This document shows, piece by piece, positions 1-64,000 of a DNA stretch of 64,000 nucleotides; the first letter of the stretch is position 1; every line of letters starts with the position of its first letter. The stretch lies in NCBI GenBank assembly GCA_947628905.1, contig CANRBQ010000003.1, positions 336-64,335 on the forward strand, given 5' to 3'. A program made the translations under genes and the position numbers. Source of the stretch: an uncultured Bacilli bacterium (GTDB lineage Bacteria > Bacillota_I > Bacilli_A > RF39 > UBA660). The notes beneath the pieces are model-generated. The model saw nothing but the letters and a program-made list of their open reading frames with translations. It ran no database searches and had not been told where the DNA came from.

Positions 1-2
1 GA

Positions 3-1274
3 GCTTTAGGAGACGGGAACTATGATTCTTATTGTGTTGTTGATGGTATTAAAAATAATAATGGTATCACTATTGAATATAAAGATGGCGGTGTTAATTT
101 TACGGGAATAAAAAAACAAGGCACTAAATGTTATTTATATTTTGATGTTGGAAGTAGTGATCCTGTTGATAAGACATTAGCGGCATTAAAATTAAATACA
201 TTAGGAACGATTGGAAAAATAACAGGCCCAAGTTGTAATGGAAATAAAAATGAATCGTGTTATACTAGTGGATCACCAGATAATAAGAAAAATAATATGG
301 CAGAAAACGGAGTTTATGATACAGTAGATGATTATGGAAAGACATATGTTTTTCGAGGATTTATTCAAAACAATTGGGTAAAATTTGGTAAAAAAGATAA
401 TGACGATATATGGTGGAGGATTATTCGAATCAATGGAAATGGAACAATCCGATTAATATATGCTGGAACTGGTGCATCTGCTCCAGCGACATATACCAAT
501 GCAACTCAAATAGGAACAAAAGCATTTAATTCAACCTATAGTGATAATAGATATGTGGGATTTATGTATAATACAAATAGCAATAGTAGTCAAGAAGATT
601 TAGGTTCTACTCTTTCAAATAGTACAATAAAAGGAGAATTAGATACATGGTGGGGACAAACAACTTTAGGAAATTCAGGAAATAAAGAAAGAATAGATGT
701 AGATACAGGATTTTGTAATGATCGAAGTTTATCTCCAGTAGCTCATAGAAGTTATCAAGGACCTGGAGGTGGTGCAGGAACTACTCAAACAGCATATGCA
801 CCGGCACATAGAGTATTGCAAAGTGGAGGTACAAGTTGGGATACAACTGAACAAGAACCAACCCTTAAATGTGCTAATCCAAAAAGAGATTTATTTACAG
901 GACCAGGTGCTGCAGCAGGAGGTATTCAAGGAGCAACTAGTAAGATAGAAGGAAATAATAAATTAACTAATCCAGTAGGGTTAATAACTATGGACGAAGT
1001 AATATACGCAGGAGGTTTTGCGGGTCAAAATAATGATGGATACTGGCTATATACAAAACAAAATTATTGGACCATGTCTCCGTTTTGTGCGCACGGCAGT
1101 GGCGATGCTGGCGTGTTCCTTGTGAATTCGGATGGCGACCTTGGTGACAACTTCGTGAACCTCACGTATGGTGTGCGCCCAGTAATAAATCTGAAAGCTG
1201 ATACAGAGATAGATTTTCAAGATCCAGGTGGTGCTGGTACAGGAACAACATCTAATCCATACATAGTTCAATAA
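3..1274 (+). CDS. Anchored surface-protein family, paralog 1 (5' end cut by window edge); C-terminal DUF6273/DUF1566-like lectin-fold module
   Basis: Frame 3 is open from base 3. The translation upstream of the ATG at 297 (..GTKCYLYFDVGSS..TLAALKL..) aligns with paralogs 48509..50026(-) and 61172..63169. Ordered family motifs: DDYGKTYVFRG, NNWVKFG, WWRIIRINGNGTIRLIYAG, YVGFMY, GFCNDR, PTLKC, NNKLTNPVGLITMDEVIYAGG, YWTMSP, GVRPVINLK. The fold assignment is inferred from the YW..SP...GVRP pattern. Confidence 0.8.
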   Translation, partial: ALGDGNYDSYCVVDGIKNNNGITIEYKDGGVNFTGIKKQGTKCYLYFDVGSSDPVDKTLAALKLNTLGTIGKITGPSCNGNKNESCYTSGSPDNKKNNMAENGVYDTVDDYGKTYVFRGFIQNNWVKFGKKDNDDIWWRIIRINGNGTIRLIYAGTGASAPATYTNATQIGTKAFNSTYSDNRYVGFMYNTNSNSSQEDLGSTLSNSTIKGELDTWWGQTTLGNSGNKERIDVDTGFCNDRSLSPVAHRSYQGPGGGAGTTQTAYAPAHRVLQSGGTSWDTTEQEPTLKCANPKRDLFTGPGAAAGGIQGATSKIEGNNKLTNPVGLITMDEVIYAGGFAGQNNDGYWLYTKQNYWTMSPFCAHGSGDAGVFLVNSDGDLGDNFVNLTYGVRPVINLKADTEIDFQDPGGAGTGTTSNPYIVQ

Positions 1275-1294
1275 TTAAATATAAATAATAACTT

Positions 1295-1370
1295 CTTGCC
1301 TAAGTTGCTCTAACTTTTTATTCTTGGGCAAGATTAAATTCCATGCGGGGTTCTCCTCGCTTTTTATTTT
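1295..1370 (+). terminator. Family-conserved 3' element: stem-loop followed by intrinsic terminator
   Basis: 10-bp stem CTTGCCTAAG (1295-1304) / CTTGGGCAAG (1323-1332). GC hairpin GCGGGG-TTCT-CCTCGC (1345-1360) is followed by a T-run. About 71 nt recur almost identically on the minus strand at 48415-48489. Confidence 0.7.
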
Positions 1371-1436
1371 TTCTAAATTTCCAGTATAAAAAATACTATA
1401 TCGTAAATATTAATATTAGAAATGGAGTTGTAGTAC

Positions 1437-1952
1437 TTGAAATCTACTGGCGTTGTTAGAAGAATTGACGAACTAGGAAGAATAGTAATTCCAAAAGAAA
1501 TAAGAAGAAATTTAGGTATTCATGATGGTGAAAATGTTGAAATATTTACCGAGAATGATAGTATTATATTAAAAAAACATAATCGTTTATCTACTATATC
1601 TGATTTAGCTACTAAATTATGTAATATTTTATATAATGAATTTAATTATAAAATAATTATAACAGATAGAGAAAAAGTTTTAGTAACGTGTGGCCTTAAA
1701 GAAAAAATAACCAATACTTTATTACCTCCGGAGTATTTGACTTTAATTGAAGAAAGAGAAATAAAGCAAGAAGAAAATTATACTTTTAAAATAAATAATG
1801 AAGAATTAAAGGGAAACTTCTTATTTATTCCTATCATATCTTTAAATGATAGTTTAGGTCTTATAATTATATACTCTGAAAATCCTTTTACAAATGAGTT
1901 ATCTATTGGTAAATTTATCGCCAGTATTCTTGCTAGCAAACTTGACATTTAA
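1437..1952 (+). CDS. spoVT: AbrB-family transition-state/sporulation regulator, SpoVT-like
   Basis: N-terminal AbrB/SpoVT motif VRRIDELGRIVIPKEIRRNLGI..GE.VEIF. Its 171 aa include a C-terminal extension, as in SpoVT and unlike the ~95-aa AbrB. TTG start preceded by GGAG. Confidence 0.7.
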   Translation: MKSTGVVRRIDELGRIVIPKEIRRNLGIHDGENVEIFTENDSIILKKHNRLSTISDLATKLCNILYNEFNYKIIITDREKVLVTCGLKEKITNTLLPPEYLTLIEEREIKQEENYTFKINNEELKGNFLFIPIISLNDSLGLIIIYSENPFTNELSIGKFIASILASKLDI

Positions 1953-2175
1953 ATAAAATTCGCATATAATAAAAATGCTTAAATGTTGAAGGAACGAGTA
2001 TATATTATTTATGTTAAGAAAGTTCGTGGTTGATGTAAACGAATCTTAAATAATATAGAAGATGACTCTGGAGTTTAATCGATTTACTCGCGTTAAGAGT
2101 TAAAGTGCATGAAAATCATGAATTAAGGTGGTACCGCGGTTATTTTCGCCCTTAGTTTATGGTTTTTATTTGTTT
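1942..2175 (+). promoter_or_regulatory. Promoter plus Met-specific T-box leader of metG
   Basis: TTGACA (1942-1947), 17 nt, TATAAT (1965-1970). T-box sequence AATTAAGGTGGTACCGCG at 2121-2138. Candidate specifier AUG followed by A at 2062-2065 (gaagATGActc) matches the downstream Met-tRNA ligase gene. Confidence 0.8.
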
Positions 2176-2192
2176 TAAAGGAGGATTAAAAA

Positions 2193-3725
2193 ATGAAAGA
2201 AAAATATTATATTACTACCCCTATTTACTATCCTAGTGCTAACTTCCATATAGGACACTGTTATACAACTATTATCGCTGATGCTATTGCCCGTTATAAA
2301 AGATTAACTGGTTATGATGTCTTTTTTCAAACAGGAACTGATGAACATGGTGAAAAAATTGAAAAAAAAGCAAAAGAAACAGGTGTTACCCCAAAAGAAT
2401 ATGTTGATAAAATAATTGAAAATGCCAAAGATCTATGGGCATCTCTTGGAATATCTTATGATTATTTTATTCGTACTACAGATAAAAATCATGAAGAAGC
2501 AGTTCAAAAAATATTCAAAAAATTATATGAACAAGGTGATATTTATAAAGGATCATATGAAGGTTTATACTGTGTTCCTTGTGAATCATTTTGGACTGAA
2601 AGTCAAGCTGTAGATGGTAAATGTCCCGACTGTGGTCGTGAAGTAAAAATGGTAAGTGAAGAAGCATATTTCTTTAAATTATCTAAATACCAAGATAAAT
2701 TAATTAAATTTTATGATGAACATCCTGATTTTATTTTACCTCTATCTCGTAAAAATGAAATGTTAAATAATTTTATTAAACCAGGTCTAGAAGATTTATG
2801 TGTTTCTCGTACTAGTTTTAAATGGGGAATACCAGTTGATTTTGATCCTAATCATGTTGTCTATGTTTGGATAGATGCTTTATCAAATTATATTACATCT
2901 TTAGGTTATCCCGATGAAAATAGTGAATTATTCCAAAAATATTGGCCTGCTGACCTACATTTAGTAGGAAAAGAAATAGTTAGATTTCACACGATTATTT
3001 GGCCTTGTATGCTGATGGCTCTAAATTTACCTCTACCTCATCAAGTATTTGGTCATGGTTGGTTAAAAATAGATGGAGGAAAAATATCTAAAAGTTTAGG
3101 TAATTATAAAGATCCAAGAGAATATATTAAAGAATATGGAGTAGATGCTGTAAGATATTATGCTTTAAGAGAAGTACCATTTGGTAATGATGGCAATTTC
3201 TCCGAAGAAGCTCTTATATCCAGAACTAATGCCGATTTAGCTAATACTTTAGGTAATTTAGTTAATCGAACTATTAGTATGGCTCATAAATATTTTGATG
3301 GAATAACTTCTAATCCTAAAATAAATGAAGAAATAGATAATAAGTTAATAACTAAAGTTACAGCATTAAAAGATATTGTAGAAACCAAAATGAATGAACT
3401 AAAAGTAAATGAAGCTATTGATGAAATCATGGAAGTATTGCGTTTATGTAATAAATATATAGATGAAACAACCCCTTGGTCTTTAGCTAAAGATGAAACT
3501 AAAAAAGATCGTCTTGCTACAATTATATATAATCTACTTGAAAGCATCAGAATATGTGCCATTTTATTAAGTCCTTTCATACCTACAACTTCAAACAATA
3601 TTTTAACAGAACTTAATACTCAAGAAACAAATTATAAAAGTATATCTAACTTTGGCACTTTAGAAGAAAATATTAAATTAAATGAACCTAAAATACTATT
3701 TAATCGTATTGAAATAAAAAATTAA
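2193..3725 (+). CDS. metG: Methionine--tRNA ligase (short form, no C-terminal tRNA-binding domain)
   Basis: Class I signatures PSANFHIGH (HIGH) and KISKS (KMSKS). Zn knuckle CVPCESF..CPDCG. GGAGG RBS. Confidence 0.95.
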   Translation: MKEKYYITTPIYYPSANFHIGHCYTTIIADAIARYKRLTGYDVFFQTGTDEHGEKIEKKAKETGVTPKEYVDKIIENAKDLWASLGISYDYFIRTTDKNHEEAVQKIFKKLYEQGDIYKGSYEGLYCVPCESFWTESQAVDGKCPDCGREVKMVSEEAYFFKLSKYQDKLIKFYDEHPDFILPLSRKNEMLNNFIKPGLEDLCVSRTSFKWGIPVDFDPNHVVYVWIDALSNYITSLGYPDENSELFQKYWPADLHLVGKEIVRFHTIIWPCMLMALNLPLPHQVFGHGWLKIDGGKISKSLGNYKDPREYIKEYGVDAVRYYALREVPFGNDGNFSEEALISRTNADLANTLGNLVNRTISMAHKYFDGITSNPKINEEIDNKLITKVTALKDIVETKMNELKVNEAIDEIMEVLRLCNKYIDETTPWSLAKDETKKDRLATIIYNLLESIRICAILLSPFIPTTSNNILTELNTQETNYKSISNFGTLEENIKLNEPKILFNRIEIKN

Positions 3726-3749
3726 TTGCTTTAAAAATAAGCAATTTTT

Positions 3750-4283
3750 TTATATTAAATGTATTATACCTAAAATAAAAAGAATAATAATACCAATAAT
3801 ATTTGCATATATTCCAAGTATTTTATTTGCACATCTTCCAATAATAACACCCATAAAAGTAAATAAAAAACTACATAAACTAAAAATACTCATAGCTAAA
3901 TATATATTACTCGTAATTGCTTTTATTCCCATACCAACCGAAAAACTATCAATACTAACTCCTAAAGCAAATAAAAACATTCCTATTAATGATAAATTAA
4001 ATTTTTCTTCTTCATGTTTAATAACATCAATAAGCATTTGTATAGCAATTATAATAAGAATAATACCAAGTAATATTTCTGTTTTTAACTCAAATAATTG
4101 CACTAACTTACTACCTAGTATCATTCCTATAAAAGGCATTATAAAATGCATAATACCCACGATTAAAGATAATTCTAAAGCTTTTTTATTAGGAGTATTA
4201 AACATCCCTACACTTAATGATAAAGAAAAAGTATCCATACTAAGTGCTATTCCAATTAAAATAATACTAAATAATTGTCCCAT
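3750..4283 (-). CDS. mntP: Manganese efflux pump MntP family (DUF204)
   Basis: Six-TM protein with the duplicated motif LSMDTFSLSLSVG / VSIDSFSVGMG, typical of MntP. Confidence 0.8.
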   Translation of the reverse strand: MGQLFSIILIGIALSMDTFSLSLSVGMFNTPNKKALELSLIVGIMHFIMPFIGMILGSKLVQLFELKTEILLGIILIIIAIQMLIDVIKHEEEKFNLSLIGMFLFALGVSIDSFSVGMGIKAITSNIYLAMSIFSLCSFLFTFMGVIIGRCANKILGIYANIIGIIILFILGIIHLI

Positions 4284-4324
4284 AAAAAAGCCTCCTAAAA
4301 AAATTTATTAGGAAGCCCTATTAT

Positions 4325-4828
4325 TTAGAACTTATCAAGCAATTCTTTAACATATAATTTATATTTTACTTCTCCTACATCTTCTTTTTCATTATCTAAT
4401 AAACATAAAGGAGGAAAAAGAACACACCAGAAATTATCTCCTAACCCCTCCCCTAAAGTTATAACTAAAGACTCATAATTACCAGCCGGGTATATAACCC
4501 CTTTATAATTTTTATTAGGAAAATAATTATAACCATATTTAATATCATATTTAACATTATATTTATCTATAATATTTTCTATTTCCTGAATATTATTTTT
4601 TAATATATTATCAACTTCTTCTTTATTTTTAACCCCCATTATTAATTTATAAATATCTTTTTCTATATTATCTTTAATTATTAACTTTTCTTCTTGATCT
4701 TTAACACTATTACTATTAGCAATTACTCTAAATCTAATCGCATTATTAGGTATTAAAATATCTTTTTCTTTAGTATTAAAAATTAATATTAAACTTAATA
4801 TAAATAATATAATAATTCCTTTTTTCAA
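4325..4828 (-). CDS. spoIIR: Stage II sporulation protein R
   Basis: Signal anchor, IRFRVIANSNS..DQEEKL.IKD, and C-terminal NFWCVLFPPLCL motif characteristic of SpoIIR. Confidence 0.8.
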   Translation of the reverse strand: MKKGIIILFILSLILIFNTKEKDILIPNNAIRFRVIANSNSVKDQEEKLIIKDNIEKDIYKLIMGVKNKEEVDNILKNNIQEIENIIDKYNVKYDIKYGYNYFPNKNYKGVIYPAGNYESLVITLGEGLGDNFWCVLFPPLCLLDNEKEDVGEVKYKLYVKELLDKF

Positions 4829-5034
4829 AATATATCACCTAAAATTATTAAGAATTAAAAAAAATATTTTATTCAAATTTAAAGTAAATTCCTAAAATGA
4901 TTGACAAAGACCTATTTTTTAAGATATATTATATTTAGTAATTTATTAAAAAATTATAGCACCAAAAAAAATATAAAACATAAAAAATAGTATAAGAGCC
5001 TACTTATACCACATAGAAGTAAGGGTGTGTTAAA

Positions 5035-6288
5035 ATGAAACAAATGATAATTGAAGGAAATCATAAATTAAAAGGAACTATTGAAATAGGAGGCGCTAAA
5101 AATAGTGCTGTTGCTTTAATTCCCGCGGCTATATTAGCTAAAGGAAAATGTATTATTAAAAATGTTCCTAATATTTCTGATCGTGATGCTTTAATTGATA
5201 TTTTAAAATTATTAAATTGTGATGTAACATTAGAAAGTAATATCTTAACAATTGATTCAACAAATTTAAAAAATGCTCCAATTGGTGCTGAACTTTCAAA
5301 TCGTCTAAGAGCTTCATATTATTTTATGGGAGCTTTATTAGGTCGTGAAAAATATGTTGAAATTAATATTCCTGGTGGTTGTAATATTGGTTCTCGTCCT
5401 ATAGATATGCACCTTGAAGGATTTAAAGCTCTCGGGGCCACGATTGAAACTCATAAAGATAAATATATCTTAAAAGCAGATAAACTTATTGGAACAGATA
5501 TATTTTTAAGATTTCAAAGTGTTGGGGCGACCATTAATTTAATTCTTGCAAGTGTTTATGCTGAAGGAACAACTATTATTCATAATGCTGCCTGTGAAGC
5601 AGAAATAATTAATATAATCGATTTTCTAAATAATATGGGAGCAAATATTAAAGGTGCTGGTTCAAGTACTATAACTATAACCGGACCTACAAAACATCAT
5701 GATGCTGAAATAACCGTTTTACCTGATAGAATAGAAGCAGGCACTTATATTATTCTGGGGGCTTTATGTGGTGATAATCTTTGTATTAAAAATATTATCC
5801 CAGCCCATTTAGAAGCTCTAACTACAAAATTAAAAGAAATGGGAGCTAACATAAAAATAAATAATGATAGTATCATTATTAGTGAAACCAAAGATTTAAA
5901 ACCTATTAATATTAAAACTTTAGTCTATCCAGGATTTCCTACCGATATAGGGCAACCTATGAGTGTTTTACTAACTCAGTGTCATGGAACATCTTTATTT
6001 GAAGAAACTATCTGGGAAAATAGAATGGGCCATGTTCCATCTCTAAATAAAATGGGAGCCAAAATCAAAGTAAATGGTATGAGTGCCATTATTGAAGGAC
6101 CAACTAAACTAACTGGTAAAGAAGTTATTGCAACCGATCTTCGAGGAGGAGCAGCCCTAGTTCTTGCCGGGCTTATCGCAGAAGGAACAACTATTATTAC
6201 CGATGTAGAACATATCTTAAGAGGATATGAAAACATCGTTACTAAACTAACTAACGTTGGTGCTAAAATTGAACTTAAAGAAATATAG
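5035..6288 (+). CDS. murA: UDP-N-acetylglucosamine 1-carboxyvinyltransferase
   Basis: 417 aa. GAKNSAVALIPAA and the active-site loop GGCNIGSRPID (catalytic Cys). Collinear with MurA over its full length. Confidence 0.95.
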   Translation: MKQMIIEGNHKLKGTIEIGGAKNSAVALIPAAILAKGKCIIKNVPNISDRDALIDILKLLNCDVTLESNILTIDSTNLKNAPIGAELSNRLRASYYFMGALLGREKYVEINIPGGCNIGSRPIDMHLEGFKALGATIETHKDKYILKADKLIGTDIFLRFQSVGATINLILASVYAEGTTIIHNAACEAEIINIIDFLNNMGANIKGAGSSTITITGPTKHHDAEITVLPDRIEAGTYIILGALCGDNLCIKNIIPAHLEALTTKLKEMGANIKINNDSIIISETKDLKPINIKTLVYPGFPTDIGQPMSVLLTQCHGTSLFEETIWENRMGHVPSLNKMGAKIKVNGMSAIIEGPTKLTGKEVIATDLRGGAALVLAGLIAEGTTIITDVEHILRGYENIVTKLTNVGAKIELKEI

Positions 6289-6319
6289 TATATTGTACTA
6301 TATTTTTTTGAGGTGCTTT

Positions 6320-6991
6320 ATGAAGAAAAAACTTCTAATTATGACTTTAGTTTCCTCTGTTTTAACCTTTATAATTTATAATATTACCCGTGATAATACT
6401 ATTACTATTGTTTCAATTGGCGATGGACTATCTCTTGGTATGACTCCATATGATATAAAAGGTAAAAGTTTTAATGATTATTTAAAAGAAGATTATGAAA
6501 ATAAACAAATATTAAAAAAATACATCCCAGATTTTGCTAGTCCTAACAAAACTATTAAAGAACTAATATATGAAATAAAAGAAAATAAAGCTTTAACTAT
6601 TAATGATACTAAAATTGAAATCAAACAAGCTATTCATGAAGCAGATATTTTAACTATTGCTATAGGTTTAGATGAATTAACAAAAATAAATATTACTTCT
6701 GAAATTAGAAAGGAATTTACTACCAATTTTGAAGAATTATTAAGTATAATAAAAGAACTAAATAATAATAAAGTTTATGTGTTAAGTATCTATCCTACAA
6801 AAGAACATGATTTATTAGAAATAGCTAAAATAAATGCTATAATAAGAGACATTAGTATATCTAAATCTTTTACTTTTATTGATATAAGTAATTCTCTTAA
6901 AGAATCATACTTTTTATCTAAGAATAGCCATTATATAAATTATGAAGGTCATAAAAAAATATATGAAGAAATAAAAAAGACTATGAAATAA
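6320..6991 (+). CDS. Secreted/anchored SGNH (GDSL-like) hydrolase family protein
   Basis: ATG at 6320 gives MKKKLLIMTLVSS, a signal-like N-terminus. Block I-like motif IVSIGDGLSLG. Starts in the ORF track upstream of 6320 overlap murA. Confidence 0.5.
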   Translation: MKKKLLIMTLVSSVLTFIIYNITRDNTITIVSIGDGLSLGMTPYDIKGKSFNDYLKEDYENKQILKKYIPDFASPNKTIKELIYEIKENKALTINDTKIEIKQAIHEADILTIAIGLDELTKINITSEIRKEFTTNFEELLSIIKELNNNKVYVLSIYPTKEHDLLEIAKINAIIRDISISKSFTFIDISNSLKESYFLSKNSHYINYEGHKKIYEEIKKTMK

Positions 6992-7095
6992 TAAATTATA
7001 CTTGTAACTAATAATACTCTTTAGTATAATTAAACTAATAAAGGGCTAGTAAAGACTTTAAATTTTTACTAGTCTTTTTTTAGGAGTTGATTTTA

Positions 7096-8964
7096 GTGAT
7101 TGTCTTTTCTTGTCTAAAAAATGAATTTATGACTTATGTAAGAGAAGAAACTATAAGTAATAAAGTTTATGATGCTTATAAAGAAATATTTAATAAAAGA
7201 ACTAAATTAAGTCAAATAAAAGCTTGGGCTAATAGCTTACCTCATATGGCAGGAATAATCTCAGATTTACCAGAAAATACAGGTATAACAATTGAATATG
7301 GTATACCTCTTACTAGTAAAAGTATTGATATGGTTATAAGTGGTTATGATTTAAATCATAAACCTATAATTATAATTGTCGAACTTAAACAATGGTCTTA
7401 TACTAAATTAATTAAATCAGTAGATGGAGTAGTAAGAACTCAAATTAATAACAAAGAAAAAAATGTTCTTCATCCTGCTTATCAAGTCTTATCATATGCT
7501 GAACTTTTAAAAGGTTATAATCTAACTATTGCTAAAGATAATATATCTGTTATTCCAACTGTCTATCTTCATAACTATGATTTAAATATTAATGATCCTT
7601 TATATAATAATAAATATAAACCCTATTATCAAAAAATTTATATGTATGGTCGTAATGAAGCTTTAGAATTTAAAGAATTAATAACTAGTTTAATAAAATA
7701 TGGGGATAACTTAAATATTATTAACAAAATAGATAGAAGCCCTATAAAACCTACTAAAAAATTATTAAACGAAATAATAAATATGACTAAAGGCCAAAAA
7801 GTCTTTAATTTATTAGATGAACAAAAAGTAATCATGGAAGAAATAACTAAATTAGCTCATCAAAGTTTTATTGAAAATAAAAAACAGACTATTATTATTA
7901 AAGGAGGCCCAGGAACAGGTAAATCAATTCTGGCTATTAATGCTTTAGGAGAACTATTAAAAATTGGTTTAATGGGTGCCTATGTATCTAAAAATATGGC
8001 TCCAAGAAAAGTTTATAAAAACATGATAACAAATGGTTCTAATGAAATAAGTATAAATGAATTATTTAAAAGTTCTAGTTATTTTTTTCATGTTAACCAA
8101 AATAAATATGATTTTTTATTAGTAGATGAAGCTCATCGTCTTCAAGAAAAATCTGGATTACATAATAATTTAGGAGAAAATCAAATTAAAGAAATTATAA
8201 ATGCTAGTAAATTAAGTGTCTTTTTTATCGATGAAAAACAAGCAATAACTGTTAAAGATATAGGAACAATAAAAAATATTGAATATTATGCTAAAATCTT
8301 AAAATCTCGTATTAGTACTTATGAATTAACAAGCCAATTTCGTTGTAATGGCAGTGATAATTATCTAGGTTTTATTGAAGCATTACTATACAATAAAAAA
8401 GAAAAACCAAAATTTAATTTTGATTTTCAAGTCATAGATTCACCTCAAGAACTAAAAGATATAATAACCACCAAAAATACTAATAATAATGCTCGCCTCA
8501 TCGCTGGCTTTTGTTGGCCTAGAAAATCATTCACTGCCGATAATCAAGACTATCATGACATAAAAATTGGTGATTTTTCTATGAGTTGGAATCTAAAACA
8601 TGGTGAACCATTTGCTACAAGAGAAAATGCTATTAATGAAATAGGATGTATTTATAATGTTCAAGGTTTAGAATTTGATTATATTGGTGTAATAATTGGC
8701 CCTGATTTAAAATATCAAAATGGCAAAATAATTACGGATTATAAAGCCCGAGCTAATACTGAAAAATCATTATATGGTCTCCAAACAAAAATAAAAGAAG
8801 ATAAACAAAATAAAGAATATTATGAAAATATTGCCGACACTCTTATTAGAAATACTTATAGAGTATTACTAACAAGAGGAATTAAAGGCTGTTATGTTTA
8901 TGCCTGCGATCCAAAATTACAACAATATTTAAAAAGAATGGAAACTCATAAATTACATTTATAA
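7096..8964 (+). CDS. DUF2075-family nuclease-helicase-like ATPase (Schlafen-type helicase core)
   Basis: N-terminal PD-(D/E)XK-like SIDMVISG..IIIIVELKQW. Walker A GGPGTGKS, Walker B LLVDEAHRL, FFIDEKQ, SQFRCNGS. GTG at 7096 sits 9 nt after AGGAG; the start is uncertain (range 7087-7129). Confidence 0.75.
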   Translation: MIVFSCLKNEFMTYVREETISNKVYDAYKEIFNKRTKLSQIKAWANSLPHMAGIISDLPENTGITIEYGIPLTSKSIDMVISGYDLNHKPIIIIVELKQWSYTKLIKSVDGVVRTQINNKEKNVLHPAYQVLSYAELLKGYNLTIAKDNISVIPTVYLHNYDLNINDPLYNNKYKPYYQKIYMYGRNEALEFKELITSLIKYGDNLNIINKIDRSPIKPTKKLLNEIINMTKGQKVFNLLDEQKVIMEEITKLAHQSFIENKKQTIIIKGGPGTGKSILAINALGELLKIGLMGAYVSKNMAPRKVYKNMITNGSNEISINELFKSSSYFFHVNQNKYDFLLVDEAHRLQEKSGLHNNLGENQIKEIINASKLSVFFIDEKQAITVKDIGTIKNIEYYAKILKSRISTYELTSQFRCNGSDNYLGFIEALLYNKKEKPKFNFDFQVIDSPQELKDIITTKNTNNNARLIAGFCWPRKSFTADNQDYHDIKIGDFSMSWNLKHGEPFATRENAINEIGCIYNVQGLEFDYIGVIIGPDLKYQNGKIITDYKARANTEKSLYGLQTKIKEDKQNKEYYENIADTLIRNTYRVLLTRGIKGCYVYACDPKLQQYLKRMETHKLHL

Positions 8965-8968
8965 AATA

Positions 8969-9511
8969 TTAAAAACTTCTCTTCTTATGAACTTTATATA
9001 CTCCATAACCTGATGCTGCTCCACCCATTATTAATAACCCTAATATAGTATCTTCATCCCCATCATCATTATCTTTATTTTCTTCATTAACATAAGTAAC
9101 ATCTTTTTTATATTCACAACTACCATCATCTTTTTCTGCTAAAGAATTATAGTTTATAGCATTTGTATCTGTACATCCTAAAACATAATAAATACAACTA
9201 TCATCACTCATATCTGCTTTAGGATTATAATTTTTAGCTTCTTTATCCATGCATCCTTTTATATAGTAAGTACAACTGCCATCATCACGTGTTGCGCTAC
9301 TATTATAATTCTTTGCGCTTTTATCCGTACACCCATATACATATGCTGGTGTACAAGTACAAGATTTGCTAGTAGTTCCATCATTACATAATTGCATACC
9401 ACTTGAGGAACAACCAGCTACTCCTCCATGATGAGAACAACAACCACTTCTTGCCTGTACCTTAACAATTGGTATTAATAAAAGAATAAAAAATAATAAC
9501 CATTTTTTCAT
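8969..9511 (-). CDS. Small Cys-rich, C-terminally anchored surface protein with three GC.D..A.NYN..A..DDGSC.Y repeats
   Basis: Signal peptide MKKWLLFFILLLIPIVKVQA (Met 21 of the ORF, GAGG RBS). CCSHHGGVAGC motif, three tandem ~25-aa Cys repeats, acidic linker and a TM anchor. Confidence 0.6.
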   Translation of the reverse strand: MKKWLLFFILLLIPIVKVQARSGCCSHHGGVAGCSSSGMQLCNDGTTSKSCTCTPAYVYGCTDKSAKNYNSSATRDDGSCTYYIKGCMDKEAKNYNPKADMSDDSCIYYVLGCTDTNAINYNSLAEKDDGSCEYKKDVTYVNEENKDNDDGDEDTILGLLIMGGAASGYGVYKVHKKRSF

Positions 9512-9575
9512 TTTTACCTCAACTCCATAATTCAATTTTATCACAAAATAAAAGAGTAAACTATATGACATTACT

Positions 9576-10631
9576 CTAATACTTTATTTTATAACTAACA
9601 TCATTCATTTCACATGTTGGTCTAAATCCTGGTTCAGCTTTAATTACATCTGGTATTCTATTTACAATATCTGCACAAGTAAGTTTTACTGTATCCGGTT
9701 TATTAATCGTAACAGTTGTTTCTGCATCCCCATAAATAGTCCATTCATTAGTATCAAAATCATCAGGTCCATAAACTTTACCAACAGATTCTGCTTCAAT
9801 AGTAATACCTTCTTCAGTCTCTAATATTGCAACTGCTCTCATTCCTGTTGCATCCCCTGCTTTAATATCCATTTTTAAAGTATCACTATGTAAATCAATT
9901 TCACTAGTTGTTGGAATAGTTTCACTTTTCATCTTTTTAGGTGTTAAATTCAGCTTTTGAGCTAACCAACCAACTGTATTCCACATATAAGAAGGCATAT
10001 ACTCTCTATTATTAATTATTTTATTTCTTTCTTCTTCACTTATTTTATCAACAATTGCAATCTGTTCATCAAATTCATCTAATGTTAAACCCGCTCCATG
10101 AACCTTTGCAAGTGCTATTCCATAATCTTCAACATTATAAGAACTACTTCCTTTAATTTTAGTTATACCGTGACTAGAACCCGCAATAGATGTAATCATA
10201 TTACCCCAAAAAACATCTTGATATCCACATCCTGTAATAGTAACATTATTTGCTTTAGCTAAAATATCAAGTTCATGATATAAAGTAGGATTAGAATTTT
10301 TAGCATAAAAACATTCTTCAGAAGTTGTAATAACATTAACTCCATTAGTAACACAACATCTTATTTCATTACTAACATCATTTAAATAACTCATTGTCGC
10401 AATCACGGCAATATCTGGTTTCTTTTCTTTTAATAATTCATCTAAATTAGAAATATCATTAATTGTAACTCCCCTATTTTCTGAACCTATTATAACTCCA
10501 ATATCTTCTCCAATAACATCTGAATTAATATCAACAGCTCCAACAATATCTCCCCCTAAATCATAAATATATTTCATAATATATTTACTCATTTTACCAC
10601 AACCAATTTGCATTACTTTAATTTGTTTCAT
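9576..10631 (-). CDS. NAD(P)-binding oxidoreductase, DapB-N / amine-dehydrogenase-like
   Basis: N-terminal Rossmann motif [12 protein letters not shown]. Length and layout resemble the 2,4-diaminopentanoate dehydrogenase / DapB-like family. Weak, motif-level call only. Confidence 0.4.
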
Positions 10632-11532
10632 TTAAATCAACTCCTTCTTCTCTAATCATATCCGCAAATTCAACTTTAAATCTTTCAATTTCTTTTAATT
10701 TTGCATCTTCATAAATATTTTTAGCATTACAAATAGCTTTATAAAAATGTTTTAAAGTAACTATTTTATTATTATCATATAAAGCATAAGTAAAAGCATT
10801 AGCAACGATAGTTAAACATATATCTGGATATCTAGATGCAATCTCATATACTCTTTTATATTCATCCGTCATTTCTACAATAAAACGCATTATTTTTTCT
10901 TTAATAAAATCTGTATAATTACATTTAACCCCTATTTGTTTTTCTAATTTAGGAATAGAACCCATTAAAATCATCACCGTAGTATCTTTATCAGCTTCTA
11001 ATACTTCTATCTTTTGAAATCTTCTTAAAAAAGCTCTATCTCTTAAAATATAATGTTCATACTCTTCTGTTGTTGTTGCTCCAATCATTTTAATAGTACC
11101 TCTATCTAATCCGGCTTTTAACATATTAGCAAAGTCCATACCACCCTCTTTATTAACTAAAAGATGTGTTTCATCTATAAAAACAATTACATTATCTTTA
11201 CCTGCTAATTCTTTAACTAATAAATCTATTCTATTTTCACTAGTTCCTCCTACTTCTGTACTACCAATTAAACTACTTATATTTATTTTAATTATTTGAT
11301 AATTAAGTAAAACATCTGGTACATATCCCTTAATAATTCGGTAAGCTAATCCTTCCACAATTGCTGTTTTACCTATTCCAGGTTTACCTACTAATAAAGC
11401 ACTTTTCTCAGGAGTAAGTAAAGTAAGAATCATTTGTTTAATCTCATTTTCTCTTCCAATCGCTGGATCTGTAATATATTCTTTTTCTGTTAAATTTTCT
11501 CCATAACGCTCTAACATACTAATTCCTTCCAT
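10618..11532 (-). CDS. Stand-alone Clp/Hsp100 D1-like AAA+ ATPase
   Basis: [50 protein letters not shown], Walker [37 protein letters not shown]. Collinear with the first AAA module of ClpA/B/C, but the protein ends after it. Overlaps the downstream gene by 14 nt. Confidence 0.7.
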
Positions 11533-11613
11533 AATATATTCCTTTCTATCTTCTAACTATATTATATCATAAAAGAGTCTATTTAAAAATAAAAAAGCAA
11601 AGTACTTATTACT

Positions 11614-11994
11614 TTACTTAACCATAACTAGTTGATTAATCCATAATCCATGTAAATTACAATAATCTAAAGCTTCTAATACTTCTTCATTTTTATCTAA
11701 ATTAAATTTTGCTAAAGGCTCCATATTAGGCTCTAAACTAACTTTTTTAATCTCTTTATTCGTAACTAAATAAATCCATTTAATATAATGTTTATCTTCC
11801 ATTGGATGATTAACTTCTCCTACTCTAATAGTTACCTCATCATTATTAATATTTACAACCGGTACATGTTTTTCTTTTGCCGCCTCAACATCATTACATT
11901 TTAATTTAACCATTTTATTGCCACAACATGAATCACAAGCTCTATCTATTGGAACAATCTCTCCACATTCTAAACATAACATATATTCTTTCAT
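11614..11994 (-). CDS. Desulfoferrodoxin-type superoxide reductase
   Basis: N-terminal CxxC..CC metal site (CLECGE..CDSCCG), EKHVPV motif, HPMEDKHYIKWI. ATG at 11994 follows GGTGA. Confidence 0.75.
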   Translation of the reverse strand: MKEYMLCLECGEIVPIDRACDSCCGNKMVKLKCNDVEAAKEKHVPVVNINNDEVTIRVGEVNHPMEDKHYIKWIYLVTNKEIKKVSLEPNMEPLAKFNLDKNEEVLEALDYCNLHGLWINQLVMVK

Positions 11995-12036
11995 TTTTAT
12001 CACCAATTCTATTTTATCAAATATTATTATTTAAAT

Positions 12037-13671
12037 CTATCTTTTATAAATATTTTCCTGAATTTGCTCTAAACCTAATTTATCAGTATAACTAATATTA
12101 ACTAATCTAGCTTCTCTAAAAATATCTTCAATATCATCTTGTTCAAAGTCATCACTTAATAAATCTAAATTAACTTCAAAAGTAAATTCATAATTCTTAT
12201 CAGCTTCTACATCCCGCGCCACATATTTATTTACTTTTACTGTTTCTACATCTTCATCTTGAAATCTTCTTAAAGTTAAATATACATATTCTTCATCATT
12301 ACTTTCTGTAACTTTTAAAACATTATAAGTTTTTATAAAACTAACATTATAATTATTTTGATTATCATAATTTTTATTATCAGTTAATATTTTATAATTT
12401 TTTTCATTAACATAAATAGTTTTATATATTTTAAAATTATTAACATATATTTTTTTATTTTTTAAACTATTAATAAATAATTTAAATATATCTTTATTCC
12501 AAGAAAAATTCTCTATATCTTCCTCCAAACATATAGCATTATATCCACATTCATCAATCTCTATTTCTACTCTTAAATTATCTTTAAAATCAGGATATTT
12601 ATATTCAATTTTAACTATATCCCCTAAAGTATTATCTATTTTAATTTCATCATAATCATATATCATTAAAGTATTTTTCATTTCTATATTTCTTGAAATA
12701 GTTTTTGTATCAGTTTTTTGATAATCATAAATAATCTCTGTATTAGTTATTTCTATTGCTCCAATAGTAAGTCCTGTTCCCATTAATAATATAATAATAA
12801 ATAACCTAGTTAAAATTATCCAAGCTTTCATTTTTCTTTTACAAATAAAATTTATTGCTATCTCTAAGAAAAAAGCTCCGCCCAAAAATAAAGAGAGTAC
12901 TAAAAGTAATATTCCATAATATTTAACTCCATTTATAAGTAAATAAATCATTAAAGCAAGAATAATTGTAATTCCTATTAAAAAACATACTATAAAGAAA
13001 CTAATAAATATAAAAAATGCTTTAAATATTACATCACATATTCTATTAACCACATCCCTATTATCAGTATCTTCATCTATTTCTTCAGGTCTATTTTTAT
13101 AACCTAAATCTTTTTCTTCTTCATCTTTTTCTATTATATTATTCGCAAATTTTTTAAATAATCTTTTATCAAGCATTTTTATAAAAAATAATATCGCAAT
13201 AATTGTATAACTTAAATCAATAACAAACTCCCATATATCGGCAAAAATACTTCCAACTGGACTTCCTAAATCTAAAAACAAATTTTCACCCAAATTTTTA
13301 ACTAAACTAAAAGGTAATCTAATTATTCCAATAATAAGCATAATTAAAGCAATTTCAATAATAATTTTAATAATATCTTTCGAACTTTTATTATTAAACG
13401 AATCTACAAAATCACTTATTTTATTAGTAATTCTTGTTAAAAAATCCGTATTAACCTCTTCTTTTTTCTCCTTAACTTTATAAGCGGCAAGCATTTCTTT
13501 AACAATTAAATCTAATTCTCCCAACTCTTTAACTGCTTCTTCCTCAGTTAATCCTGCATTAACTTTTTCTTCAATATATCCTTCATATTCACTAATAATA
13601 TCATCAATTTCTGCATCTTCTAAAACATCTAATCTTTTTCTTAATTTACTTAAAAACTCATTCTTTTTCAT
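12037..13671 (-). CDS. DUF1700-type membrane protein (PadR partner) with large extracytoplasmic C-terminal region
   Basis: N-terminus FLSKLRKRLDVLEDAEIDDIISEYEGYIEE is typical of DUF1700. Several TM segments. Overlaps the upstream PadR gene by 14 nt. Confidence 0.65.
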   Translation of the reverse strand: MKKNEFLSKLRKRLDVLEDAEIDDIISEYEGYIEEKVNAGLTEEEAVKELGELDLIVKEMLAAYKVKEKKEEVNTDFLTRITNKISDFVDSFNNKSSKDIIKIIIEIALIMLIIGIIRLPFSLVKNLGENLFLDLGSPVGSIFADIWEFVIDLSYTIIAILFFIKMLDKRLFKKFANNIIEKDEEEKDLGYKNRPEEIDEDTDNRDVVNRICDVIFKAFFIFISFFIVCFLIGITIILALMIYLLINGVKYYGILLLVLSLFLGGAFFLEIAINFICKRKMKAWIILTRLFIIILLMGTGLTIGAIEITNTEIIYDYQKTDTKTISRNIEMKNTLMIYDYDEIKIDNTLGDIVKIEYKYPDFKDNLRVEIEIDECGYNAICLEEDIENFSWNKDIFKLFINSLKNKKIYVNNFKIYKTIYVNEKNYKILTDNKNYDNQNNYNVSFIKTYNVLKVTESNDEEYVYLTLRRFQDEDVETVKVNKYVARDVEADKNYEFTFEVNLDLLSDDFEQDDIEDIFREARLVNISYTDKLGLEQIQENIYKR

Positions 13672-13987
13672 TTAATTCACTCCTTTTTATAAATCTATTA
13701 ACATTTAAAGAAAACTTCTTCCATTCCTCTAATTGTTGCTTTTTCTTCTCTTTCCCTAATGCCGTTAAATGATAATATTTCCTAATTGGTCCTTCACTTG
13801 ATTCTTTAGTATAAGTATCAAAACAACTTTCATTTGTAAGTCTTTTTAATATTGGATATATTGTTCCTTCATTAACATCCACTACTTTACTAACTGCTTC
13901 CACAAGTTCATACCCATACATATCTTTTTTCTCTACCATTACCAAAATAAGTAATTCTAAAACCCCTTTTTTATATTGGGTATTCAA
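13658..13987 (-). CDS. PadR family transcriptional regulator
   Basis: LELLILVMVEKKDMYGYELV..GTIYPILKRL..RKYYHLT winged-helix PadR signature. Confidence 0.85.
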   Translation of the reverse strand: MNTQYKKGVLELLILVMVEKKDMYGYELVEAVSKVVDVNEGTIYPILKRLTNESCFDTYTKESSEGPIRKYYHLTALGKEKKKQQLEEWKKFSLNVNRFIKRSELNEKE

Positions 13988-14113
13988 AACTAATCACCTC
14001 TTTCTTATATCTTAAATCTACTACTATGTTTTGTCAAGTACTAAGTAATACATATATATTTATAATTTTTAAAAAATATGCTAAAATAATAATAGTGTTA
14101 AGGGTTGATGAAA

Positions 14114-14416
14114 ATGAAGTTTAAACATTTATTAATTATTATAGGTATTCTATTAGTTCTTTTAACCTATAATTTATTTTGTTATTATTTTGCAAGTAAT
14201 ACTATTAAAGAACAAACAACATATCCTATTAAAACTTATCTAAAAGAACATAATTTAAATGATGATTATAAATTTATTAAAGCTATTAATAATAAAGATA
14301 ATTCCCTAAGTATTTATATAAAAACAAATAAAGAATACTATCATTTTATCATGTTAAAAGATGGTGCCTATAAAATATTAGAAGTAAATCGAGATATTCC
14401 CGTTTATATAAATTAA
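14114..14416 (+). CDS. Small single-TM protein, unknown function
   Basis: MKFKHLLIIIGILLVLLTY signal anchor. ATG at 14114 is 9 nt after AAGGG. Confidence 0.4.
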   Translation: MKFKHLLIIIGILLVLLTYNLFCYYFASNTIKEQTTYPIKTYLKEHNLNDDYKFIKAINNKDNSLSIYIKTNKEYYHFIMLKDGAYKILEVNRDIPVYIN

Positions 14417-14435
14417 AAAAGCTTTCTAAAAATTC

Positions 14436-15356
14436 TTAGAAAACTTTTTCTTTAACTTCATAATTAATATCTAACTCATAATTATTTAAATCTTCATAAT
14501 TAATTACTAAAATTTTAGCATCATGTGAAAATCTTTTAATATCCATAACATAATATATATAGCAATTATCTTTATTTTTCTTTAAAAATTCTAATTCTGA
14601 AGTAGACAATTGAAAAACAACATTTTTTTCTTTAGCATTTAAAGAACCTTTAACTATAATATATATTTTATTACCATTTTTATCTAAACTTTCTATTTGA
14701 TAATCTTTGCCATTTATAGCTTTTATATCATCTTGTTTAAAATTTATATTAAGTTTTTTTAATCTTCTTTCTTCATTAGGAAGAACAATTATTTTACTTA
14801 ATTCTATAGGATCAACAGTATTTGTTTCCATATTAAGAAACCCATTTTTAATATCAAATTCTTCTTCTATTCCCTTGTTAATAAGTTCTTTTTTAGTATT
14901 TAAATTTTCATATTTAGCTAAAAAACTATCATTATTTTTTTTAGTTTCAATCGCGTCTTTTTCTTCTTTCTCTTCTACATATTTATGAAAAGTATCTATA
15001 TTCCAATTCTTACTTTTAGCAAACATTTCTAAAGCCGGATAATAATAATTTTCAACATCCTCCATTGAAATATAATCCGTATAATCATTATTTATCATAA
15101 AATTAACGAAACCATTCTTGTCATTAACAGCCCTTTTTAAAAATACATTACTCATATTATACTTTACTCTAAGATGTCTAACTTGTTTTTTTTTAAGCCC
15201 AAAAATATCTCCAATTAAAGAATCAGGAATATTCTCCTCTATTGCCAGTTTATAAAGAATATCTTCTGTTAAATCTTCTTTTTTGAAGTTATACCCTCCT
15301 TTTTTCTTTGCTACTAATTCATCATAAAGTTGTGTATTATCTATTTCTAAATCCAT
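14436..15356 (-). CDS. HTH + DUF3883-like (PD-(D/E)XK superfamily) protein; partner of the upstream nuclease-NTPase
   Basis: N-terminal HTH-like IPDSLIGDIFGLKKKQVRHLRVKY. C-terminal DYQIES..KIYIIVKGS..FQLSTSELEFLKKNKDNCYIYYV matches the DUF3883 pattern (GYDI.S..IEVK..LT.NE......Y.LYVV). AGGAGG RBS overlaps the upstream stop (12-nt gap). Confidence 0.55.
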   Translation of the reverse strand: MDLEIDNTQLYDELVAKKKGGYNFKKEDLTEDILYKLAIEENIPDSLIGDIFGLKKKQVRHLRVKYNMSNVFLKRAVNDKNGFVNFMINNDYTDYISMEDVENYYYPALEMFAKSKNWNIDTFHKYVEEKEEKDAIETKKNNDSFLAKYENLNTKKELINKGIEEEFDIKNGFLNMETNTVDPIELSKIIVLPNEERRLKKLNINFKQDDIKAINGKDYQIESLDKNGNKIYIIVKGSLNAKEKNVVFQLSTSELEFLKKNKDNCYIYYVMDIKRFSHDAKILVINYEDLNNYELDINYEVKEKVF

Positions 15357-15368
15357 ATTTAACTCCTC

Positions 15369-17660
15369 CTACCTAAATAAATCATCAATTTTTTCCCACT
15401 CATCATTTTCTTCTAAACTATTATTATCTATATATTCTGCAGTCCATTTTGCCAGTTTATCAACAATAAATAATGCAAATTCATTTTCAGTATTTATACT
15501 ATTAAAAATAAAATCATAATGAATATCTTCCTCTTTAATTAAAAAAGAACCATCACCCAAAATACTAGGGATCATTTCATAAATATCTTGTTCAATCTTT
15601 TCTTTAATTAAAGGATAATATTTATCTATATAAAATTGATATGGTTTATTTTTATCTATATTAATATTTAAAATCCTAACTTTTCTACTAATAATATCAT
15701 ATAAATTCATATCTATTTGTTCTATTAAACATCTTTCAAATGCCTCGATAAGATTATTTTTAAAAGTATCTAATTCTTCTTTATTTAACTTATGTTTTTC
15801 TTTAATTAATGCATCATTCAAGTATAAAATATTATCATAAGATAAACATTTTAAAAATCTATCTAAATTATTAAAAATTATATCTTCTAAATTATAAAAT
15901 TTAACCATTCCATTTTTAATTAAATCAATTAATAAATCTTCATATCCAAATTTAAAATTAATAATAAAATCTTTAAAAACCTCTTCTACATAATCTTTAA
16001 TTTTAATATCTCTTAAATCATAATCTATAATTAAATTTAAATAATAAAAACTATTTGTATAATTTATTACTTTTAATTTACTTAAGGTATTATTATATAT
16101 CATTTCATAAATAATTTCTTTATTATTTTTAAATTTTTCTATCTGTTCTATATAATAAGCATTTTTTATAATATTTATTTGTTCATTTATATTATTCTCT
16201 ATCTTTTTCTTTAAAAAATCATTAAGCGAATTATTAACAACTAAAATAAATCTTTTATTATTAAATATTTCTATTTTTATTAATGAATTAGTAAGTCTAT
16301 TAATAACTTCTAAAAAAGTATTTAAAGTAGTTTTATTTATATTATTTAATATTCTTTTATTAAAAGCATTTTTTAAAACATCTAATTCTATTTTAGTATT
16401 AGTAAGAGAATATAAAGTATTAAGTAAAATTCTATCTTCTTCTTCAAGTCTATTTCTAAACTCATCCTCCCAAACTTTATCAGGATTATCTAATTTTTCT
16501 AATATATAATTAATATAATCTTGAGGCTTAACACTTAAATAATTTTTGGGTTTTGTAACATATTCAATTATCCGTGGATTATAATTTTTATGTTTAATAA
16601 TTAAAGCATAATTTTTATTCATTCTAAATTCTAACATATATTCTTCTGGTAAATTATTAAAATATATATGATTATATAATATTTTAGCTTTTTCCCAAAA
16701 AGACATTTTATTTAAATCAATAAGATAATTTTTATCTTCACACTGTTCCATTAAATTAGAAAAAGCTATTGATGAATAATTAGCTTCATTAATTATTGTA
16801 ATTCTACTATTAAGTATTAATTTTTTATTAGGATTCTTTTCAATATAACTTATTAATGCTTTAAGTTCATTTGGCTCTTTATCACTTATATTTAAATAAT
16901 GTTGCCCTAAAAAATCATCTAACAATACTATTTCTTTTTTCGCAGGATCACTACAGAGTATCTTTTTAATATCTTTAATATTATTATCTGATGTATATCT
17001 AACTGCAAAATCTTTACTAGCAAAATAAAGAAGTAACATTTTAGAAATAGTACTCTTTCCTACTCCAGGATTTCCTACAATAATTATTAAATTATTTTTT
17101 ATTAAACTATTACAACAATCAAAATAAGCTTTAGTATTTACAAATAACTTAGCATAATCATTAATTTCATTTAATATTTCTTCACAATCAATAAAAACAT
17201 TTTTATTTTGAATAAGAGTTAAAACATTTGAAGAACACAACCACAATTTATAATTTTTTTGTACAATATCTTTATTTTCTTCTTTAGCTAAAAAATCATC
17301 TATATCTGTTTTATCTATTATATTACTTAAATCTTTCATATAATCTTTAAACATTAAAAATATTTCTTTTCTTCTTTTAGGAGTTAATTCTTTTGAAACA
17401 CATATATAATAATTTTTAGGATTATTATTTTTTACATTTGGTACTTCTTTCATTATGTTTCTTTTTAAATCACTATAACTACTATCATTAAAATGTTTTA
17501 CTTGAATCATATATTTTAAATCTTCATCACTATCTCTAAGATCTATTCCTTGATCTTTCCCTCTTTTAAATCGATGAAGTTTAACTTGTAATTTAACTTC
17601 CATAATATCTTTACACAACATTTCAAATTCATAATCATTTAAGTTTGCTAAATTGTACAT
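15369..17660 (-). CDS. Mrr-type restriction-endonuclease domain fused to a P-loop (STAND/AAA-like) NTPase and a helical C-terminal region
   Basis: N-terminal FEMLCKDIM..GKDQGIDL..YMIQVKH (Mrr_cat D..QxK pattern). Walker A IIVGNPGVGKST, Walker B EIVLLDDF. About 480-aa alpha-helical-looking tail. AGGAG 5 nt before the ATG at 17660; the ORF extends to 17717. Confidence 0.65.
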   Translation of the reverse strand: MYNLANLNDYEFEMLCKDIMEVKLQVKLHRFKRGKDQGIDLRDSDEDLKYMIQVKHFNDSSYSDLKRNIMKEVPNVKNNNPKNYYICVSKELTPKRRKEIFLMFKDYMKDLSNIIDKTDIDDFLAKEENKDIVQKNYKLWLCSSNVLTLIQNKNVFIDCEEILNEINDYAKLFVNTKAYFDCCNSLIKNNLIIIVGNPGVGKSTISKMLLLYFASKDFAVRYTSDNNIKDIKKILCSDPAKKEIVLLDDFLGQHYLNISDKEPNELKALISYIEKNPNKKLILNSRITIINEANYSSIAFSNLMEQCEDKNYLIDLNKMSFWEKAKILYNHIYFNNLPEEYMLEFRMNKNYALIIKHKNYNPRIIEYVTKPKNYLSVKPQDYINYILEKLDNPDKVWEDEFRNRLEEEDRILLNTLYSLTNTKIELDVLKNAFNKRILNNINKTTLNTFLEVINRLTNSLIKIEIFNNKRFILVVNNSLNDFLKKKIENNINEQINIIKNAYYIEQIEKFKNNKEIIYEMIYNNTLSKLKVINYTNSFYYLNLIIDYDLRDIKIKDYVEEVFKDFIINFKFGYEDLLIDLIKNGMVKFYNLEDIIFNNLDRFLKCLSYDNILYLNDALIKEKHKLNKEELDTFKNNLIEAFERCLIEQIDMNLYDIISRKVRILNINIDKNKPYQFYIDKYYPLIKEKIEQDIYEMIPSILGDGSFLIKEEDIHYDFIFNSINTENEFALFIVDKLAKWTAEYIDNNSLEENDEWEKIDDLFR

Positions 17661-17724
17661 AACTACTCCTAAAGAATTTCTTTCCCATATTTTACCATGT
17701 CTATTTTTCAAATACAATAAAAAC

Positions 17725-19092
17725 TTAATCTTTTAAATAATCATCAATAGTAAAATCTTGAGGACCAATTTCATCTATTTTATTCCACGCTATAGGCACA
17801 GATAAAGTAGGTTTATTTTTAAGTCTTAAAGAATATGGAGCTACACTTGTAGCACTTTTCGTATTTCTAATCCAATCAATAAATATTTTTCCTTTTCTTT
17901 CTTTTTTTCTAATATTTGTTGTATATTTATCTGGATATCTCTCTTCTAAAGCTTCGGCAATCATTTTAGCAATATTCCTAAATTTTTTCCAAGTAACTTT
18001 CTGTTTTAAAAAAACAATTATATGATAACCTTTCCCTCCACTTGTTTTAATACTTGCTTTTAAGTTAAGTTCATTAAGTATTTTTTTTAAATCTTTAACT
18101 CCATCTTGAATTTTATCTAAACTTAAACTTTCTTCAGGATCTAAATCAAATACCATCATATCAGGATGATTAATATCCGATACTAATGATCCCCAAATAT
18201 GAAACTCAAAACTATTCATTTGTACTTCATAAATTAATCCCTGTTCATCTTTAATATAATAATAATCTTCTTTTTTTAAAGAATTATTTGGAATTGTTAC
18301 TTTCCCTAAATAAGGATTCTCTCCTAAATGTTTTTTAAAAAATTTTTCTCCTCCATAACCATCAGGCATTCTAATTGTACTAATAATTCTATTCTTAATT
18401 AAAGGTAACATTTTTTTAGCAACTTTATGATAATATAAAGCAATATCTAATTTTGTTATTTTAGGATTTTTAAAAATAATCTTATCAGGATTAGTGATTT
18501 TAATACCACATATTATAGCGTCTTTCCTAGATGTTTTAAATTTTTTCTTCTCTTTATTTAAAGATATCTCTTCCATCGTTCTTCCAGTTTTAATACTTGT
18601 CTTATAATTATTAATATCATCACTATTGATATATTTATCATTTTCTTTAATTAATAACCAATTATTTTCTTTAAATCTAACTAAAGTAAAAGCTCCTTTT
18701 ATTCTTTTACCCCTAATAACAAATTTAAGATTCCCTTTTTTTAATCCTTTCTGAAAATCCCCTATAGGTTCATAATATCCTTGATCAAAAAGCATAACAG
18801 TTCCTCCCCCATACTCTCCTTTAGGAATTGTTCCTTCAAAATTTCTATACGCTATAGGATGATCTTCTACTTTAATTGCAAGTCTCTTATCTTTAGGATT
18901 AAAAGATGGCCCTTTAGGAACTGCAAAACTAATTAATACTCCATTCCATTCTAATCTCAAATCATAATGTTCTCTTCTAGCCATATGATGTTGTATTACA
19001 TATCTTAATTTTTTCTTTCCCTTTTCTTTTTCTCCAATTGGTTCTTTTGTTTTCCTAAAATTTCTTTTTTGATTATATTTTTCTAAACCCAT
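17725..19092 (-). CDS. ligD: LigD-like protein with 3'-phosphoesterase and primase-polymerase domains only (no ligase domain)
   Basis: PE domain: YNQKRNFRKTKEP, YVIQHHMARREHYDLRLE, PKGPS, VEDHPIAYRNFEGTIPKGEYGGG. Pol domain: ITNPDKIIF, FHIWGS, MVFDLDP, SGGKGYHIIVF, IFIDW. Start at Met 21 (GAGGG RBS). Confidence 0.8.
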   Translation of the reverse strand: MGLEKYNQKRNFRKTKEPIGEKEKGKKKLRYVIQHHMARREHYDLRLEWNGVLISFAVPKGPSFNPKDKRLAIKVEDHPIAYRNFEGTIPKGEYGGGTVMLFDQGYYEPIGDFQKGLKKGNLKFVIRGKRIKGAFTLVRFKENNWLLIKENDKYINSDDINNYKTSIKTGRTMEEISLNKEKKKFKTSRKDAIICGIKITNPDKIIFKNPKITKLDIALYYHKVAKKMLPLIKNRIISTIRMPDGYGGEKFFKKHLGENPYLGKVTIPNNSLKKEDYYYIKDEQGLIYEVQMNSFEFHIWGSLVSDINHPDMMVFDLDPEESLSLDKIQDGVKDLKKILNELNLKASIKTSGGKGYHIIVFLKQKVTWKKFRNIAKMIAEALEERYPDKYTTNIRKKERKGKIFIDWIRNTKSATSVAPYSLRLKNKPTLSVPIAWNKIDEIGPQDFTIDDYLKD

Positions 19093-19182
19093 ATTTATCC
19101 CTCGTAAATTAGTATATAATAAACTCCTATTTTTATAAGTAATAAAAAACATAAATATATCTTATACTTATATTGATGAATA

Positions 19183-20778
19183 ATGAGAAAAAAACTAATA
19201 TTTATAATAATAATTTTAATAAGCATCTTTCTATTTAATAATCATAAAACACTTAAAAAAACACCTCTTTCTAATTATAAAATTACCGAATACACTAATT
19301 TAGTTAATTTTACAATTAATAAAGATACCATTTATTATGTTACTTATATAAATGATATTTCTACTATATATAAAACTAAAATAAATGAAAATAACCCCCA
19401 AAAAATTGCTAATCTAAATAGTTCATGCTATTTTGATAATACCTATCTTTATTGTTCTAATACTAAAGATATCCAAGTTTATGATTTAAATTTAAATCTT
19501 TTATATAGAACAAGTGATACATCTGATATTAATATTATTCCCTATAAAGATACATTTTTAAAACTAAAAAATAATAATTTATATTTAACTTTCCAAACTG
19601 AAACTTTATTTCGCATCCTAGAAGAGAAAGGCAAATATAAAGACTATTATAAAACTAAAGATAATACCTATTTATTATTTATTAAAGATAATAATTCTTA
19701 TATTTATAATTTAAATAATAATAATTATGAATCTATAGAGTATGAAAAATACTTTAAATATGATGAAGGATTTATCTTTTATAACTCTTCTAATATCTAT
19801 ATTGTAAACTTAAATAAAAATGAATTTAAAACCATAAATAATCCCTTAAATACTGATTTTTATTATGAAGGAACATTTAATAATGATTATCTGTATTTAT
19901 GTGATAATAATAATTTTATTGCTTATGATATTATTAAAAATAAAATATATGAAATAGATATTCCTAGTTTAAATATTAATAATCTAATTAAAAATGATAA
20001 CTACTTATATTATTTTTATGAAAATAATATATCAATTATTGATTTAAATAATCTTCCTAAAAAAGAGATAAATTATCAAGAAAATAATAATGAAAAACTA
20101 AATAAATATATAAAAGAAATAGAAGAAACTTATCACTTAAATATCCATTTAAATGATAATACTAAATTTCCCGATTTTAGTTATGAAAATATATCTAATT
20201 ATGAAACAATATTTTTAACATTAGAAAAAATAACCCCTATTTTAAATAAATTTACTCGTAATTTTTTTGATAATTTTACTTCTAAAAACTCTTATTTAAA
20301 TTTATATTTAACAGGCAAATTAACTCCCAATAATGAAAATCAAACATCTTATCCCATTGGCTATTCTTTATTTTATGATAATAAATACTTTATTGTAATA
20401 GATATTACAAATAAAAATATAACTGAAACATTATGTCATGAACTCATGCATAATATTGAATTTTTACTCGAAGAAAATATCTTTCCAGATTGGGATTTAT
20501 ATAACCCTCCCGATTTTACTTATAATAATTCTTATAATATAGTAACTCCCTTTAATTATACTCTAACTGAAAATGATTTAAATAATATTTATTTTGTTGA
20601 TAAATATTCTCATACTTATCCTGAAGAAGATCGTGCTCGAATCTTTGAAAATATTTGTCCCTGTAAAACATCACCCCTCTTAAATTATCCCCATTTAAAA
20701 GCCAAAGCTTTATATTTAAAAAAGATAGTATTAGCTAATTATCCCTATTTAGAAGAAGTATTTGCTAGTTTAAATTAA
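19183..20778 (+). CDS. Secreted N/Y-rich protein with C-terminal HExxH metallopeptidase-like module
   Basis: Signal anchor MRKKLIFIIIILISIF. LCHELMHNIE, and further downstream EEDRARIFE resembles the third-ligand region of ATLF/PPEP-type zinc peptidases (inference). Confidence 0.45.
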   Translation: MRKKLIFIIIILISIFLFNNHKTLKKTPLSNYKITEYTNLVNFTINKDTIYYVTYINDISTIYKTKINENNPQKIANLNSSCYFDNTYLYCSNTKDIQVYDLNLNLLYRTSDTSDINIIPYKDTFLKLKNNNLYLTFQTETLFRILEEKGKYKDYYKTKDNTYLLFIKDNNSYIYNLNNNNYESIEYEKYFKYDEGFIFYNSSNIYIVNLNKNEFKTINNPLNTDFYYEGTFNNDYLYLCDNNNFIAYDIIKNKIYEIDIPSLNINNLIKNDNYLYYFYENNISIIDLNNLPKKEINYQENNNEKLNKYIKEIEETYHLNIHLNDNTKFPDFSYENISNYETIFLTLEKITPILNKFTRNFFDNFTSKNSYLNLYLTGKLTPNNENQTSYPIGYSLFYDNKYFIVIDITNKNITETLCHELMHNIEFLLEENIFPDWDLYNPPDFTYNNSYNIVTPFNYTLTENDLNNIYFVDKYSHTYPEEDRARIFENICPCKTSPLLNYPHLKAKALYLKKIVLANYPYLEEVFASLN

Positions 20779-20840
20779 ATTAAAGATAAAAAAACTTTTT
20801 TAAGCTCTGTTATTATGTTATAATTTAAATGGTGATTGAA

Positions 20841-21887
20841 ATGGATATGTGTGATAGTTCAGTAATTTTATATACTGTATATGTAATAAAAACTATGGCA
20901 TTTATCATATTAATAGTCGCGGTTATTTTCTTAATGATATCCCTAACGGCTAGATGTATAAAAGCAATTATAACAGATGCTAATATTCCCAATTTATTAA
21001 AAGATATGTCCAAAAAAATAATTGCTACACTTATTCTATTTTTTATTCCTTCAATTATTAATTTTTCTTTAGATTTAATTGAAGAAAATGGTCATGAACA
21101 ATATACCGCGTGTGTTACAAATGCAAATTTAGAATATATAAAAGAAAGACGAGAACAAGAAGAATTAGCTAAACAAGCAGAAAAAGAACAAGAAGAGCAA
21201 CTTATGAAGCAAAAAATTAAAGAAGCGGAAGAAAAACGCAATAATTCCAGTGGAAATACTATTATTCCTAGACCAGATCCAATTCAAACAGAGAATTATG
21301 CTACAGAGATAAAATATTATAGTCAAATTATTCCAGGCGTTAATTTTTGCAATCCTGGACATAGTATGGGTGGTTATGCCTGTGGACCTACTTCTCTTGC
21401 TATGATAATTGCTACTTTCACAAACCCCGCCTATACCCCAACAGACATGCGAAACTATATCTGTAATAAACAAGGTACAATTCCTCATACTGAAGGAAGT
21501 GGCTTAGCCCATGTAGCTTTTACAAATGCAAAAATGTTAAGTGATTATAATTTAAATGTTGAAACTTTATTTGACTATGGTTCTTTAAAAGCCTACAATG
21601 ATGCTGATGGAGCCAAAGTTCTTGCAAGTGTTCAAGCCGGAAAAGGCGTCATAGTTAATGTACCAGGCCATTATGTTGTTCTAGGCCCTAATCCCTCATG
21701 CTCTAAAAATGAAGTATATTTATATGATCCTGCCCAATCATCTGTTGGAGGAGTTGGAGGCGAAAGCTATAATGATTGTTATACTGTTAAAGAAGCTATT
21801 CGTAGGACTGGAACTAGACATAATAGATGTGTAAATGGACGTGGTCAATGTGGTTGGTCTAGCGCTTGGGCTTACTCAGGAAAATAA
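20841..21887 (+). CDS. Membrane-anchored papain-like (Peptidase_C39_2-like) cysteine peptidase domain protein
   Basis: Two N-terminal TM segments, E/K-rich coiled linker, GYACGPTSLAMII (nucleophile Cys context), GHYVVL and YDP motifs. Start uncertain (range 20829-20895). Confidence 0.5.
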   Translation: MDMCDSSVILYTVYVIKTMAFIILIVAVIFLMISLTARCIKAIITDANIPNLLKDMSKKIIATLILFFIPSIINFSLDLIEENGHEQYTACVTNANLEYIKERREQEELAKQAEKEQEEQLMKQKIKEAEEKRNNSSGNTIIPRPDPIQTENYATEIKYYSQIIPGVNFCNPGHSMGGYACGPTSLAMIIATFTNPAYTPTDMRNYICNKQGTIPHTEGSGLAHVAFTNAKMLSDYNLNVETLFDYGSLKAYNDADGAKVLASVQAGKGVIVNVPGHYVVLGPNPSCSKNEVYLYDPAQSSVGGVGGESYNDCYTVKEAIRRTGTRHNRCVNGRGQCGWSSAWAYSGK

Positions 21888-21899
21888 GGAGTCTAAATT

Positions 21900-22613
21900 A
21901 TGAAAAAAATGCTTAAACTATTTATGATATTAAATATTTTAATCTTATTAAGTGGCTGTGGTAATAAAAATGATAATATTAATACTCCTTCTATTAAATA
22001 TAGTATGGATTTTAATAATGAAATAAATGAAAAAATAGAAATATATATGCCTAGTAATGCTAAAGAAAAAGCTAAATTACCATCTGCAGACCAAACCATT
22101 GAACCTCCCTTAGAATACACTTATTTATATAATGATTTAAAACCTTTAATTAATAATTCTAATTATATATATAAAAAAAGTGATATAGTAGAAACAGAAA
22201 ACTACACTTATCTTGATTTAACAGCTAACTTAAATTATGATAATATAAAAAATTCCTCAACTTTAAATAATTGTTTTGAAAAAGTTAATATTGAAGAAAA
22301 AGAAGATTATTTAAATATTTTACTTGGAGGATATTTTATGTGTGGCTATGGCGATACAACAACTTTAGAATTTAAAGGTAAAAATATTTTAAGTACCTCT
22401 CTACCAAGCACTGGAAATAATACTTATAGTACTAAAATCGGGGATAAATTAACTGATTATATAAAGCTATCAATAAGTACCAAACCAAAATTATCAGCAG
22501 AAAAAGAATCATCTTTTGTTAAAACATATACAATGATAGGTATCTTCTTAATGCTTGCTATTGCTATATTTTTATTAATATTTAAAAAAATAAATTCTGC
22601 TAATTCATTTTAA
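21900..22613 (+). CDS. Lipoprotein with C-terminal TM segment, unknown function
   Basis: Lipobox LLSGC after a hydrophobic signal. AAGGAG RBS. Starts 13 nt after the previous gene. Confidence 0.55.
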   Translation: MKKMLKLFMILNILILLSGCGNKNDNINTPSIKYSMDFNNEINEKIEIYMPSNAKEKAKLPSADQTIEPPLEYTYLYNDLKPLINNSNYIYKKSDIVETENYTYLDLTANLNYDNIKNSSTLNNCFEKVNIEEKEDYLNILLGGYFMCGYGDTTTLEFKGKNILSTSLPSTGNNTYSTKIGDKLTDYIKLSISTKPKLSAEKESSFVKTYTMIGIFLMLAIAIFLLIFKKINSANSF

Positions 22614-22676
22614 CTAAAACTAATTGCCAAATAACTAAATAATTGATATAATATTTTTATAATTAGGGTGATTAGT

Positions 22677-23939
22677 ATGAATTTAGAACAAAAAATAATG
22701 CAAGTATCTCTTGATGATATAATTCCAAATAGATTTCAACCCCGTTTAACATTTGATGAACGAGGATTAGAAGAACTTGCTAATTCTATAAGACAGCATG
22801 GTATCATTCAACCTTTAGTTTTACGTCGTATTGGAGATAAATATGAAATTATTGCTGGTGAAAGAAGATATAAAGCTGCCACCCTTGCCGGACTTACAAC
22901 AGTACCCGCGGTTATTGCTCAAATAGATGATAACAAAAGTGCCGAAGTAGCAATCGTGGAAAATGTTCAAAGAAGAGATTTAACCCCCATTGAAGAAGCG
23001 AGAAGTTATAAAAATCTTTTAGACAAAGGCTATTTAACCCAAACTGAATTAGCTAAAAAAATGGGTATATCTCAAAGTGCTATAGCAAATAAACTAAGAC
23101 TTCTAAATCTTGATGAAAGTGTTCAAAATGCTTTATTAGAAAATAAAATAAGTGAAAGACATGCTAGATCTTTATTAGTATTATCTGATCATGAAGAACA
23201 AAAAAAATGGTTAAATAAAATAATTAATGAAAGAATGACTGTTAAAGATTTAGATGAAGCTTTAAAAAATTTAAATTCAAATAATGAACCAGCAGAAGAT
23301 GAAACAGATATTCCTTTAGTTAAACCCTTAGATATTGAAGCTATTCGCAATGAAGCTACTGAATTACCCAGTTTAAATGAACAAAGTGAAATAGCCCGTA
23401 AATTAAAAGAAATTGAAAACGAAGTAAAATTTAATCCCGATGTTATTCCTGTTGATCAAGCAACTAATAATTCTAAAGGTAACTTCTTTAATTTTCTAGA
23501 AAATGAAACAGTAAATATGAATACTGAAGAAACAGATTTAAATGCTCCTGTAATTAATCTTGAGCCTATCACAGAGCCTCCAAAAGAAGAACCAAAATCT
23601 AATGAAGAACCTGTAGTTCCAACTACTAAAGAAATAGAACTACCTAAAAAGGAAGAAATAAAAGAAGATAATTCTGTTCCTTTAGCAAAAGAACCGGAAC
23701 CTATAGAAGAAGAAAAGCCAAATAATAATGAAGTTTTTGATCCCATATCTTTAATAGATACTTTAGATCCAAATTATGAAGAAAAAGTTGAAGAAAAATT
23801 AGGTTTAGACTTAAAAACCGCTATAAATGACATCAGAAATTGTAAAGATAATCTTTCTGATAAAGGATTTAATATATCTTTAGAAGAGTCAGATTTAAAT
23901 GATATTTATCAATTTATAATAAAAATAAAGAAAAATTAA
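22677..23939 (+). CDS. parB: ParB/Spo0J-family protein with long acidic/Pro-rich C-terminal extension
   Basis: IPNRFQPR, IIQPLVLRR, IIAGERRYKAA (ParB box II), and HTH LTQTELAKKMGISQSAIANKLRLL. No parA is adjacent. Confidence 0.8.
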   Translation: MNLEQKIMQVSLDDIIPNRFQPRLTFDERGLEELANSIRQHGIIQPLVLRRIGDKYEIIAGERRYKAATLAGLTTVPAVIAQIDDNKSAEVAIVENVQRRDLTPIEEARSYKNLLDKGYLTQTELAKKMGISQSAIANKLRLLNLDESVQNALLENKISERHARSLLVLSDHEEQKKWLNKIINERMTVKDLDEALKNLNSNNEPAEDETDIPLVKPLDIEAIRNEATELPSLNEQSEIARKLKEIENEVKFNPDVIPVDQATNNSKGNFFNFLENETVNMNTEETDLNAPVINLEPITEPPKEEPKSNEEPVVPTTKEIELPKKEEIKEDNSVPLAKEPEPIEEEKPNNNEVFDPISLIDTLDPNYEEKVEEKLGLDLKTAINDIRNCKDNLSDKGFNISLEESDLNDIYQFIIKIKKN

Positions 23940-24050
23940 AATGGTGGTATATATACTATCTTTTTAATTGCTTTCAAAATATTTGACAAAATAATATAGT
24001 ATGGTATAATGATAACATAAGTTACCAATAACAATAAAGGGAGTGATAAT

Positions 24051-24617
24051 ATGGCTGGCAAAAGTATAATTGATAAAAAAACATTATTAAAAGTTGCAGT
24101 AAATATGGTTGAAGAAACAGGAATAGAAAGTATTAATGCTCGTAGTTTAGCATCTAAAGCCGGCATTTCAACAAAACCAATATATCGTTTATATACAAGC
24201 TTAGACTTATTAAAAACTGATGTTAATGATATAATCAAAAAAAAATATGATGAATTTATTATGAAAAGGGTAGATAGCAAAAATGCTTTAATAACTGTAT
24301 GTGTCGCGTACATAGAATTTGCTCAAATGCATAAAAATTATTTTAGATCAATGTTTTTATCTAATAATTTAAAATGGCAATCAGTAGATGATGTTTTAAA
24401 TGAAAAATGGAATCAATCTACTATTATTAATTTAGTAAATAAACATGGTTTAAGTTTTGAAGAAGCTAAAAATTTATTTATGAATGTTTGGATATACGCG
24501 AATGGTTTAGCAACTTTAATTGCATCTAATGATTTAACTATTGATAATAAAGAAATATTAGTAAGAATAGTAAAAATATTTAAAGAATTTTCTAAACCCA
24601 AAAAAGTAACTAGTTAG
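24051..24617 (+). CDS. TetR/AcrR family transcriptional regulator
   Basis: N-terminal HTH VEETGIESINARSLASKAGISTKPIYRLY. A consensus-like promoter (TTGACA, then TATAAT) lies upstream at about 23983-24010. Confidence 0.75.
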   Translation: MAGKSIIDKKTLLKVAVNMVEETGIESINARSLASKAGISTKPIYRLYTSLDLLKTDVNDIIKKKYDEFIMKRVDSKNALITVCVAYIEFAQMHKNYFRSMFLSNNLKWQSVDDVLNEKWNQSTIINLVNKHGLSFEEAKNLFMNVWIYANGLATLIASNDLTIDNKEILVRIVKIFKEFSKPKKVTS

Positions 24618-24627
24618 GAGAAATAAC

Positions 24628-25512
24628 ATGTATGATTTAATTATTATTGGCATGGGTATATCTGGTATAAGCGCTGCTATATATGCCAAAAGAAGTAATT
24701 TAAATGTTTTAATTATTGAAGGAGATACTCCAGGAGGGACTTTAAATAAAATACCTAATATAACTAATTATCCTGGATTTAGTAAGATAAGTGGTCCTGA
24801 TTTAGCTATGAATTTATTTAATACTATTAATGAATTAGAAATACCATATAAATTAGAAAAAGTAACAGATGTTATTTTAGAAGATATTAAAACAGTTAAA
24901 ACAAAAGATAATATTTATCATAGTAAATATTTACTTATAGCAAGTGGCAGAAAACCCAATCTTTTAGGATTAGAGCATGAAGAAGAATTTTTAGGAAAAG
25001 GTATTAGTACTTGTGCCTTATGTGATGGAGCATTATACAAAAATAAAGAAGTAGCCATTGTTGGAGGAGGAGAATCAGCTTTATCAGAAGCTTTATATTT
25101 AGCTAAAATATGTAAAAAAGTTTATTTAATTCATCGTAGAGAAGAATTTAGAGCCAAAGAATTAACTATTAAAAATGTTAAAGAAGAACCAAATATTGAA
25201 CTAATACTAAATAATGAAATAAAAAAACTAATTATAAAAGATAATACTTTTAAAGGTATCGAATTAAAAAATAAAAAATTAAATATTTCTTGTTTATTTA
25301 TCTATATCGGCTCAACTCCCAACACTGAATTTTTAAAACAAACAGATATTAAATTAGATAATAATTCCATTATCGTTAATGAAAAAAATGAAACTAACAT
25401 TAAAGACGTATATGCATCAGGAGATGTTATTAAAAAAGATATTTACCAACTTATCACTGCCGCGAGTGAAGGTGCAACGGCCGCTATAAATATAAGCACT
25501 AAAAATAGATGA
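24628..25512 (+). CDS. trxB: Thioredoxin-disulfide reductase family flavoprotein
   Basis: FAD site IIGMGISGISAAIYA, redox centre CALCDG, second dinucleotide site VGGGESALSEA, C-terminal GDV..QLITAASEG. Confidence 0.8.
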   Translation: MYDLIIIGMGISGISAAIYAKRSNLNVLIIEGDTPGGTLNKIPNITNYPGFSKISGPDLAMNLFNTINELEIPYKLEKVTDVILEDIKTVKTKDNIYHSKYLLIASGRKPNLLGLEHEEEFLGKGISTCALCDGALYKNKEVAIVGGGESALSEALYLAKICKKVYLIHRREEFRAKELTIKNVKEEPNIELILNNEIKKLIIKDNTFKGIELKNKKLNISCLFIYIGSTPNTEFLKQTDIKLDNNSIIVNEKNETNIKDVYASGDVIKKDIYQLITAASEGATAAINISTKNR

Positions 25513-25630
25513 GAATATCATCTTTTTTTAAATTAGGGAACAAAAACAAATATAAGGGACATAGAACGACAAATTTTTCACTTTCAATATGTTATGATAA
25601 ATAATTGTAACAAAAGGAGGTGAGAACAAC

Positions 25631-26470
25631 ATGATGATTAAAGAAGAAGAATTTATAAGCTTAAGTGATGATTTACTTTTTAAAGAAACATTTGCACATC
25701 CAGATAATAGGAATAAATTAATATATTTCTTATCTTGTTTTACAGAATTTAAAGAAGAATATTTAAAAAAGGTTAATATAGAAGTAGAATATGAAAGTGT
25801 ATTAACCAAAGCCAAAAATAAAGATAAAAATCTAAGAGGAGATGTCATAATAAAATTTGATAAATATATAATAAATTTAGAAGCATATTCATTATTTGAT
25901 AGAGATTCATTAAATAAATCAATGAGTTATATAATGAGAATATTTTCAACTCAATTAGATAGAGGAAGAGATTATAATACCTTAGAAAGTGTAATTCAAA
26001 TAAATATAGTAGATAAGGTAACACCAAAAGAGTTAGTAAACGAAGAAATAAAAAGTGAGATATTATTAATGGATAGAGAAAGTAAAAAAGAAATGCTCTC
26101 AGAATTATTTCAAATAAAATATTTAAGGCTTGACAGTGCAAGAGAGATGATATATGATAAAAATAACTTACAACAAAGATGGTTAAGATTTATTGGGGCT
26201 AATAATGCTGAAGAAAGAAGAGAAATAGCAAGAGGAGATGGGTTACTAATGGAATTAGATAATTGGTGTAGGAACTATGTAAATGATGAACAGACAAAGA
26301 AGATATTTGGAGAATGGGCAAATTACATTGCCGAGAAAAAAGGCATCAGAAAAGGTGCAGAAGAAAGAACCATTGACATAGCTAAAAATCTATTAAATTT
26401 AAATTTATCTTTAAAGGACATCTCAAAAGCTACAGGATTATCTCTTAAAGAATTAAAAGAACTAGAATGA
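25631..26470 (+). CDS. Rpn-family PD-(D/E)XK nuclease (so-called PDDEXK_2 transposase)
   Basis: N-terminal SDDLLFKETFAHPDNRNKLIYFL, followed by RGDVII..INLEAY (D..ExK-like). GGAGGTGA RBS. Confidence 0.6.
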   Translation: MMIKEEEFISLSDDLLFKETFAHPDNRNKLIYFLSCFTEFKEEYLKKVNIEVEYESVLTKAKNKDKNLRGDVIIKFDKYIINLEAYSLFDRDSLNKSMSYIMRIFSTQLDRGRDYNTLESVIQINIVDKVTPKELVNEEIKSEILLMDRESKKEMLSELFQIKYLRLDSAREMIYDKNNLQQRWLRFIGANNAEERREIARGDGLLMELDNWCRNYVNDEQTKKIFGEWANYIAEKKGIRKGAEERTIDIAKNLLNLNLSLKDISKATGLSLKELKELE

Positions 26471-26600
26471 TTAATTTCATTCTTTTTCTTTAATTTAATT
26501 TAAAATAATAATCCTAAGTTTATAATTCTTAAAACAAAAATTCATAACTCTAATAAATAAAGTGCAAATGATCAAAAAATAATACATACCTTTTTATTTT

Positions 26601-27140
26601 TTAAATATTAATAAAAGTTTTATATTCACTTTCTTTAAGTTTAATTTTTCTATCTCTTCTAATACATTCTAAAGTATTACCTAAACACCAATCAGCACTA
26701 AAACCAAAATCATTACATATTTCTTTTAAATCTGCACTAGACATCATTAATTTGCCTAATTCGTAATATCCAATATTACTTCTTTTCGTATGTATTTCTT
26801 TAGCAAACTCTTCCTGTGTTAAGCCTTCAATTTTTCTAATAATTCTAATATTTTTTCCTAAATATTTTAAATCTAATTCATTCTTAAATTCATATATATT
26901 TCTATCAAAAGTAGTAGTTAATCCAAAAATATAATCAACAGGCACTCCATAATAATAAGAAAGCTTAACTAATTGCCTCAAAGAAACATTTTGATATCCA
27001 TTTTCCCATGAATTAATTAATGATTGTGATACTCCCAAATCTTTAGATAATTCTGCTTGAGTTATACCCTTTAAACTTCTTAAAAATTTAATTCTAACTT
27101 CTATTACAGTTAAATCTTTATTATCACTTGTAATTACCAT
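26601..27140 (-). CDS. XRE-family regulator with two Cro/C1 HTH domains (regulator A, divergent from paralog 2)
   Basis: Two HTH_3 units: LRSLKGITQAELSKDLGVSQSLINSWENG and IRKIEGLTQEEFAKEIHTKRSNIGYYELG. Confidence 0.85.
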   Translation of the reverse strand: MVITSDNKDLTVIEVRIKFLRSLKGITQAELSKDLGVSQSLINSWENGYQNVSLRQLVKLSYYYGVPVDYIFGLTTTFDRNIYEFKNELDLKYLGKNIRIIRKIEGLTQEEFAKEIHTKRSNIGYYELGKLMMSSADLKEICNDFGFSADWCLGNTLECIRRDRKIKLKESEYKTFINI

Positions 27141-27372
27141 ATATTACCAACTTCCTAACAAAATTATCTCCATTAAAGATAATGATAACAACACAAAAAT
27201 AAAGAGCATGGCATAATAATACAAATAATCACAATTTACTTGAAAAATTATCAATAATGTTGTATATTAGAAATATAACATAGAAAAATATAATAAGTTT
27301 TGATATGTTTTGTCGATTGTAATGAAAAAGTAGAGCAAGTTAGTTATAATAGACAAAGAAGAGGAGAGAGTC

Positions 27373-28860
27373 ATGGAATTTGTAACATTGAAAAAGGATA
27401 ATACTAAAAAAGTATTATTAGTTTTAGTTGTATTTATAGCTATAGTAGTCACTATAGTTTCTTTAAGTTCAAGAGCAAAATATCAAGTAACCAGTAGTGC
27501 TCAAATAGTAAAAGGAACAGTAAATTATAAACCATATGATTTTAAAATAGTCGAAATTAGAAAAGAAAATGATGCTGGAGTTTATGAATTAACAGATGAA
27601 GTACCAACAACTGGTTATGAAATAAATGAAAAAGATAGTAAATGCATGATAAATGACACAGAACAAGATACAACAGCAGTGTTAAAAACCATAAATGGAA
27701 ACCATACATTTGCTAATCTAAAAAAGATGGATAAATGTACTTTGTATTTTAGTAAAGAGAAAACAGCTGGAGAACAGTTATTATCAAAAAGAACAACAGA
27801 CGAAGGAGAAGATGGATTTACAAATATAGATATAGATGAGCATACAGATGAAAATGGCAAATCTATATTGTATAGTGACGAAGATGACTTTGGAACAACA
27901 TATTATTTTAGAGGAAAAGTAAAAGATAATTGGGTAAAGTTCGGACAAACAAGTGAAGGACAAGATATCTGGTGGCGAATTATCAGAATAAATGGCAATG
28001 GCTCAATAAGAATGATATATACTGGAACAGGCAGTAATGCTCCAACTACAGATGGATTTTTGAATAATAATGGAACAGGTAGTCAATTACAAACAAATGC
28101 ATATAATGAATATTATAATGACAATAAATATATAGGTTATATGTATGGAACACAACCAACAGGTACTGTTAATAACGAAACCACACCAACAATTAACTAT
28201 GATCAAGCTCATGAAAATAATTATGATAGTGATATTAAAAAAATATTAGATAATTGGTATAGTACTAATCTAAAGGCAAGTTATGCTCAATATATAGATC
28301 CAAATTCCGGTTTTTGCAATGATAGGAAAGCAGCAATAATGAGTAGATATGGATATGGAACAGATGGATATGGTAATCATCTAACAGCATATGCGGCAGT
28401 AGATAGATTGCTAGATACAAATTGGAATGCCAATGCAAAACACACACCAACGTTCAAGTGTGCTCGAAAAGAAGATACATTCACACTTCCAGATGCCAAG
28501 AAACCAAACGGAGATGACTATGGCAATCATAAATTAAAAGCTAATAATGGAAAAGGAGAAAATAGCCCAATAGGATTAATCACCATAGATGAAGCAGTAT
28601 ATGCAGGAGGATATTATTACAGAGCAAATAATCAATCCGATAATAAAGAATTTTATTTATATACAGGCCAATATTATTGGACCATGTCACCGTATTCCTT
28701 TTACGGTACTTATGCTAATATGTTTTATATACATTTAAATGGCAATCTCAACAACAACGACGTAAACAATGCGCGAGGTGTACGCCCTGTCATAAATCTC
28801 TCTGCTAATGTAAAATTATCAGGAGATGGTACAAAAGATACCCCATATGAAGTATCTTAA
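27373..28860 (+). CDS. Anchored surface-protein family, paralog 2 (most divergent)
   Basis: Signal anchor VLLVLVVFIAIVVTIV. DDFGTTYYFRG, NWVKFG, IWWRIIRINGNGSIRMIYTG, YIGYMYG, GFCNDR, PTFKC, SPIGLITIDEAVYAGG, YYWTMSP, GVRPVINLS. GAGGAG RBS. Confidence 0.85.
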   Translation: MEFVTLKKDNTKKVLLVLVVFIAIVVTIVSLSSRAKYQVTSSAQIVKGTVNYKPYDFKIVEIRKENDAGVYELTDEVPTTGYEINEKDSKCMINDTEQDTTAVLKTINGNHTFANLKKMDKCTLYFSKEKTAGEQLLSKRTTDEGEDGFTNIDIDEHTDENGKSILYSDEDDFGTTYYFRGKVKDNWVKFGQTSEGQDIWWRIIRINGNGSIRMIYTGTGSNAPTTDGFLNNNGTGSQLQTNAYNEYYNDNKYIGYMYGTQPTGTVNNETTPTINYDQAHENNYDSDIKKILDNWYSTNLKASYAQYIDPNSGFCNDRKAAIMSRYGYGTDGYGNHLTAYAAVDRLLDTNWNANAKHTPTFKCARKEDTFTLPDAKKPNGDDYGNHKLKANNGKGENSPIGLITIDEAVYAGGYYYRANNQSDNKEFYLYTGQYYWTMSPYSFYGTYANMFYIHLNGNLNNNDVNNARGVRPVINLSANVKLSGDGTKDTPYEVS

Positions 28861-28894
28861 ATCCCAATTTATATAACTTTAATACAATAAACAT

Positions 28895-28966
28895 CTTGCC
28901 TGAATTGCTCTAATTTATTCATGTTTAGGCAAGGAATAAATTCCATATGAAGAACTATTTAGTTCT
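28895..28966 (+). other. Family 3' stem-loop (covarying version) plus weak second hairpin
   Basis: CTTGCCTGAA (28895-28904) pairs with TTTAGGCAAG (28924-28933). The AAATTCCAT spacer is shared with the copy at 1333-1344. A further hairpin AAATGAATAAC/GTTATTCATTT with a T-run lies at about 28978-29012. Confidence 0.55.
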
Positions 28967-29122
28967 CCAATTTCTAATAAATGAATAACTAATATGTGGT
29001 TATTCATTTTATATATGTGAAAAAATCACATAAAATTATGAATTTTTAACATAAAATAGCATATTTTAGTTAACAAATGTGAAAAAATATAATATAATAT
29101 AAATACAAAGGAGAGAATTAAT

Positions 29123-30442
29123 ATGTTAATGGGCTTTAAAATTAAAAATTTCCGTTCTTTTAAAGATTTACAATACTTTTCTATGATATCAGGAAAAGTT
29201 AGAAATAATGAAAACCATATTATTATAAAAAATAATCATAAAATACTAAAATTTTCAGGAGTATTTGGGGCTAATGGCTCAGGTAAATCTAACTTAATAT
29301 TAGCTATGAGTATAGTCCAAGATATAATAAATAAAGGAATAAGCAATATTATTAATAACCAATATTATCGTGGTATAAATGAGAAAAAAGAAGAAAACTC
29401 TTACTTTGAATATGAATTAGCGATTGAAGATAAATTATATTCTTATGGTTTCGAAATAAATATATATAATAAAGAAATAATATCAGAATGGTTAATTGAT
29501 ATGACAAAAGCCAAAGAAAAAAATATATTTACTAGAGATATAAAGAAAAAAAATTATACTTCCGACATAATTAATAAAAAGTATTCTAACTATCAAAATT
29601 GCCTAGAAGAAATGCGTCAAAACAATCAAAATTTATTTTTAAGTGAAATGACTAGAAGATTAATAATGTCTAAAAACAAAGATATTTATTTTAGTGATAT
29701 ATTTAATGTATATAAATTTCTTACTCAAGATACTATTATTATAAGACCTTTTACTCATAAGCTTTTTGATATAGATTATATCAAAAACAAAGATAAAATA
29801 ATTAAAATATTAAATGCCCTAGATATAGACATAGTAGATTATATAACTGAAGAAAGTGATATAAAAAATATTAAATTAAAACTTTCGGATAATGAATATA
29901 ACAATTTAATTCATGATTTAGATGTTATATCTATGCAATATAAAAATGTAAGATATACTTTAAGAATAGATAATGATTTATATACAATTGAAAAGAATAA
30001 TAATAATTATAATATATTTACTTTAAAATTTTTACATAAAAATAACAATAATAGTTTTGGACCATATGAAGAATCTGATGGTACAACAAGAATATTAGAA
30101 TTAATAGATATACTACTTACCAAAAATAAATTATTTTTAATTGATGAGCTAGATAGTAGTTTACATCCTATTTTAGTAGAAGGATTATTAAAAATATTTT
30201 TAAACTCAACATCAACCAACCAATTAATAGTAACAACTCATGAATTACAAACTTTAGATTTTAATTTAGTTAGACGCGATGAAATATGGTTTGCTGAAAA
30301 AAGCGAAAAAGGAGACTCTAAATTATTTTCTCTTGAAGAATTTAAAGATATAGCTAGATTCGATCGCAAAATAGATAAAGCTTACTTGGAAGGGAGATTT
30401 GGGGCTATAGCCAAAATAAATACTTATTATGAGAATTACTGA
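29123..30442 (+). CDS. ABC-type (AAA_21/AAA_15-like) ATPase of an AbiL/PARIS-like defence pair
   Basis: FKIKNFRSFKD, Walker A GANGSGKSN, Walker B/D-loop LFLIDELDSSLHP, H-loop QLIVTTHE. GGAGAG RBS. Confidence 0.8.
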   Translation: MLMGFKIKNFRSFKDLQYFSMISGKVRNNENHIIIKNNHKILKFSGVFGANGSGKSNLILAMSIVQDIINKGISNIINNQYYRGINEKKEENSYFEYELAIEDKLYSYGFEINIYNKEIISEWLIDMTKAKEKNIFTRDIKKKNYTSDIINKKYSNYQNCLEEMRQNNQNLFLSEMTRRLIMSKNKDIYFSDIFNVYKFLTQDTIIIRPFTHKLFDIDYIKNKDKIIKILNALDIDIVDYITEESDIKNIKLKLSDNEYNNLIHDLDVISMQYKNVRYTLRIDNDLYTIEKNNNNYNIFTLKFLHKNNNNSFGPYEESDGTTRILELIDILLTKNKLFLIDELDSSLHPILVEGLLKIFLNSTSTNQLIVTTHELQTLDFNLVRRDEIWFAEKSEKGDSKLFSLEEFKDIARFDRKIDKAYLEGRFGAIAKINTYYENY

Positions 30443-31319
30443 TAAATTTGCCAAAGAAAGAAAAACAGAAATAAAAAACTACAAACCAAAATATTTTATT
30501 GCATCTGAAGGAAGTAATTCAGAACCTCTATATTTTGAAGGGTTAAGCAATTCAATTTTGTTTGAAAATATATCAATAATAAATATTTTAAGAGATTATG
30601 CCTACACTAGAAGCAGCCATCCAAGTTTTATTATAAATATGTTAAAAGAATTTATATTAAACGTAACTAATGATAAAATAACTGTTTTAGAATTGAAAAA
30701 TAAAATTGCCAATTGCATTTATGAAAATAGTTATAAAATAAAAATAGATGATATTTATGAAAAATTAATTAACATTTATAAAAAGGATAATTATGAAATA
30801 GAAAAAGAAAAACTAGATCAACTATTTTTAAATCTATTTAAAAGTGAAATATATAAAGATTTAGCAGAAAATTTTTCTTTATATTTTGCAAATCAAAACA
30901 TAACATATTCTAGTACAACTGATAAAATAAATATTGTTATTGATAGAGATAAACAAAATTTTAAGGATTATCAATATGATGAAGTAATAGATTTTTGCAA
31001 AGAAAATAATATAAACCTATATGTAAGTAATCCAACTTTTGAATTTTGGCTCTATCTTCATTTCCCAAATATTGAAAAAGATGATAAAACAAAAATGTAT
31101 GAAAATAAATATGTAACCAATACTAAAAGATATTTAGAAAAAAGATTATATGAAATATGTAAATATAAAAAGGAAAAATTAAACTTTAAAGATTTTGAAC
31201 CTTTTATAAAAGATGCTATTAAAAGAGAAAAAAACTATAAAGAAGATTTAAAAAGCTTAAAAAATGAACTAGGAAGCAATGTAGGAATACTTATAAATGA
31301 AATGCTTAAAAACGAGTAA
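30429..31319 (+). CDS. RloB-like (Toprim-related) protein, partner of the ATPase
   Basis: YFIASEGSNSEPLYFEGL (RloB N-terminal CEG..TE..YF pattern), IVIDRDKQ, SNPTFEFWLYLHF (RloB SNPCFE.W.LLHF pattern). Overlaps the ATPase gene by 14 nt. Confidence 0.8.
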   Translation: MRITDKFAKERKTEIKNYKPKYFIASEGSNSEPLYFEGLSNSILFENISIINILRDYAYTRSSHPSFIINMLKEFILNVTNDKITVLELKNKIANCIYENSYKIKIDDIYEKLINIYKKDNYEIEKEKLDQLFLNLFKSEIYKDLAENFSLYFANQNITYSSTTDKINIVIDRDKQNFKDYQYDEVIDFCKENNINLYVSNPTFEFWLYLHFPNIEKDDKTKMYENKYVTNTKRYLEKRLYEICKYKKEKLNFKDFEPFIKDAIKREKNYKEDLKSLKNELGSNVGILINEMLKNE

Positions 31320-31357
31320 CAATAAAGTTATTCGTTTTATTTTAAAAATAAAAAATA

Positions 31358-33388
31358 CTAATCAACAATAACTTGATTAGTATCTTCATTAGTATCATCT
31401 TGATTATTATAGCCTAATCCTGGGAATATAGTATCAAGAGCATCATCCATATTATCACTACTATTATCTAAATCATTCTGTGTATCCTCATTTTCATTAT
31501 TATCCTCGTTATCCTGATTATTTGTTTCGCTATTATTAGTACTACTATTACTATTAACATAAACAGTTAATTCAGTTACATTGTTGATAAGCATGCCATT
31601 ACTAACACTTTGATTAGCAATCATTCCCGGCATAACACTAGGATTATAAAATTCACTATCACTGTCAACAAATTCAACACTTATATCTACATTATTATTA
31701 AGTCCCCAATTTTCTGCTTCATTAACCGCTAAACCAACAAAATTAGGCATTGTAACTAATCTATCTCCTGTTGTAATTCCTTGACCTGTAACTTTCTTAG
31801 TATATTCTTCATTTGCATCAAAACTAAATGTTTTAATCATTTCTTTTTCTTCTAACTCTAAATTTGCTTTCATTAAATTAACAATAGCTTCTAAAGATCC
31901 TGGATAATAACCAATCGCTGATAAAAGAAGTCCATCATTGCTCATTCTAACAGGTAAATTATAATATTCTAAATATGTTTTTTCAATTGTTAAGAAATCT
32001 CCATCTTTTAAAGTTTTAACTACCATATCTTTTAATACATCGTAGAAAGAGAATATTTGCTTTTTAGCCATATTTGTATCTATATTATTAGTAACAGCTT
32101 CCAATATTTCCTTTAATTTTCCAATATTATCAGGACTCGCAGCCTTTTTAGCTAAAGCTTCCAATATCTGTTGTTGATGTTTATTTCTAGCTATATCACT
32201 CATTAAATAAGCATGTCTACACCTTGCATACGCTAGAGCTTGTTCCCCATTTAATGTCTGTACTCCTGTATCCATACAAATTAAATGATTACCAAATTGT
32301 CTTAATGAATCTTGTTCACAAACTCTACCATTATAAGTATTATAATAAGATTGATAATCAGGCACTTCTACATCAACTGTAACTCCCCCTAAAGCTTCAA
32401 CTAAATCAACAACACCCTTAAAATTAATTTTAACATAATAATCTATATCTATATCTGTTAATTGTTCTATTGTATTTATAACACAACTAGTTCCATAAGC
32501 TGCTGAAGAATTAATTTTTGCATATCTATTATGATTACACGCAATAGGTACATAAGTATCTCTAGGAATAGAAAACATTGTTGCATTTAAAGTTTTAGGA
32601 TTAAAAGTAATTAACATTAAAGTATCTCCATTAAATGATGTACTTGCATCTATTCCATCAGCCTCACTATCAACTCCCATAAGAAGTATAGTAAAAGGTT
32701 CAGTTAAACTTTTATTACCCACTAATTTAGTATCTTCATTAATTAATTTTTTACTATAACTATATAATATTTCTGCATCTTTTAAACCTTCAAATTCTTC
32801 TGCTGTAAATATCTTTAAATGATTAGTAGTTAAAAATATACCATCAACTTTTTTACTTAATAAAGCATCTATTAAATCATAATAACTACTATATTCTAAA
32901 AGTTCATTATTATCTAATTTCTCTTGTTTAATTAATTCTTTAGCAAGCTCATTTTCATTATTATCTTGACTACTATCAATTATTCCTAAAACACTATCTT
33001 TAGTTATTTTAGTATCTTTTAAAACTACTAAATTAGAAGTATAAGTTAAATATTCTTTTTCTGCCAAATTATCTAAATTAGAATTAACCATTCCTAAATA
33101 ATAACCAACAAAACCTAAACCAACTGCTAAAATAATTGTTATCGCCGTTATTATAGATAAAGTAATATGTTTTTTTAAAATTAAATTAACAAGCCCCCAT
33201 ATAAAATAAACTATAAACCAAATTAATAAAACAAATGCTCCTATAAGTCTTATAATTGTTTCTACATCTATTCCAATTAAATTTTTTAAAAACAATACAT
33301 AACATCCAGCATATAAAATAAATGCTAATACATATATACACAAGAATATTTTATTCACTTTTTTAATTTTACTAAATAATACTTTCAT
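31358..33388 (-). CDS. LytR-CpsA-Psr (LCP) family wall-polymer transferase with multi-TM N-terminus and PASTA-like C-terminal domain
   Basis: FTILLMGVDSE..GDTLMLITFNP..ATMFSIPRDTYVPI is the LCP core. The C-terminal tail is N/D/E-rich and low in complexity. Confidence 0.85.
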   Translation of the reverse strand: MKVLFSKIKKVNKIFLCIYVLAFILYAGCYVLFLKNLIGIDVETIIRLIGAFVLLIWFIVYFIWGLVNLILKKHITLSIITAITIILAVGLGFVGYYLGMVNSNLDNLAEKEYLTYTSNLVVLKDTKITKDSVLGIIDSSQDNNENELAKELIKQEKLDNNELLEYSSYYDLIDALLSKKVDGIFLTTNHLKIFTAEEFEGLKDAEILYSYSKKLINEDTKLVGNKSLTEPFTILLMGVDSEADGIDASTSFNGDTLMLITFNPKTLNATMFSIPRDTYVPIACNHNRYAKINSSAAYGTSCVINTIEQLTDIDIDYYVKINFKGVVDLVEALGGVTVDVEVPDYQSYYNTYNGRVCEQDSLRQFGNHLICMDTGVQTLNGEQALAYARCRHAYLMSDIARNKHQQQILEALAKKAASPDNIGKLKEILEAVTNNIDTNMAKKQIFSFYDVLKDMVVKTLKDGDFLTIEKTYLEYYNLPVRMSNDGLLLSAIGYYPGSLEAIVNLMKANLELEEKEMIKTFSFDANEEYTKKVTGQGITTGDRLVTMPNFVGLAVNEAENWGLNNNVDISVEFVDSDSEFYNPSVMPGMIANQSVSNGMLINNVTELTVYVNSNSSTNNSETNNQDNEDNNENEDTQNDLDNSSDNMDDALDTIFPGLGYNNQDDTNEDTNQVIVD

Positions 33389-33555
33389 ATTTCAACCCTA
33401 TTCTTTATGCTCATATTCTATATTATATAATATATTATAACCACTTTCAATTATTTTTTACATATACTGTCAATATTCGACAAAAATATTACAAATATAT
33501 TGAGCTATAACTAAAAATATTATATAATAATTACGAATATATTATGGAGGCTAGT

Positions 33556-35286
33556 ATGAAACTAAAATTAAAATATATATTTTTTTTCTTACTTATTATA
33601 AATTATACCATACCTGTTTATGCTGCCTCTAGATATGCAGTATTATTAGATGCTGTTAATATTAGAAGTGGTCCAGGTACTAATTATAGTCGTTATGAAT
33701 TAGGTAAAATTGGTAGTTCATATAATTTAAAAAATAATAATATTGTTGCCGATTCTAATCACAATGGTACATGTGATGCTGGTTGGTATGAAATAGATTA
33801 CAATGGAAAAAGTGCTTATGTATGTAGTGATTATGCCCGTATATATGAAGAAGGGGAAGATGAAAAAACAAATCCAACAACTGCTTGTGAAGCTGAGTTA
33901 AAAGCGGAAGGATTTCCTGCTAGTTATTGGACAGGTTTATGTAATTTAAAAGCTAAACATCCTAGTTGGACATTTAAAGCTATTAAAACTAATCTTGATT
34001 GGGCAAGTGCAGTAGATAAAGAAAGTGCCTGTGGTATCAATTTAGTTCAAACAAATAATAGTGAGTATATTGATAAAAGTTGTAATCATGGCTATTCTAA
34101 TTGGAAAGCTCCTTCTCAAAAAGCTTTAGCATTCTATATGGATCCCCGTAATTTTTTAACTGAACAATATATATTTCAATTTGAATATTTAAAATATGAT
34201 AATAGCATTGCTAGTTCTTATCCTAGTTCTATAGCTAATATAATAAAAAACGCATCATTTTATAGTTATCATGCTAATCGGGGATTAAATCTTGAAAATA
34301 CTATCAGTGAAGCTGGAAGAGTAGCTAATGTAAATCCTGTATTTTTAGCATCACGTATGCTTCAAGAATTAGGAACATCAACAACGCTTTATAATCTTTA
34401 CAGTGGAGCTTATACAGGTAATTCTTCTTGGACCGGCTATTATAATTTTTATAATATAGGAGTTTATGATAGTTGTGCTACAGCATCAGGTGGTACTACT
34501 AAATGTGGATTAGAATATGCTGTTAAAATGGGTTGGAATAGTCCATATAATGCTATTAAAGGTGGCGCAGATTTTCTATCTCAAGGATATATTGCTAAAG
34601 GCCAATATACAACTTATCTTCAAAAATATAATGTTATCCCAACTGAAGCTAATAAATTATTTGCTCATCAATACATGGAAAACATTGCCGCACCATCAAG
34701 CGAAGCTGGTTTAACTTATAACGCTTATAAAAAACTAAATATGTTAGAAACTGCTTTTGCCTTCTATATTCCTGTTTATACTAATATGAGTGCAAGTATT
34801 GTTAATAGCAGTAATGGAGCATCAGGAGAAGCAACTTCAAGCCCATCCTCTGATTCTCTAACTAATATTATTTCTAATGCTGGATATAAATCTACTGGTG
34901 ACTATTTAACTAGTATATTGCCTGGCAGTGATATAAATGTTTTAAAAGCCAACTTAGAATCTAGTGCAGGTAGTGGAAATGTAACTATTACCAATGCTAA
35001 TGGTGCTGAAATAACTAAAGGAACAATTGGTACAGGTTGTAAAGTTACTATTAAAAATATCAATGAGCAAAAAACTTTTCAAATAGTTATAAAAGGTGAT
35101 ACCTCAGGAGATGGAGTAGTTAATGCTTTAGATTTATTACAAATTCAAAAAAGTATTTTAGGTACTTATAATTTAAATGGTGCCTATGGTAAAGCCGCAG
35201 ATCCATCAAATGATAATAAAATAAATGCTTTAGATTTATTACAAGTTCAAAAAAATATTTTAGGCACTTACAATATAGTTCAATAG
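33556..35286 (+). CDS. Secreted SH3b + GH73-type N-acetylglucosaminidase with C-terminal type-I dockerin
   Basis: Signal peptide. SH3b VNIRSGPGTNY..GWYEIDYNGKSAYV. Glucosaminidase core NPVFLASRMLQELG. Dockerin repeats GDTSGDGVVNALDLLQIQKSILG and DPSNDNKINALDLLQVQKNILG. Confidence 0.75.
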   Translation: MKLKLKYIFFFLLIINYTIPVYAASRYAVLLDAVNIRSGPGTNYSRYELGKIGSSYNLKNNNIVADSNHNGTCDAGWYEIDYNGKSAYVCSDYARIYEEGEDEKTNPTTACEAELKAEGFPASYWTGLCNLKAKHPSWTFKAIKTNLDWASAVDKESACGINLVQTNNSEYIDKSCNHGYSNWKAPSQKALAFYMDPRNFLTEQYIFQFEYLKYDNSIASSYPSSIANIIKNASFYSYHANRGLNLENTISEAGRVANVNPVFLASRMLQELGTSTTLYNLYSGAYTGNSSWTGYYNFYNIGVYDSCATASGGTTKCGLEYAVKMGWNSPYNAIKGGADFLSQGYIAKGQYTTYLQKYNVIPTEANKLFAHQYMENIAAPSSEAGLTYNAYKKLNMLETAFAFYIPVYTNMSASIVNSSNGASGEATSSPSSDSLTNIISNAGYKSTGDYLTSILPGSDINVLKANLESSAGSGNVTITNANGAEITKGTIGTGCKVTIKNINEQKTFQIVIKGDTSGDGVVNALDLLQIQKSILGTYNLNGAYGKAADPSNDNKINALDLLQVQKNILGTYNIVQ

Positions 35287-35295
35287 GAGGTAAAA

Positions 35296-36906
35296 ATGAA
35301 AAGAATTAAAATATTATTAGTTTCCCTTATAAGTTTATTTCTAATGCCCAATTTAGTAAACGCCGCCAGTGGTTCAATAAGTGTTACAGGTTCATCTACT
35401 GCAGTTCAAAACAATCGCCTACAAATAAATGTTACAATATCTAGTAATACAGCAATAGGTAGTTGGCAAATGGATTTAAATTATGATAAATCTTTTCTCC
35501 AATTAGTAAGTTCTTCTGCCGAAGCTGGAGGAACCAGAATGGCTGGATATGCTGCCAATGGAACCAGAAGTAAAACATATACTTTTGCCTTTAAAGCTTT
35601 AAAAACTGGCAACACTCGTGTATCAGTTAGTAGTTATCTTGCTTATGCTTTTAATGATTTAAGTGAAATGAATTTAACATCATCAAATAAAACTATTAAA
35701 ATTATGACTCAAAAAGAATTAGAAGCTACTTATAGTAAAGATAATACTTTAAAAAGTTTAACAGTTGAAGGGTATGAATTAGATAAAGAATTTAATAAAG
35801 ATACTTTAGAATATACTGTAAATGTTCCTACTGGAACAACAAGTGTTAAAATTAATGCTGCTGCTAATGATGCCAACGCTACTATAAATGGAGGAGGAGA
35901 ATTAGAAGTAACAGAAGGCTTAAATGTTATTTCTATTGTTGTAACAGCTCAAAATGGTGATCAAAAAACATATAATGTTACAGTTAATGTTGAAGATCAG
36001 AATCCTATAAATGTAAAATTAAATAACAAAGAATATGTTGTTGTTAAAAATGCCACTTTACTAACAGCTCCTGCCACTTTCACTGAAACTAAAATAAATA
36101 TTGGTGAATTTGAAATTCCTGCTTTTACCAATAATACTGCTAATATAACATTAGTAGGACTAAAAGATGAAACAGGAAATATAATATATGCAGAATATGA
36201 AAATAATAAATATATGGTTTATAATGAATTAAATTTAAAAACATATTTATTAGTACCAGCTCCATTTAAAGAAGAATTAAATCTAAATAAAACTACAGTA
36301 ACTATAAATAATTTAAAATATGATGCTTATAAATATAGTGACAAAAGTAATTATGTTATTATTAGTGCTAAAAGTTTAGAAACTGGTAAAATTGATAATT
36401 ATATATATGATACTATAAATAAAACAGCTTCATTATATGATGATACTTATATTAATGAAACAAATGAAACAATTCTTAACTATACCTATATTATTATTGC
36501 ATTTGCTATTGGTTTATTTTTAAGTGTAATTGTAATTATCATTCTTCTTCATAATATTAAGAAAAAACAAAAGAAAATTAATAAATTTGTTCAAAAACAA
36601 GAAGCTAAAATTGAAGCAACTAGAAAACTAAATGATGTTGTATCAGAAGTTAAAAAAATACAAGAGCAAGAAAAACATGTTGTAAAACAAGACACAACAG
36701 AACTTAATGTTAAAAAGAAAACAGAAAAAGATAATAAAACTAAAGAAATAAAAATTAATGAAATAAAGATTGAAGATTCTAAAAATAATCAAGAAGAAAA
36801 AATAGAAAATAAACCTGAAGAAAAGAAAACTAATTTAGAAGAAACTGAAGTATATGATCTTTTTGCAGATGATAATAAAAAGAAAAAGAAAAAAAAGAAA
36901 AAATAA
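35296..36906 (+). CDS. Membrane-anchored cohesin-like + cadherin-like beta-sandwich protein with K/E-rich cytoplasmic tail
   Basis: Signal peptide. Cohesin-like SISVTGSS..LQINVTISSNTAIGSWQMDLNYDKSFLQLVS. Cadherin-like DNTLKSLTVEGYELDKEFNKDTLEYTVNVP. TM segment IIIAFAIGLFLSVIVIIILL. The tail ends in ten Lys residues. Confidence 0.6.
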   Translation: MKRIKILLVSLISLFLMPNLVNAASGSISVTGSSTAVQNNRLQINVTISSNTAIGSWQMDLNYDKSFLQLVSSSAEAGGTRMAGYAANGTRSKTYTFAFKALKTGNTRVSVSSYLAYAFNDLSEMNLTSSNKTIKIMTQKELEATYSKDNTLKSLTVEGYELDKEFNKDTLEYTVNVPTGTTSVKINAAANDANATINGGGELEVTEGLNVISIVVTAQNGDQKTYNVTVNVEDQNPINVKLNNKEYVVVKNATLLTAPATFTETKINIGEFEIPAFTNNTANITLVGLKDETGNIIYAEYENNKYMVYNELNLKTYLLVPAPFKEELNLNKTTVTINNLKYDAYKYSDKSNYVIISAKSLETGKIDNYIYDTINKTASLYDDTYINETNETILNYTYIIIAFAIGLFLSVIVIIILLHNIKKKQKKINKFVQKQEAKIEATRKLNDVVSEVKKIQEQEKHVVKQDTTELNVKKKTEKDNKTKEIKINEIKIEDSKNNQEEKIENKPEEKKTNLEETEVYDLFADDNKKKKKKKKK

Positions 36907-36941
36907 AAAAGTATTGGCCAAAAACAATACTTTTTATATAC

Positions 36942-37751
36942 TTAAATAACTCTTCCTTTATTTATATCATTATATAAGTTAGTATATTTTCCTTTACTAT
37001 ATATATAAATTAAATAAATAAAACCAATAATAAAGAGTAAAGCTGAAATAATTTGTGCTACTTTAAACCCCCCAAGCATTAAAGAATCAGTTCTCCAAGC
37101 CTCAATAAAAAACCTTCCAAAGCTATACCACATTAAATATAAAGAACTAATAGTACCTACTTTAACATACTTAAATCTTCTAACTATTAATATAATCAAA
37201 AAGCCTAATAAACACCATAAAAATTCAAAATAAAATGTTGGTAAATAATAAATACCCCCTATGTGCATTCCTTTAATAATAAACTCTGGAACATGTAAAT
37301 TCTTTAAATAAACATATGTAGTTGCAAATCCATGAGCTTCACTATTAAAGAAATTTCCCCATCTTCCTATTGCTTGCCCCAAAATAACTGCCGGAGCTAA
37401 AATATCTAATATTCTAACAAAATTTATATGTTTATTTTTACAATATAAATATATAGTTATTGCTCCAAATATTAAACCACCATGAATAGCTAAACCACCA
37501 TTCCATATTTGAAATATCTCTAATAAATTATATCTATAATAATGAATATTAAAAAGTACATAATAAATTCTAGCTCCAATAATACCCACTACAATAGCAT
37601 AAAAACACATATTAAAAATATCATTTTTATCTAAATTAAATTTCTTAGCTTCTTTACTAACTAAAAATAATCCCAAAAGTATCCCCACCAAAATTAAAAA
37701 AGAATACCACTTAATTTCTAAACCAAATAAATTAATCATAATTGGATTCAT
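36942..37751 (-). CDS. lgt: Prolipoprotein diacylglyceryl transferase
   Basis: GGLAIHGG, GQAIGRWGNFFNSEAHG, polytopic membrane protein of 269 aa. Confidence 0.9.
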   Translation of the reverse strand: MNPIMINLFGLEIKWYSFLILVGILLGLFLVSKEAKKFNLDKNDIFNMCFYAIVVGIIGARIYYVLFNIHYYRYNLLEIFQIWNGGLAIHGGLIFGAITIYLYCKNKHINFVRILDILAPAVILGQAIGRWGNFFNSEAHGFATTYVYLKNLHVPEFIIKGMHIGGIYYLPTFYFEFLWCLLGFLIILIVRRFKYVKVGTISSLYLMWYSFGRFFIEAWRTDSLMLGGFKVAQIISALLFIIGFIYLIYIYSKGKYTNLYNDINKGRVI

Positions 37752-37874
37752 TTTAATCCTCTCCTATATAATTAACATTATACTATAAAATTGACACTAA
37801 AAGCTACTCAAAATTAATGAAATAAAAATAAATACTTGATTTTTATGAAAATATTTGATATTCTACTATTACAT

Positions 37875-37951
37875 GGCGGAATTGGTGAAGCGGTTAACAC
37901 GGTAGATTGTGGCTCTATTATGCAAGGGTTCGAATCCCTTATTTCGCCCCA
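37875..37951 (+). tRNA. tRNA-His (anticodon GTG) with encoded G-1 and CCA
   Basis: Acceptor stem GCGGAAT/ATTTCGC. Anticodon stem GTAGA/TCTAT with loop TTGTGGC. T arm AAGGG-TTCGAATC-CCCTT. An extra 5' G opposite discriminator C is the tRNA-His hallmark. Confidence 0.9.
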
Positions 37952-37962
37952 TTCATAAAAAC

Positions 37963-37991
37963 AACTAGAATTATAAAAAATTCTAGTTTTT
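37963..37991 (+). terminator. Intrinsic terminator after tRNA-His
   Basis: AACTAGAATT / AATTCTAGTT 10-bp stem followed by a T-run. Confidence 0.75.
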
Positions 37992-38057
37992 AACTGTCTA
38001 AAAATTATATAGAATTATTAAATCATATCTGTTATAATACAAAGAAGGAGTGTTTCT

Positions 38058-40043
38058 ATGGAATTAACAGACATTAAAGGAGTAGGTCCTAAAACTTTGA
38101 AAAATCTCCAAGATTTAAATATTAATAAAGTTGAAGATCTATTAACATATTTTCCTTTTCGTTATGAAATATTTGAACCAATAAGTTTACCAAGTGATTA
38201 TAATGGTGAAAGAATTGCCATTAATGCTCAAGTAGAAACAAGCAGTAATGTTTACTTTTTTCGTAAAAATTTCAATCGCCTTCAATTTCGAGCAAACCAT
38301 GATGGCAAAACAATGTATGTTGTTATTTATAATCGTGCTTTTATTAAACCCTATATTTTAATAGGTAAAACTATAACTTTAATTGGAAAATATGATCAAA
38401 CTAAAAATACCTTTGTCTGTGATGATATTAAATTAACACCCATAACTAAAAAAGAATTAATACCTATATATCACCAAAACAAAAATATTAAATCGAATGA
38501 TATAAGAAAAATTATTATTAATGCTTTAACAGATGCTGTAGCTTTACCAAATTATATTCCTTCATCTATTGCCTTAAAATACAATTTTGTTACTAAAAAA
38601 CAAGCTTTACGTATGATTCATAATCCTAAAAATGAACAAGAAGTAAAAAAAGCAACTTTATTTTTTAAATATGAAGAATTCTTTTTATTTATGTTTAAAG
38701 TTAATTATATGAAAAAAAATAATGAAAGCATTTATAAAGAAGAGAAGTATTTTACAGATGAAGACATCAATAATTTTATTGCCACGTTACCTTTCAATTT
38801 AACCGGAAGCCAACAAGAAGCATTAGCACTAATTTTAACTGATATGAAAAGTAATAAAAAAATGAATCGTTTAGTTTTAGGAGATGTTGGCAGTGGTAAA
38901 ACTATTGTTAGCTTTGTTTCTATGTATGCTAGTTTTAAAGCAGGTTATCAAAGTGTTTTAATGGCTCCAACAGAAGTTTTAGCAAGACAACATTATATTA
39001 GTGCTCTAAATTATTTTAAAGATTTTCATATTAAAGTTGGTCTTCTAGTGGGCAGTATGACCAAAAAAGAAAAAGATGCTATAAAAGATGAATTATTAAA
39101 TGGCAATATTGATATTTTAATAGGTACTCATGCTATAATTGAAGAAAGTGTAAAATTTTATCGTTTAGGCTTAGTAATTACTGATGAACAACATCGTTTT
39201 GGCGTTAAACAAAGAGAAATACTAAAAAGTAAAGGTGAGGTAGCGGATGCTCTATATATGAGTGCTACTCCTATTCCAAGAAGTTATGCCCTAACTTTAT
39301 ATGGCGATTTAGATGTATCTTTTATTACTCAAAAGCCTGGAGGAAGAAAAGAAATAATTACCAAAGTAAAAAAGTATAAGGAATTAAAAGATGTCTTAAA
39401 ACATATTCTAAATGAAGTAAAAGAAAGTCATCAAGTTTACGTTGTTGCTAGTTTAATCGGAGATAATGAAGAATTAGATTTAAAAAGTGTTGAAACTCTA
39501 AAAGCTAAATTTGATACAGCATATAAAAATAAAATTCCAACAGAAATATTACATGGCAAATTAAAGCAAAAAGAAAAAGATGCTATCATGGAAAGATTTA
39601 AAAACAATGAAACTAAAATTTTAATATCAACTACTGTAATTGAAGTCGGTGTAGATGTTAAAAACGCTACTATCATGGTTATATTTGATGCTGATCGTTT
39701 TGGCCTTGCTACTCTCCATCAATTAAGAGGACGTGTAGGAAGAAACTCTTTAGATAGTTATTGCTATTTGATATGTGATAAAGAAGTAGAGCGGTTAAAG
39801 GTTCTTGAAGAAAGTAACGATGGATTCTATATTTCTGAACGAGATTTAGAGTTAAGAGGAGAAGGGGATTTATTTGGCATTGAACAAAGTGGAGCCAAAA
39901 CATTTAAGATTGCTAACTTAAAAACAGATGCTAAAATTTTAATGCAAGCTAAAAATGATAGTGAAGAATATTTAAACTCCAAAGAGTATAAAAATAATTT
40001 ATCGTATTATAAAATTATAAAAGATTTAGACAGATTAAATTAA
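38058..40043 (+). CDS. recG: ATP-dependent DNA helicase RecG
   Basis: Wedge/OB N-terminus, LTGSQQEA, Walker A GDVGSGKT, DEQHRFG, QLRGRVGR. 661 aa. Confidence 0.95.
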   Translation: MELTDIKGVGPKTLKNLQDLNINKVEDLLTYFPFRYEIFEPISLPSDYNGERIAINAQVETSSNVYFFRKNFNRLQFRANHDGKTMYVVIYNRAFIKPYILIGKTITLIGKYDQTKNTFVCDDIKLTPITKKELIPIYHQNKNIKSNDIRKIIINALTDAVALPNYIPSSIALKYNFVTKKQALRMIHNPKNEQEVKKATLFFKYEEFFLFMFKVNYMKKNNESIYKEEKYFTDEDINNFIATLPFNLTGSQQEALALILTDMKSNKKMNRLVLGDVGSGKTIVSFVSMYASFKAGYQSVLMAPTEVLARQHYISALNYFKDFHIKVGLLVGSMTKKEKDAIKDELLNGNIDILIGTHAIIEESVKFYRLGLVITDEQHRFGVKQREILKSKGEVADALYMSATPIPRSYALTLYGDLDVSFITQKPGGRKEIITKVKKYKELKDVLKHILNEVKESHQVYVVASLIGDNEELDLKSVETLKAKFDTAYKNKIPTEILHGKLKQKEKDAIMERFKNNETKILISTTVIEVGVDVKNATIMVIFDADRFGLATLHQLRGRVGRNSLDSYCYLICDKEVERLKVLEESNDGFYISERDLELRGEGDLFGIEQSGAKTFKIANLKTDAKILMQAKNDSEEYLNSKEYKNNLSYYKIIKDLDRLN

Positions 40044-40101
40044 ATGTAAAAATTAATCAAATTTAATTGACAAATTTCTAAAAACATAATATCATTATAA
40101 T

Positions 40102-40196
40102 GACATGATGAACATCATGTCCGAATTCACTTTCACGACTTTATGTGAAAGTGGAGTCAACCAAAACCCCCTGAAGGAGCCGAAAGGCTCCATTTT
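40102..40196 (+). ncRNA. Candidate ~95-nt structured sRNA with its own promoter and terminator (family not recognised)
   Basis: TTGACA (40067-40072), 17 nt, TATCAT (40090-40095). Hairpins GACATGAT..ATCATGTC (40102-40121) and TCACTTTCAC..GTGAAAGTGG (40126-40153). Terminator GGAGCC-GAAA-GGCTCC plus T5 (about 40175-40196). Confidence 0.5.
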
Positions 40197-40288
40197 TGTG
40201 TGTTTTAATTTATATCAGATACTATAGCAAAATATATATTGACATAATATTCCAAAGCCGGTATAATATAATTAATGAGGTGATAGCA

Positions 40289-41206
40289 TTGCAAATTAAA
40301 GAAGCAAGTAAAAAATGGAATATTAGTGAAAGAAGAATAAGAAAATTAATTCAAGATGGTCGAATTGAAGGTGCTGAAAAAATTGGTACAACTTGGATTA
40401 TCCCAAATGAAACTGATAAACCAATTGATAAAAGATTTAAAGAAGAAGAAAATTTTATAATTAACTTGCCAGCAGATTATTTTAAGGGTGTTGATGAAAA
40501 ATTAGCCATATTAAATAGTAAAAGGCCATTATCCAAAGCAACTTTAAAGTCATTAGAAGAAAATAACATTTTAAACTGGACTTATAATAGTAATGCCATT
40601 GAAGGTAATACATTAACACTTAGAGAAACAAAAGTAGTATTAGAAGGAATTACAATCGGGGGAAAATCCCTAAAAGAACATTTAGAAGTAATTAACCATA
40701 AAGATGCTATTTTATTTTTAGAAGAGCTTGTAAAAAAAGACGAAAATATTTCTGAATGGAATATTAAAAATATTCATAGCTTAATATTAAAAGAAATAGA
40801 TAATGAAAATGCTGGAAAATATAGACTAGAAAATGTGAAAATATCTGGAGCTTCTAAAGTTCCCCCAGATTATCTTAAAGTTCCTGAAGAAATGGAAAAA
40901 TTAATAGATAGATACGAAAATTGGAAACAATATCATCCATTAGTTAAAGCAGCTTTACTACATGGTGAATTTGTATTTATTCATCCATTTGTAGATGGCA
41001 ATGGAAGAACAGCAAGATTATTAATGAATTTTGAAGCCATGAAAAGTGGTTACTTACCAATAATCATAAAAGCAGATGTTAGAGCTAAATACTATGATGC
41101 TCTAGATATGGCCATGTTAAAGGGTGATTATACTGATTTTATCAAACTTATTGTAGAAGAAGAAAATAAAATATTAGATCAATATTTAGAAATTACAAAT
41201 AATTAA
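40289..41206 (+). CDS. Fic-domain protein with N-terminal excisionase/MerR-type HTH
   Basis: Fic motif HPFVDGNGRTARLL. N-terminal IKEASKKWNISERRIRKLIQDGRI. TTG start at 40289, 5 nt after GAGGTGA. Promoter TTGACA, 17 nt, TATAAT at 40240-40268. Confidence 0.85.
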   Translation: MQIKEASKKWNISERRIRKLIQDGRIEGAEKIGTTWIIPNETDKPIDKRFKEEENFIINLPADYFKGVDEKLAILNSKRPLSKATLKSLEENNILNWTYNSNAIEGNTLTLRETKVVLEGITIGGKSLKEHLEVINHKDAILFLEELVKKDENISEWNIKNIHSLILKEIDNENAGKYRLENVKISGASKVPPDYLKVPEEMEKLIDRYENWKQYHPLVKAALLHGEFVFIHPFVDGNGRTARLLMNFEAMKSGYLPIIIKADVRAKYYDALDMAMLKGDYTDFIKLIVEEENKILDQYLEITNN

Positions 41207-41443
41207 AGAGTTAAAGTTAGGAGAAGTAGTATTATAAAAGCCAAGGAAAAAGTTATATTAAGAAATGTTCTATATGGAATAAATTTATTCCCGTATTTCC
41301 AAGAAATCATAATCATTCTCTTTTTTAAAAGAAAATAATTATTAAAAAATAACCCCAATAATATTAGAAATTCCTTAATTTACATCTTAAAATATCCATG
41401 ATATAATCTATATATAAAGTTATTTACTTTAAAAGAAAAAGAG

Positions 41444-42082
41444 ATGATACAAATGAATGGAGATATTTTTTCAAAACATCCTGATTGGGATTATTGTCTT
41501 GAAGGGGCAAAAAAATTAGTTATTGGCACAATGCCACCATATAATGTTTGTAAAAATAAAAGAAATAGGTTTAACTATTTTTATAGTTCCAAAAGCAATT
41601 ATTTTTGGCATATATTAAATTTTATTAATAAAGATAATAAAACTACGAATATAGATAAAAAAAATTATAATTTAGTAAACGAAGAAGAATGTAAAAAGTT
41701 ATTGCGAGATAATAAAATTGGAATTATAGATGTTGTTGAAAAATGTATCCATAACGAAAACGAAAAAGGAGAGCCTTCAGCATCTGATAAAGATTTATTA
41801 AGTATAAAACCTATTAATTTAATAGAAAAATTAAAAGAAAATAAAAATATTGATGAAATATATTGTACCAGTGAATTTACTAAAACATTACTAAACATTT
41901 TTTATGCACAAAAAATTAGCTATGATAAAAAAACGAAAAAGGGGAAAATAATTTTTTGGGGAATAGATAAAGTTTATGATTTATATATTCTCTTTTCTCC
42001 AGCCAAACAAGTATATTATACATTCAAAAATAAAAGAGATAAATATTTAGAAAATTATCGTATTCTATTAAATAAAAATTAA
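41444..42082 (+). CDS. UDG-superfamily protein resembling family-6 hypoxanthine/deoxyinosine DNA glycosylase
   Basis: LVIGTMPP..RFNYFYSSKSNYFWHIL resembles the GSFPS..FYY....N.FW motif of that family. Motif-level call only. Confidence 0.4.
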   Translation: MIQMNGDIFSKHPDWDYCLEGAKKLVIGTMPPYNVCKNKRNRFNYFYSSKSNYFWHILNFINKDNKTTNIDKKNYNLVNEEECKKLLRDNKIGIIDVVEKCIHNENEKGEPSASDKDLLSIKPINLIEKLKENKNIDEIYCTSEFTKTLLNIFYAQKISYDKKTKKGKIIFWGIDKVYDLYILFSPAKQVYYTFKNKRDKYLENYRILLNKN

Positions 42083-42115
42083 AATAAAAAAAATATATAA
42101 TATAAAGAGGTAATC

Positions 42116-42517
42116 ATGAGTAAAGAATTTAAATTAAAAAAAATAACCCAACAAATAACTGAAGATGAATATATATCTAACATAAATGATATTTTAGGAG
42201 AAGTTAAAAATATAACTTTAAAAGCTACAATTATTGATATGAAAAGATTAGAATTAAAAGAAGGAATTATTGTTGGATTAAAACTAAAAGACCAAAGTGG
42301 TATCATGCCTGCTTTATTAATTGGTAGTCGTGATATTGAATTTAAAAATCTTCTAAAAGAATTATCTCTTAATGAAGTTTATCTAATTAAAGGAAATACT
42401 CTAACATTAAAAGAACCTAATGAAAAAGAATTAGATATCATAAAAAATCATTTAACAGATATTATTAATGTTGGAGATATTTTTTTAGCTCTAAAATCTA
42501 TAAAAAAAGTAAACTAA
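42116..42517 (+). CDS. Hypothetical 133-aa protein
   Basis: Good RBS (AGAGGT), no recognisable motifs, tightly packed between the UDG-like and PcfJ-like genes. Confidence 0.4.
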   Translation: MSKEFKLKKITQQITEDEYISNINDILGEVKNITLKATIIDMKRLELKEGIIVGLKLKDQSGIMPALLIGSRDIEFKNLLKELSLNEVYLIKGNTLTLKEPNEKELDIIKNHLTDIINVGDIFLALKSIKKVN

Positions 42518-42568
42518 AAATATTATTTTATCTTACTATAAATATATACTTGAAAAAGGTGATAAAAT

Positions 42569-44017
42569 ATGCGACAACTTAAATTAGATATTAAAGACGA
42601 AAACATAATCCAACAATATTGGCAATCTAGTAATGATATACCTAAAAAAATAAAAAAATATCTTGAAAACTATTGCCATAATTTTATTTTAGAAGATATG
42701 GATACCCAAATTTTCTATTGTTCTTCCTGTCTTTATAAATTAAATGAATCTAAAGTTTGTGAACAATGTCATAAAAAATATAATTTTAAAAATCAAAGCA
42801 ATATTTATAAAGTAAATATAAATGACTTAAAAAGACAAGAGTTAAATTGTACACATCTTGTTTTTGATACTCCTGATAATGAAGTAATATTATATGTAAT
42901 TGATACTCATGTATCTTATGATAATTCTTTATCTAGTAAACCTATAAGGAATATTTCTTTTAAAATAGAAAATGCTTATCACATATTAAAAGATAGATGT
43001 CAAAATTTATATACTAAAAAAGTTTATTTATATAAAGATATAACAGAAAACATAATCAATGAAAAATATATTTTTTGTGATGATATAGATATTTCTCTTG
43101 ATGAATACACTTATAATAAATATTTATACCCAGATAATTTAGATAATTTAAAAAATACCATTTATTGTTATACCCGTATATGGCAAGCTAAAAAATATTT
43201 AAAAAACAAACATATATGTATCTCCAATTTAGTTTATATTCCTCTTTATTATCCTGGCTTTGAATATTTAATTAAATATAAATTATATTCTCTTGCCTTT
43301 GATAATCCCCATTTAATAAAATATGATAAAGAAACTAAAAAAATATTAAACCCCAAAAGTGAATATTTAGAATTCATAATAAAAAATAATCTAGACTATT
43401 GGCATTTTGAAGCTTTAAAATTATGTAAAATTAAAAATATAAAACTAATTAATTTTATGCATGAAACTGTAGAAATTTATGAATATTTATTGAAATTTCC
43501 CAAAATAAAGATACTAGAATTATATAATTATTTAAAAACTAACAATTATGATATAATTGAATACTATGATTATATCCGTTTTTCTAAACTTTTAGGTTAT
43601 GATTTAACTAATAAAGAAATTATTTATCCTCATAATTTAAAAGAAGCTCATCAAAAAATTATTGAGCAAAAAGACATAGTTTATGATAAAAAATATGATG
43701 AAAAAATAAAAAAATTAACTAAGATTTTAGAAAAAAATAAATATGAAGATAATGAGTATATTATTTATCCTGCTCCTTCAGTTAAAGAATTAATTAATGA
43801 AGGTAAAAATCAAAATAATTGTTTAAGATTTTATATTGAAGACTATAGTAATAATAAAACTCAAATTTATTTTATGCGCAAAAAAGAAAATTTAAAAAAA
43901 TCTTTTATTACTATTGAAATAAAAAATAGAAAATTAATTCAAGCAAGATTAAAAAACAATGAAATACCTAATAAAAATATTTTAAATATCTTAAATACAT
44001 GGGCAAGTAAACTCTAA
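42569..44017 (+). CDS. PcfJ-like protein with N-terminal zinc ribbon
   Basis: CSSCLYKL..CEQCHKKY. C-terminal LINEGKNQNNCLRFYIEDYSNNKTQIYFMRKK..SFITIEIKNRKLIQARLKNN matches the PcfJ-like core pattern. Confidence 0.55.
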   Translation: MRQLKLDIKDENIIQQYWQSSNDIPKKIKKYLENYCHNFILEDMDTQIFYCSSCLYKLNESKVCEQCHKKYNFKNQSNIYKVNINDLKRQELNCTHLVFDTPDNEVILYVIDTHVSYDNSLSSKPIRNISFKIENAYHILKDRCQNLYTKKVYLYKDITENIINEKYIFCDDIDISLDEYTYNKYLYPDNLDNLKNTIYCYTRIWQAKKYLKNKHICISNLVYIPLYYPGFEYLIKYKLYSLAFDNPHLIKYDKETKKILNPKSEYLEFIIKNNLDYWHFEALKLCKIKNIKLINFMHETVEIYEYLLKFPKIKILELYNYLKTNNYDIIEYYDYIRFSKLLGYDLTNKEIIYPHNLKEAHQKIIEQKDIVYDKKYDEKIKKLTKILEKNKYEDNEYIIYPAPSVKELINEGKNQNNCLRFYIEDYSNNKTQIYFMRKKENLKKSFITIEIKNRKLIQARLKNNEIPNKNILNILNTWASKL

Positions 44018-44124
44018 CATTTTATTATTCATCAAATTATTTTAACCCATTTACTATTCTATAATATATTGCTATAATACTTATATAAAACAAATAATAA
44101 TTTGTTAATTGAAAGGAATATAAT

Positions 44125-45099
44125 ATGTGTACTGCAATAACTTATAATACTAAAGATCATTATTTTGGAAGGAATTTAGATTTAGAATATTCTTATAAAG
44201 AAACGGTTACAATAACTCCTCGTAATTATCCATTTAAATTTAGAAAAGTAAATGATATTAATAATCATTATGCTATTATTGGAATGTCTTATGTTGCCAA
44301 TGATTATCCATTATATTATGATGCTATAAATGAAAAAGGATTAGGCATGGCTGGCTTAAATTTTCCTCAAAATGCTGATTATAAAGAAGAACAAGATAAT
44401 AAAGATAATATTGCTCCCTTTGAGTTTATTCCATGGATACTTTCCCAGTGTGCTAATATAAAAGAAGCTAAAGCTTTATTAAATAAAATAAATATAGCTC
44501 AAATTAATTTTAGTGAAGAATTAAAAGCATCTCCTCTTCATTGGATTATCGCTGATAAAGAAAGTTCAATTACAGTAGAAAGTGTTAAAGAAGGCTTAAA
44601 AATTTATGATAATCCTGTAGGAATTTTAACTAATAATCCTCCTTTTGATTATCACATGATTAATTTAAATAATTATATGAGTCTATCAATAGAACAACCC
44701 ATAAATAATTTTTCCAAAAAATTAAATTTTGATATTTATAGTCGCGGCATGGGAGCTTTAGGGTTACCAGGTGATTTATCATCTGCATCACGTTTTGTTA
44801 AAGCAACATTTACCAAAATGAATTCCATATCTGGTGATTCTGAACAAGAAAGCATTAGCCAATTTTTCCATATTTTAGGCTCAGTTGAACAACAAAGAGG
44901 ATGTGTTCATATGAAAGATAATGAATATGAAATAACCATTTATAGTTCATGTTGTAATATGGATAAAGGAATATATTATTATAAGACTTATGAAAATAGC
45001 CAGATAACAGGAATCAACATGTTTAAAGAAGATTTAGATAGTACAAAATTAATTAATTATGATTTAATTACCAGTGAAAATATATACATGCAAAACTAA
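44125..45099 (+). CDS. Choloylglycine (bile salt) hydrolase / linear amide C-N hydrolase, Ntn family
   Basis: MCTAITY.. places the nucleophile Cys2. FGRNLD, PLHWIIAD, LTNNPPFDYH. Confidence 0.85.
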   Translation: MCTAITYNTKDHYFGRNLDLEYSYKETVTITPRNYPFKFRKVNDINNHYAIIGMSYVANDYPLYYDAINEKGLGMAGLNFPQNADYKEEQDNKDNIAPFEFIPWILSQCANIKEAKALLNKINIAQINFSEELKASPLHWIIADKESSITVESVKEGLKIYDNPVGILTNNPPFDYHMINLNNYMSLSIEQPINNFSKKLNFDIYSRGMGALGLPGDLSSASRFVKATFTKMNSISGDSEQESISQFFHILGSVEQQRGCVHMKDNEYEITIYSSCCNMDKGIYYYKTYENSQITGINMFKEDLDSTKLINYDLITSENIYMQN

Positions 45100-45197
45100 T
45101 TAAAGACTAGTTTTAGATTGCTTTTTTATTAATATAAATATTGTTAAATAAATAATAAAGTGCTATACTTAACTTAATAAATTATAGGAGAACATAT

Positions 45198-45722
45198 ATG
45201 GAAACAAGAAAAAAAGAAATAGTTAAAATGCTTTTAAATCAAGACTTAGGAGAAAAAGATGAAGAAGAAATAATTGATCTATTAGTAAACAGTCCTATCA
45301 CTTTAGATGTTGATAAAGAAAATGATGCTAAAATGACGTTTGGAGATAAAGTTGCTGATAAAATATCTGCTATCGCTGGTAGTTGGACTTTTATAATTTT
45401 ATTCACTAGCTTTTTAATATTTTGGATTGTTTTAAATGCTGTCATTTTAGTTAAAAATCCTATTGACCCTTATCCTTTTATATTATTAAATTTAGTTTTA
45501 TCATGTATCGCTGCTTTACAAGCTCCAATTATAATGATGAGCCAAAATAGACAAGCCAAAAAAGATACTATAAGAAACAAAAATGATTATCATACTGATT
45601 TAAAAAGTGAATTAATATTAGAACAATTATATGAACATCTTGATGAACTTTTAGAAAATCAAGAAAAAATAATTAATTATTTTAAAAAAGTTAAAGAAAA
45701 AGAAGATACTAAAAAACCATAA
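45198..45722 (+). CDS. DUF1003 membrane protein
   Basis: GDKVADKISAIAGSWTFII..DPYPFILLNLVLSCIAALQAPIIMMSQNRQ is typical of DUF1003. Confidence 0.75.
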   Translation: METRKKEIVKMLLNQDLGEKDEEEIIDLLVNSPITLDVDKENDAKMTFGDKVADKISAIAGSWTFIILFTSFLIFWIVLNAVILVKNPIDPYPFILLNLVLSCIAALQAPIIMMSQNRQAKKDTIRNKNDYHTDLKSELILEQLYEHLDELLENQEKIINYFKKVKEKEDTKKP

Positions 45723-45747
45723 GAAAGAAAAAAACTCTTTCTTTTTA

Positions 45748-48351
45748 TTAATCTTTAAAGAGTTTAACAAACAGTTTTTTAGCTAATTCATCTATTAAAA
45801 ATACTGCCATAACTATAATAATAACATATGTTACCTGAATAAAATTTAAATCTGTTATTTTAAATATTTTTTTAACTGGCGACATAAATAATATAACTTG
45901 AATTATAATCAAACTAAGTATACTTATATTCATAAACTTATTTTTAAATAAATTTTTATTTAAAACATTTTTTTTCAAATTACGACATGAATAAGCATAT
46001 ACCATTTCTAATAATACTAATGTTAAAAATGCCATTGAAGTTGCTACTTGAATATTATAAAGTTTCAAATTTACAAAATAAACAACTAATATAGCTAAAG
46101 CTTTAAGAATAGATACTAAAATAAGTTTAGATATAAGAAAAGGAGTAAAAAATGAACTATCTTTTTTTCTTATTTCTCTTTTCATAATATTATCATCACT
46201 ATCTTCAAAAGCAAGAGCAATCGCTGGAATAGAATCTGTAATTAAATTAATATATAAAAGTTGAATAGGAAGAAATATCTCTAAACCAAATATCATTCCA
46301 ATAAAAACTACTAAAACTTCGGCAATATTACAAGAAAGAAGATAAACCAGTACATTTCTAATATTATCATATATTCTTCTACCTTCTTTAACAGCCCCAA
46401 CAATTGTTGCAAAGCTATCATCGGCAAGAACAATATCTGATACACTTTTAGATACTTCTGTTCCTGTTATTCCCATACCAACTCCAATATTAGCCGCTTT
46501 TAATGCTGGGGCATCATTTACTCCATCTCCCGTCATTGCAACTATTTTATTATCTTGTTTCCAAGCATTAACAATAGCTAATTTATTAATAGGACTAACT
46601 CGCGCATAAACAGTATATTTATGAATATTTTTTCTTAATTCTTCTTCACTCATTAAATCAAGATCTGAACCCATAATAGCTTCTTCATCTTTTTTTAATA
46701 TCCCAATATCTTTAGCAATAGCTTTAGCCGTAGCTAAACTATCTCCTGTAATCATAATTGGTTTAATATGAGCTTCTTTACATTCTTTAATAGCTAATTT
46801 AACATCATCTCTCGGAGGATCAATCATCATAGTCATTCCTACAAAAATTAAATCATTTTCTAAATTATTATCTAACTTATAATTATTATTAATATCTTTA
46901 TATGCATAAGCAAGTATTCTATAAGCTTTTAATGATTCATTAGTTTCAATATTTTTTAATTCTTTTATTTTATTTTGATTTAATTTAATAACTTTATCAT
47001 TTTCTAAAACATAACTACAATGCTTAATTAATGAATCAAAACTACCTTTAGTGTATATTCTAATTTGATTATTATTTTCATTTATTGTTGACATCATTTT
47101 TCTATCTGAATCAAAAGGAAGTTCATCAATTCTTTTATTATTATTTCTAAATTTTATTATATCTAAACATTCTTCACAAACTTCATACAAGGCAATTTCT
47201 GTTGGATCTCCAATATATTCACTTTTATTTTTAATAGCATCATTATCTAAACTCATAATTTTAATAAGTATATTATCGTTATCAACATCATCAACATTTA
47301 CTATTTTATTATTATAGTATAATTCTTGTACTTTCATTTTATTTTGGGTAATAGTACCCGTTTTATCAGAACATATAATTTCTGTACATCCAAGAGTTTC
47401 AACACTAGCCATTTTTCTAACTATTGCTTTCTTTTTTGCCATTGCACCTATTCCTAAAGAAAGAGTAATTGTAATAACGGCCACTAAACCTTCCGGTATC
47501 GCAGCTACTGCAAGTGAAATTGCTAACATGAGAACATCTAATATTTTCCTCCTCTGTAAGATTCCCATAACAAGCATTACCAATATAATAATAACTATAA
47601 TAATTGATAAGAATTTACTTATATCATTTATTTTCTTTTGTAAAGGAGTAATTTCTTTCTCTTCATTTTGTAAACTTTTAGCAATTAGACCAAACTCTGT
47701 TTTCATTCCTACATCACACACCACAGCTTGACATTTTCCATAAACAATATTAGTTCCTGCATAAATCATATTATATCTTTCACTTAGGGGTACATCACTA
47801 TCAATAATTAAAGCATTTTTTTGAACAGCAACAGATTCTCCAGTTAAAGATGCCTCATCAATTTTTAAAGCCGAAGCACTAATTATTCTTGCATCAGCAG
47901 GAACTGTATCTCCAGCTTCAAGGACCAATATATCACCTTTAACAATATATTCACTATTTATTACATAAATATTTCCATTTCTTTTAACTTTAACTTTTGT
48001 AACTTGCATTTTTTTAAGTGAATCTATAGCTTTATCAGCTTTCAACTCTTGTAAAAAGCCTAATACAGCATTTAAAATAACAATAGCAATAATAATTATA
48101 CTATCAATAAAAGATTCTTTTCTAATAATAGAAATAACAAAAGAAACAATCGCTGCTATAAACAAAATAATAATCATTAAATCATTAAACTCTTTTAAAA
48201 ATTTAATTAAATAACTTTCTTTTTTTTCTTCATTAATTTTATTAAGTCCATCACTTTTTAATCTCTTATTAACTTCACTATCACTTAAACCATCTTTACT
48301 ACTATTTAAATATTCAATTACTTCATCTATATCCATATTATAATATTTCAT
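45748..48351 (-). CDS. Cation-transporting P-type ATPase (Ca2+/PMCA-SERCA-like, type II)
   Basis: TGES, phosphorylation site CSDKTGTITQN, MITGD, hinge MTGDGVNDAPALK, about 10 TM segments. ATG at 48351 follows GAGGG. Confidence 0.9.
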   Translation of the reverse strand: MKYYNMDIDEVIEYLNSSKDGLSDSEVNKRLKSDGLNKINEEKKESYLIKFLKEFNDLMIIILFIAAIVSFVISIIRKESFIDSIIIIAIVILNAVLGFLQELKADKAIDSLKKMQVTKVKVKRNGNIYVINSEYIVKGDILVLEAGDTVPADARIISASALKIDEASLTGESVAVQKNALIIDSDVPLSERYNMIYAGTNIVYGKCQAVVCDVGMKTEFGLIAKSLQNEEKEITPLQKKINDISKFLSIIIVIIILVMLVMGILQRRKILDVLMLAISLAVAAIPEGLVAVITITLSLGIGAMAKKKAIVRKMASVETLGCTEIICSDKTGTITQNKMKVQELYYNNKIVNVDDVDNDNILIKIMSLDNDAIKNKSEYIGDPTEIALYEVCEECLDIIKFRNNNKRIDELPFDSDRKMMSTINENNNQIRIYTKGSFDSLIKHCSYVLENDKVIKLNQNKIKELKNIETNESLKAYRILAYAYKDINNNYKLDNNLENDLIFVGMTMMIDPPRDDVKLAIKECKEAHIKPIMITGDSLATAKAIAKDIGILKKDEEAIMGSDLDLMSEEELRKNIHKYTVYARVSPINKLAIVNAWKQDNKIVAMTGDGVNDAPALKAANIGVGMGITGTEVSKSVSDIVLADDSFATIVGAVKEGRRIYDNIRNVLVYLLSCNIAEVLVVFIGMIFGLEIFLPIQLLYINLITDSIPAIALAFEDSDDNIMKREIRKKDSSFFTPFLISKLILVSILKALAILVVYFVNLKLYNIQVATSMAFLTLVLLEMVYAYSCRNLKKNVLNKNLFKNKFMNISILSLIIIQVILFMSPVKKIFKITDLNFIQVTYVIIIVMAVFLIDELAKKLFVKLFKD

Positions 48352-48414
48352 AAGCACCCTCGATTATCTATCTAACATTATAACATAATAACATAAAAAG
48401 AAAAATAATTAATC

Positions 48415-48489
48415 AAAAAAAAGCGAGGAGAAACCCCGCATGGAATTTAATCTTGCCCAAGAATAAAAAGTTAGAGCAACTTAGGCAAG
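48415..48489 (-). terminator. Family-conserved 3' element of paralog 3 (near-identical to 1295-1370)
   Basis: The reverse complement reads CTTGCCTAAGTTGCTCTAACTTTTTATTCTTGGGCAAGATTAAATTCCATGCGGGGTTTCTCCTCGCTTTTT. By eye it differs from the copy after paralog 1 by one extra T. Confidence 0.7.
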
Positions 48490-48508
48490 TTTTATAATTT
48501 ATATGACA

Positions 48509-50026
48509 TCAAGATATTTCGTATGGAAAATCAATTGTGCCAGTTCCTGTTATTGTTACATCAGACTTCAAATTTATGACAGGTCGAACACCCCATGTAA
48601 AAAACACACTATAAATTCCTAAACTTCTTGCATCTACAGTAGCTACAGTAGCATCAGGTGCAAGAGAAGGTGTCATCGTCCAATAATATTGTCCTGTAGA
48701 AATCCAACAGCCATAATTAATCTTGCTTGCTAATCCTCCTGCAGCTATTGCTTCATCCAAAGTTATCAATCCTATCGGATATGTTAATTTATTATTTCCA
48801 TTTATCTCATTTCCTTCACTATCCATTGTTCCTTGCGCATTAGGTCCCGTAAATAAATCTCTTGTTGGATTTGCACATTTTAATGTTGGTTCTTGTGTTG
48901 AATCATAACTTGTAGTTCCACTCACATGAGTTCGATCATATCCTGCATATGCTGTTTTCTCTTTACCATATCCTGCGACTCCCCAATTATCATGAGCTTT
49001 TGGAGATAGTTCTCTATCATTGCAAAAGCCTGTTTCTACATCTATTTTATCTCTGTATTGTTCCTTTATTCCCGAACTTCCTATATACCAATCATCTATT
49101 TCTTTCTTTATTGTACTATCTTTTTCGTTTTGATGTGCATTACCATAATTCATCGCATCTACTGGACCATTCATATATCCTACATACGTATTATCAGAGG
49201 CAACATTATTATACTTTTGAACAGTTGGATCGCTACTATTTGATGTTGTTATAGCAGCTCCTTTTCCACCATTTTGATTTGCCCATCTACCATCTGATGG
49301 CTTATCTATTCCAGAATATATCATTCTTATTGTTCCATTGCCATTGATTCTAATGATTCGCCAATACATGTCTGCAAATCTTACCCAGTTATTATCTATT
49401 GTTCCTCTAAATACATATGTCTTTCCAAAGTCATCTTCTGTTTCATATATTCCCTTATCTTGTGATGTACAATTACTGCCACTTTTATTATGGCTTTCAT
49501 CATTAGTGCCATTATCACATGCTGTTGTACTTATTGCAGAAGGTAAATCCCCAGTTTTTGATAAATGTAATGCCTCTAGAGTAGCATCAGGATCACCACT
49601 TGTACCAACATCAAAATATAAATAACATTTAGTTCCTTGTTTAGTAACTCCTTTAAAATTTACTTTACCACCCCTATATTCTACACTTATTCCACTAACA
49701 ACTTCACCATTAACTTCACAATGAGTTGTATTTTTATTAGAGTTACTTAAAGGTTGTAATTTATATCCACTTACTGGTACATCTCCATTTTTATAACTTC
49801 CTGGAATACCTTTACCATCTGAACCTTTTTCTTGTATTTTTACTGCTATTAAATTAAAATCTGCTAAACTATAACTAACTTTCCCTTTAACTATTTGTAT
49901 ATTACTTGTTACATGATATTTTGCTCTACTATATGTTATATATACTATTCCTATTAACAATACTAATATTGTTATTGTTAATACTATTTTCTTTTTTCTT
50001 CCTTTACTTAACTTCTCTATCCTCAT
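48509..50026 (-). CDS. Anchored surface-protein family, paralog 3
   Basis: Signal anchor IVLTITILVLLIGIVYI. GTKCYLYFDVGTS, TLEALHLSKTGDLP, DDFGKTYVFRG, MYWRIIRINGNGTIRMIYSG, GFCNDR, PTLKC, NNKLTYPIGLITLDEAIAAGG, YYWTMTP, GVRPVINLK. Confidence 0.85.
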   Translation of the reverse strand: MRIEKLSKGRKKKIVLTITILVLLIGIVYITYSRAKYHVTSNIQIVKGKVSYSLADFNLIAVKIQEKGSDGKGIPGSYKNGDVPVSGYKLQPLSNSNKNTTHCEVNGEVVSGISVEYRGGKVNFKGVTKQGTKCYLYFDVGTSGDPDATLEALHLSKTGDLPSAISTTACDNGTNDESHNKSGSNCTSQDKGIYETEDDFGKTYVFRGTIDNNWVRFADMYWRIIRINGNGTIRMIYSGIDKPSDGRWANQNGGKGAAITTSNSSDPTVQKYNNVASDNTYVGYMNGPVDAMNYGNAHQNEKDSTIKKEIDDWYIGSSGIKEQYRDKIDVETGFCNDRELSPKAHDNWGVAGYGKEKTAYAGYDRTHVSGTTSYDSTQEPTLKCANPTRDLFTGPNAQGTMDSEGNEINGNNKLTYPIGLITLDEAIAAGGLASKINYGCWISTGQYYWTMTPSLAPDATVATVDARSLGIYSVFFTWGVRPVINLKSDVTITGTGTIDFPYEIS

Positions 50027-50087
50027 ACCTTTCTCTTCTTTCTAATTGATTACTCAATTATATTAGAAATTTCTAACTTATACTAAA

Positions 50088-50116
50088 ATTATAATCTAGC
50101 AAGTGTAAATTGTCAA
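50088..50116 (-). promoter_or_regulatory. Consensus sigma-A-type promoter of paralog 3
   Basis: On the minus strand: TTGACA, 17 nt (ATTTACACTTGCTAGAT), TATAAT. The spacer matches the spacer of the paralog 4 promoter at 13 of 17 positions. Confidence 0.65.
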
Positions 50117-50189
50117 CAAAAAACACGCTATTTCACCGCTTTTTGAAAATTTAATTATATTAATGAGAAAATAGGGGTGGTGATTTTAT

Positions 50190-50645
50190 ATGAACTATTC
50201 AGATAGACTAAAAGAATTAAGAAACGATAAAGAAATAACTCAAAAAGAAATAGCGGATTATTTAAAAATGGATAAAGATAGCTATGGACATTATGAAAGA
50301 CAAGATTATATTATTCCAATTAAGCATCTAAATTCTGTTTGTAATTATTTAAATGTTTCTATTGATTACATATTAGGATTAAGTAATACAATTGAATATC
50401 CTCATAGTAATAATGAAATAGATAGAATTAAATCTGGAGAAAGATTAAAGAAATTAAGGAAAGATAAGAAAATGACTCAAGCAGTATTAGCCTCTCATCT
50501 AAAAACAGTATCAACAGTAATAGGGGGCTATGAAAAAGGACGTAGATTAATAGCTACTCCATTTCTCTATATGATTTGCAAAGATTTTAAAATAAGTGCA
50601 GATTATTTATTAGGAAAAATTGATAATCCCAAATATTTAAAATAA
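50190..50645 (+). CDS. XRE-family regulator with two HTH domains (regulator B, divergent from paralog 3)
   Basis: LKELRNDKEITQKEIADYLKMDKDSYGHYE and LKKLRKDKKMTQAVLASHLKTVSTVIGGYE. The C-terminus ISADYLLGKIDNPKYLK is shared with regulators C and D. Confidence 0.85.
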   Translation: MNYSDRLKELRNDKEITQKEIADYLKMDKDSYGHYERQDYIIPIKHLNSVCNYLNVSIDYILGLSNTIEYPHSNNEIDRIKSGERLKKLRKDKKMTQAVLASHLKTVSTVIGGYEKGRRLIATPFLYMICKDFKISADYLLGKIDNPKYLK

Positions 50646-50793
50646 AAATATAATTATAATATAAAATATATAAACTCATTTCTTTTTATAACATATAATA
50701 TATGGTTAAGAAAATGCATTTCTAAAGCATATTTTAATTGCTTAAAATTAATTTATACTATATAATATTTTATAGAAAGAGGTGAAGGAAAAA

Positions 50794-53700
50794 ATGAAAA
50801 TAATGAGAAAAAGTATATCATTATTATTAGTCGCGGCGATGCTTTTTCAAAGTGTGGCACCAATCATGGTTTATGCTGAAGCTACTCCAAATGAGTCAAT
50901 CACAGAAGTTCCTATAAATGAATTTGAAACTAAAGGTAACATTGAAGTAGAAACTCATTTAGCACTTCCTTTAATAAATCATCAAAAAAGTAATATTACA
51001 TTTAGTATTACAGATGAAGAAGATAATACTGCTGAAATCTCTTTAAATGATTTATTAGAAGATGATTATTTAGAACAACAACTTAACATTGGTGATCAAA
51101 CTATTCGCACTGTTGCAACTAAACGTAACTATGAAGGTCACTTATTAGGAAAAGATGAATCTTTAGTTTATTTAAACATAAATTTATATTCTTTAAATAA
51201 AGGAAAGTACACTATAAAATTAAGTGGCAAACATTTTGTTACATATTCTGTTGATGTTACATTAGATGATTATTCTAAAAGAGTAAATATTACTAATGAA
51301 AATGGTATGTTTGCTCTAGGAGATTTAAACTCTGATAATAAAATCAATAGTACTGATAGTAATATAATGTTAAAAGCAATAGAAGAAAATGATACTTCTA
51401 AAGATTTAAATTTAGATGGCAAAGTTGATATTGCGGATTTAAATTATATTACGGCGATAACTACTAGTGAAGTAAAAAAAGCTACAATTGAAAATACTAA
51501 TGCTATTATATCTGATAAAGATATTAAAGTAGAACTAGCTACTGATAGTATTAAAAATGGTGATATAAGTAATATTTTTACTGATGAAGGAAGTGTTACT
51601 TTAAAGCCTACTAAAGAAGGAGAACCAATTACTTTAGCTTTAGATTTTGATGAAGAAAAAGCTATTGAAATGAGTGAAATACGAATGTCTGTAGGGGAAA
51701 ATGCTCCAACAGAAATGGAAATTAAAGTAGAATCAATAAATGGTGAAGAATTTACTCTTACGGATGATGACATAATATATCTTGATGAAAAAGATGCTCA
51801 AGCTTTTACAGATAAAGCAGAGGATAATGCCATAGTTATTAATTTACATAAACAAATTGCAGTCAAAAAAGTAACTATTAAAATTAATAAAACTACATCT
51901 GAAGAAAAACTTGCTGATATTGCTAAAGTTGAATTTTTAAATAATGTTAAAGTAGAAACTACTAAACCAGATAATTTTGGTACTCCTAAAAATATTAAAG
52001 TTGATGGTTCCAAAAGTGAACAATTAACAGTTAGATTTGACGAAGAAGTCAATGTAACAGGTTATGAAATAAAAATAACTGGACCCGAAAAAAATGGTGT
52101 TACTTACCAAACTTCATATAATACTTTTACTATAGAAGATTTAAAAAATTATAAAGAATACAAAATATCTGTTAGATCTATAAATGGGGAATGGCAAAGT
52201 AAATGGAGTGATCCAGTAATTGGTATTCCAACTGCTTCAAGAAAACCACCTGTTGTTGATATGGTTGTAGCAACTCCAGGTTATTCTAGTATTGATTTTA
52301 GTTGGAAAGATATGGATGATACTAAAAGCTATAATATTTACTATCGTGAAGCCAATACTGAAGGATTTGAAAGTATTAAAGATATTACAGGAACTAAATA
52401 TTCTCTAAAAGGATTAAAGGCTGGTGTAGAATATGAAGCTTATATATCTGGCAACAATGAATTAGGTGAAGGAACTGGTTCTAAAATTGTTAAAGTAAGA
52501 ACTTTAGAAGCTACAGCTACTATCTATCCTAAATACAAATTAATTAATGATACTTTAAGTGATGGCAAAACTAGTCATATTAATGATGTTAAATATAAAA
52601 CAGGTGCTTCTTATTTAACAAATAATGATAATAATAGAACTCCTAGTGATAAATGGTCTATGGTTGATGATAATCATCTTTCATATTGGGAAATTAATGA
52701 TTGGCAAATAAATGCCAGTGCTAATTATAATTTTGATAATCCAATCTTTATATTAGATCAAAAATATAAAATGGATGAATTTGTTATAACTGTTCCTTCA
52801 GGTTATCCAAACGCATATAAGCCAGGCAGCTATAATGAAAAAAGTACTGAAGCAAATGATACTAAAGTCTATTATTGGGAAGATACTAATGATTTAAATT
52901 CAAATAGTAAAAAAGAAGTAAGAGGAGTTTTAACTCAGAAAAAAGATAAAAATAATCAACCATATTATGTTTTAAAATTAAAAGATCCAATTGAAACTGC
53001 AGCTGTTCAATTTGGTATCACTGTTGTTGGCACTGGTAGACTTATTCAAATTGCCGAAGTTAAATTTTATGAATACGATTCTTTAGTAGATGATGTTGCT
53101 GCTTTATTTACTGATGAAATGCGTTTAACTCTTGCTGAAGGTGTTGACCAAACCACAATTGATAAATTAAGATTAAGAGCCGATGAAGAACATAATGGGG
53201 AATTAAATCCATATCGTGATATTATTTTAGAAGATTTAAAATATGCTGAAAAAATATTAAATGATGAAGATTTAGCAGATGATGTTATTAAATTAAATCC
53301 TAATATTTCTAATTACTACAATGGACATTTAGGATTTGCAATGTCTATTAATGATTATCAACCTTTAGGAATTGCTGCCAAAGAAGGTGAAAATATTGCC
53401 GTTTATGTTGGAGGCAATGGAAAAATAAATGCTCAGATAGTATACACGCAATATCATGCTGAAGCTAATGCTTGGCAAACTACTAGTAAAAATTTAGTCA
53501 AAGGTCAAAATATATTTACCGTTCCTAAAATAGGTAGTTCTAGTGATGAAAGAGGTGGAAGTTTATATATTAGATATACTTCAACTCCTGATGTTAACAA
53601 TCCTATTAGTGTTCGTGTAAGTGGTGGAACTAAAATCCCAGTTTTAGATTTATCTTCAAGTAATGATGAAACATCTAAAAAGGAAAAAATAAGCAAATAT

Positions 53701-55950
53701 ATTACTGAACTAGAAAAATATAATTCAACTTTAAATCAAAAATATGCTGATGCTAATCTAACTTTTGATGAAAAAAGTAGTGTTCTAGGCAGTACTGAAA
53801 TAGTAACTAAACATGGATTGTGGTCTGTATCATCAATCGCGGCTGAAAAAGCTTTAACAGAAAGTGACAAAGTAACCCAATTATATGAATCTACTGAAGC
53901 TTTTGATGAAATGATGGAAATGTTTTACCGTCAAAAAGGTTTAAGTGAAAACTCAGAAGAAACTGCAAATAGAGCGCCTAAAGCCCGTATCAACATTCGC
54001 TATATGCAAATGTTTGATGGCGCATTCATGTATGCCGGGGGATATCATATTGGTATTGAGTATGGTTCAATAAGTGGACTATTTACTGCCAAAAAACAAA
54101 CAGCCAATAAAACTGGTTACTTTGGTTGGGGTATTTCTCATGAAATAGGTCATCAAATAAATCAAAGTGCTTTAGTTCATGCTGAAGTTACTAACAATAT
54201 TTATGCCTTACTTGCCCAAACAAGTAACGATCAAGATTCTTCGCGTTTAGAAGATAGCAAAATTTATGATAAGATTTATGATAAAGTTACATCTCATACT
54301 TTAGGTAAATCTCAAAATGTTTTTGTAACATTAGGTATGTATTGGCAATTACATTTAGCCTATGATTATAATGAAGATGTTACAAGTACAAATACTTTTA
54401 ATGATTCTAATTCCATTTATGCTCGAATTAATAAATTAACTAGAACTGAAAAATTATCTGGTTATAGCAAAGACGATTTATTATATATTTACGCAAGTCT
54501 TGCTGCTAAAAAAGATTTATTAGAATTCTTTACTACCTGGGGATTACAACCAACTAAAGAAGCTCAAAATTATATTAAAGAACAATCTTTAGAACCAGAA
54601 ACTAGAAAAATTGCTTATTTAAATGATGCAGCTCGTCGTTATATAATTAATGGTGGAAGTGCTATGAGTAGTGATACTAAAATTACAAGCACTATGGATA
54701 CTCCGAATGTTGATAATTCTAAAAAAGAAGTAACATTAAACTTTGAAGTTACTAAAGATGAAGATAAAATATTAGGTTATGAAATTTTAAGAAATGGTGA
54801 GTCTGTCGCATTTATAACAAATGGCAATACCTATGTTGATCATATTGGTTCTGAAAATAATCGAGCTTACACTTATCAAGTAATTGCCTATGATTATTTA
54901 CTTAATAAAACTGAGGCTAAAGAATATAATGAAATAAAAATTTCTTATGAAGGTTATATAGCTTCAAAAGATACATTTAGTATTGAATCTAATTTTAAAC
55001 AAAGTAATGAAATAGTTGATCCTGAAGATGATAATTTTGATTATGGAAAATTGTCTATTAATAATTTAATTGATGGCAAAACTGAAACAAGCTTTAATGG
55101 AATTGAAAGAGTAAAATCATTAACTATTAATGGTGATAAAGTTGATAGTACTACTAATAACACTACTCCATATGTTATCATTAATTTAAATGATAAATAT
55201 GCTATAACTGGTATAGAATATCAAGCATTAGTAGAAAATGGAGTATTAAATAGTAATACAATTAAAAAATATAATATCTATGTTAGCGAAGATAAAGAAC
55301 ATTGGACTCTTACTAAAACAGGTGAATTTACTTTAGATGAATCTAATAATTATACTGATAAAATATACTTTATGAAACAAGGAACAACAAGTGAAAATCA
55401 ACTTTGGACTTATAATGATATATCTTATGTTAAAATTGAAGCAGTTGGTAATACTGGTGGTATATCAGGAAGTGAAATTAGTGTTATTGCTCCTCCAGGA
55501 GATAACATTGATATTGGAATGACCGAAGACAATATTCCAACAATTGGTATTCTTGATAAAGATTATTTATATGATGCTGAATCTAATGAAATAATAAAAG
55601 CAGGATCCGTAATTATTGCCGGTGATTATCGTGGTGAACCAGCCTTTAATATTTTAACTATAAGTGATGCTAATGATATTAAAAAACGTTATGAAGGCTA
55701 TGAATTATTATTTGCTGAAGTAAATGAAGATAAATCAGTTTATGAAGTATTAAAAGGTACATGGATGTATATTTTAACTCAAGAACAATATGAAGAAATG
55801 CGAGCTAATACTAATGGTATTAGAGCTAATCTATATCGTGTAAATAATGCTTATGATAATACTGATGAAAGATTAACCAGTACTTCTAAAAAAGTTACAA
55901 ACTTACCAGCATATGAAGACTTAAAACAAATGTCTATTAAAGAAAATTAA
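50794..55950 (+). CDS. Giant secreted M60-like (enhancin-type) zinc glycoprotease with dockerin, FN3 and discoidin-like domains
   Basis: Signal peptide. Dockerin GDLNSDNKINSTDSNIMLKAI..DLNLDGKVDIADLNYI. FN3-like repeats (PKNIKVDGSKSEQLTVRF.., PPVVDMVVATPGYSSIDFSW..). M60 core GYFGWGISHEIGHQINQ. ATG at 50794 follows AGAGGTGA. Confidence 0.8.
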   Translation: MKIMRKSISLLLVAAMLFQSVAPIMVYAEATPNESITEVPINEFETKGNIEVETHLALPLINHQKSNITFSITDEEDNTAEISLNDLLEDDYLEQQLNIGDQTIRTVATKRNYEGHLLGKDESLVYLNINLYSLNKGKYTIKLSGKHFVTYSVDVTLDDYSKRVNITNENGMFALGDLNSDNKINSTDSNIMLKAIEENDTSKDLNLDGKVDIADLNYITAITTSEVKKATIENTNAIISDKDIKVELATDSIKNGDISNIFTDEGSVTLKPTKEGEPITLALDFDEEKAIEMSEIRMSVGENAPTEMEIKVESINGEEFTLTDDDIIYLDEKDAQAFTDKAEDNAIVINLHKQIAVKKVTIKINKTTSEEKLADIAKVEFLNNVKVETTKPDNFGTPKNIKVDGSKSEQLTVRFDEEVNVTGYEIKITGPEKNGVTYQTSYNTFTIEDLKNYKEYKISVRSINGEWQSKWSDPVIGIPTASRKPPVVDMVVATPGYSSIDFSWKDMDDTKSYNIYYREANTEGFESIKDITGTKYSLKGLKAGVEYEAYISGNNELGEGTGSKIVKVRTLEATATIYPKYKLINDTLSDGKTSHINDVKYKTGASYLTNNDNNRTPSDKWSMVDDNHLSYWEINDWQINASANYNFDNPIFILDQKYKMDEFVITVPSGYPNAYKPGSYNEKSTEANDTKVYYWEDTNDLNSNSKKEVRGVLTQKKDKNNQPYYVLKLKDPIETAAVQFGITVVGTGRLIQIAEVKFYEYDSLVDDVAALFTDEMRLTLAEGVDQTTIDKLRLRADEEHNGELNPYRDIILEDLKYAEKILNDEDLADDVIKLNPNISNYYNGHLGFAMSINDYQPLGIAAKEGENIAVYVGGNGKINAQIVYTQYHAEANAWQTTSKNLVKGQNIFTVPKIGSSSDERGGSLYIRYTSTPDVNNPISVRVSGGTKIPVLDLSSSNDETSKKEKISKYITELEKYNSTLNQKYADANLTFDEKSSVLGSTEIVTKHGLWSVSSIAAEKALTESDKVTQLYESTEAFDEMMEMFYRQKGLSENSEETANRAPKARINIRYMQMFDGAFMYAGGYHIGIEYGSISGLFTAKKQTANKTGYFGWGISHEIGHQINQSALVHAEVTNNIYALLAQTSNDQDSSRLEDSKIYDKIYDKVTSHTLGKSQNVFVTLGMYWQLHLAYDYNEDVTSTNTFNDSNSIYARINKLTRTEKLSGYSKDDLLYIYASLAAKKDLLEFFTTWGLQPTKEAQNYIKEQSLEPETRKIAYLNDAARRYIINGGSAMSSDTKITSTMDTPNVDNSKKEVTLNFEVTKDEDKILGYEILRNGESVAFITNGNTYVDHIGSENNRAYTYQVIAYDYLLNKTEAKEYNEIKISYEGYIASKDTFSIESNFKQSNEIVDPEDDNFDYGKLSINNLIDGKTETSFNGIERVKSLTINGDKVDSTTNNTTPYVIINLNDKYAITGIEYQALVENGVLNSNTIKKYNIYVSEDKEHWTLTKTGEFTLDESNNYTDKIYFMKQGTTSENQLWTYNDISYVKIEAVGNTGGISGSEISVIAPPGDNIDIGMTEDNIPTIGILDKDYLYDAESNEIIKAGSVIIAGDYRGEPAFNILTISDANDIKKRYEGYELLFAEVNEDKSVYEVLKGTWMYILTQEQYEEMRANTNGIRANLYRVNNAYDNTDERLTSTSKKVTNLPAYEDLKQMSIKEN

Positions 55951-55964
55951 AGGATGGAGTAATC

Positions 55965-56882
55965 ATGAAAAAGAAATTAACATACATATTAGGAATTATA
56001 ACATTTATGCTCTTTCCTTTAATGGCATCAGCTTCTACCAAAGTAGAATTAAAAGAAACAAAAACTGGTGAAATAAACTCTACAATTCATTTTGAAGAAG
56101 GCTTTGTAGGAGGAATAGATTTAAGCATTAAAGTTACTGGTGATATTAAAGTAGAAAAATTTAACTTTAATAATGAATTTACTAAAAATAATTATACAAC
56201 CTATTATAATTATAATAAAAATATTTTAACTATTAAAATAACGACTGGTGGTATTAGCCAAAAACATAACTTATTAAATAAAGATAAAGAAGTATCTTTA
56301 GGTAAAATTATTTTATCTCCAACTTCCAAAGAAAAAACTAACTATTCTTTAGAAGCAACAAATTTAACAATTATAAATAATAATTGGCAATCTGTTGAAG
56401 TAGAAGAATTTACTACTCCAACTAAAGATTTTACTTATCAAATAACAAATGAATCATCTACAAATACTAGTAATAATCAAGATAACAATAAAGATAACAA
56501 AGATGATAATGAAACTAAAAATGATAGTCAAAATAATGATAGTACTAATAAAAATGAAACAGATAGTAATAATTTAGACAATAAAGATACTTCTAGTAAT
56601 AAAGAAACATCTAATAATATAAAAGATAATACATCATCAAATAATACTGAAAATAATCAAAATGAAAATGATGAACAAAGTAATAACTCTGAAAATAAGC
56701 TTAATGAAACTGAAAATAATGAAACTGATAATGATTCAAAAGAAACACAAAATGATACTAAAAAAGAAGAAACAAAAGAAGAAAAAAGCTTAAATATAAA
56801 AAATATTCTTATCATTTTAGGTATAGGAATTGTTATTATCGCAGGAATAATATTCTTTATTACTAAAATAAAAAATAAATAA
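55965..56882 (+). CDS. Cohesin-like domain protein with N/D/S-rich stalk and C-terminal TM anchor
   Basis: Signal peptide, then a ~140-aa beta-rich domain (KVELKETKTGEINSTIHFEEGFVGGIDLSIKV..LTIKITTGG). About 100-aa low-complexity stalk. TM segment ILIILGIGIVIIAGIIFFI. Starts 14 nt after the M60 gene. Confidence 0.5.
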   Translation: MKKKLTYILGIITFMLFPLMASASTKVELKETKTGEINSTIHFEEGFVGGIDLSIKVTGDIKVEKFNFNNEFTKNNYTTYYNYNKNILTIKITTGGISQKHNLLNKDKEVSLGKIILSPTSKEKTNYSLEATNLTIINNNWQSVEVEEFTTPTKDFTYQITNESSTNTSNNQDNNKDNKDDNETKNDSQNNDSTNKNETDSNNLDNKDTSSNKETSNNIKDNTSSNNTENNQNENDEQSNNSENKLNETENNETDNDSKETQNDTKKEETKEEKSLNIKNILIILGIGIVIIAGIIFFITKIKNK

Positions 56883-57012
56883 CAATAAAACTTCGTTTTC
56901 TAAAAAACGAGGTTTTTTTATAAAATAAAAAGTATTCAGAAGAAATAATAATTATTCTTAAAATGTTTAAATACCTTTAAAATTATGCTAAAATAATTAT
57001 GGTGATGTAAAA

Positions 57013-58842
57013 ATGTGTGGATTCTGTGGATACATAAATAAAAAAGAAAAAAATAAAAAAGTAATAAATGATATGAGCAAAATGATTATTCATCGTGGCC
57101 CTGATAGTGAAGGACTATACACAGATGATTTACTTCATATGGCTTTTCGTCGTTTAAGTATAATTGATTTAAATACTGGAAATCAACCAATATATAATGA
57201 AAATAAAAATTTAGTTATTTTATTTAATGGTGAAATATACAATTATCAAGATTTACGAAAAGATTTAATTGAAAAAGGTCATAAATTTACTACTGAAACA
57301 GATACTGAAGTAATTCTTCATGGTTATGAAGAATATGAAGAACATATTTTAGATAAATTAAGAGGAATGTATGCTTTTGTTATTTGGAATATTGAAACAA
57401 AAGAATTATTTGCCGCGCGTGATATATTTGGTATTAAACCATTTTATTATACTATTATGAATGATACTTTTATGTTTGGAAGTGAAATTAAATCTTTTTT
57501 GCCTCATCCCGATTTTGAAAAAATAGTTAATCCCGATGCGTTAAAAACTTATTTAACTTTTCAATATAATCCTTTAAAAGAAACCTTTTTTAAAGGAGTT
57601 TACAAACTAGAACCTCGTCATTATTTAAAATATAAAGATGGTAAACTAGATATTAAAGAATATTATAATTTTAATTATAAACCAAATAAAAAAATATCAT
57701 ATAAAGAAGTAGTAAAAAAGATTGATGAAGAAGTTAAATCATCTGTAGAACATCATAAAATAAGTGATGTTAAAGTTGGAGCATTTTTAAGTTCCGGAAT
57801 AGATTCATCATATATAGTATCTTTATTAAAACCTAATAATACTTTTACAGTAGGCTTTGAAAATTTAGGATTTAATGAAATAGATGCTGCAAAACATTTA
57901 AGTGAATTATTAAAAATTGAAAATAAAAACGAAGTAATAACTCCCGATGAGTTTTTTGAAGTATTACCTAAAGTACAATATCATTCTGATGAGCCACATG
58001 CTAATTTATCTAGTGTTCCCTTATATTTTTTAAGTGCTTTAGCCAAAAAAGATGTAACGGTTGTTTTATCAGGAGAAGGAGCAGATGAATTATTTGGAGG
58101 TTATCAAACATATGATAATAGTATGATTATTCGTGCTTATCGTCATTTACCAAAATTTATTCGTGATTTTAATCTTAAAATAGCTAATAAACTACCTAAT
58201 ATAAAAGGGAAAAGTTTTTTAATTCGTGGTTCTAAAACTTTAAGCGAAAGTTATATAGGCCAAGCAAGTATTTTTAGTGATGAAGAAGCAAATGCCATTC
58301 TTTCATCTAATTATAAAAGTAATATTAAACCAACTGATATAACTAAACCATATTTTGATGAAACAAAAGGTTTAGATGATGTTACAAGAATGCAATATGT
58401 TGATATGAACTTATGGCTTCCTAATGATATATTACTTAAAGCAGATAAAATGACTATGGCTAGTTCTTTAGAGTTAAGAGTTCCCTATTTAGATAAAAAA
58501 GTATTTGAATTAAGCTTAACTTTACCTAAAAAATATAAACTCCATAAAAAAGTAAGTAAACGAGCCCTAAGAGAAGCAGCTTCAACTAGAATTCCCAAAG
58601 AATGGTTTAATCGTCCTAAATTAGGCTTTTTAGTTCCTTTTAAAGAATATTTAAAAGAAGATAAATATTATAATATTATTAAAAATGAATTTAAAGAAGA
58701 ATATGTTAAAAAATTTTTTAATCAAACAAAAATATTAAATATTTTAGAAGATCATCATAATGGACAAAAAAATGCTCATCGAGAAATATATACTATTTAC
58801 TCTTTTCTTCTATGGTATAAAGAATATTTTATAAATAATTAA
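57013..58842 (+). CDS. asnB: Asparagine synthase (glutamine-hydrolysing)
   Basis: N-terminal MCGF (Ntn Cys2), HRGPD, SGGIDSS-type PP-loop (LSSGIDSS), SGEGADELFGGY. Confidence 0.9.
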   Translation: MCGFCGYINKKEKNKKVINDMSKMIIHRGPDSEGLYTDDLLHMAFRRLSIIDLNTGNQPIYNENKNLVILFNGEIYNYQDLRKDLIEKGHKFTTETDTEVILHGYEEYEEHILDKLRGMYAFVIWNIETKELFAARDIFGIKPFYYTIMNDTFMFGSEIKSFLPHPDFEKIVNPDALKTYLTFQYNPLKETFFKGVYKLEPRHYLKYKDGKLDIKEYYNFNYKPNKKISYKEVVKKIDEEVKSSVEHHKISDVKVGAFLSSGIDSSYIVSLLKPNNTFTVGFENLGFNEIDAAKHLSELLKIENKNEVITPDEFFEVLPKVQYHSDEPHANLSSVPLYFLSALAKKDVTVVLSGEGADELFGGYQTYDNSMIIRAYRHLPKFIRDFNLKIANKLPNIKGKSFLIRGSKTLSESYIGQASIFSDEEANAILSSNYKSNIKPTDITKPYFDETKGLDDVTRMQYVDMNLWLPNDILLKADKMTMASSLELRVPYLDKKVFELSLTLPKKYKLHKKVSKRALREAASTRIPKEWFNRPKLGFLVPFKEYLKEDKYYNIIKNEFKEEYVKKFFNQTKILNILEDHHNGQKNAHREIYTIYSFLLWYKEYFINN

Positions 58843-58908
58843 TTCAATGTAAATCTTTTTTTCTAATTGAAAATTTGCTATAATAAAATTAATTAAAGGA
58901 GTTTTACT

Positions 58909-60141
58909 ATGAAAAAAAGAATTATAGCTATAGTAATAATCATATTATTAACTATACTTATAATAATAGGTTTAATATATGGTATTAAAAAATTATATTA
59001 TAATTATCAAGTTAAACATGCTGTAATTATTGTTGAATTAAAAGACAATTTAACTGCCGAGTTTTTAAGTGATATTAAAGTATCAGATTATATTATTAAT
59101 ATTAATGGAACAATTATTAATGATTATAAAATAGATACTAAAAAACTAGGACCAAAAAAAGTTAAATTTGAATATATAAACGAAGATAATATTAAAATTA
59201 AACAAGAATATACTTTAGAAATTAAAGATCGAGTTCCTCCACTTATATGGTTAGGAAGTTCTTATACTTTAAATGTTAATAGTGATGTAGATTTAACTGA
59301 AAAAATTATGTGTGGTGATAATTATGATCCAACACCTACATGCGAAATCGTAGGAGATTATGATCTAACCACCGCGGGAACATATCCCTTAGTATTTAAA
59401 GCAACTGATAAAAGTGGTAATACTACTGAAAAGCCATTTAATCTTTATGTAAAAGAACCAAAACCATCAACAGGTGGAGGAGATAGTAGCAATACTCCTA
59501 CAACATTACCTCCCGGGATTCCTTTTAGTGATGCTATTAAAAATTATAAAAACGAAAATACTGAAATAGGTATCGATATATCGGAATGGCAAGGAGAAGT
59601 TGATTTTAATAAATTAAAAGAGCAAGGAGTAGAATTTGTTATTTTAAGAGTAGGAAGTACCAAAGGTATTGATGGTGAATATTTTGTTGATAAAAGATTT
59701 AAAGAAAATATTGAAAAAGCAAATAAAATAAATATGCCTGTTGGAATTTATTTCTATTCCTATGCTGATAGTAAAGAAAAAGCTATCAAAGATGCAAAAT
59801 GGATATTAAAACAAATAAAAGGTTATAAAGTTGATTTACCAATAGCTTTTGACTGGGAAAACTGGAACTTTTATAACGAATTTAATTTAAGTTTCTTTGG
59901 TTTAACAGACATGGCTAATTCATTTCTAGATGTATTTAAAAAAGCTGGTTATGAAGGAATGCTTTATAGTAGTAAAAGTTATTTAGAACAAGTATGGCTT
60001 AAAACAGATTATCCTGTATGGTTAGCTCATTATGTTGATAAAACTAATTATGCTGGTAACTATCAATATTGGCAAATGTGCAGTGATGGTCGCGTTGATG
60101 GTATACATGGTGATGTAGATATTAACATTCGCTATAAATAA
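58909..60141 (+). CDS. Anchored GH25 muramidase with Ig-like (DUF5011-type) domain
   Basis: TM anchor. Ig-like DRVPPLI..GTYPLVFKATDKSGN. GH25 core GIDISEWQGEVDFNKLKEQGVEFVILRVG..DWE. Confidence 0.8.
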   Translation: MKKRIIAIVIIILLTILIIIGLIYGIKKLYYNYQVKHAVIIVELKDNLTAEFLSDIKVSDYIININGTIINDYKIDTKKLGPKKVKFEYINEDNIKIKQEYTLEIKDRVPPLIWLGSSYTLNVNSDVDLTEKIMCGDNYDPTPTCEIVGDYDLTTAGTYPLVFKATDKSGNTTEKPFNLYVKEPKPSTGGGDSSNTPTTLPPGIPFSDAIKNYKNENTEIGIDISEWQGEVDFNKLKEQGVEFVILRVGSTKGIDGEYFVDKRFKENIEKANKINMPVGIYFYSYADSKEKAIKDAKWILKQIKGYKVDLPIAFDWENWNFYNEFNLSFFGLTDMANSFLDVFKKAGYEGMLYSSKSYLEQVWLKTDYPVWLAHYVDKTNYAGNYQYWQMCSDGRVDGIHGDVDINIRYK

Positions 60142-60145
60142 AAAG

Positions 60146-60179
60146 ACTTATTTAGATTAATTTTTAAATAAGTTTTTTT
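60146..60179 (+). terminator. Intrinsic terminator after the GH25 gene
   Basis: ACTTATTTA / TAAATAAGT stem followed by T7. Confidence 0.7.
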
Positions 60180-60373
60180 AATTTTTACTAATTTTATATA
60201 TTTAGCTAGATAAAATTAAAAAATTGCTAAACAAAAATTATAAAATTGTTAAGATAAATATATAATATTTGTAATTTTACAAGTTATTGTTTTTATGATA
60301 TTTTAAAGATACGAGGCACATTTTAGGGGGTCTTGGTGTTTGCCATCAACTTGAAAACAAGGAGGTGGTTAGT

Positions 60374-60442
60374 ATGAATAAAAAAGATTTTTTAGTCTTA
60401 TTATTAATACTAATAATTATCCTAGAAATTATATTTAAATAG
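60374..60442 (+). CDS. 22-codon hydrophobic peptide ORF (MNKKDFLVLLLILIIILEIIFK)
   Basis: Strong RBS AAGGAGGTGG 6 nt upstream of the ATG, a single TM-like core and charged ends. It is absent from the otherwise duplicated region near 63300-63350. Confidence 0.4.
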   Translation: MNKKDFLVLLLILIIILEIIFK

Positions 60443-60453
60443 AAATATTTGAA

Positions 60454-60656
60454 TTGTTTTAGAATATAAAAAGCACCACCTTAAATAAGTGGTGCAAACC
60501 AACCGGCAAGCACCATGAAGTGCTTCGCTAAATTAATAATAATATATTTTTAAATAAAAGTAAAGATTATTTATTTAATATTTGAGGATTATCAATTTTT
60601 CCTAAAAGATAATCAGCAGAAATATTATAATTTTTACATATTGTATAAAGAGAATG
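60454..60656. repeat. Copy 1 of a ~200-bp near-identical direct repeat (3' end and terminators of XRE regulators C and D)
   Basis: TTGTTTTAGAATA..AAAGCACCACCTTAAATAAGTGGTGC..AAGCACCATGAAGTGCTTCGCTAAATTAATAATAATATATTTTTAAATAAAAGTAAAGATTATTTATTTAATATTTGAGGATTATCAATTTTTCC.. recurs at 63350-63553 with a handful of mismatches. Confidence 0.85.
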
Positions 60657-61025
60657 TGTAGCAATGATAAATTCTCCTTTTTCATATTTAGAAATAATAG
60701 TTCTAGCAACATTTAATAATATAGCTAATTTCTCTTGAGTATATTTTTGACTTTTACGAAACATTTTAAGTCTTTCACCAGATAATATTAAGTCTATTTC
60801 ATTTTTAGAGTTATTATATTGTTTAGTATTAGTAAAATCAAATATATAGTCTATTGATACATTAAAATAATTACATAAGGTATTCAAATGTTTCAAAGGT
60901 ATACTTTGCTTTTCTTTTTCATACCTACTATATAAACTATCACTTATATTTAGTATGTTTCCCATTTCTACAAAATTTAATCCAATCCTTTCTCTTAACT
61001 CTTTTAATTTAATGCCATAGTTCAT
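60567..61025 (-). CDS. XRE-family regulator with two HTH domains (regulator C, divergent from paralog 4)
   Basis: LKELRERIGLNFVEMGNILNISDSLYSRYE and LKMFRKSQKYTQEKLAILLNVARTIISKYE. The last ~30 aa are identical to regulator D. Confidence 0.85.
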   Translation of the reverse strand: MNYGIKLKELRERIGLNFVEMGNILNISDSLYSRYEKEKQSIPLKHLNTLCNYFNVSIDYIFDFTNTKQYNNSKNEIDLILSGERLKMFRKSQKYTQEKLAILLNVARTIISKYEKGEFIIATHSLYTICKNYNISADYLLGKIDNPQILNK

Positions 61026-61098
61026 TTATCTCACCAGTATAATTTTCTCATACTTTTATTTTCAATATAAAAAATCCGAATAAATATTAGAATTTTTC

Positions 61099-61127
61099 TT
61101 GACTTTTAACATTTGCTAAATTATAAT
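61099..61127 (+). promoter_or_regulatory. Consensus-like promoter of paralog 4
   Basis: TTGACT (61099-61104), 17 nt (TTTAACATTTGCTAAAT), TATAAT (61122-61127). The TTCTTGACT context recurs at 63992-64000, the window edge. Confidence 0.65.
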
Positions 61128-61171
61128 TTTTACATAAGCTGGAAAAGTTTAAATGATTGGAGTAAAGGAAA

Positions 61172-63169
61172 ATGAAAAAGAATAAAAGAGTAATAATAAT
61201 AGTAAGTGTGTTAATAGGAGTAATAGGAATATCTTTGGCATATTTTGTAGGTAAAACAATATTCAAAGGAACAGGAGCAATGACCGAAGGAAAGACTGCC
61301 ACCTTAAATGGATCAACATTAGAAGTAAATGGTAATATAAACTTTAATGATGAAAATATATATCCAGGGCATGAAACATTATCTAAAATAGAAGTAATAG
61401 CAACCGGTAATAATGAATTAATCGCATATAATTTAATATGGAATGGAATAAATAGTTTAAATACAGAATTAAAATATAAAGTATATAAAACAAAAGAAGA
61501 TAGAAAAGATATAATACTTACATGTAATAAGAAAAAGAAAGTAACAAATGGAATACAATATTTAAATGAAGAATGTGAAACAAATATAGAAGAGATAGAA
61601 TTAATAAAAGAAGGAGTAATAGAACATAGTGAAATAGAAACAACAACAGAACTAACAGATAATGAATATATAACATCTAGTCAAACAGGAGAGAAAGTAT
61701 ACTACTATATCATAATAGAATATCCAAACTTAACAGAAAAAGAAACAGAAGAACAAAACGAAGATATAGGGGAAGGATTTAAAGGGAAAGTACATGCCAA
61801 GATAAGTGATAGTAAAGCAGATATAAACCTAGTAGCGTTTTACAAAGAAACAGAAGCAGGTTCAGGACAATATGAAGAAGTAGAAGATATACCACAAGGA
61901 TATGTACTAAATAAAGAGCAAACAAAGTGTAATAATGAAGATATAGAATTAGAATGGGATAATAATAAATTAATAATATCTAATTTAACTAAAAGTGGAA
62001 CATCATGTTATTTGTATTTTGATGTTAAAAAATCTAGAAGTTCTAGTGAAACACTAACAGCCTTGCATTTATCAAAAACTGGAGATTTACCTTCTACTGG
62101 GATAAGTACATATGCATGCGATGATAATACAAATGATTCGAGTCATGCAACAGTTAAAAATTGTACATCACAAGATAAGGGAGTGTATGAAACAGAAGAT
62201 GACTTTGGAAAGAGTTATGTATTCCGTGGAACAGTAGATAATAACTGGGTATACTTTGCTAACATGTATTGGAGAATCATCAGAATAAATGGAAATGGTA
62301 CAATAAGAATGATATATGCTGGAACAACAAAACCAAGTGAAGGAAAATGGGGTAATACAGGAGATAATGCGGCAATAAAGACTAGTACAGGAGCAACAAC
62401 AAGTGCATTTAATGATTACTATAATGATAATAAATACGTAGGGTATATGTATGGAACAGCAAAAACTGGTTCATATAGTAACGAAACTACACCAACTACT
62501 AGTTATAAGGAAGCTCACGAAAATAATCATGATAGTACAATAAAAGAAGAAATAGATAAATGGTATATAGGAGATACAGGAATAAAAGAAGAATATAGAA
62601 ATAAAATAGATGTAGAAACAGGATTTTGTAGTGATAGACAACTATCTCCAGAAAAACATAGCACTTTTTTAGGTGCAAAAGACGCAGGAGCGGGATATTC
62701 AAAAACTCAAACGGCTTATGCACCAGCTCATAGAGTATGGCAAAACGAAAGCAATAATAGCTTTGATTCAATACAAAAACCAACACTAAAATGTACAAAT
62801 AAAACAAATGATTTATTTACAGGTCCAAATGCTCAAGGAACAAAAGATAACAAAGGGTATGAAATAAAAGGAAATAATAAATTAACAACACCAGTAGGAT
62901 TAATAACCATGGATGAAGTAATCATAGCAGGAGGATTACCTGGAAATAGCAACTATGGATATTGGCTATACACAGGTCAATATTATTGGACAATGACGCC
63001 GGCTTTCTTCAATGGTTCAAATGCCAACGTGTTCCGTGTTGGTACAGATGGATATCTCATAGGAGATGGTGTGGTCGGTGCATATGGCGTGCGCCCTGTA
63101 ATAAATCTGAAATCTAATATAACAATATCAGGAAGTGGTACAATAGATTCTCCATATGAAATATCTTAG
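61172..63169 (+). CDS. Anchored surface-protein family, paralog 4 (longest; extra N-terminal module)
   Basis: Signal anchor. An extra ~250-aa N-terminal region (LAYF..TLNGSTLEV..NIYPGHE is faintly TasA/SipW-leader-like; low confidence). Then SCYLYFDV, TLTALHLSKTGDLP, DDFGKSYVFRG, MYWRIIRINGNGTIRMIYAG, YVGYMYG, GFCSDR, PTLKC, NNKLTTPVGLITMDEVIIAGG, YYWTMTP, GVRPVINLK. Confidence 0.85.
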   Translation: MKKNKRVIIIVSVLIGVIGISLAYFVGKTIFKGTGAMTEGKTATLNGSTLEVNGNINFNDENIYPGHETLSKIEVIATGNNELIAYNLIWNGINSLNTELKYKVYKTKEDRKDIILTCNKKKKVTNGIQYLNEECETNIEEIELIKEGVIEHSEIETTTELTDNEYITSSQTGEKVYYYIIIEYPNLTEKETEEQNEDIGEGFKGKVHAKISDSKADINLVAFYKETEAGSGQYEEVEDIPQGYVLNKEQTKCNNEDIELEWDNNKLIISNLTKSGTSCYLYFDVKKSRSSSETLTALHLSKTGDLPSTGISTYACDDNTNDSSHATVKNCTSQDKGVYETEDDFGKSYVFRGTVDNNWVYFANMYWRIIRINGNGTIRMIYAGTTKPSEGKWGNTGDNAAIKTSTGATTSAFNDYYNDNKYVGYMYGTAKTGSYSNETTPTTSYKEAHENNHDSTIKEEIDKWYIGDTGIKEEYRNKIDVETGFCSDRQLSPEKHSTFLGAKDAGAGYSKTQTAYAPAHRVWQNESNNSFDSIQKPTLKCTNKTNDLFTGPNAQGTKDNKGYEIKGNNKLTTPVGLITMDEVIIAGGLPGNSNYGYWLYTGQYYWTMTPAFFNGSNANVFRVGTDGYLIGDGVVGAYGVRPVINLKSNITISGSGTIDSPYEIS

Positions 63170-63181
63170 CTAAATATATTA

Positions 63182-63292
63182 CTTGTCTATTATGCTTACC
63201 TTTTTATTAATAGACAAGATATGGGTTATACCTTTACCCAACATAATACTAGAATAGAAAGCCAATATTATAATTCTTTCTATTCTTTTTTA
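63182..63292 (+). terminator. Family 3' stem-loop (covarying version) plus intrinsic terminator of paralog 4
   Basis: CTTGTCTATTA (63182-63192) pairs with TAATAGACAAG (63208-63218). Downstream, AGAATAGAAAG / CTTTCTATTCT is followed by T6. Confidence 0.6.
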
Positions 63293-63349
63293 ATATAAAA
63301 ATCTTACTTACTTTTAAATAAAAATTTTTGGATTAAGAGAATATAAAAT

Positions 63350-63553
63350 TTGTTTTAGAATAAAAAAAGCACCACCTTAAATAAGTGGTGCAAAGCAAAC
63401 TGGCAAGCACCATGAAGTGCTTCGCTAAATTAATAATAATATATTTTTAAATAAAAGTAAAGATTATTTATTTAATATTTGAGGATTATCAATTTTTCCT
63501 AAAAGATAATCAGCAGAAATATTATAATTTTTACATATTGTATAAAGAGAATG
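63350..63553. repeat. Copy 2 of the ~200-bp direct repeat
   Basis: See 60454-60656. On the minus strand it contains the hairpins AAGCAC..GTGCTT and GCACCAC..GTGGTGC plus a T-run, which terminate the XRE genes. Confidence 0.85.
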
Positions 63554-63922
63554 AGTAGATATAGGAAAATGGCCTTTTTCATATTCTGTTATAATTGTTC
63601 TTGCAACATGTAAGGTATTAGCCAACTTTTCTTGAGTCATTTTATTTAGTTTACGAATTTCTTTTAAACGAGTACCGCTTAATTTTAAATTGATTTCTCT
63701 TGCTGAATTTAAATATTTAGCATTAGTGACAAATCCAAAAAAATAATCTAAAGAAACATTAAAGTAATTGCAAAATTCATTTAAATGTTTAATTGGAATT
63801 ATAGCATCTTGAGTCTCATAATGACTATACGTGTAAGGAGAAATGTTTAAGACCTTTGCAATCTCTTTTTGACTTACATCTTTAGAAGTTCTTATTTCAT
63901 TCATATTATCTTTATAATTCAT
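63464..63922 (-). CDS. XRE-family regulator with two HTH domains (regulator D, faces the window edge)
   Basis: The ATG at 63922 follows GGTGA, as in regulator C, and gives 152 aa like C. Two HTH_3 units. The upstream region TCACCAGTATAATTTTCTCA matches the one upstream of regulator C. Confidence 0.85.
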   Translation of the reverse strand: MNYKDNMNEIRTSKDVSQKEIAKVLNISPYTYSHYETQDAIIPIKHLNEFCNYFNVSLDYFFGFVTNAKYLNSAREINLKLSGTRLKEIRKLNKMTQEKLANTLHVARTIITEYEKGHFPISTHSLYTICKNYNISADYLLGKIDNPQILNK

Positions 63923-64000
63923 CCCTATCACCAGTATAATTTTCTCATTTTTTTATACTCAATTGTTTTTATTGCCAAAATATTGACTTTTTTCTTGACT

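What the first reader, a model, noticed from the sequence alone, without database searches (positions are those of the whole stretch)
1062..1185. Abrupt adenine-depleted, GC-rich ~100-nt patch at the C-terminal lectin-fold strands of paralog 1: DGR variable-region signature without an RT in view
My hand count for 1081-1180 is A14 C25 G33 T28 (58% G+C, 14% A), in a gene and genome where A is the commonest base. Thirty-three consecutive codons (1080-1178, ccg..cgc) have no third-position A and encode no Lys, Glu or Gln. A-ending codons resume immediately afterwards (cca gta ata aat). The patch ends in the GC block GGTGTGCGCCC. Paralog 4 shows a weaker version (63001-63096, hand count A18 C19 G30 T29) ending in GGCGTGCGCCC. 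Paralog 3 shows none. The location (last strands of a DUF1566/DUF6273-like module), the length, the A depletion and the GC-rich 3' boundary (IMH-like) are what diversity-generating retroelements leave in their target VRs. No reverse transcriptase or template repeat occurs in this window, so this would be a remote target or a relic.
Basis: partly seen in the sequence, partly recalled or inferred. Interest (0 to 1): 0.7.

Follow-up and report, generated by a model that had tools for sequence, protein, structure and literature searches.

The report
DGR variable region, remote target
The GC-rich, adenine-poor patch is the variable region of a surface-protein gene that a diversity-generating retroelement rewrites from an RNA template; close relatives carry the matching template genes and reverse transcriptase, but this contig does not.

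Summary
Bases 1081-1180 are 58% G+C and 14% A in a 25.6% G+C window, the most extreme 100-nt stretch in 64 kb. Thirty-three codons in a row lack a third-position A.

The patch (1077-1180) lies between the conserved YWTMSP and GVRPVINL motifs of a four-paralog, DUF6273-like surface-protein family. Across 115 homologues these columns are hypervariable and restricted to NNY-encoded residues.

Related low-GC gut Bacilli carry about 280-nt structured non-coding RNA genes with AAY-rich template repeats. These repeats match the patch and stop matching right after GGTGTGCGCCC(A). In two relatives the same RNA sits beside bAvd and a reverse transcriptase. There the TR/VR mismatches fall on template adenines: 14 of 14 in one, 14 of 16 in the other.

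In the closest relative, four stand-alone template genes lie next to the orthologue and its paralogs, with no RT within at least 12 kb.

P1 versus the nearest available template has 16 of 30 adenine sites changed against 7 of 71 other sites. P4, P2 and P3 are progressively AT-eroded relics.

The window holds no RT and no template. The contig ends just upstream of P1, where the orthologous locus has a template gene.

Verdict: a real DGR-written variable region. Whether it is currently active is unproven.

The parts
1..1274 (+). Paralog 1 (P1), 3' 423 codons plus stop. The full protein is 517 aa (P0001) and starts about 282 nt before the window. It has an N-terminal membrane helix, a beta-sandwich domain and a large C-terminal DUF6273-like module.
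   Evidence: The AlphaFold model has mean pLDDT 85. Foldseek matches phage DUF6273 proteins at E 1e-5 to 5e-4.
1077..1180 (+). Variable region (VR) of P1, TCTCCG...GGTGTGCGCCC, 104 nt. The scaffold codons are free of A. The variable codons are NNY, derived from template AAY codons.
   Evidence: Composition is. Against template L001+5888, 16 of 30 template-A sites differ versus 7 of 71 non-A sites (P=6.6e-6). Against the orthologue P0002, codon positions 1 and 2 differ at 25% and 35%, versus 8% in the flanks; position 3 differs at 16% versus 18%.
1170..1181 (+). GC-rich 3' boundary, GGTGTGCGCCC(A). This is the last stretch shared by the VR and every template repeat, so it is IMH-like. After it the VR reads GTAATAAAT while the templates read ATATCCTTT.
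61172..63169 (+). Paralog 4 (P4), 665 aa.
62996..63096 (+). P4 variable region, partly eroded. It peaks at 53% G+C, carries A-ending codons (TCA ACA GGA ATA GCA) in the scaffold, and still ends GGCGTGCGCCC.
   Evidence: It has 24 non-A mismatches to the best available template.
27373..28860 (+). Paralog 2 (P2), 495 aa.
28687..28787 (+). P2 variable-region relic. It keeps the template-like AAY run (AAT GGC AAT CTC AAC AAC AAC GAC GTA AAC AAT), but its scaffold has drifted towards A and T.
   Evidence: 21 of 30 template A sites are kept. Of 18 non-A changes, 17 are to A or T (G>A 8, C>T 7, T>A 2). G+C is 38%.
48509..50026 (-). Paralog 3 (P3), 505 aa. Its VR relic at 48582-48673 is fully eroded (39% G+C, ends GGTGTTCGACC).
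   Evidence: 27 non-A mismatches plus indels.
26601..27140 (-). Double-HTH (XRE-type) gene, divergent from P2. The same arrangement occurs at 50190-50645 (+) for P3, at 60567-61025 (-) for P4 and at 63464-63931 (-) at the window end. The orthologous loci in relatives have it too.

Best explanation
Bases 1077-1180 are the variable region of a chromosomal target gene of a diversity-generating retroelement.

**How it works.** A template repeat (TR) is carried in a structured non-coding RNA of about 280 nt. A DGR reverse transcriptase, working with bAvd and in this lineage usually a small MutS-like protein, copies it. The enzyme misincorporates opposite template adenines. The cDNA then replaces the stretch of the gene that runs from about ATGTCTCCG to GGTGTGCGCCC(A).

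**Why the composition looks like this.** Every template A is randomised. The template therefore keeps A only where variation is wanted, in positions 1 and 2 of AAY codons. All scaffold codons are written without A (GTG, TTC, CTT, TCG, GGC, CGC, CCG). Copying such a template into a 25% G+C genome produces exactly what was seen:
- a sharp G+C-rich, A-poor island;
- no third-position A;
- no Lys, Glu or Gln;
- an abrupt end at the GC block.

**Where the machinery is.** The RT and the template are not on this contig, so P1 is a remote target. In this lineage the template RNAs are often stand-alone genes placed next to the targets. The closest relative has such a gene upstream of the orthologue, and the window's contig ends before the corresponding position. 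This contig position is inferred.

**History.** P1 has been rewritten since it diverged from its closest known orthologue. P4, P2 and P3 are older copies being eroded by AT-biased mutation.

**Shown:** the composition, family-wide NNY hypervariability, the existence and structure of cognate template RNAs, their adjacency to bAvd-RT in relatives, and adenine-specific TR/VR mismatches in relatives.

**Inferred:** that this genome itself encodes the RT and a cognate template, and that the system is still active.
For: **Composition and codons.**

**Family pattern.** In 115 homologues, the columns between YWTMSP and GVRPVINL have entropies of 2.6-3.6 bits, set between invariant scaffold columns (A, V, F, V, G, L, V). 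At the variable sites K+E+Q+M+W make up 4.6%, against 17.5% elsewhere (P=1e-85). N, Y and S each make up about 15%.

**Orthologue comparison.** P0002 comes from a rabbit-gut Bacilli MAG and is about 90% identical in DNA outside the VR. Identity drops to 57% over 1081-1140. The excess differences are confined to codon positions 1 and 2.

**Template RNAs.**
- A metagenome scan found non-coding AAY-rich copies of the VR.
- They have an extended -10 box, a 5' GGTTAATCT, a conserved 3' domain and a terminator.
- Seventeen unique TRs have third-position A in 9 of 584 codons. A fills 41% of positions 1-2, mostly as AAC (118) and AAT (73). Mean G+C is 47%.
- The consensus fold has a 5'-3' closing helix and hairpins, with compensatory changes in 22 of 52 pairs.
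- There is no Rfam match.

**Closest relative.** Four such RNA genes lie on the orthologue's contig. One ends 466 nt upstream of the P0002 start codon.

**P1 against the nearest template.** 16 of 30 A sites are changed, versus 7 of 71 non-A sites.

**Canonical cassettes with a homologous RNA.**
- L037 reads: family target, MutS_I, TR RNA, bAvd, RT. All 14 TR/VR mismatches are at template A and 0 of 76 are at non-A sites (P=2e-9). Its VR is 59% G+C and 16% A in a 24.7% G+C genome. The L037 target is 38% identical to P1 over 328 aa (E=1e-57).
- L039 reads: target, three tandem TRs, bAvd, RT. It has 14 A mismatches and 2 non-A mismatches.

**Literature.** DUF6273 C-termini are known DGR variable regions (PMC11792537). 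Remote targets and MutS-like accessory genes are known (PMC5758913).
Against: - No TR and no RT could be shown for this genome. Only the 64.4-kb contig is available, and it holds neither.
- The best available template comes from another genome. It leaves 7 non-A mismatches and a one-codon indel against P1.
- Even within the related MAG, no VR/TR pair is perfect; the best has 7 non-A mismatches.
- P1 and its orthologue share three non-template bases at presumed A sites (CTT, GAT, TAT). Fully independent rewriting would not predict that unless selection acts on them.
- No hairpin follows the P1 VR.
- In four well-sampled human-gut clusters of the family, the VR is invariant across strains while other columns vary. 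Many family members are therefore fossils, and P1 could be one too.
- No RT was found within 10 kb of any stand-alone template gene. The link between those genes and an RT is by homology of the RNA, not by co-occurrence in one assembled genome.
Confidence: 0.85

Rival explanations
1. The patch is a fossil. A DGR wrote it in an ancestor, but this genome has since lost the RT or the cognate template. The sequence is now an ordinary, slowly eroding coding segment.
For: No RT or TR is in the window. P2, P3 and P4 in the same window are clearly eroding relics. Four well-sampled relatives have VRs that do not vary between strains. P1 and P0002 share three non-template bases at A sites.
Against: P1 has no third-position A in 33 codons and 58% G+C, under strong AT pressure that has visibly eroded its three paralogs. 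Its composition equals that of VRs lying beside intact cassettes: 59% G+C and 16% A in L037, 56% and 15% in L039. P1 differs from its orthologue at positions 1 and 2 of the variable codons, three to four times more often than in the flanks, so at least one rewriting followed their split. The closest relative keeps four intact, structurally conserved template genes.
Confidence: 0.3
2. The patch arises by RT-independent gene conversion. The AAY-rich non-coding copies would act as silent DNA cassettes, as in antigenic-variation systems, and the patch would be a conversion tract.
For: There are many paralogs and many donor-like copies per genome. VR/TR pairs within the related MAG look mosaic.
Against: Conversion copies donors faithfully, whereas here the differences concentrate at donor adenines: 14 of 14 in L037, 14 of 16 in L039 and 16 of 23 for P1. 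The donors are promoter- and terminator-flanked structured RNAs with covariation. A homologous RNA lies directly beside bAvd-RT in three loci. Silent cassettes would have no reason to avoid third-position A or to be made of AAY codons.
Confidence: 0.04
3. The patch is a compositional quirk. It could be a horizontally acquired or recombined fragment from a higher-GC genome, or a result of local selection on codon usage or mRNA structure, with no templated mechanism.
For: A sharp compositional discontinuity is also what a foreign insert would give.
Against: The patch is in frame, inside a conserved domain, and bounded by motifs conserved in all paralogs and in more than 100 homologues. The same island recurs at the same position in relatives. 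Its bases match a family of template RNAs.
Confidence: 0.02

Closest known systems
MutS-like (MSL) accessory-gene DGRs, 'Architecture D' of Wu et al. 2017 (PMC5758913), which includes the Legionella pneumophila DGR
   Same: The RT-adjacent cassettes of this lineage combine bAvd, a DGR-type RT and a small MutS_I-domain protein. Mismatches are adenine-specific, running from TR to VR. The elements are chromosomal, not phage-borne; the template RNA is absent from the viral, phage and plasmid collections.
   Different: Here the template RNA is multi-copy. There are tandem arrays next to the RT (L039) and stand-alone, separately transcribed genes at least 12 kb from any RT, placed beside targets. 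The target family is different. For the window's own genome the RT has not been seen.
Treponema denticola DGR (TvpA plus up to seven remote paralogous targets; PMC5758913, PMC4891356)
   Same: One retroelement serves several dispersed paralogous surface-protein genes. Most VRs have no RT nearby. Paralogs are at different stages of activity or decay.
   Different: The Treponema element uses an HRDC accessory gene and one TR next to the RT. Its targets have a formylglycine-enzyme-type CLec fold and it is a spirochaete. Here the accessories are bAvd and MSL, the module is DUF6273-like, the hosts are low-GC Bacilli, and the templates are dispersed as well as the targets.
Phage DGR targets with a DUF6273 domain (Faecalibacterium prophages Lelie, CP11, Roos, Pioen: PMC11792537; tentaclins and target2 proteins: PMC10743442)
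   Same: The VR maps to the C-terminus of a DUF6273 or C-lectin-like module. The P1 model matches phage DUF6273 proteins by Foldseek at E 1e-5 to 5e-4. Pfam DUF6273 aligns to the last 50-60 residues including the VR.
   Different: Those are phage tail or receptor-binding proteins inside compact cis cassettes. P1 is a chromosomal, membrane-anchored protein with a much larger conserved module (WRIIRINGNG...GFCNDR...YWTMSP). It is paired with an XRE regulator, and its sequence similarity to Pfam DUF6273 is below the gathering score.
Bordetella phage BPP-1 Mtd/Brt/Avd prototype
   Same: The logic is the same: AAY codons in the TR, a C-terminal VR, a GC-rich element marking the 3' end of TR/VR homology, and a structured RNA region 3' of the TR (PMC3240598, PMC6182149).
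   Different: No DNA hairpin follows the P1 VR. The TR RNA has its own promoter and terminator. A 5'-3' helix encloses the TR. The element is not phage-borne.

Membership tests
DGR variable region / target gene | A template repeat exists that matches the VR, with mismatches essentially confined to template adenines. | tested here: inconclusive
   No TR is in the window. The nearest TR comes from the related MAG (L001 5788-5888). It gives 16 of 30 A sites changed versus 7 of 71 non-A sites, plus a 3-nt indel (P=6.6e-6). The bias is strong but the pair is not a clean cognate. For family members beside cassettes the criterion is met: L037 has 14 A and 0 non-A mismatches; L039 has 14 A and 2 non-A.
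DGR variable region / target gene | A DGR-clade reverse transcriptase, usually with Avd, is encoded in the same genome. | not testable with these tools
   Only this 64.4-kb contig of the genome is available. The window has no RT motif or RVT_1 hit. Related genomes carry bAvd-RT(-MutS_I) next to a homologous TR RNA. About 74 kb of the closest relative's contig has no RT.
DGR variable region / target gene | Variable codons derive from AAY. Variation falls in codon positions 1 and 2, and the residue repertoire lacks K, E, Q, M, W and stop. | tested here: met
   K+E+Q+M+W are 4.6% at variable sites versus 17.5% elsewhere in 115 homologues (P=1e-85). Between P1 and its orthologue, positions 1 and 2 differ at 25% and 35% versus 8% in the flanks, and position 3 at 16% versus 18%. 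Among TR codons that contain A, AAC (118) and AAT (73) dominate.
DGR variable region / target gene | A GC-rich element (IMH-like) lies at the 3' end of TR/VR homology. | tested here: met
   GGTGTGCGCCC(A) at 1170-1181 is identical in P1 and in all stand-alone TRs. The sequences diverge immediately after it.
DGR variable region / target gene | A DNA hairpin or cruciform lies just downstream of the VR, as required in BPP-1 and seen in several DGRs. | tested here: not met
   No inverted repeat was found in 1150-1330. L037 and L039 have 12-13-bp stems with 4-nt loops, but these lie after the stop codon, about 90 nt from the VR, and look like terminators. This feature is not universal among DGRs.
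DGR variable region / target gene | The VR is hypervariable within populations or between strains. | tested here: inconclusive
   No other strain of this species is in the databases; P0001 is a singleton. Between species the VR is the most divergent part of the gene. In four well-sampled clusters of the family the VR does not vary between strains.
DUF6273 (PF19789) / C-type-lectin-like DGR target fold | A Pfam DUF6273 match above the gathering score. | tested here: not met
   P1 scores 17.9 bits, P2 22.7, P4 17.7 and P3 has no hit, against a cutoff of 23.5. The match covers only profile positions 110-172, the C-terminal end. Many homologues carry a precomputed PF19789 hit.
DUF6273 (PF19789) / C-type-lectin-like DGR target fold | Fold similarity to DUF6273 proteins or to C-type lectin domains. 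| tested here: inconclusive
   The model has pLDDT 85. In the viral library, several DUF6273 proteins match at E 1e-5 to 5e-4 with probability up to 1.0, but TM scores are low at 0.2-0.5. The PDB search gave no hit below E=1, only 26-32-residue matches to CD23, SP-A and MBP lectin domains at E about 2. The profile search of PDB sequences found nothing.

The most novel reading that the evidence does not exclude
This lineage of uncultured low-GC gut Bacilli may run a 'split' DGR. One bAvd-RT(-MutS-like) locus would work in trans with a multigene family of stand-alone template RNAs. Each RNA is structured, has its own promoter and terminator, and sits beside members of a multigene target family, so different paralogs are rewritten from different templates.

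The P1 patch would be the product of such a trans template, whose gene lies just beyond the contig end.

Large DGR surveys require a repeat within 1 kb of the RT (PMC8144416, Methods). They would therefore miss this architecture systematically.
Probability: 0.5. Interest if true: 0.65.

Novelty: new member of a known kind. Interest (0 to 1): 0.5.

Why it matters
This case shows that a DGR target can be recognised from raw composition alone when the genome is AT-rich. The template must avoid adenine everywhere except at the sites to be varied, so the variable region stands out as a G+C-rich, A-poor island.

It assigns a mechanism to a very large unannotated family of surface proteins, with more than 3,700 homologues in gut Bacilli, including relatives of 'Mycoplasma sp. 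CAG:776'.

Following the patch outwards also uncovered a structured RNA family that is not in Rfam. It carries the templates, often far from any reverse transcriptase. RT-anchored DGR detection pipelines would miss such templates, so DGR targets and templates may be undercounted in these bacteria.

Tried and rejected
1. **Template in the window.** I converted the VR to an adenine-tolerant pattern (C to M, G to R, T to W) and allowed up to 20 mismatches. Only the VR itself and one AT-rich chance hit came up.

2. **Exact look-up of P4.** It is not in the public gene index.

3. **The single genome-contig scan.** I used GTGTTCCTTGTGNNTTCGGATGG. It returned three VRs and no TR. In hindsight it required CTT and GAT, where the templates have ATT, TAT or CGT and mostly AAT. 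The scan therefore excluded those templates and says nothing about their absence.

4. **Viral contigs.** The scaffold pattern gave 0 hits. The protein query and the family profile gave only two homologues, with no RT nearby. The TR 3'-junction pattern gave 0 hits. The TR-like pattern gave one unrelated DGR on a 276-kb contig.

5. **RT families followed from that contig's RT**. P0195 and P0194 belong to a different DGR with a pilin-like target. P0186 has a related but distinct TR. P0173 lies next to gidA with contigs broken just upstream. P0173 led, to the informative P0255, P0254 and P0240 loci.

6. **Database checks on the template RNA.** Rfam had no family for it. The phage and plasmid collections had no match.

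7. **Structure searches.** The PDB fold search and the PDB sequence-profile search gave no significant hit.

8. **Hairpin downstream of the VR.** None was found.

9. **An RT in the closest relative MAG.** I could not find one.
Full report
**1. The observation**

The window is 25.6% G+C, and A is its commonest base (25,429 of 64,000). Bases 63001-63096 are A18 C19 G30 T29.

Over all 100-nt windows, G+C averages 25.6 (sd 6.7) and A averages 39.8 (sd 7.6). Only the windows starting at 1080 and 1081 reach 58% G+C. All seven windows with A<=14 lie in this patch. The second-highest G+C peak of the whole window is paralog 4's patch.

The 33 codons at 1080-1178 have no third-position A and encode no K, E or Q. 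Third-position A is 43.6% in the rest of the same gene, so the chance of such a run is about 6e-9.

**2. What carries it**

Four paralogous genes lie in the window:
- P1, to base 1274 on the plus strand. The full protein is 517 aa and begins about 282 nt before the window.
- P2, 27373-28860 (+).
- P3, 48509-50026 (-).
- P4, 61172-63169 (+).

Each is preceded by a divergent double-HTH XRE gene.

The proteins share a long conserved module: WRIIRINGNG, GFCNDR, PVGLIT.DE and YWTMSP, then about 30 unalignable residues, then GVRPVINLK. The patch is exactly the unalignable stretch.

Pfam DUF6273 aligns to this C-terminal end, just below its cutoff. Many homologues carry a precomputed DUF6273 hit.

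An AlphaFold model (pLDDT 85) matches phage DUF6273 proteins in the viral structure library at E 1e-5 to 5e-4. It has no significant match in the PDB. The literature places DGR variable regions at the C-terminus of DUF6273 and describes that domain as C-lectin-like (PMC11792537, PMC10743442).

**3. Family-wide signature**

The family has more than 3,700 members. In 115 aligned C-termini, invariant scaffold columns (A, V, F, V, G, L, V, G-V-R-P) alternate with columns of 2.6-3.6 bits entropy.

At the variable sites N, Y and S each make up about 15%. K, E, Q, M and W together make up 4.6%, against 17.5% in the rest of the proteins (P=1e-85). That is the residue repertoire of NNY codons, as expected from mutagenised AAY codons.

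The closest orthologue is P0002, from rabbit-gut MAG GCA_947630575.1. It is about 90% identical in DNA outside the patch and 57% identical over 1081-1140. In the 3' part of the patch, codon positions 1 and 2 differ at 25% and 35%, against 8% in the flanks. Position 3 differs at 16% against 18%. The patch has therefore been rewritten at particular codon positions since the two lineages split.

**4. The templates**

The window has no template and no reverse transcriptase.

A metagenome scan for an AAY-rich version of the 3' half of the patch found 14 loci. Twelve are non-coding copies of the variable region in 25-30% G+C contigs.

All have the same anatomy:
- an extended -10 box (TGnTATAAT);
- a 5' end GGTTAATCT;
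- the template repeat, 95-113 nt, TCTCCG...GGTGTGCGCCC;
- a conserved 3' domain of about 130 nt (ATATCC, GGTTAAGGCT, TAGGATACAAGATTAGCC, GGGAAACC);
- an intrinsic terminator in several copies.

RNAalifold predicts that the 5' end pairs with AGATTAGCC in the 3' domain, which encloses the template. It also predicts further hairpins. Of 52 pairs, 22 show compensatory changes. The RNA is not in Rfam and not in the phage, plasmid or viral collections.

In 17 unique templates, third-position A occurs in 9 of 584 codons. A fills 41% of positions 1-2, mostly as AAC (118) and AAT (73). Mean G+C is 47%.

This explains the composition of the patch. A template that must not vary outside chosen codons has to avoid A everywhere else. 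Its copy in a 25% G+C genome then stands out.

**5. Link to the window's gene**

The orthologue's contig in the related MAG carries four of these RNA genes. They are at L001 5763-6038, 6059-6336 and 9243-9535, and at L024 18531-18814. The third ends 466 nt upstream of the P0002 start codon, just beyond its XRE gene.

The window's contig is 64,400 nt and P1 starts about 282 nt before the window. The contig can therefore extend at most about 118 nt upstream of P1. It ends before the position where the relative has the XRE and template genes. This is an inference from synteny.

Against the nearest available template (L001 5788-5888), P1 differs at 16 of 30 template-A sites and at 7 of 71 other sites, with one codon of length difference (P=6.6e-6). 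Homology stops right after GGTGTGCGCCC(A) at 1170-1181.

The other paralogs fit less well:
- P4 has 24 non-A mismatches.
- P2 has 18 non-A mismatches. Seventeen are changes to A or T, and P2 keeps 21 of 30 template A sites.
- P3 has 27 non-A mismatches plus indels.

I read this as a series. P1 was rewritten recently in evolutionary terms. P4, P2 and P3 are no longer refreshed and are being eroded by AT-biased mutation.

**6. Link to a reverse transcriptase**

No RT lies within the roughly 10 kb held around any stand-alone template gene. About 74 kb of the relative's 101-kb contig has no RVT_1 gene. The nearest uninspected sequence is at least 12 kb from any of its template genes.

I followed AT-rich DGR RTs through the protein database. 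This led to three loci where a homologous RNA, with the same 5' end, closing helix and 3' motifs, lies directly beside bAvd and an RT.

- **L037.** The order is family target (676 aa), ISL3 transposase, MutS_I protein, TR RNA, bAvd, RT. All 14 TR/VR mismatches are at template adenines and none of 76 non-A sites differs (P=2e-9). The VR is 59% G+C and 16% A in a 24.7% G+C genome. Its target is 38% identical to P1 over 328 residues (E=1e-57).
- **L039.** The order is family target, three tandem templates, bAvd, RT. There are 14 A mismatches and 2 non-A mismatches.
- **L038.** The order is pilin-like target, TR RNA, MutS_I, bAvd, RT.

The closing helix is kept through compensatory changes in these RT-adjacent copies. 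The pairings are GGGATAATCT/AGATTATTCC, GGTTAACCT/AGGTTGACC and GGCTAATCT/AGATTAGTC, read directly.

MutS-like accessory genes and remote targets are known DGR features (PMC5758913).

**7. Cautions**

- The RT and the cognate template of this genome have not been seen.
- Within the related MAG no VR/TR pair is perfect; the best has 7 non-A mismatches. Either further templates exist elsewhere or some divergence has followed the last rewriting.
- P1 and P0002 share three non-template bases at presumed A sites.
- No hairpin follows the P1 VR.
- In four well-sampled human-gut clusters of the family (relatives of 'Mycoplasma sp. CAG:776'), the VR is identical across strains while other columns vary. 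Many family members are therefore fossils. I cannot say whether P1 is being diversified today.

**8. Verdict**

As a kind of thing it is known: a DUF6273-type DGR target, remote from the RT. The member is new. It belongs to an unannotated surface-protein family in uncultured low-GC Bacilli.

The most novel reading that the data allow is that this lineage keeps its templates as a dispersed family of stand-alone structured RNA genes acting with an RT in trans. RT-anchored surveys require a repeat within 1 kb of the RT (PMC8144416) and would miss that arrangement.

Noticed in passing
L001 5763-6038, 6059-6336, 9243-9535; L024 18531-18814; L010-L013, L015, L017-L023: There is a family of stand-alone, structured non-coding RNA genes of about 280 nt that carry DGR template repeats. 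Each has its own promoter and terminator. They occur singly or in tandem (spacing about 286-298 nt), and none has an RT within the roughly 10 kb held around it (at least 12 kb for the L001/L024 contig). The family is not in Rfam or in the phage, plasmid or viral collections.
   Followed up: yes
L001 8310-9218, L024 18879-19787, L012/L013/L022 upstream of the TR, L032 2689-4136: A YhcG/DUF1016 (PD-(D/E)XK nuclease) gene lies immediately next to template-RNA genes in several loci. In one locus it follows the MutS-like gene of a bAvd-RT cassette. This could be chance, a shared insertion hotspot, or a functional partner.
   Followed up: no
L039 4546-5288: Three tandem template repeats precede one bAvd-RT pair. 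Only the last repeat carries the full 3' RNA domain.
   Followed up: partly
window 60444-64000: The XRE gene plus paralog unit is tandemly duplicated with a 2,897-nt period (60444-60795 versus 63340-63692, 82-90% identity). A fifth paralog probably starts just beyond the end of the window.
   Followed up: partly
window 7087-19152: This is a very AT-rich (20-22% G+C) block with strongly negative GC skew, made of defence-like genes. It contains a Schlafen-type helicase, an AAA ATPase, a NOV_C protein, an Mrr-nSTAND3 NTPase and a LigD phosphoesterase plus primase-polymerase protein.
   Followed up: no
window 29123-31319: An AAA_21 (AbiEii/OLD-like ATPase) gene and an RloB gene form a pair directly downstream of paralog 2.
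   Followed up: no
window 1977-2156: A T-box leader (99 bits) lies upstream of the methionyl-tRNA synthetase gene at 2193-3725.
   Followed up: no
window 50782-55950, 44125-45099, 33544-36906: Several genes suggest a gut-mucosa lifestyle. There is a 1,722-aa M60/enhancin-like peptidase with FN3 and F5/8-C domains, a choloylglycine (bile-salt) hydrolase, and dockerin- and cadherin-like-domain proteins.
   Followed up: no
L026 8286-11571, L033 7780-11565: Related 25-30% G+C gut bacteria carry a second, distinct DGR. It consists of a target gene, TR, bAvd, RT and MutS_I. The target is a prepilin-type N_methyl protein in L026 and has no Pfam annotation in L033. The cysteine-rich VR (NCN motifs) is unrelated to the P1 family.
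   Followed up: partly
Protein clusters of P0054, P0086, P0074, P0111: Family members from human-gut 'Mycoplasma sp. CAG:776' relatives have variable regions that are identical across many strains and samples. The DGR appears to be inactive or lost in those species.
   Followed up: partly

Follow-up and report, generated by a model that had tools for sequence, protein, structure and literature searches.

The region 60454–64000 raises the question of whether its small regulators and the large, lectin-like proteins encoded opposite them are mere neighbours or parts of one unit, in which each regulator would serve its own protein. The region closes the window, by which we mean the whole stretch of 64,000 nucleotides that was analysed, and comprises two adjacent modules and the start of a third family gene; the rest of the window carries two more complete modules and one paralog truncated by the window start. 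In all, the window contains four paralogs and four divergent regulators, each regulator consisting of two Cro/C1 HTH domains. The regulator and the exported lectin-like gene form a two-gene module that is conserved and from which a very large, as yet unnamed family is built; we favour, with a probability of roughly 0.55, the view that each regulator acts on its own paralog. The modules come from an uncultured low-GC gut bacterium with many copies of this two-gene unit. The genes of the window are:

3..1274, plus strand: family paralog 1, cut by the window start (family HMM, 654 bits; in the paralog alignment)
27373..28860, plus strand: family paralog 2, 495 aa (domain search, alignment, family HMM)
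48509..50026, minus strand: family paralog 3, 505 aa (alignment, family HMM)
61172..63169, plus strand: family paralog 4, 665 aa (AF2 models, Foldseek)
26601..27140, minus strand: regulator A, 179 aa, 'Type II' class (two HTH_3/HTH_19 domains)
50190..50645, plus strand: regulator B, 151 aa, Type I, two HTH domains (Pfam domain search)
60567..61025, minus strand: regulator C, 152 aa, two HTH domains, N-terminal recognition helix ISDSLYSRYEKE
63464..63922, minus strand: regulator D, 152 aa, two HTH domains, N-terminal recognition helix ISPYTYSHYETQ

A preliminary description of this DNA had recognised the same four paralogs and four regulators. All of them proved to be open reading frames at these coordinates, and every motif of the ordered set that it had read as common to the paralogs falls on invariant columns of their alignment. 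The other three window paralogs are 42, 58 and 50% identical to paralog 4. The proposed two-HTH make-up of the regulators was confirmed as well: each of the four has two HTH_3/HTH_19 stretches above the Pfam thresholds (HTH_3, 61.6–85.1 bits, cut-off 23; HTH_19, 71.7–82.8 bits, cut-off 30.2). Regulator D has an alternative GTG start at 63931. Relatives of regulator A lie upstream of family genes in L009, L015, L062, L064, L065 and L076. Among the regulators the HTH scaffold is conserved and the recognition helices are variable.

The two regulators of the region under study share the following features at their 3′ ends:

60473..60495, minus strand: intrinsic terminator of regulator C, GCACCACTTATTTAAGGTGGTGC and then a run of T
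63369..63391, minus strand: intrinsic terminator of regulator D, identical to that of regulator C
60450..60658, shared with 63346-63555: C/D conversion tract comprising the regulator 3′ end, two hairpins and the terminator

It had been noticed that regulators C and D have their last ~30 aa and some 200 bp of near-identical DNA in common, and a recent duplication of the whole module had been concluded. The former holds: identity is ~96% over 60450-60658, with 149 of 150 positions identical over 60509-60658, and the near-identical DNA takes in the final ~30 codons and the terminator and runs on for another ~30 nt. The latter is too strong, as this is a local conversion tract in which the 3′ part of the regulator alone was homogenised. 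The N-terminal halves of the two proteins are just ~50% identical, and C and D are different, old recognition-helix classes.

The family comprises 4,034 clusters at E<=1e-30. At least 563 tblastn-confirmed family stretches were found in GTDB species genomes, and single gut Bacilli/"Mycoplasma" MAGs carry at least 11–24 copies; 2.9 million viral contigs yielded two family loci. All named members are annotated as 'hypothetical' and none has a described function, as anticipated in the preliminary description; likewise, the literature searched yielded no described system with one regulator per variant. The expected co-conservation of XRE and family genes across genomes was observed in both directions. 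A divergent XRE gene was detected by HMM at 42 of the 71 non-tandem family genes with upstream DNA (a same-strand one at 0 of 71), and six further genes have a small divergent HTH_3 or Arc gene, which brings the figure to at least 48 of 71. Conversely, all six regulators looked up independently face a family gene. About a third of the family genes elsewhere either have no recognisable divergent regulator or are the second gene of a tandem pair.

The modules are neighboured by housekeeping genes (metG, asnB, P-type ATPase, EF-P, PBP and RF-1). AbiLi/AbiLii defence genes adjoin paralog 2, and a PDDEXK_2 transposase-like gene adjoins regulator A. Searches for a DNA-level switch at the four modules revealed no homopolymer of 8 or more nucleotides, no short tandem repeats, no inverted repeats common to the modules, no invertible elements and no adjoining recombinase.

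In the AF2 model of paralog 4, an N-terminal hydrophobic helix precedes a beta-sandwich (aa 43-211); a second, small beta domain (218-285) leads to the core (about 300-665), which is of DUF6273 type and C-type-lectin-like. For the conserved core (pLDDT 93.6, pTM 0.94), the sole significant PDB match in Foldseek is the N-terminal DUF6273 domain of 9qa6 (probability 0.99, E 5e-4; 358 columns, 13% sequence identity, TM 0.33); phage DUF6273 proteins are matched with probabilities of 0.93-0.99. Given the low TM values (0.29-0.33), the core is, as modelled, a distant, insertion-rich relative of DUF6273. The link to C-type lectins runs via 9qa6, the direct matches to Lcl, mannose receptor, MBP and CD23 having probabilities of at most 0.25. 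None of the four window paralogs reaches the gathering score of DUF6273 (PF19789, 23.5 bits): three score 17.7, 22.7 (paralog 2) and 17.9 bits over the last ~50-60 residues only, and one has no match. Of 46 relatives, 26 gave a match to the domain (best E 1.6e-5), and it is present in the precomputed annotation of some homologs. The core combines a conserved scaffold with variable, indel-rich surface loops.

Of the 'anchored lectin-fold' protein proposed earlier, the fold has indirect support from the structure match; 'anchored' goes too far. The hydrophobic helix at the N-terminus may either stay on the protein as an anchor or be cleaved off as a signal peptide, and the N-terminal 30 residues of the window paralogs contain no Cys that could belong to a lipobox. 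The long-form N-terminal domain gave a weak fold match to TasA (8aur, Foldseek probability 0.92, TM 0.37) and one to cannulae (9h8b, probability 0.91); it has no Pfam or PDB sequence match to TasA/camelysin (Peptidase_M73), and no signal peptidase gene, as a sipW partner, was seen in the window. Domain searches of the family proteins turned up nothing catalytic or pore-forming. A likeness of the full-length model to diphtheria toxin was discarded, since these weak Foldseek matches (TM about 0.1) were gone with the core-only model.

The intergenic regions contain a set of elements common to many modules:

27141..27372: control region A; its Type II elements comprise TTGAAA..TGTATATTAGAAATATAACATAGA and a direct repeat, GTTTTGATATGTTTTGTCGA
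50088..50116, minus strand: promoter of paralog 3, TTGACA-17-TATAAT (12/12)
50164..50183, minus strand: regulator-proximal conserved motif of module B, TCACCACCCCTATTTTCTCA
61031..61051: regulator-proximal conserved motif of module C, TCACCAGTATAATTTTCTCAT, kept in nearly all Type I modules
61099..61127, plus strand: sigma-70-type promoter of paralog 4, TTGACT-17-TATAAT (11/12), on invariant alignment columns
61134..61145, plus strand: element just past the -10, ATAAGCTGGAAA (consensus ATAAGyTAGAAA..CTAA), on invariant or near-invariant columns
63928..63948: regulator-proximal conserved motif of module D (pattern search)

The recurrence of control-region sequence reported earlier was recovered, TCACCAGTATAATTTTCTCA having exact copies at 61031 and 63928 and a counterpart, TCACCACCCCTATTTTCTCA, on the minus strand at 50164; allowing up to two mismatches, five matches were obtained against 0.35 expected. 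Read on the regulator strand, the module B motif is an extended -10-like sequence, TGAGAAAAT, followed by a ribosome-binding site, and the motif at 61031..61051 reads ATGAGAAAAT-N5-TGGTGA on the minus strand. The -35 of the paralog 4 promoter sits within TTCTTGACT. A consensus RNA fold was looked for in the element at 61134..61145 and not found. The promoter architecture is conserved across genomes, and all Type I modules, irrespective of regulator class, have the same elements closest to the two transcription starts. Paralogs of one genome share 87-99% identity over the 70 nt that precede the start codon, against 51-76% for the proteins and 43-61% for the regulators. The elements of control region A recur in six loci of other genomes.

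Two further boxes are specific to the class of the regulator:

61077..61086: box CGAATAAATA, candidate operator of regulator C, midway between the divergent promoters
63971..63987: box ATTGCCAAAATATTGAC, direct repeat ATATTGmC with a period of 11, candidate operator of regulator D

Box CGAATAAATA is present in all 10 genes with the helix SDSLYSRYE (six distinct modules from several genomes), 133-143 nt from the helix codons and in otherwise diverged flanking DNA, and in none of the 19 other Type I modules. Box ATTGCCAAAATATTGAC is identical in L030 and occurs as a variant in L012, the regulators of both loci sharing the helix class of regulator D. In these comparisons, which constitute the new observation of this study, the same N-terminal recognition helix always goes with the same DNA box, at a fixed distance and in otherwise unalignable intergenic surroundings. 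The match between helix class and box lends indirect support to the individual switching suggested in the preliminary description; each surface-protein variant probably has its own switch. Each box stands at its own module and nowhere else in the window; the cross-repression between regulators envisaged in the preliminary description found no support. As helix and box are physically linked, their association could partly reflect common descent, though the flanks are unalignable. The identities of regulators and family proteins are weakly correlated (rho 0.20, a value reached by 104 of 2000 permutations).

In the module, the first gene encodes a transcription factor of ~150-180 aa composed of two Cro/C1 (XRE) HTH domains only, with its own promoter and terminator. 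The second, divergent gene has a near-consensus sigma-A-type promoter and encodes an exported protein that starts with a hydrophobic signal or anchor, may contain beta-sandwich domains and continues with a ~370-aa enlarged DUF6273-type C-type-lectin-like domain. In the mechanism that we propose, the regulator would bind, through its N-terminal HTH, a private operator between the divergent promoters and thereby adjust both its own amount and the expression of the lectin-like paralog that belongs to it. A sensor domain is lacking in the regulators, which would suit an on/off or graded switch based on the transcription factor rather than ligand induction; as to its sign, we lean towards repression with autoregulation over activation. 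The class-specific box is located ~46-53 nt upstream of either likely transcription start and off the core promoters, and the family promoters are near-consensus, so that simple occlusion is not obvious. A cell could in this way display differing subsets of ligand-binding surface proteins, which, if true, might serve adhesion to host, dietary or microbial glycans, or evasion of antibodies or phages. That the regulators bind DNA and govern the gene next to them, and that the lectin-like proteins reach the surface and bind ligands, are steps that we infer, and the private-operator scheme as a whole, control of the own paralog included, seems to us slightly better than an even bet.

A possible, though clearly less probable, explanation is that the regulators are ordinary local autoregulators. 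The box would then control the regulator's own gene or provide mild local tuning, and the paralogs would be co-expressed or governed by a shared global factor reading the elements common to the modules, their expansion serving many glycans or substrates and not surface variation. At locus L080 the second regulator of a tandem pair keeps its own box at the usual distance with no family gene opposite, so that the class-specific box may serve autoregulation only. The likeness of the elements by both transcription starts in all Type I modules and the near-consensus family promoters fit this explanation as well, as does the within-genome identity of promoter and 5′ UTR (87-99%), which suits common control. 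However, the divergent pairing (at least 48 of 71, and 6 of 6) is hard to explain if the regulator is unrelated to its neighbour, and diversified helices with matching boxes suggest selection for insulated, module-specific control.

It is improbable that the modules are domesticated or decaying phage or mobile cassettes, pairing a CI/Cro-like repressor with a DUF6273 protein of receptor-binding type, or a surface anti-phage decoy or superinfection exclusion device. In phages, DUF6273 C-type-lectin-like domains do serve for receptor binding and as DGR targets (PMC10743442), the highest scores of the regulators are with the phage regulator families phrog_8 and phrog_3, and also RstR, and the defence and transposase-like genes mentioned above could be seen in the same light. 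Yet the two viral loci stand against at least 563 genome stretches, the neighbours are housekeeping genes and not those of a prophage, no reverse transcriptase, integrase or structural phage gene was seen, and the proteins have export signals at their N-termini; PADLOC gave no match at E<=0.001 for the three full-length paralogs and only generic HTH matches for the regulators. Least likely of all, and very doubtful, is a toxin-antitoxin-like or effector-regulator cassette with a secreted toxin or bacteriocin-like protein and an XRE antitoxin or regulator. Sub-threshold XRE matches to PezA, MqsA, HipB and HigA and the discarded diphtheria toxin matches would point that way; the former, however, are of the general HTH kind and fall well short of the curated cut-offs, and the genes are divergent instead of forming a co-directional operon with a small cytoplasmic toxin as in type II systems, the partner being an exported protein of 495-665 aa in which no catalytic or pore-forming domain was found.

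Known systems resemble the proposed module in single traits. In Bacillus subtilis, SinR is an XRE-type repressor without a ligand domain that controls tapA-sipW-tasA, which specifies an exported beta-sandwich matrix protein; SinR has one HTH, an oligomerisation domain and an antirepressor. The modules are similar in their XRE regulators without ligand domain and in the weak match of the extra domain of long paralogs to the TasA fibre (8aur), and differ in having two HTH domains, no sequence support for TasA/camelysin and no sipW nearby. The vsp (Mycoplasma bovis), vlp (M. hyorhinis) and vpma (M. agalactiae) families of Mollicutes consist of lipoproteins switched by site-specific inversion or repeat-tract slippage. 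With such variable surface multigene families (PMC9025108) our family shares many paralogs per small genome and near-identical 5′ non-coding and signal-peptide regions preceding diverged mature parts; it has, in place of lipobox Cys, repeat tract and shared inverted repeats, a private transcription factor per gene.

Fimbrial operons with local PapB/PapI-type regulators and cross-talk are similar in concept, each adhesin variant having its own small DNA-binding regulator, and through these regulators the choice of the displayed variant can be coordinated; the proteins belong to unrelated families, those operons being Gram-negative chaperone-usher systems switched by Dam methylation and Lrp (PMC12388093). 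XRE regulators amplified into many paralogs are represented by Caulobacter RtrA/RtrB/Cdx, which control the adhesin holdfast (PMC10688885), and by Streptomyces whiJ-abaA-bldB (PMC10294661); unlike ours, they have one HTH and shared targets and are not paired one-to-one with surface-protein genes. As for the lectin-like protein, the IgA protease of Thomasclavelia ramosa (9qa6) has an N-terminal domain that was described as an enlarged C-type-lectin-like domain (PMC12237041), an accessory module of unknown function that is dispensable for IgA cleavage (PMC12237041, PMC12402451). Both cores are about twice the usual size through irregular insertions and belong to exported proteins of low-GC gut Firmicutes, whereas here the domain makes up the bulk of a protein that has no peptidase domain. 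The receptor-binding proteins of phages with DUF6273 or a C-type-lectin fold, and DGR targets (tentaclins, Mtd; PMC10743442), share the fold class, the conserved scaffold with variable loops and presumed ligand binding; in contrast to them, variation in our cellular, chromosomal family comes from many paralogous genes, without a reverse-transcriptase mutagenesis cassette.

Finally, a fifth paralog had been predicted beyond position 64000, and its presence is indirectly confirmed by an independent contig from another sample, L092, which encodes an identical regulator D. This contig places one more feature at the window edge:

63995..64000, plus strand: -35 hexamer TTGACT of the fifth-paralog promoter (L092 continuation)

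In L092, an identical stretch of 78 nt is followed by TTGACT-17-TATAAT, a ribosome-binding site and the start ATG GAA AAG AAT AAA AGA GTA ..., translated as MEKNKRVIIIVSVLIGVIG, which puts the start of the fifth paralog ~95 nt past the window end. This N-terminus differs from that of 61172..63169 by one residue, with 18 of 19 shared.

Each module of the window combines a regulator gene with a divergently transcribed family gene. The open reading frames lie where the preliminary description had placed them, and the paralogy it proposed for the four large proteins holds, as these are 42-58% identical and align over their entire shared length.

Regulator and family genes of the window
3..1274, plus strand: paralog 1, partial
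26601..27140, minus strand: regulator A
27373..28860, plus strand: paralog 2
48509..50026, minus strand: paralog 3
50190..50645, plus strand: regulator B
60567..61025, minus strand: regulator C
61172..63169, plus strand: paralog 4
63464..63922, minus strand: regulator D

The motifs listed for the family fall on invariant columns (C.LYF, DDFG..Y.FRG, WRIIRINGNG.IR.IY.G, GFC.DR, PT.KC, GLIT.DE...AGG, YWTM.P and GVRPVINL), and all four small proteins do contain two Cro/C1-type HTH domains, well over the Pfam thresholds. The control-region strings recur as claimed: TCACCA-N5-ATTTTCTCA is present in three exact copies, each adjoining a regulator start, and gives five matches at two mismatches or fewer against 0.35 expected. 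The string TTCTTGACT contains the -35 of an 11/12 promoter of paralog 4 (61099..61127), which has a 12/12 counterpart at paralog 3 (50116..50088). The reported near-identity of the C and D regions amounts to 149/150 nt over 60509-60658 and to ~96% over 60450-60658; the terminators of the two regulators are identical and their N-terminal halves only about half identical. A fifth paralog had been predicted to start beyond base 64000, opposite regulator D. An independent 1,052-nt contig (L092), which reads past the window-edge sequence, is identical to the window in regulator D and over 78 nt; the 17-nt spacer comes next, then TATAAT, a ribosome-binding site and MEKNKRVIIIVSVLIGVIG, so paralog 5 is real.

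Pfam gives only a sub-threshold, C-terminal DUF6273 match for the large proteins, and searches of NCBIfam, PADLOC and, by sequence, the PDB returned no match; the family profile found nothing meaningful in the PDB and the N-terminal domain alone no match. AlphaFold2 models were built with 46-71 homologs, the full-length model reaching pLDDT 85.

Domains of the large proteins in the AlphaFold2 models
aa 5-31: N-terminal helix (full-length model)
aa 43-211: beta-sandwich domain, confined to the ~600-670 aa forms
aa 218-285: small beta domain with two Cys
from ~residue 300: core

Modelled alone, the core reaches pLDDT 93.6 and pTM 0.94. It has a sole significant PDB neighbour in Foldseek, 9qa6, the IgA protease of T. 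ramosa (probability 0.99, E 5e-4, 358 columns), matched in its N-terminal DUF6273 domain, and its best matches in the viral structure library are phage DUF6273 proteins; these are the closest known folds. The 9qa6 domain is described as a C-type-lectin-like core that irregular segments enlarge to double the usual size (PMC12237041), is not needed for IgA cleavage and is of unknown function (PMC12237041; PMC12402451). DUF6273 is also a C-type-lectin-like target of diversity-generating retroelements (DGRs) in phage receptor-binding proteins (PMC10743442). Since the core matches both, the label 'lectin-fold' of the preliminary description stands, with the qualification that the relative is distant and insertion-rich. 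Scaffold blocks alternate along the core with variable, indel-rich loops. The hydrophobic N-terminus (18-21 residues, without a lipobox Cys) may be a membrane anchor or a cleaved signal. Weak mixed Foldseek matches of the whole multidomain model, including diphtheria toxin (TM ~0.1), disappeared with the core-only model and were discarded. In Foldseek the fold of the extra N-terminal domain resembled TasA and cannulae fibres weakly, with no sequence support; a TasA/SipW identity was left as a weak lead, Pfam and PDB sequence searches being empty.

The family is very large. An indexed search gave more than 1,400 matches; when the 50%-identity representatives were searched exhaustively, 4,034 clusters were obtained at E<=1e-30, rising to 7,319 at 1e-10; every member with a source name is a 'hypothetical protein'. 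Giant relatives in the cluster search have up to 14 copies of the core, and two of them (P0268, 4,905 aa; P0269, 3,528 aa) carry 8-14 tandem lectin-like cores per polypeptide. Relatives were confirmed in at least 563 stretches of the GTDB species genomes, the best 79 of which were used as loci for neighbourhood analysis. The best 79 come from rabbit and human gut, from metagenome-assembled genomes (MAGs) entitled uncultured Bacilli, uncultured Mycoplasma, Mycoplasmatota and Tenericutes, titles that we take to correspond to RF39-type orders, as well as from Mycoplasma sp. CAG:776 and one 'Ruminococcus sp.' MAG. A single MAG, Lapin-030_bin19, accounts for 22 of the best 79 loci and at least 24 family genes, and another for 10 loci. 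Head-to-tail pairs of family genes are found at eight loci (L009, L010, L013, L018, L019, L020, L035 and L076), for example ~410 aa followed by ~590 aa, with gaps of 0-70 nt and one regulator or none upstream; they look like two-gene operons of paralogs.

The pairing of regulator and family gene was followed from both sides. Every ORF in the 79 loci was scanned with HMMs from the four regulators and four paralogs, and the count was taken over 71 family genes with at least 700 nt of upstream DNA, second genes of tandem pairs left out. A divergent XRE gene lies directly upstream of 42 of the 71 and a same-strand one of none (0/71). Ten other small divergent ORFs were tested, of which five encode a single HTH_3 protein and one an Arc-like protein, so that at least 48/71 family genes face a small divergent DNA-binding gene. 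Starting from the regulators, 1,762 homologs of regulator C were obtained at E<=1e-10, and six of them on long contigs, chosen regardless of their neighbours, were looked up; all six have a family gene opposite (HMM E-values 1e-29 to 1e-110) in the same control-region layout. Co-conservation of the XRE genes, whose absence had been named beforehand as a ground for abandoning the module, is thus present at the family genes and at 6/6 regulators alike, and that objection falls. There are at least three types of regulator: ~150 aa with two HTH domains (B, C, D), 170-180 aa with two (A) and ~77 aa with one. Two loci have tandem regulators upstream of a single family gene (L058, 4620-5678; L080, 2924-3956), and each of those in L080 has its own CGAATAAATA box.

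The control regions are themselves conserved across genomes. In Type I regions, ATGAGAAAAT-N5-TGGTGA adjoins the regulator start and can be read as an extended -10-like TGnGAAAAT with a ribosome-binding site after it; the family gene has the promoter TTTTTCTTGAC-17-TATAAT, with ATAAGyTAGAAA..CTAA directly 3' of the -10. No consensus RNA fold was found for this last element or the conserved 5' UTR. Type II regions have in common a promoter and the direct repeat GTTTTGAyAwGTTTTGTCGA. Between paralogs of one genome, the 70 nt 5' of the start codon are 87-99% identical, the proteins 51-76% and the cognate regulators 43-61%; paralogs 4 and 5 are almost identical over their first 19 codons. The element ATGAGAAAAT-N5-TGGTGA also forms a six-codon frame, MRK(L/F/Y)(Y/I/L)W*, at 61036-61051, 63933-63948 and 50164-50178 of the window and in most Type I modules elsewhere, its stop overlapping the ribosome-binding site of the regulator. 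A leader peptide was considered and rejected: in module B, L012 and L085 the frame ends early, as MRK*, and it is without a ribosome-binding site of its own. The element is better read as a promoter and ribosome-binding site, and the frame probably arises incidentally from two DNA motifs kept at a fixed spacing, given MRK* in three modules.

Type I regulators have a conserved HTH scaffold, with recognition-helix residues that vary in both domains. When 24 modules were sorted by N-terminal recognition helix, exact CGAATAAATA was present in 5/5 modules with the helix ISDSLYSRYEKE (window module C, L049, L082, L083, L080), in the otherwise unalignable intergenic middle, and in 0/19 modules with other helices; the hypergeometric chance of this match is 1 in 42,504, relatedness ignored. 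In 920 kb searched, all 10 genes encoding SDSLYSRYE (6 distinct modules) carry the box, at 133-143 nt from the codons of the helix, and five stray copies, about the chance rate, occur elsewhere. The box forms one half of an 18-20 bp palindrome, TATTTATTCGAATAAATA, at L083 and L080. Another helix class, ISPYTYSHYET (window module D, L030, L012), pairs with ATTGCCAAAATATTGAC, in which ATATTGmC is directly repeated at a period of 11. Each class box is single-copy in the window, at its own module (C, 61077-61086; D, 63971-63987). The centre of the module C box is ~17 nt from the family-promoter -35 and equally far from the candidate regulator -35, so that it falls at about -46 to -53 relative to either transcription start. 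No DNA box matching the C-terminal HTH helix class was found by eye. This correspondence of helix class and DNA box is new, and is good indirect evidence, drawn from sequence comparison, that each regulator class reads its own predicted operator.

We favour, at a probability of about 0.55, the reading in which a module-specific transcription factor controls an exported, ligand-binding, lectin-like paralog and the module has been amplified into a repertoire. Each regulator would read its own candidate operator and control the divergent lectin-like gene. The main rival, which we consider rather unlikely, is that each regulator tunes no gene but its own and that the paralogs are expressed jointly, as a repertoire for binding glycans broadly. 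In its favour, the second tandem regulator of L080 still has its box although it faces no family gene, so a class box could serve autoregulation alone; against it, the divergent pairing at 48 or more of the 71 family genes would be hard to account for. Co-phylogeny of regulators and family proteins is weak (rho 0.20, a value reached by 104/2000 permutations). We regard as more doubtful still a purely transcription-factor-based (epigenetic) surface variation through dozens of private two-HTH regulators, each with its own operator, and possibly with mutual exclusion, perhaps through the elements common to all modules. If true, a gut bacterium with a small genome would display one or a few of at least 20 lectin-like surface proteins at once, an antigenic or adhesive variation that needs no DNA rearrangement, repeat slippage or methylation. 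Phase variation at the DNA level was rejected: the modules lack homopolymer and short-repeat tracts, share no inverted repeats with one another, and have no recombinase or reverse transcriptase beside them. Expression variation, if any, goes through transcription factors. Phage-derived, defence and toxin readings are unlikely. Only 2 family loci were found in 2.9 million viral contigs; PADLOC has no match for the large proteins; for a toxin-antitoxin module, the genes are divergent and antitoxin-model matches far below cut-offs.

The arrangement is real, conserved and previously undescribed, made of parts of known kinds; full-text searches on DUF6273, RF39 surface proteins, XRE with adhesin or phase variation and tandem-HTH XRE yielded no description of the module. 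The homogenised 5' expression region of the paralogs recalls the Mycoplasma vsp/vlp families, and Mollicute variable-surface-protein families are alike in the logic of a repertoire with a shared 5' region; unlike the modules here, they are lipoproteins with DNA-level switches. Pap-type fimbrial operons are alike in having one regulator per adhesin, with cross-talk as a Pap feature and unrelated proteins, and Caulobacter and Streptomyces likewise have radiations of XRE paralogs. Should the favoured model hold, an abundant uncultured gut lineage would spend an appreciable part of its small genome on a lectin-like surface repertoire, with an insulated switch per surface protein, unlike the known inversion, slippage and DGR surface variation. 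The helix/box pairs would form a natural library of orthogonal two-HTH regulator-operator pairs, useful for the evolution of XRE specificity and for synthetic circuits. The model would also give a first functional handle on a family of thousands annotated only as hypothetical, and on DUF6273, a domain of IgA protease and phage receptor-binding proteins.

The window is chromosomal, with a G+C content of 25.6%.

Other genes of the window
metG with T-box, murA-like, asnB, recG, lgt, LCP protein
GH25 muramidase, SpoIIR, SpoVT-like protein, bile-salt hydrolase

The Rfam scan of the window found only a T-box leader 5' of methionyl-tRNA synthetase (1977-2156) and a lone tRNA gene (37876-37948), both away from the modules. 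An M60-like/enhancin peptidase of 1,722 aa with FN3 and F5/8 type C domains (50646-55950) is encoded on the strand of regulator B, its start 137 nt 3' of that gene. With no terminator detected in the gap, this mucinase-like gene might share a transcript with regulator B or also be under its control. A PD-(D/E)XK family transposase-like gene (25631-26470) is convergent with regulator A, an AbiLi/AbiLii abortive-infection pair (29123-31319; PADLOC E 7e-73 and 2e-18) lies directly 3' of paralog 2, and a defence-like stretch (7087-19152) holds a Schlafen-group-3-like helicase, a NOV_C protein, an nSTAND3 NTPase and a LigD primase-polymerase/phosphoesterase. A dockerin-containing protein followed by a cadherin-like-domain protein (33544-36906) is an unusual find in a 'Mycoplasma'-labelled lineage and fits a gut Firmicute that has a wall and forms spores, a reading under which SpoIIR, SpoVT-like, LCP, GH25 and Lgt also fall. 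Just outside the C/D repeat (60375-60443), a 22-codon hydrophobic ORF, MNKKDFLVLLLILIIILEIIFK, with the strong ribosome-binding site AAGGAGGTGG, possibly encodes a small membrane peptide or represents a type I toxin-like gene.
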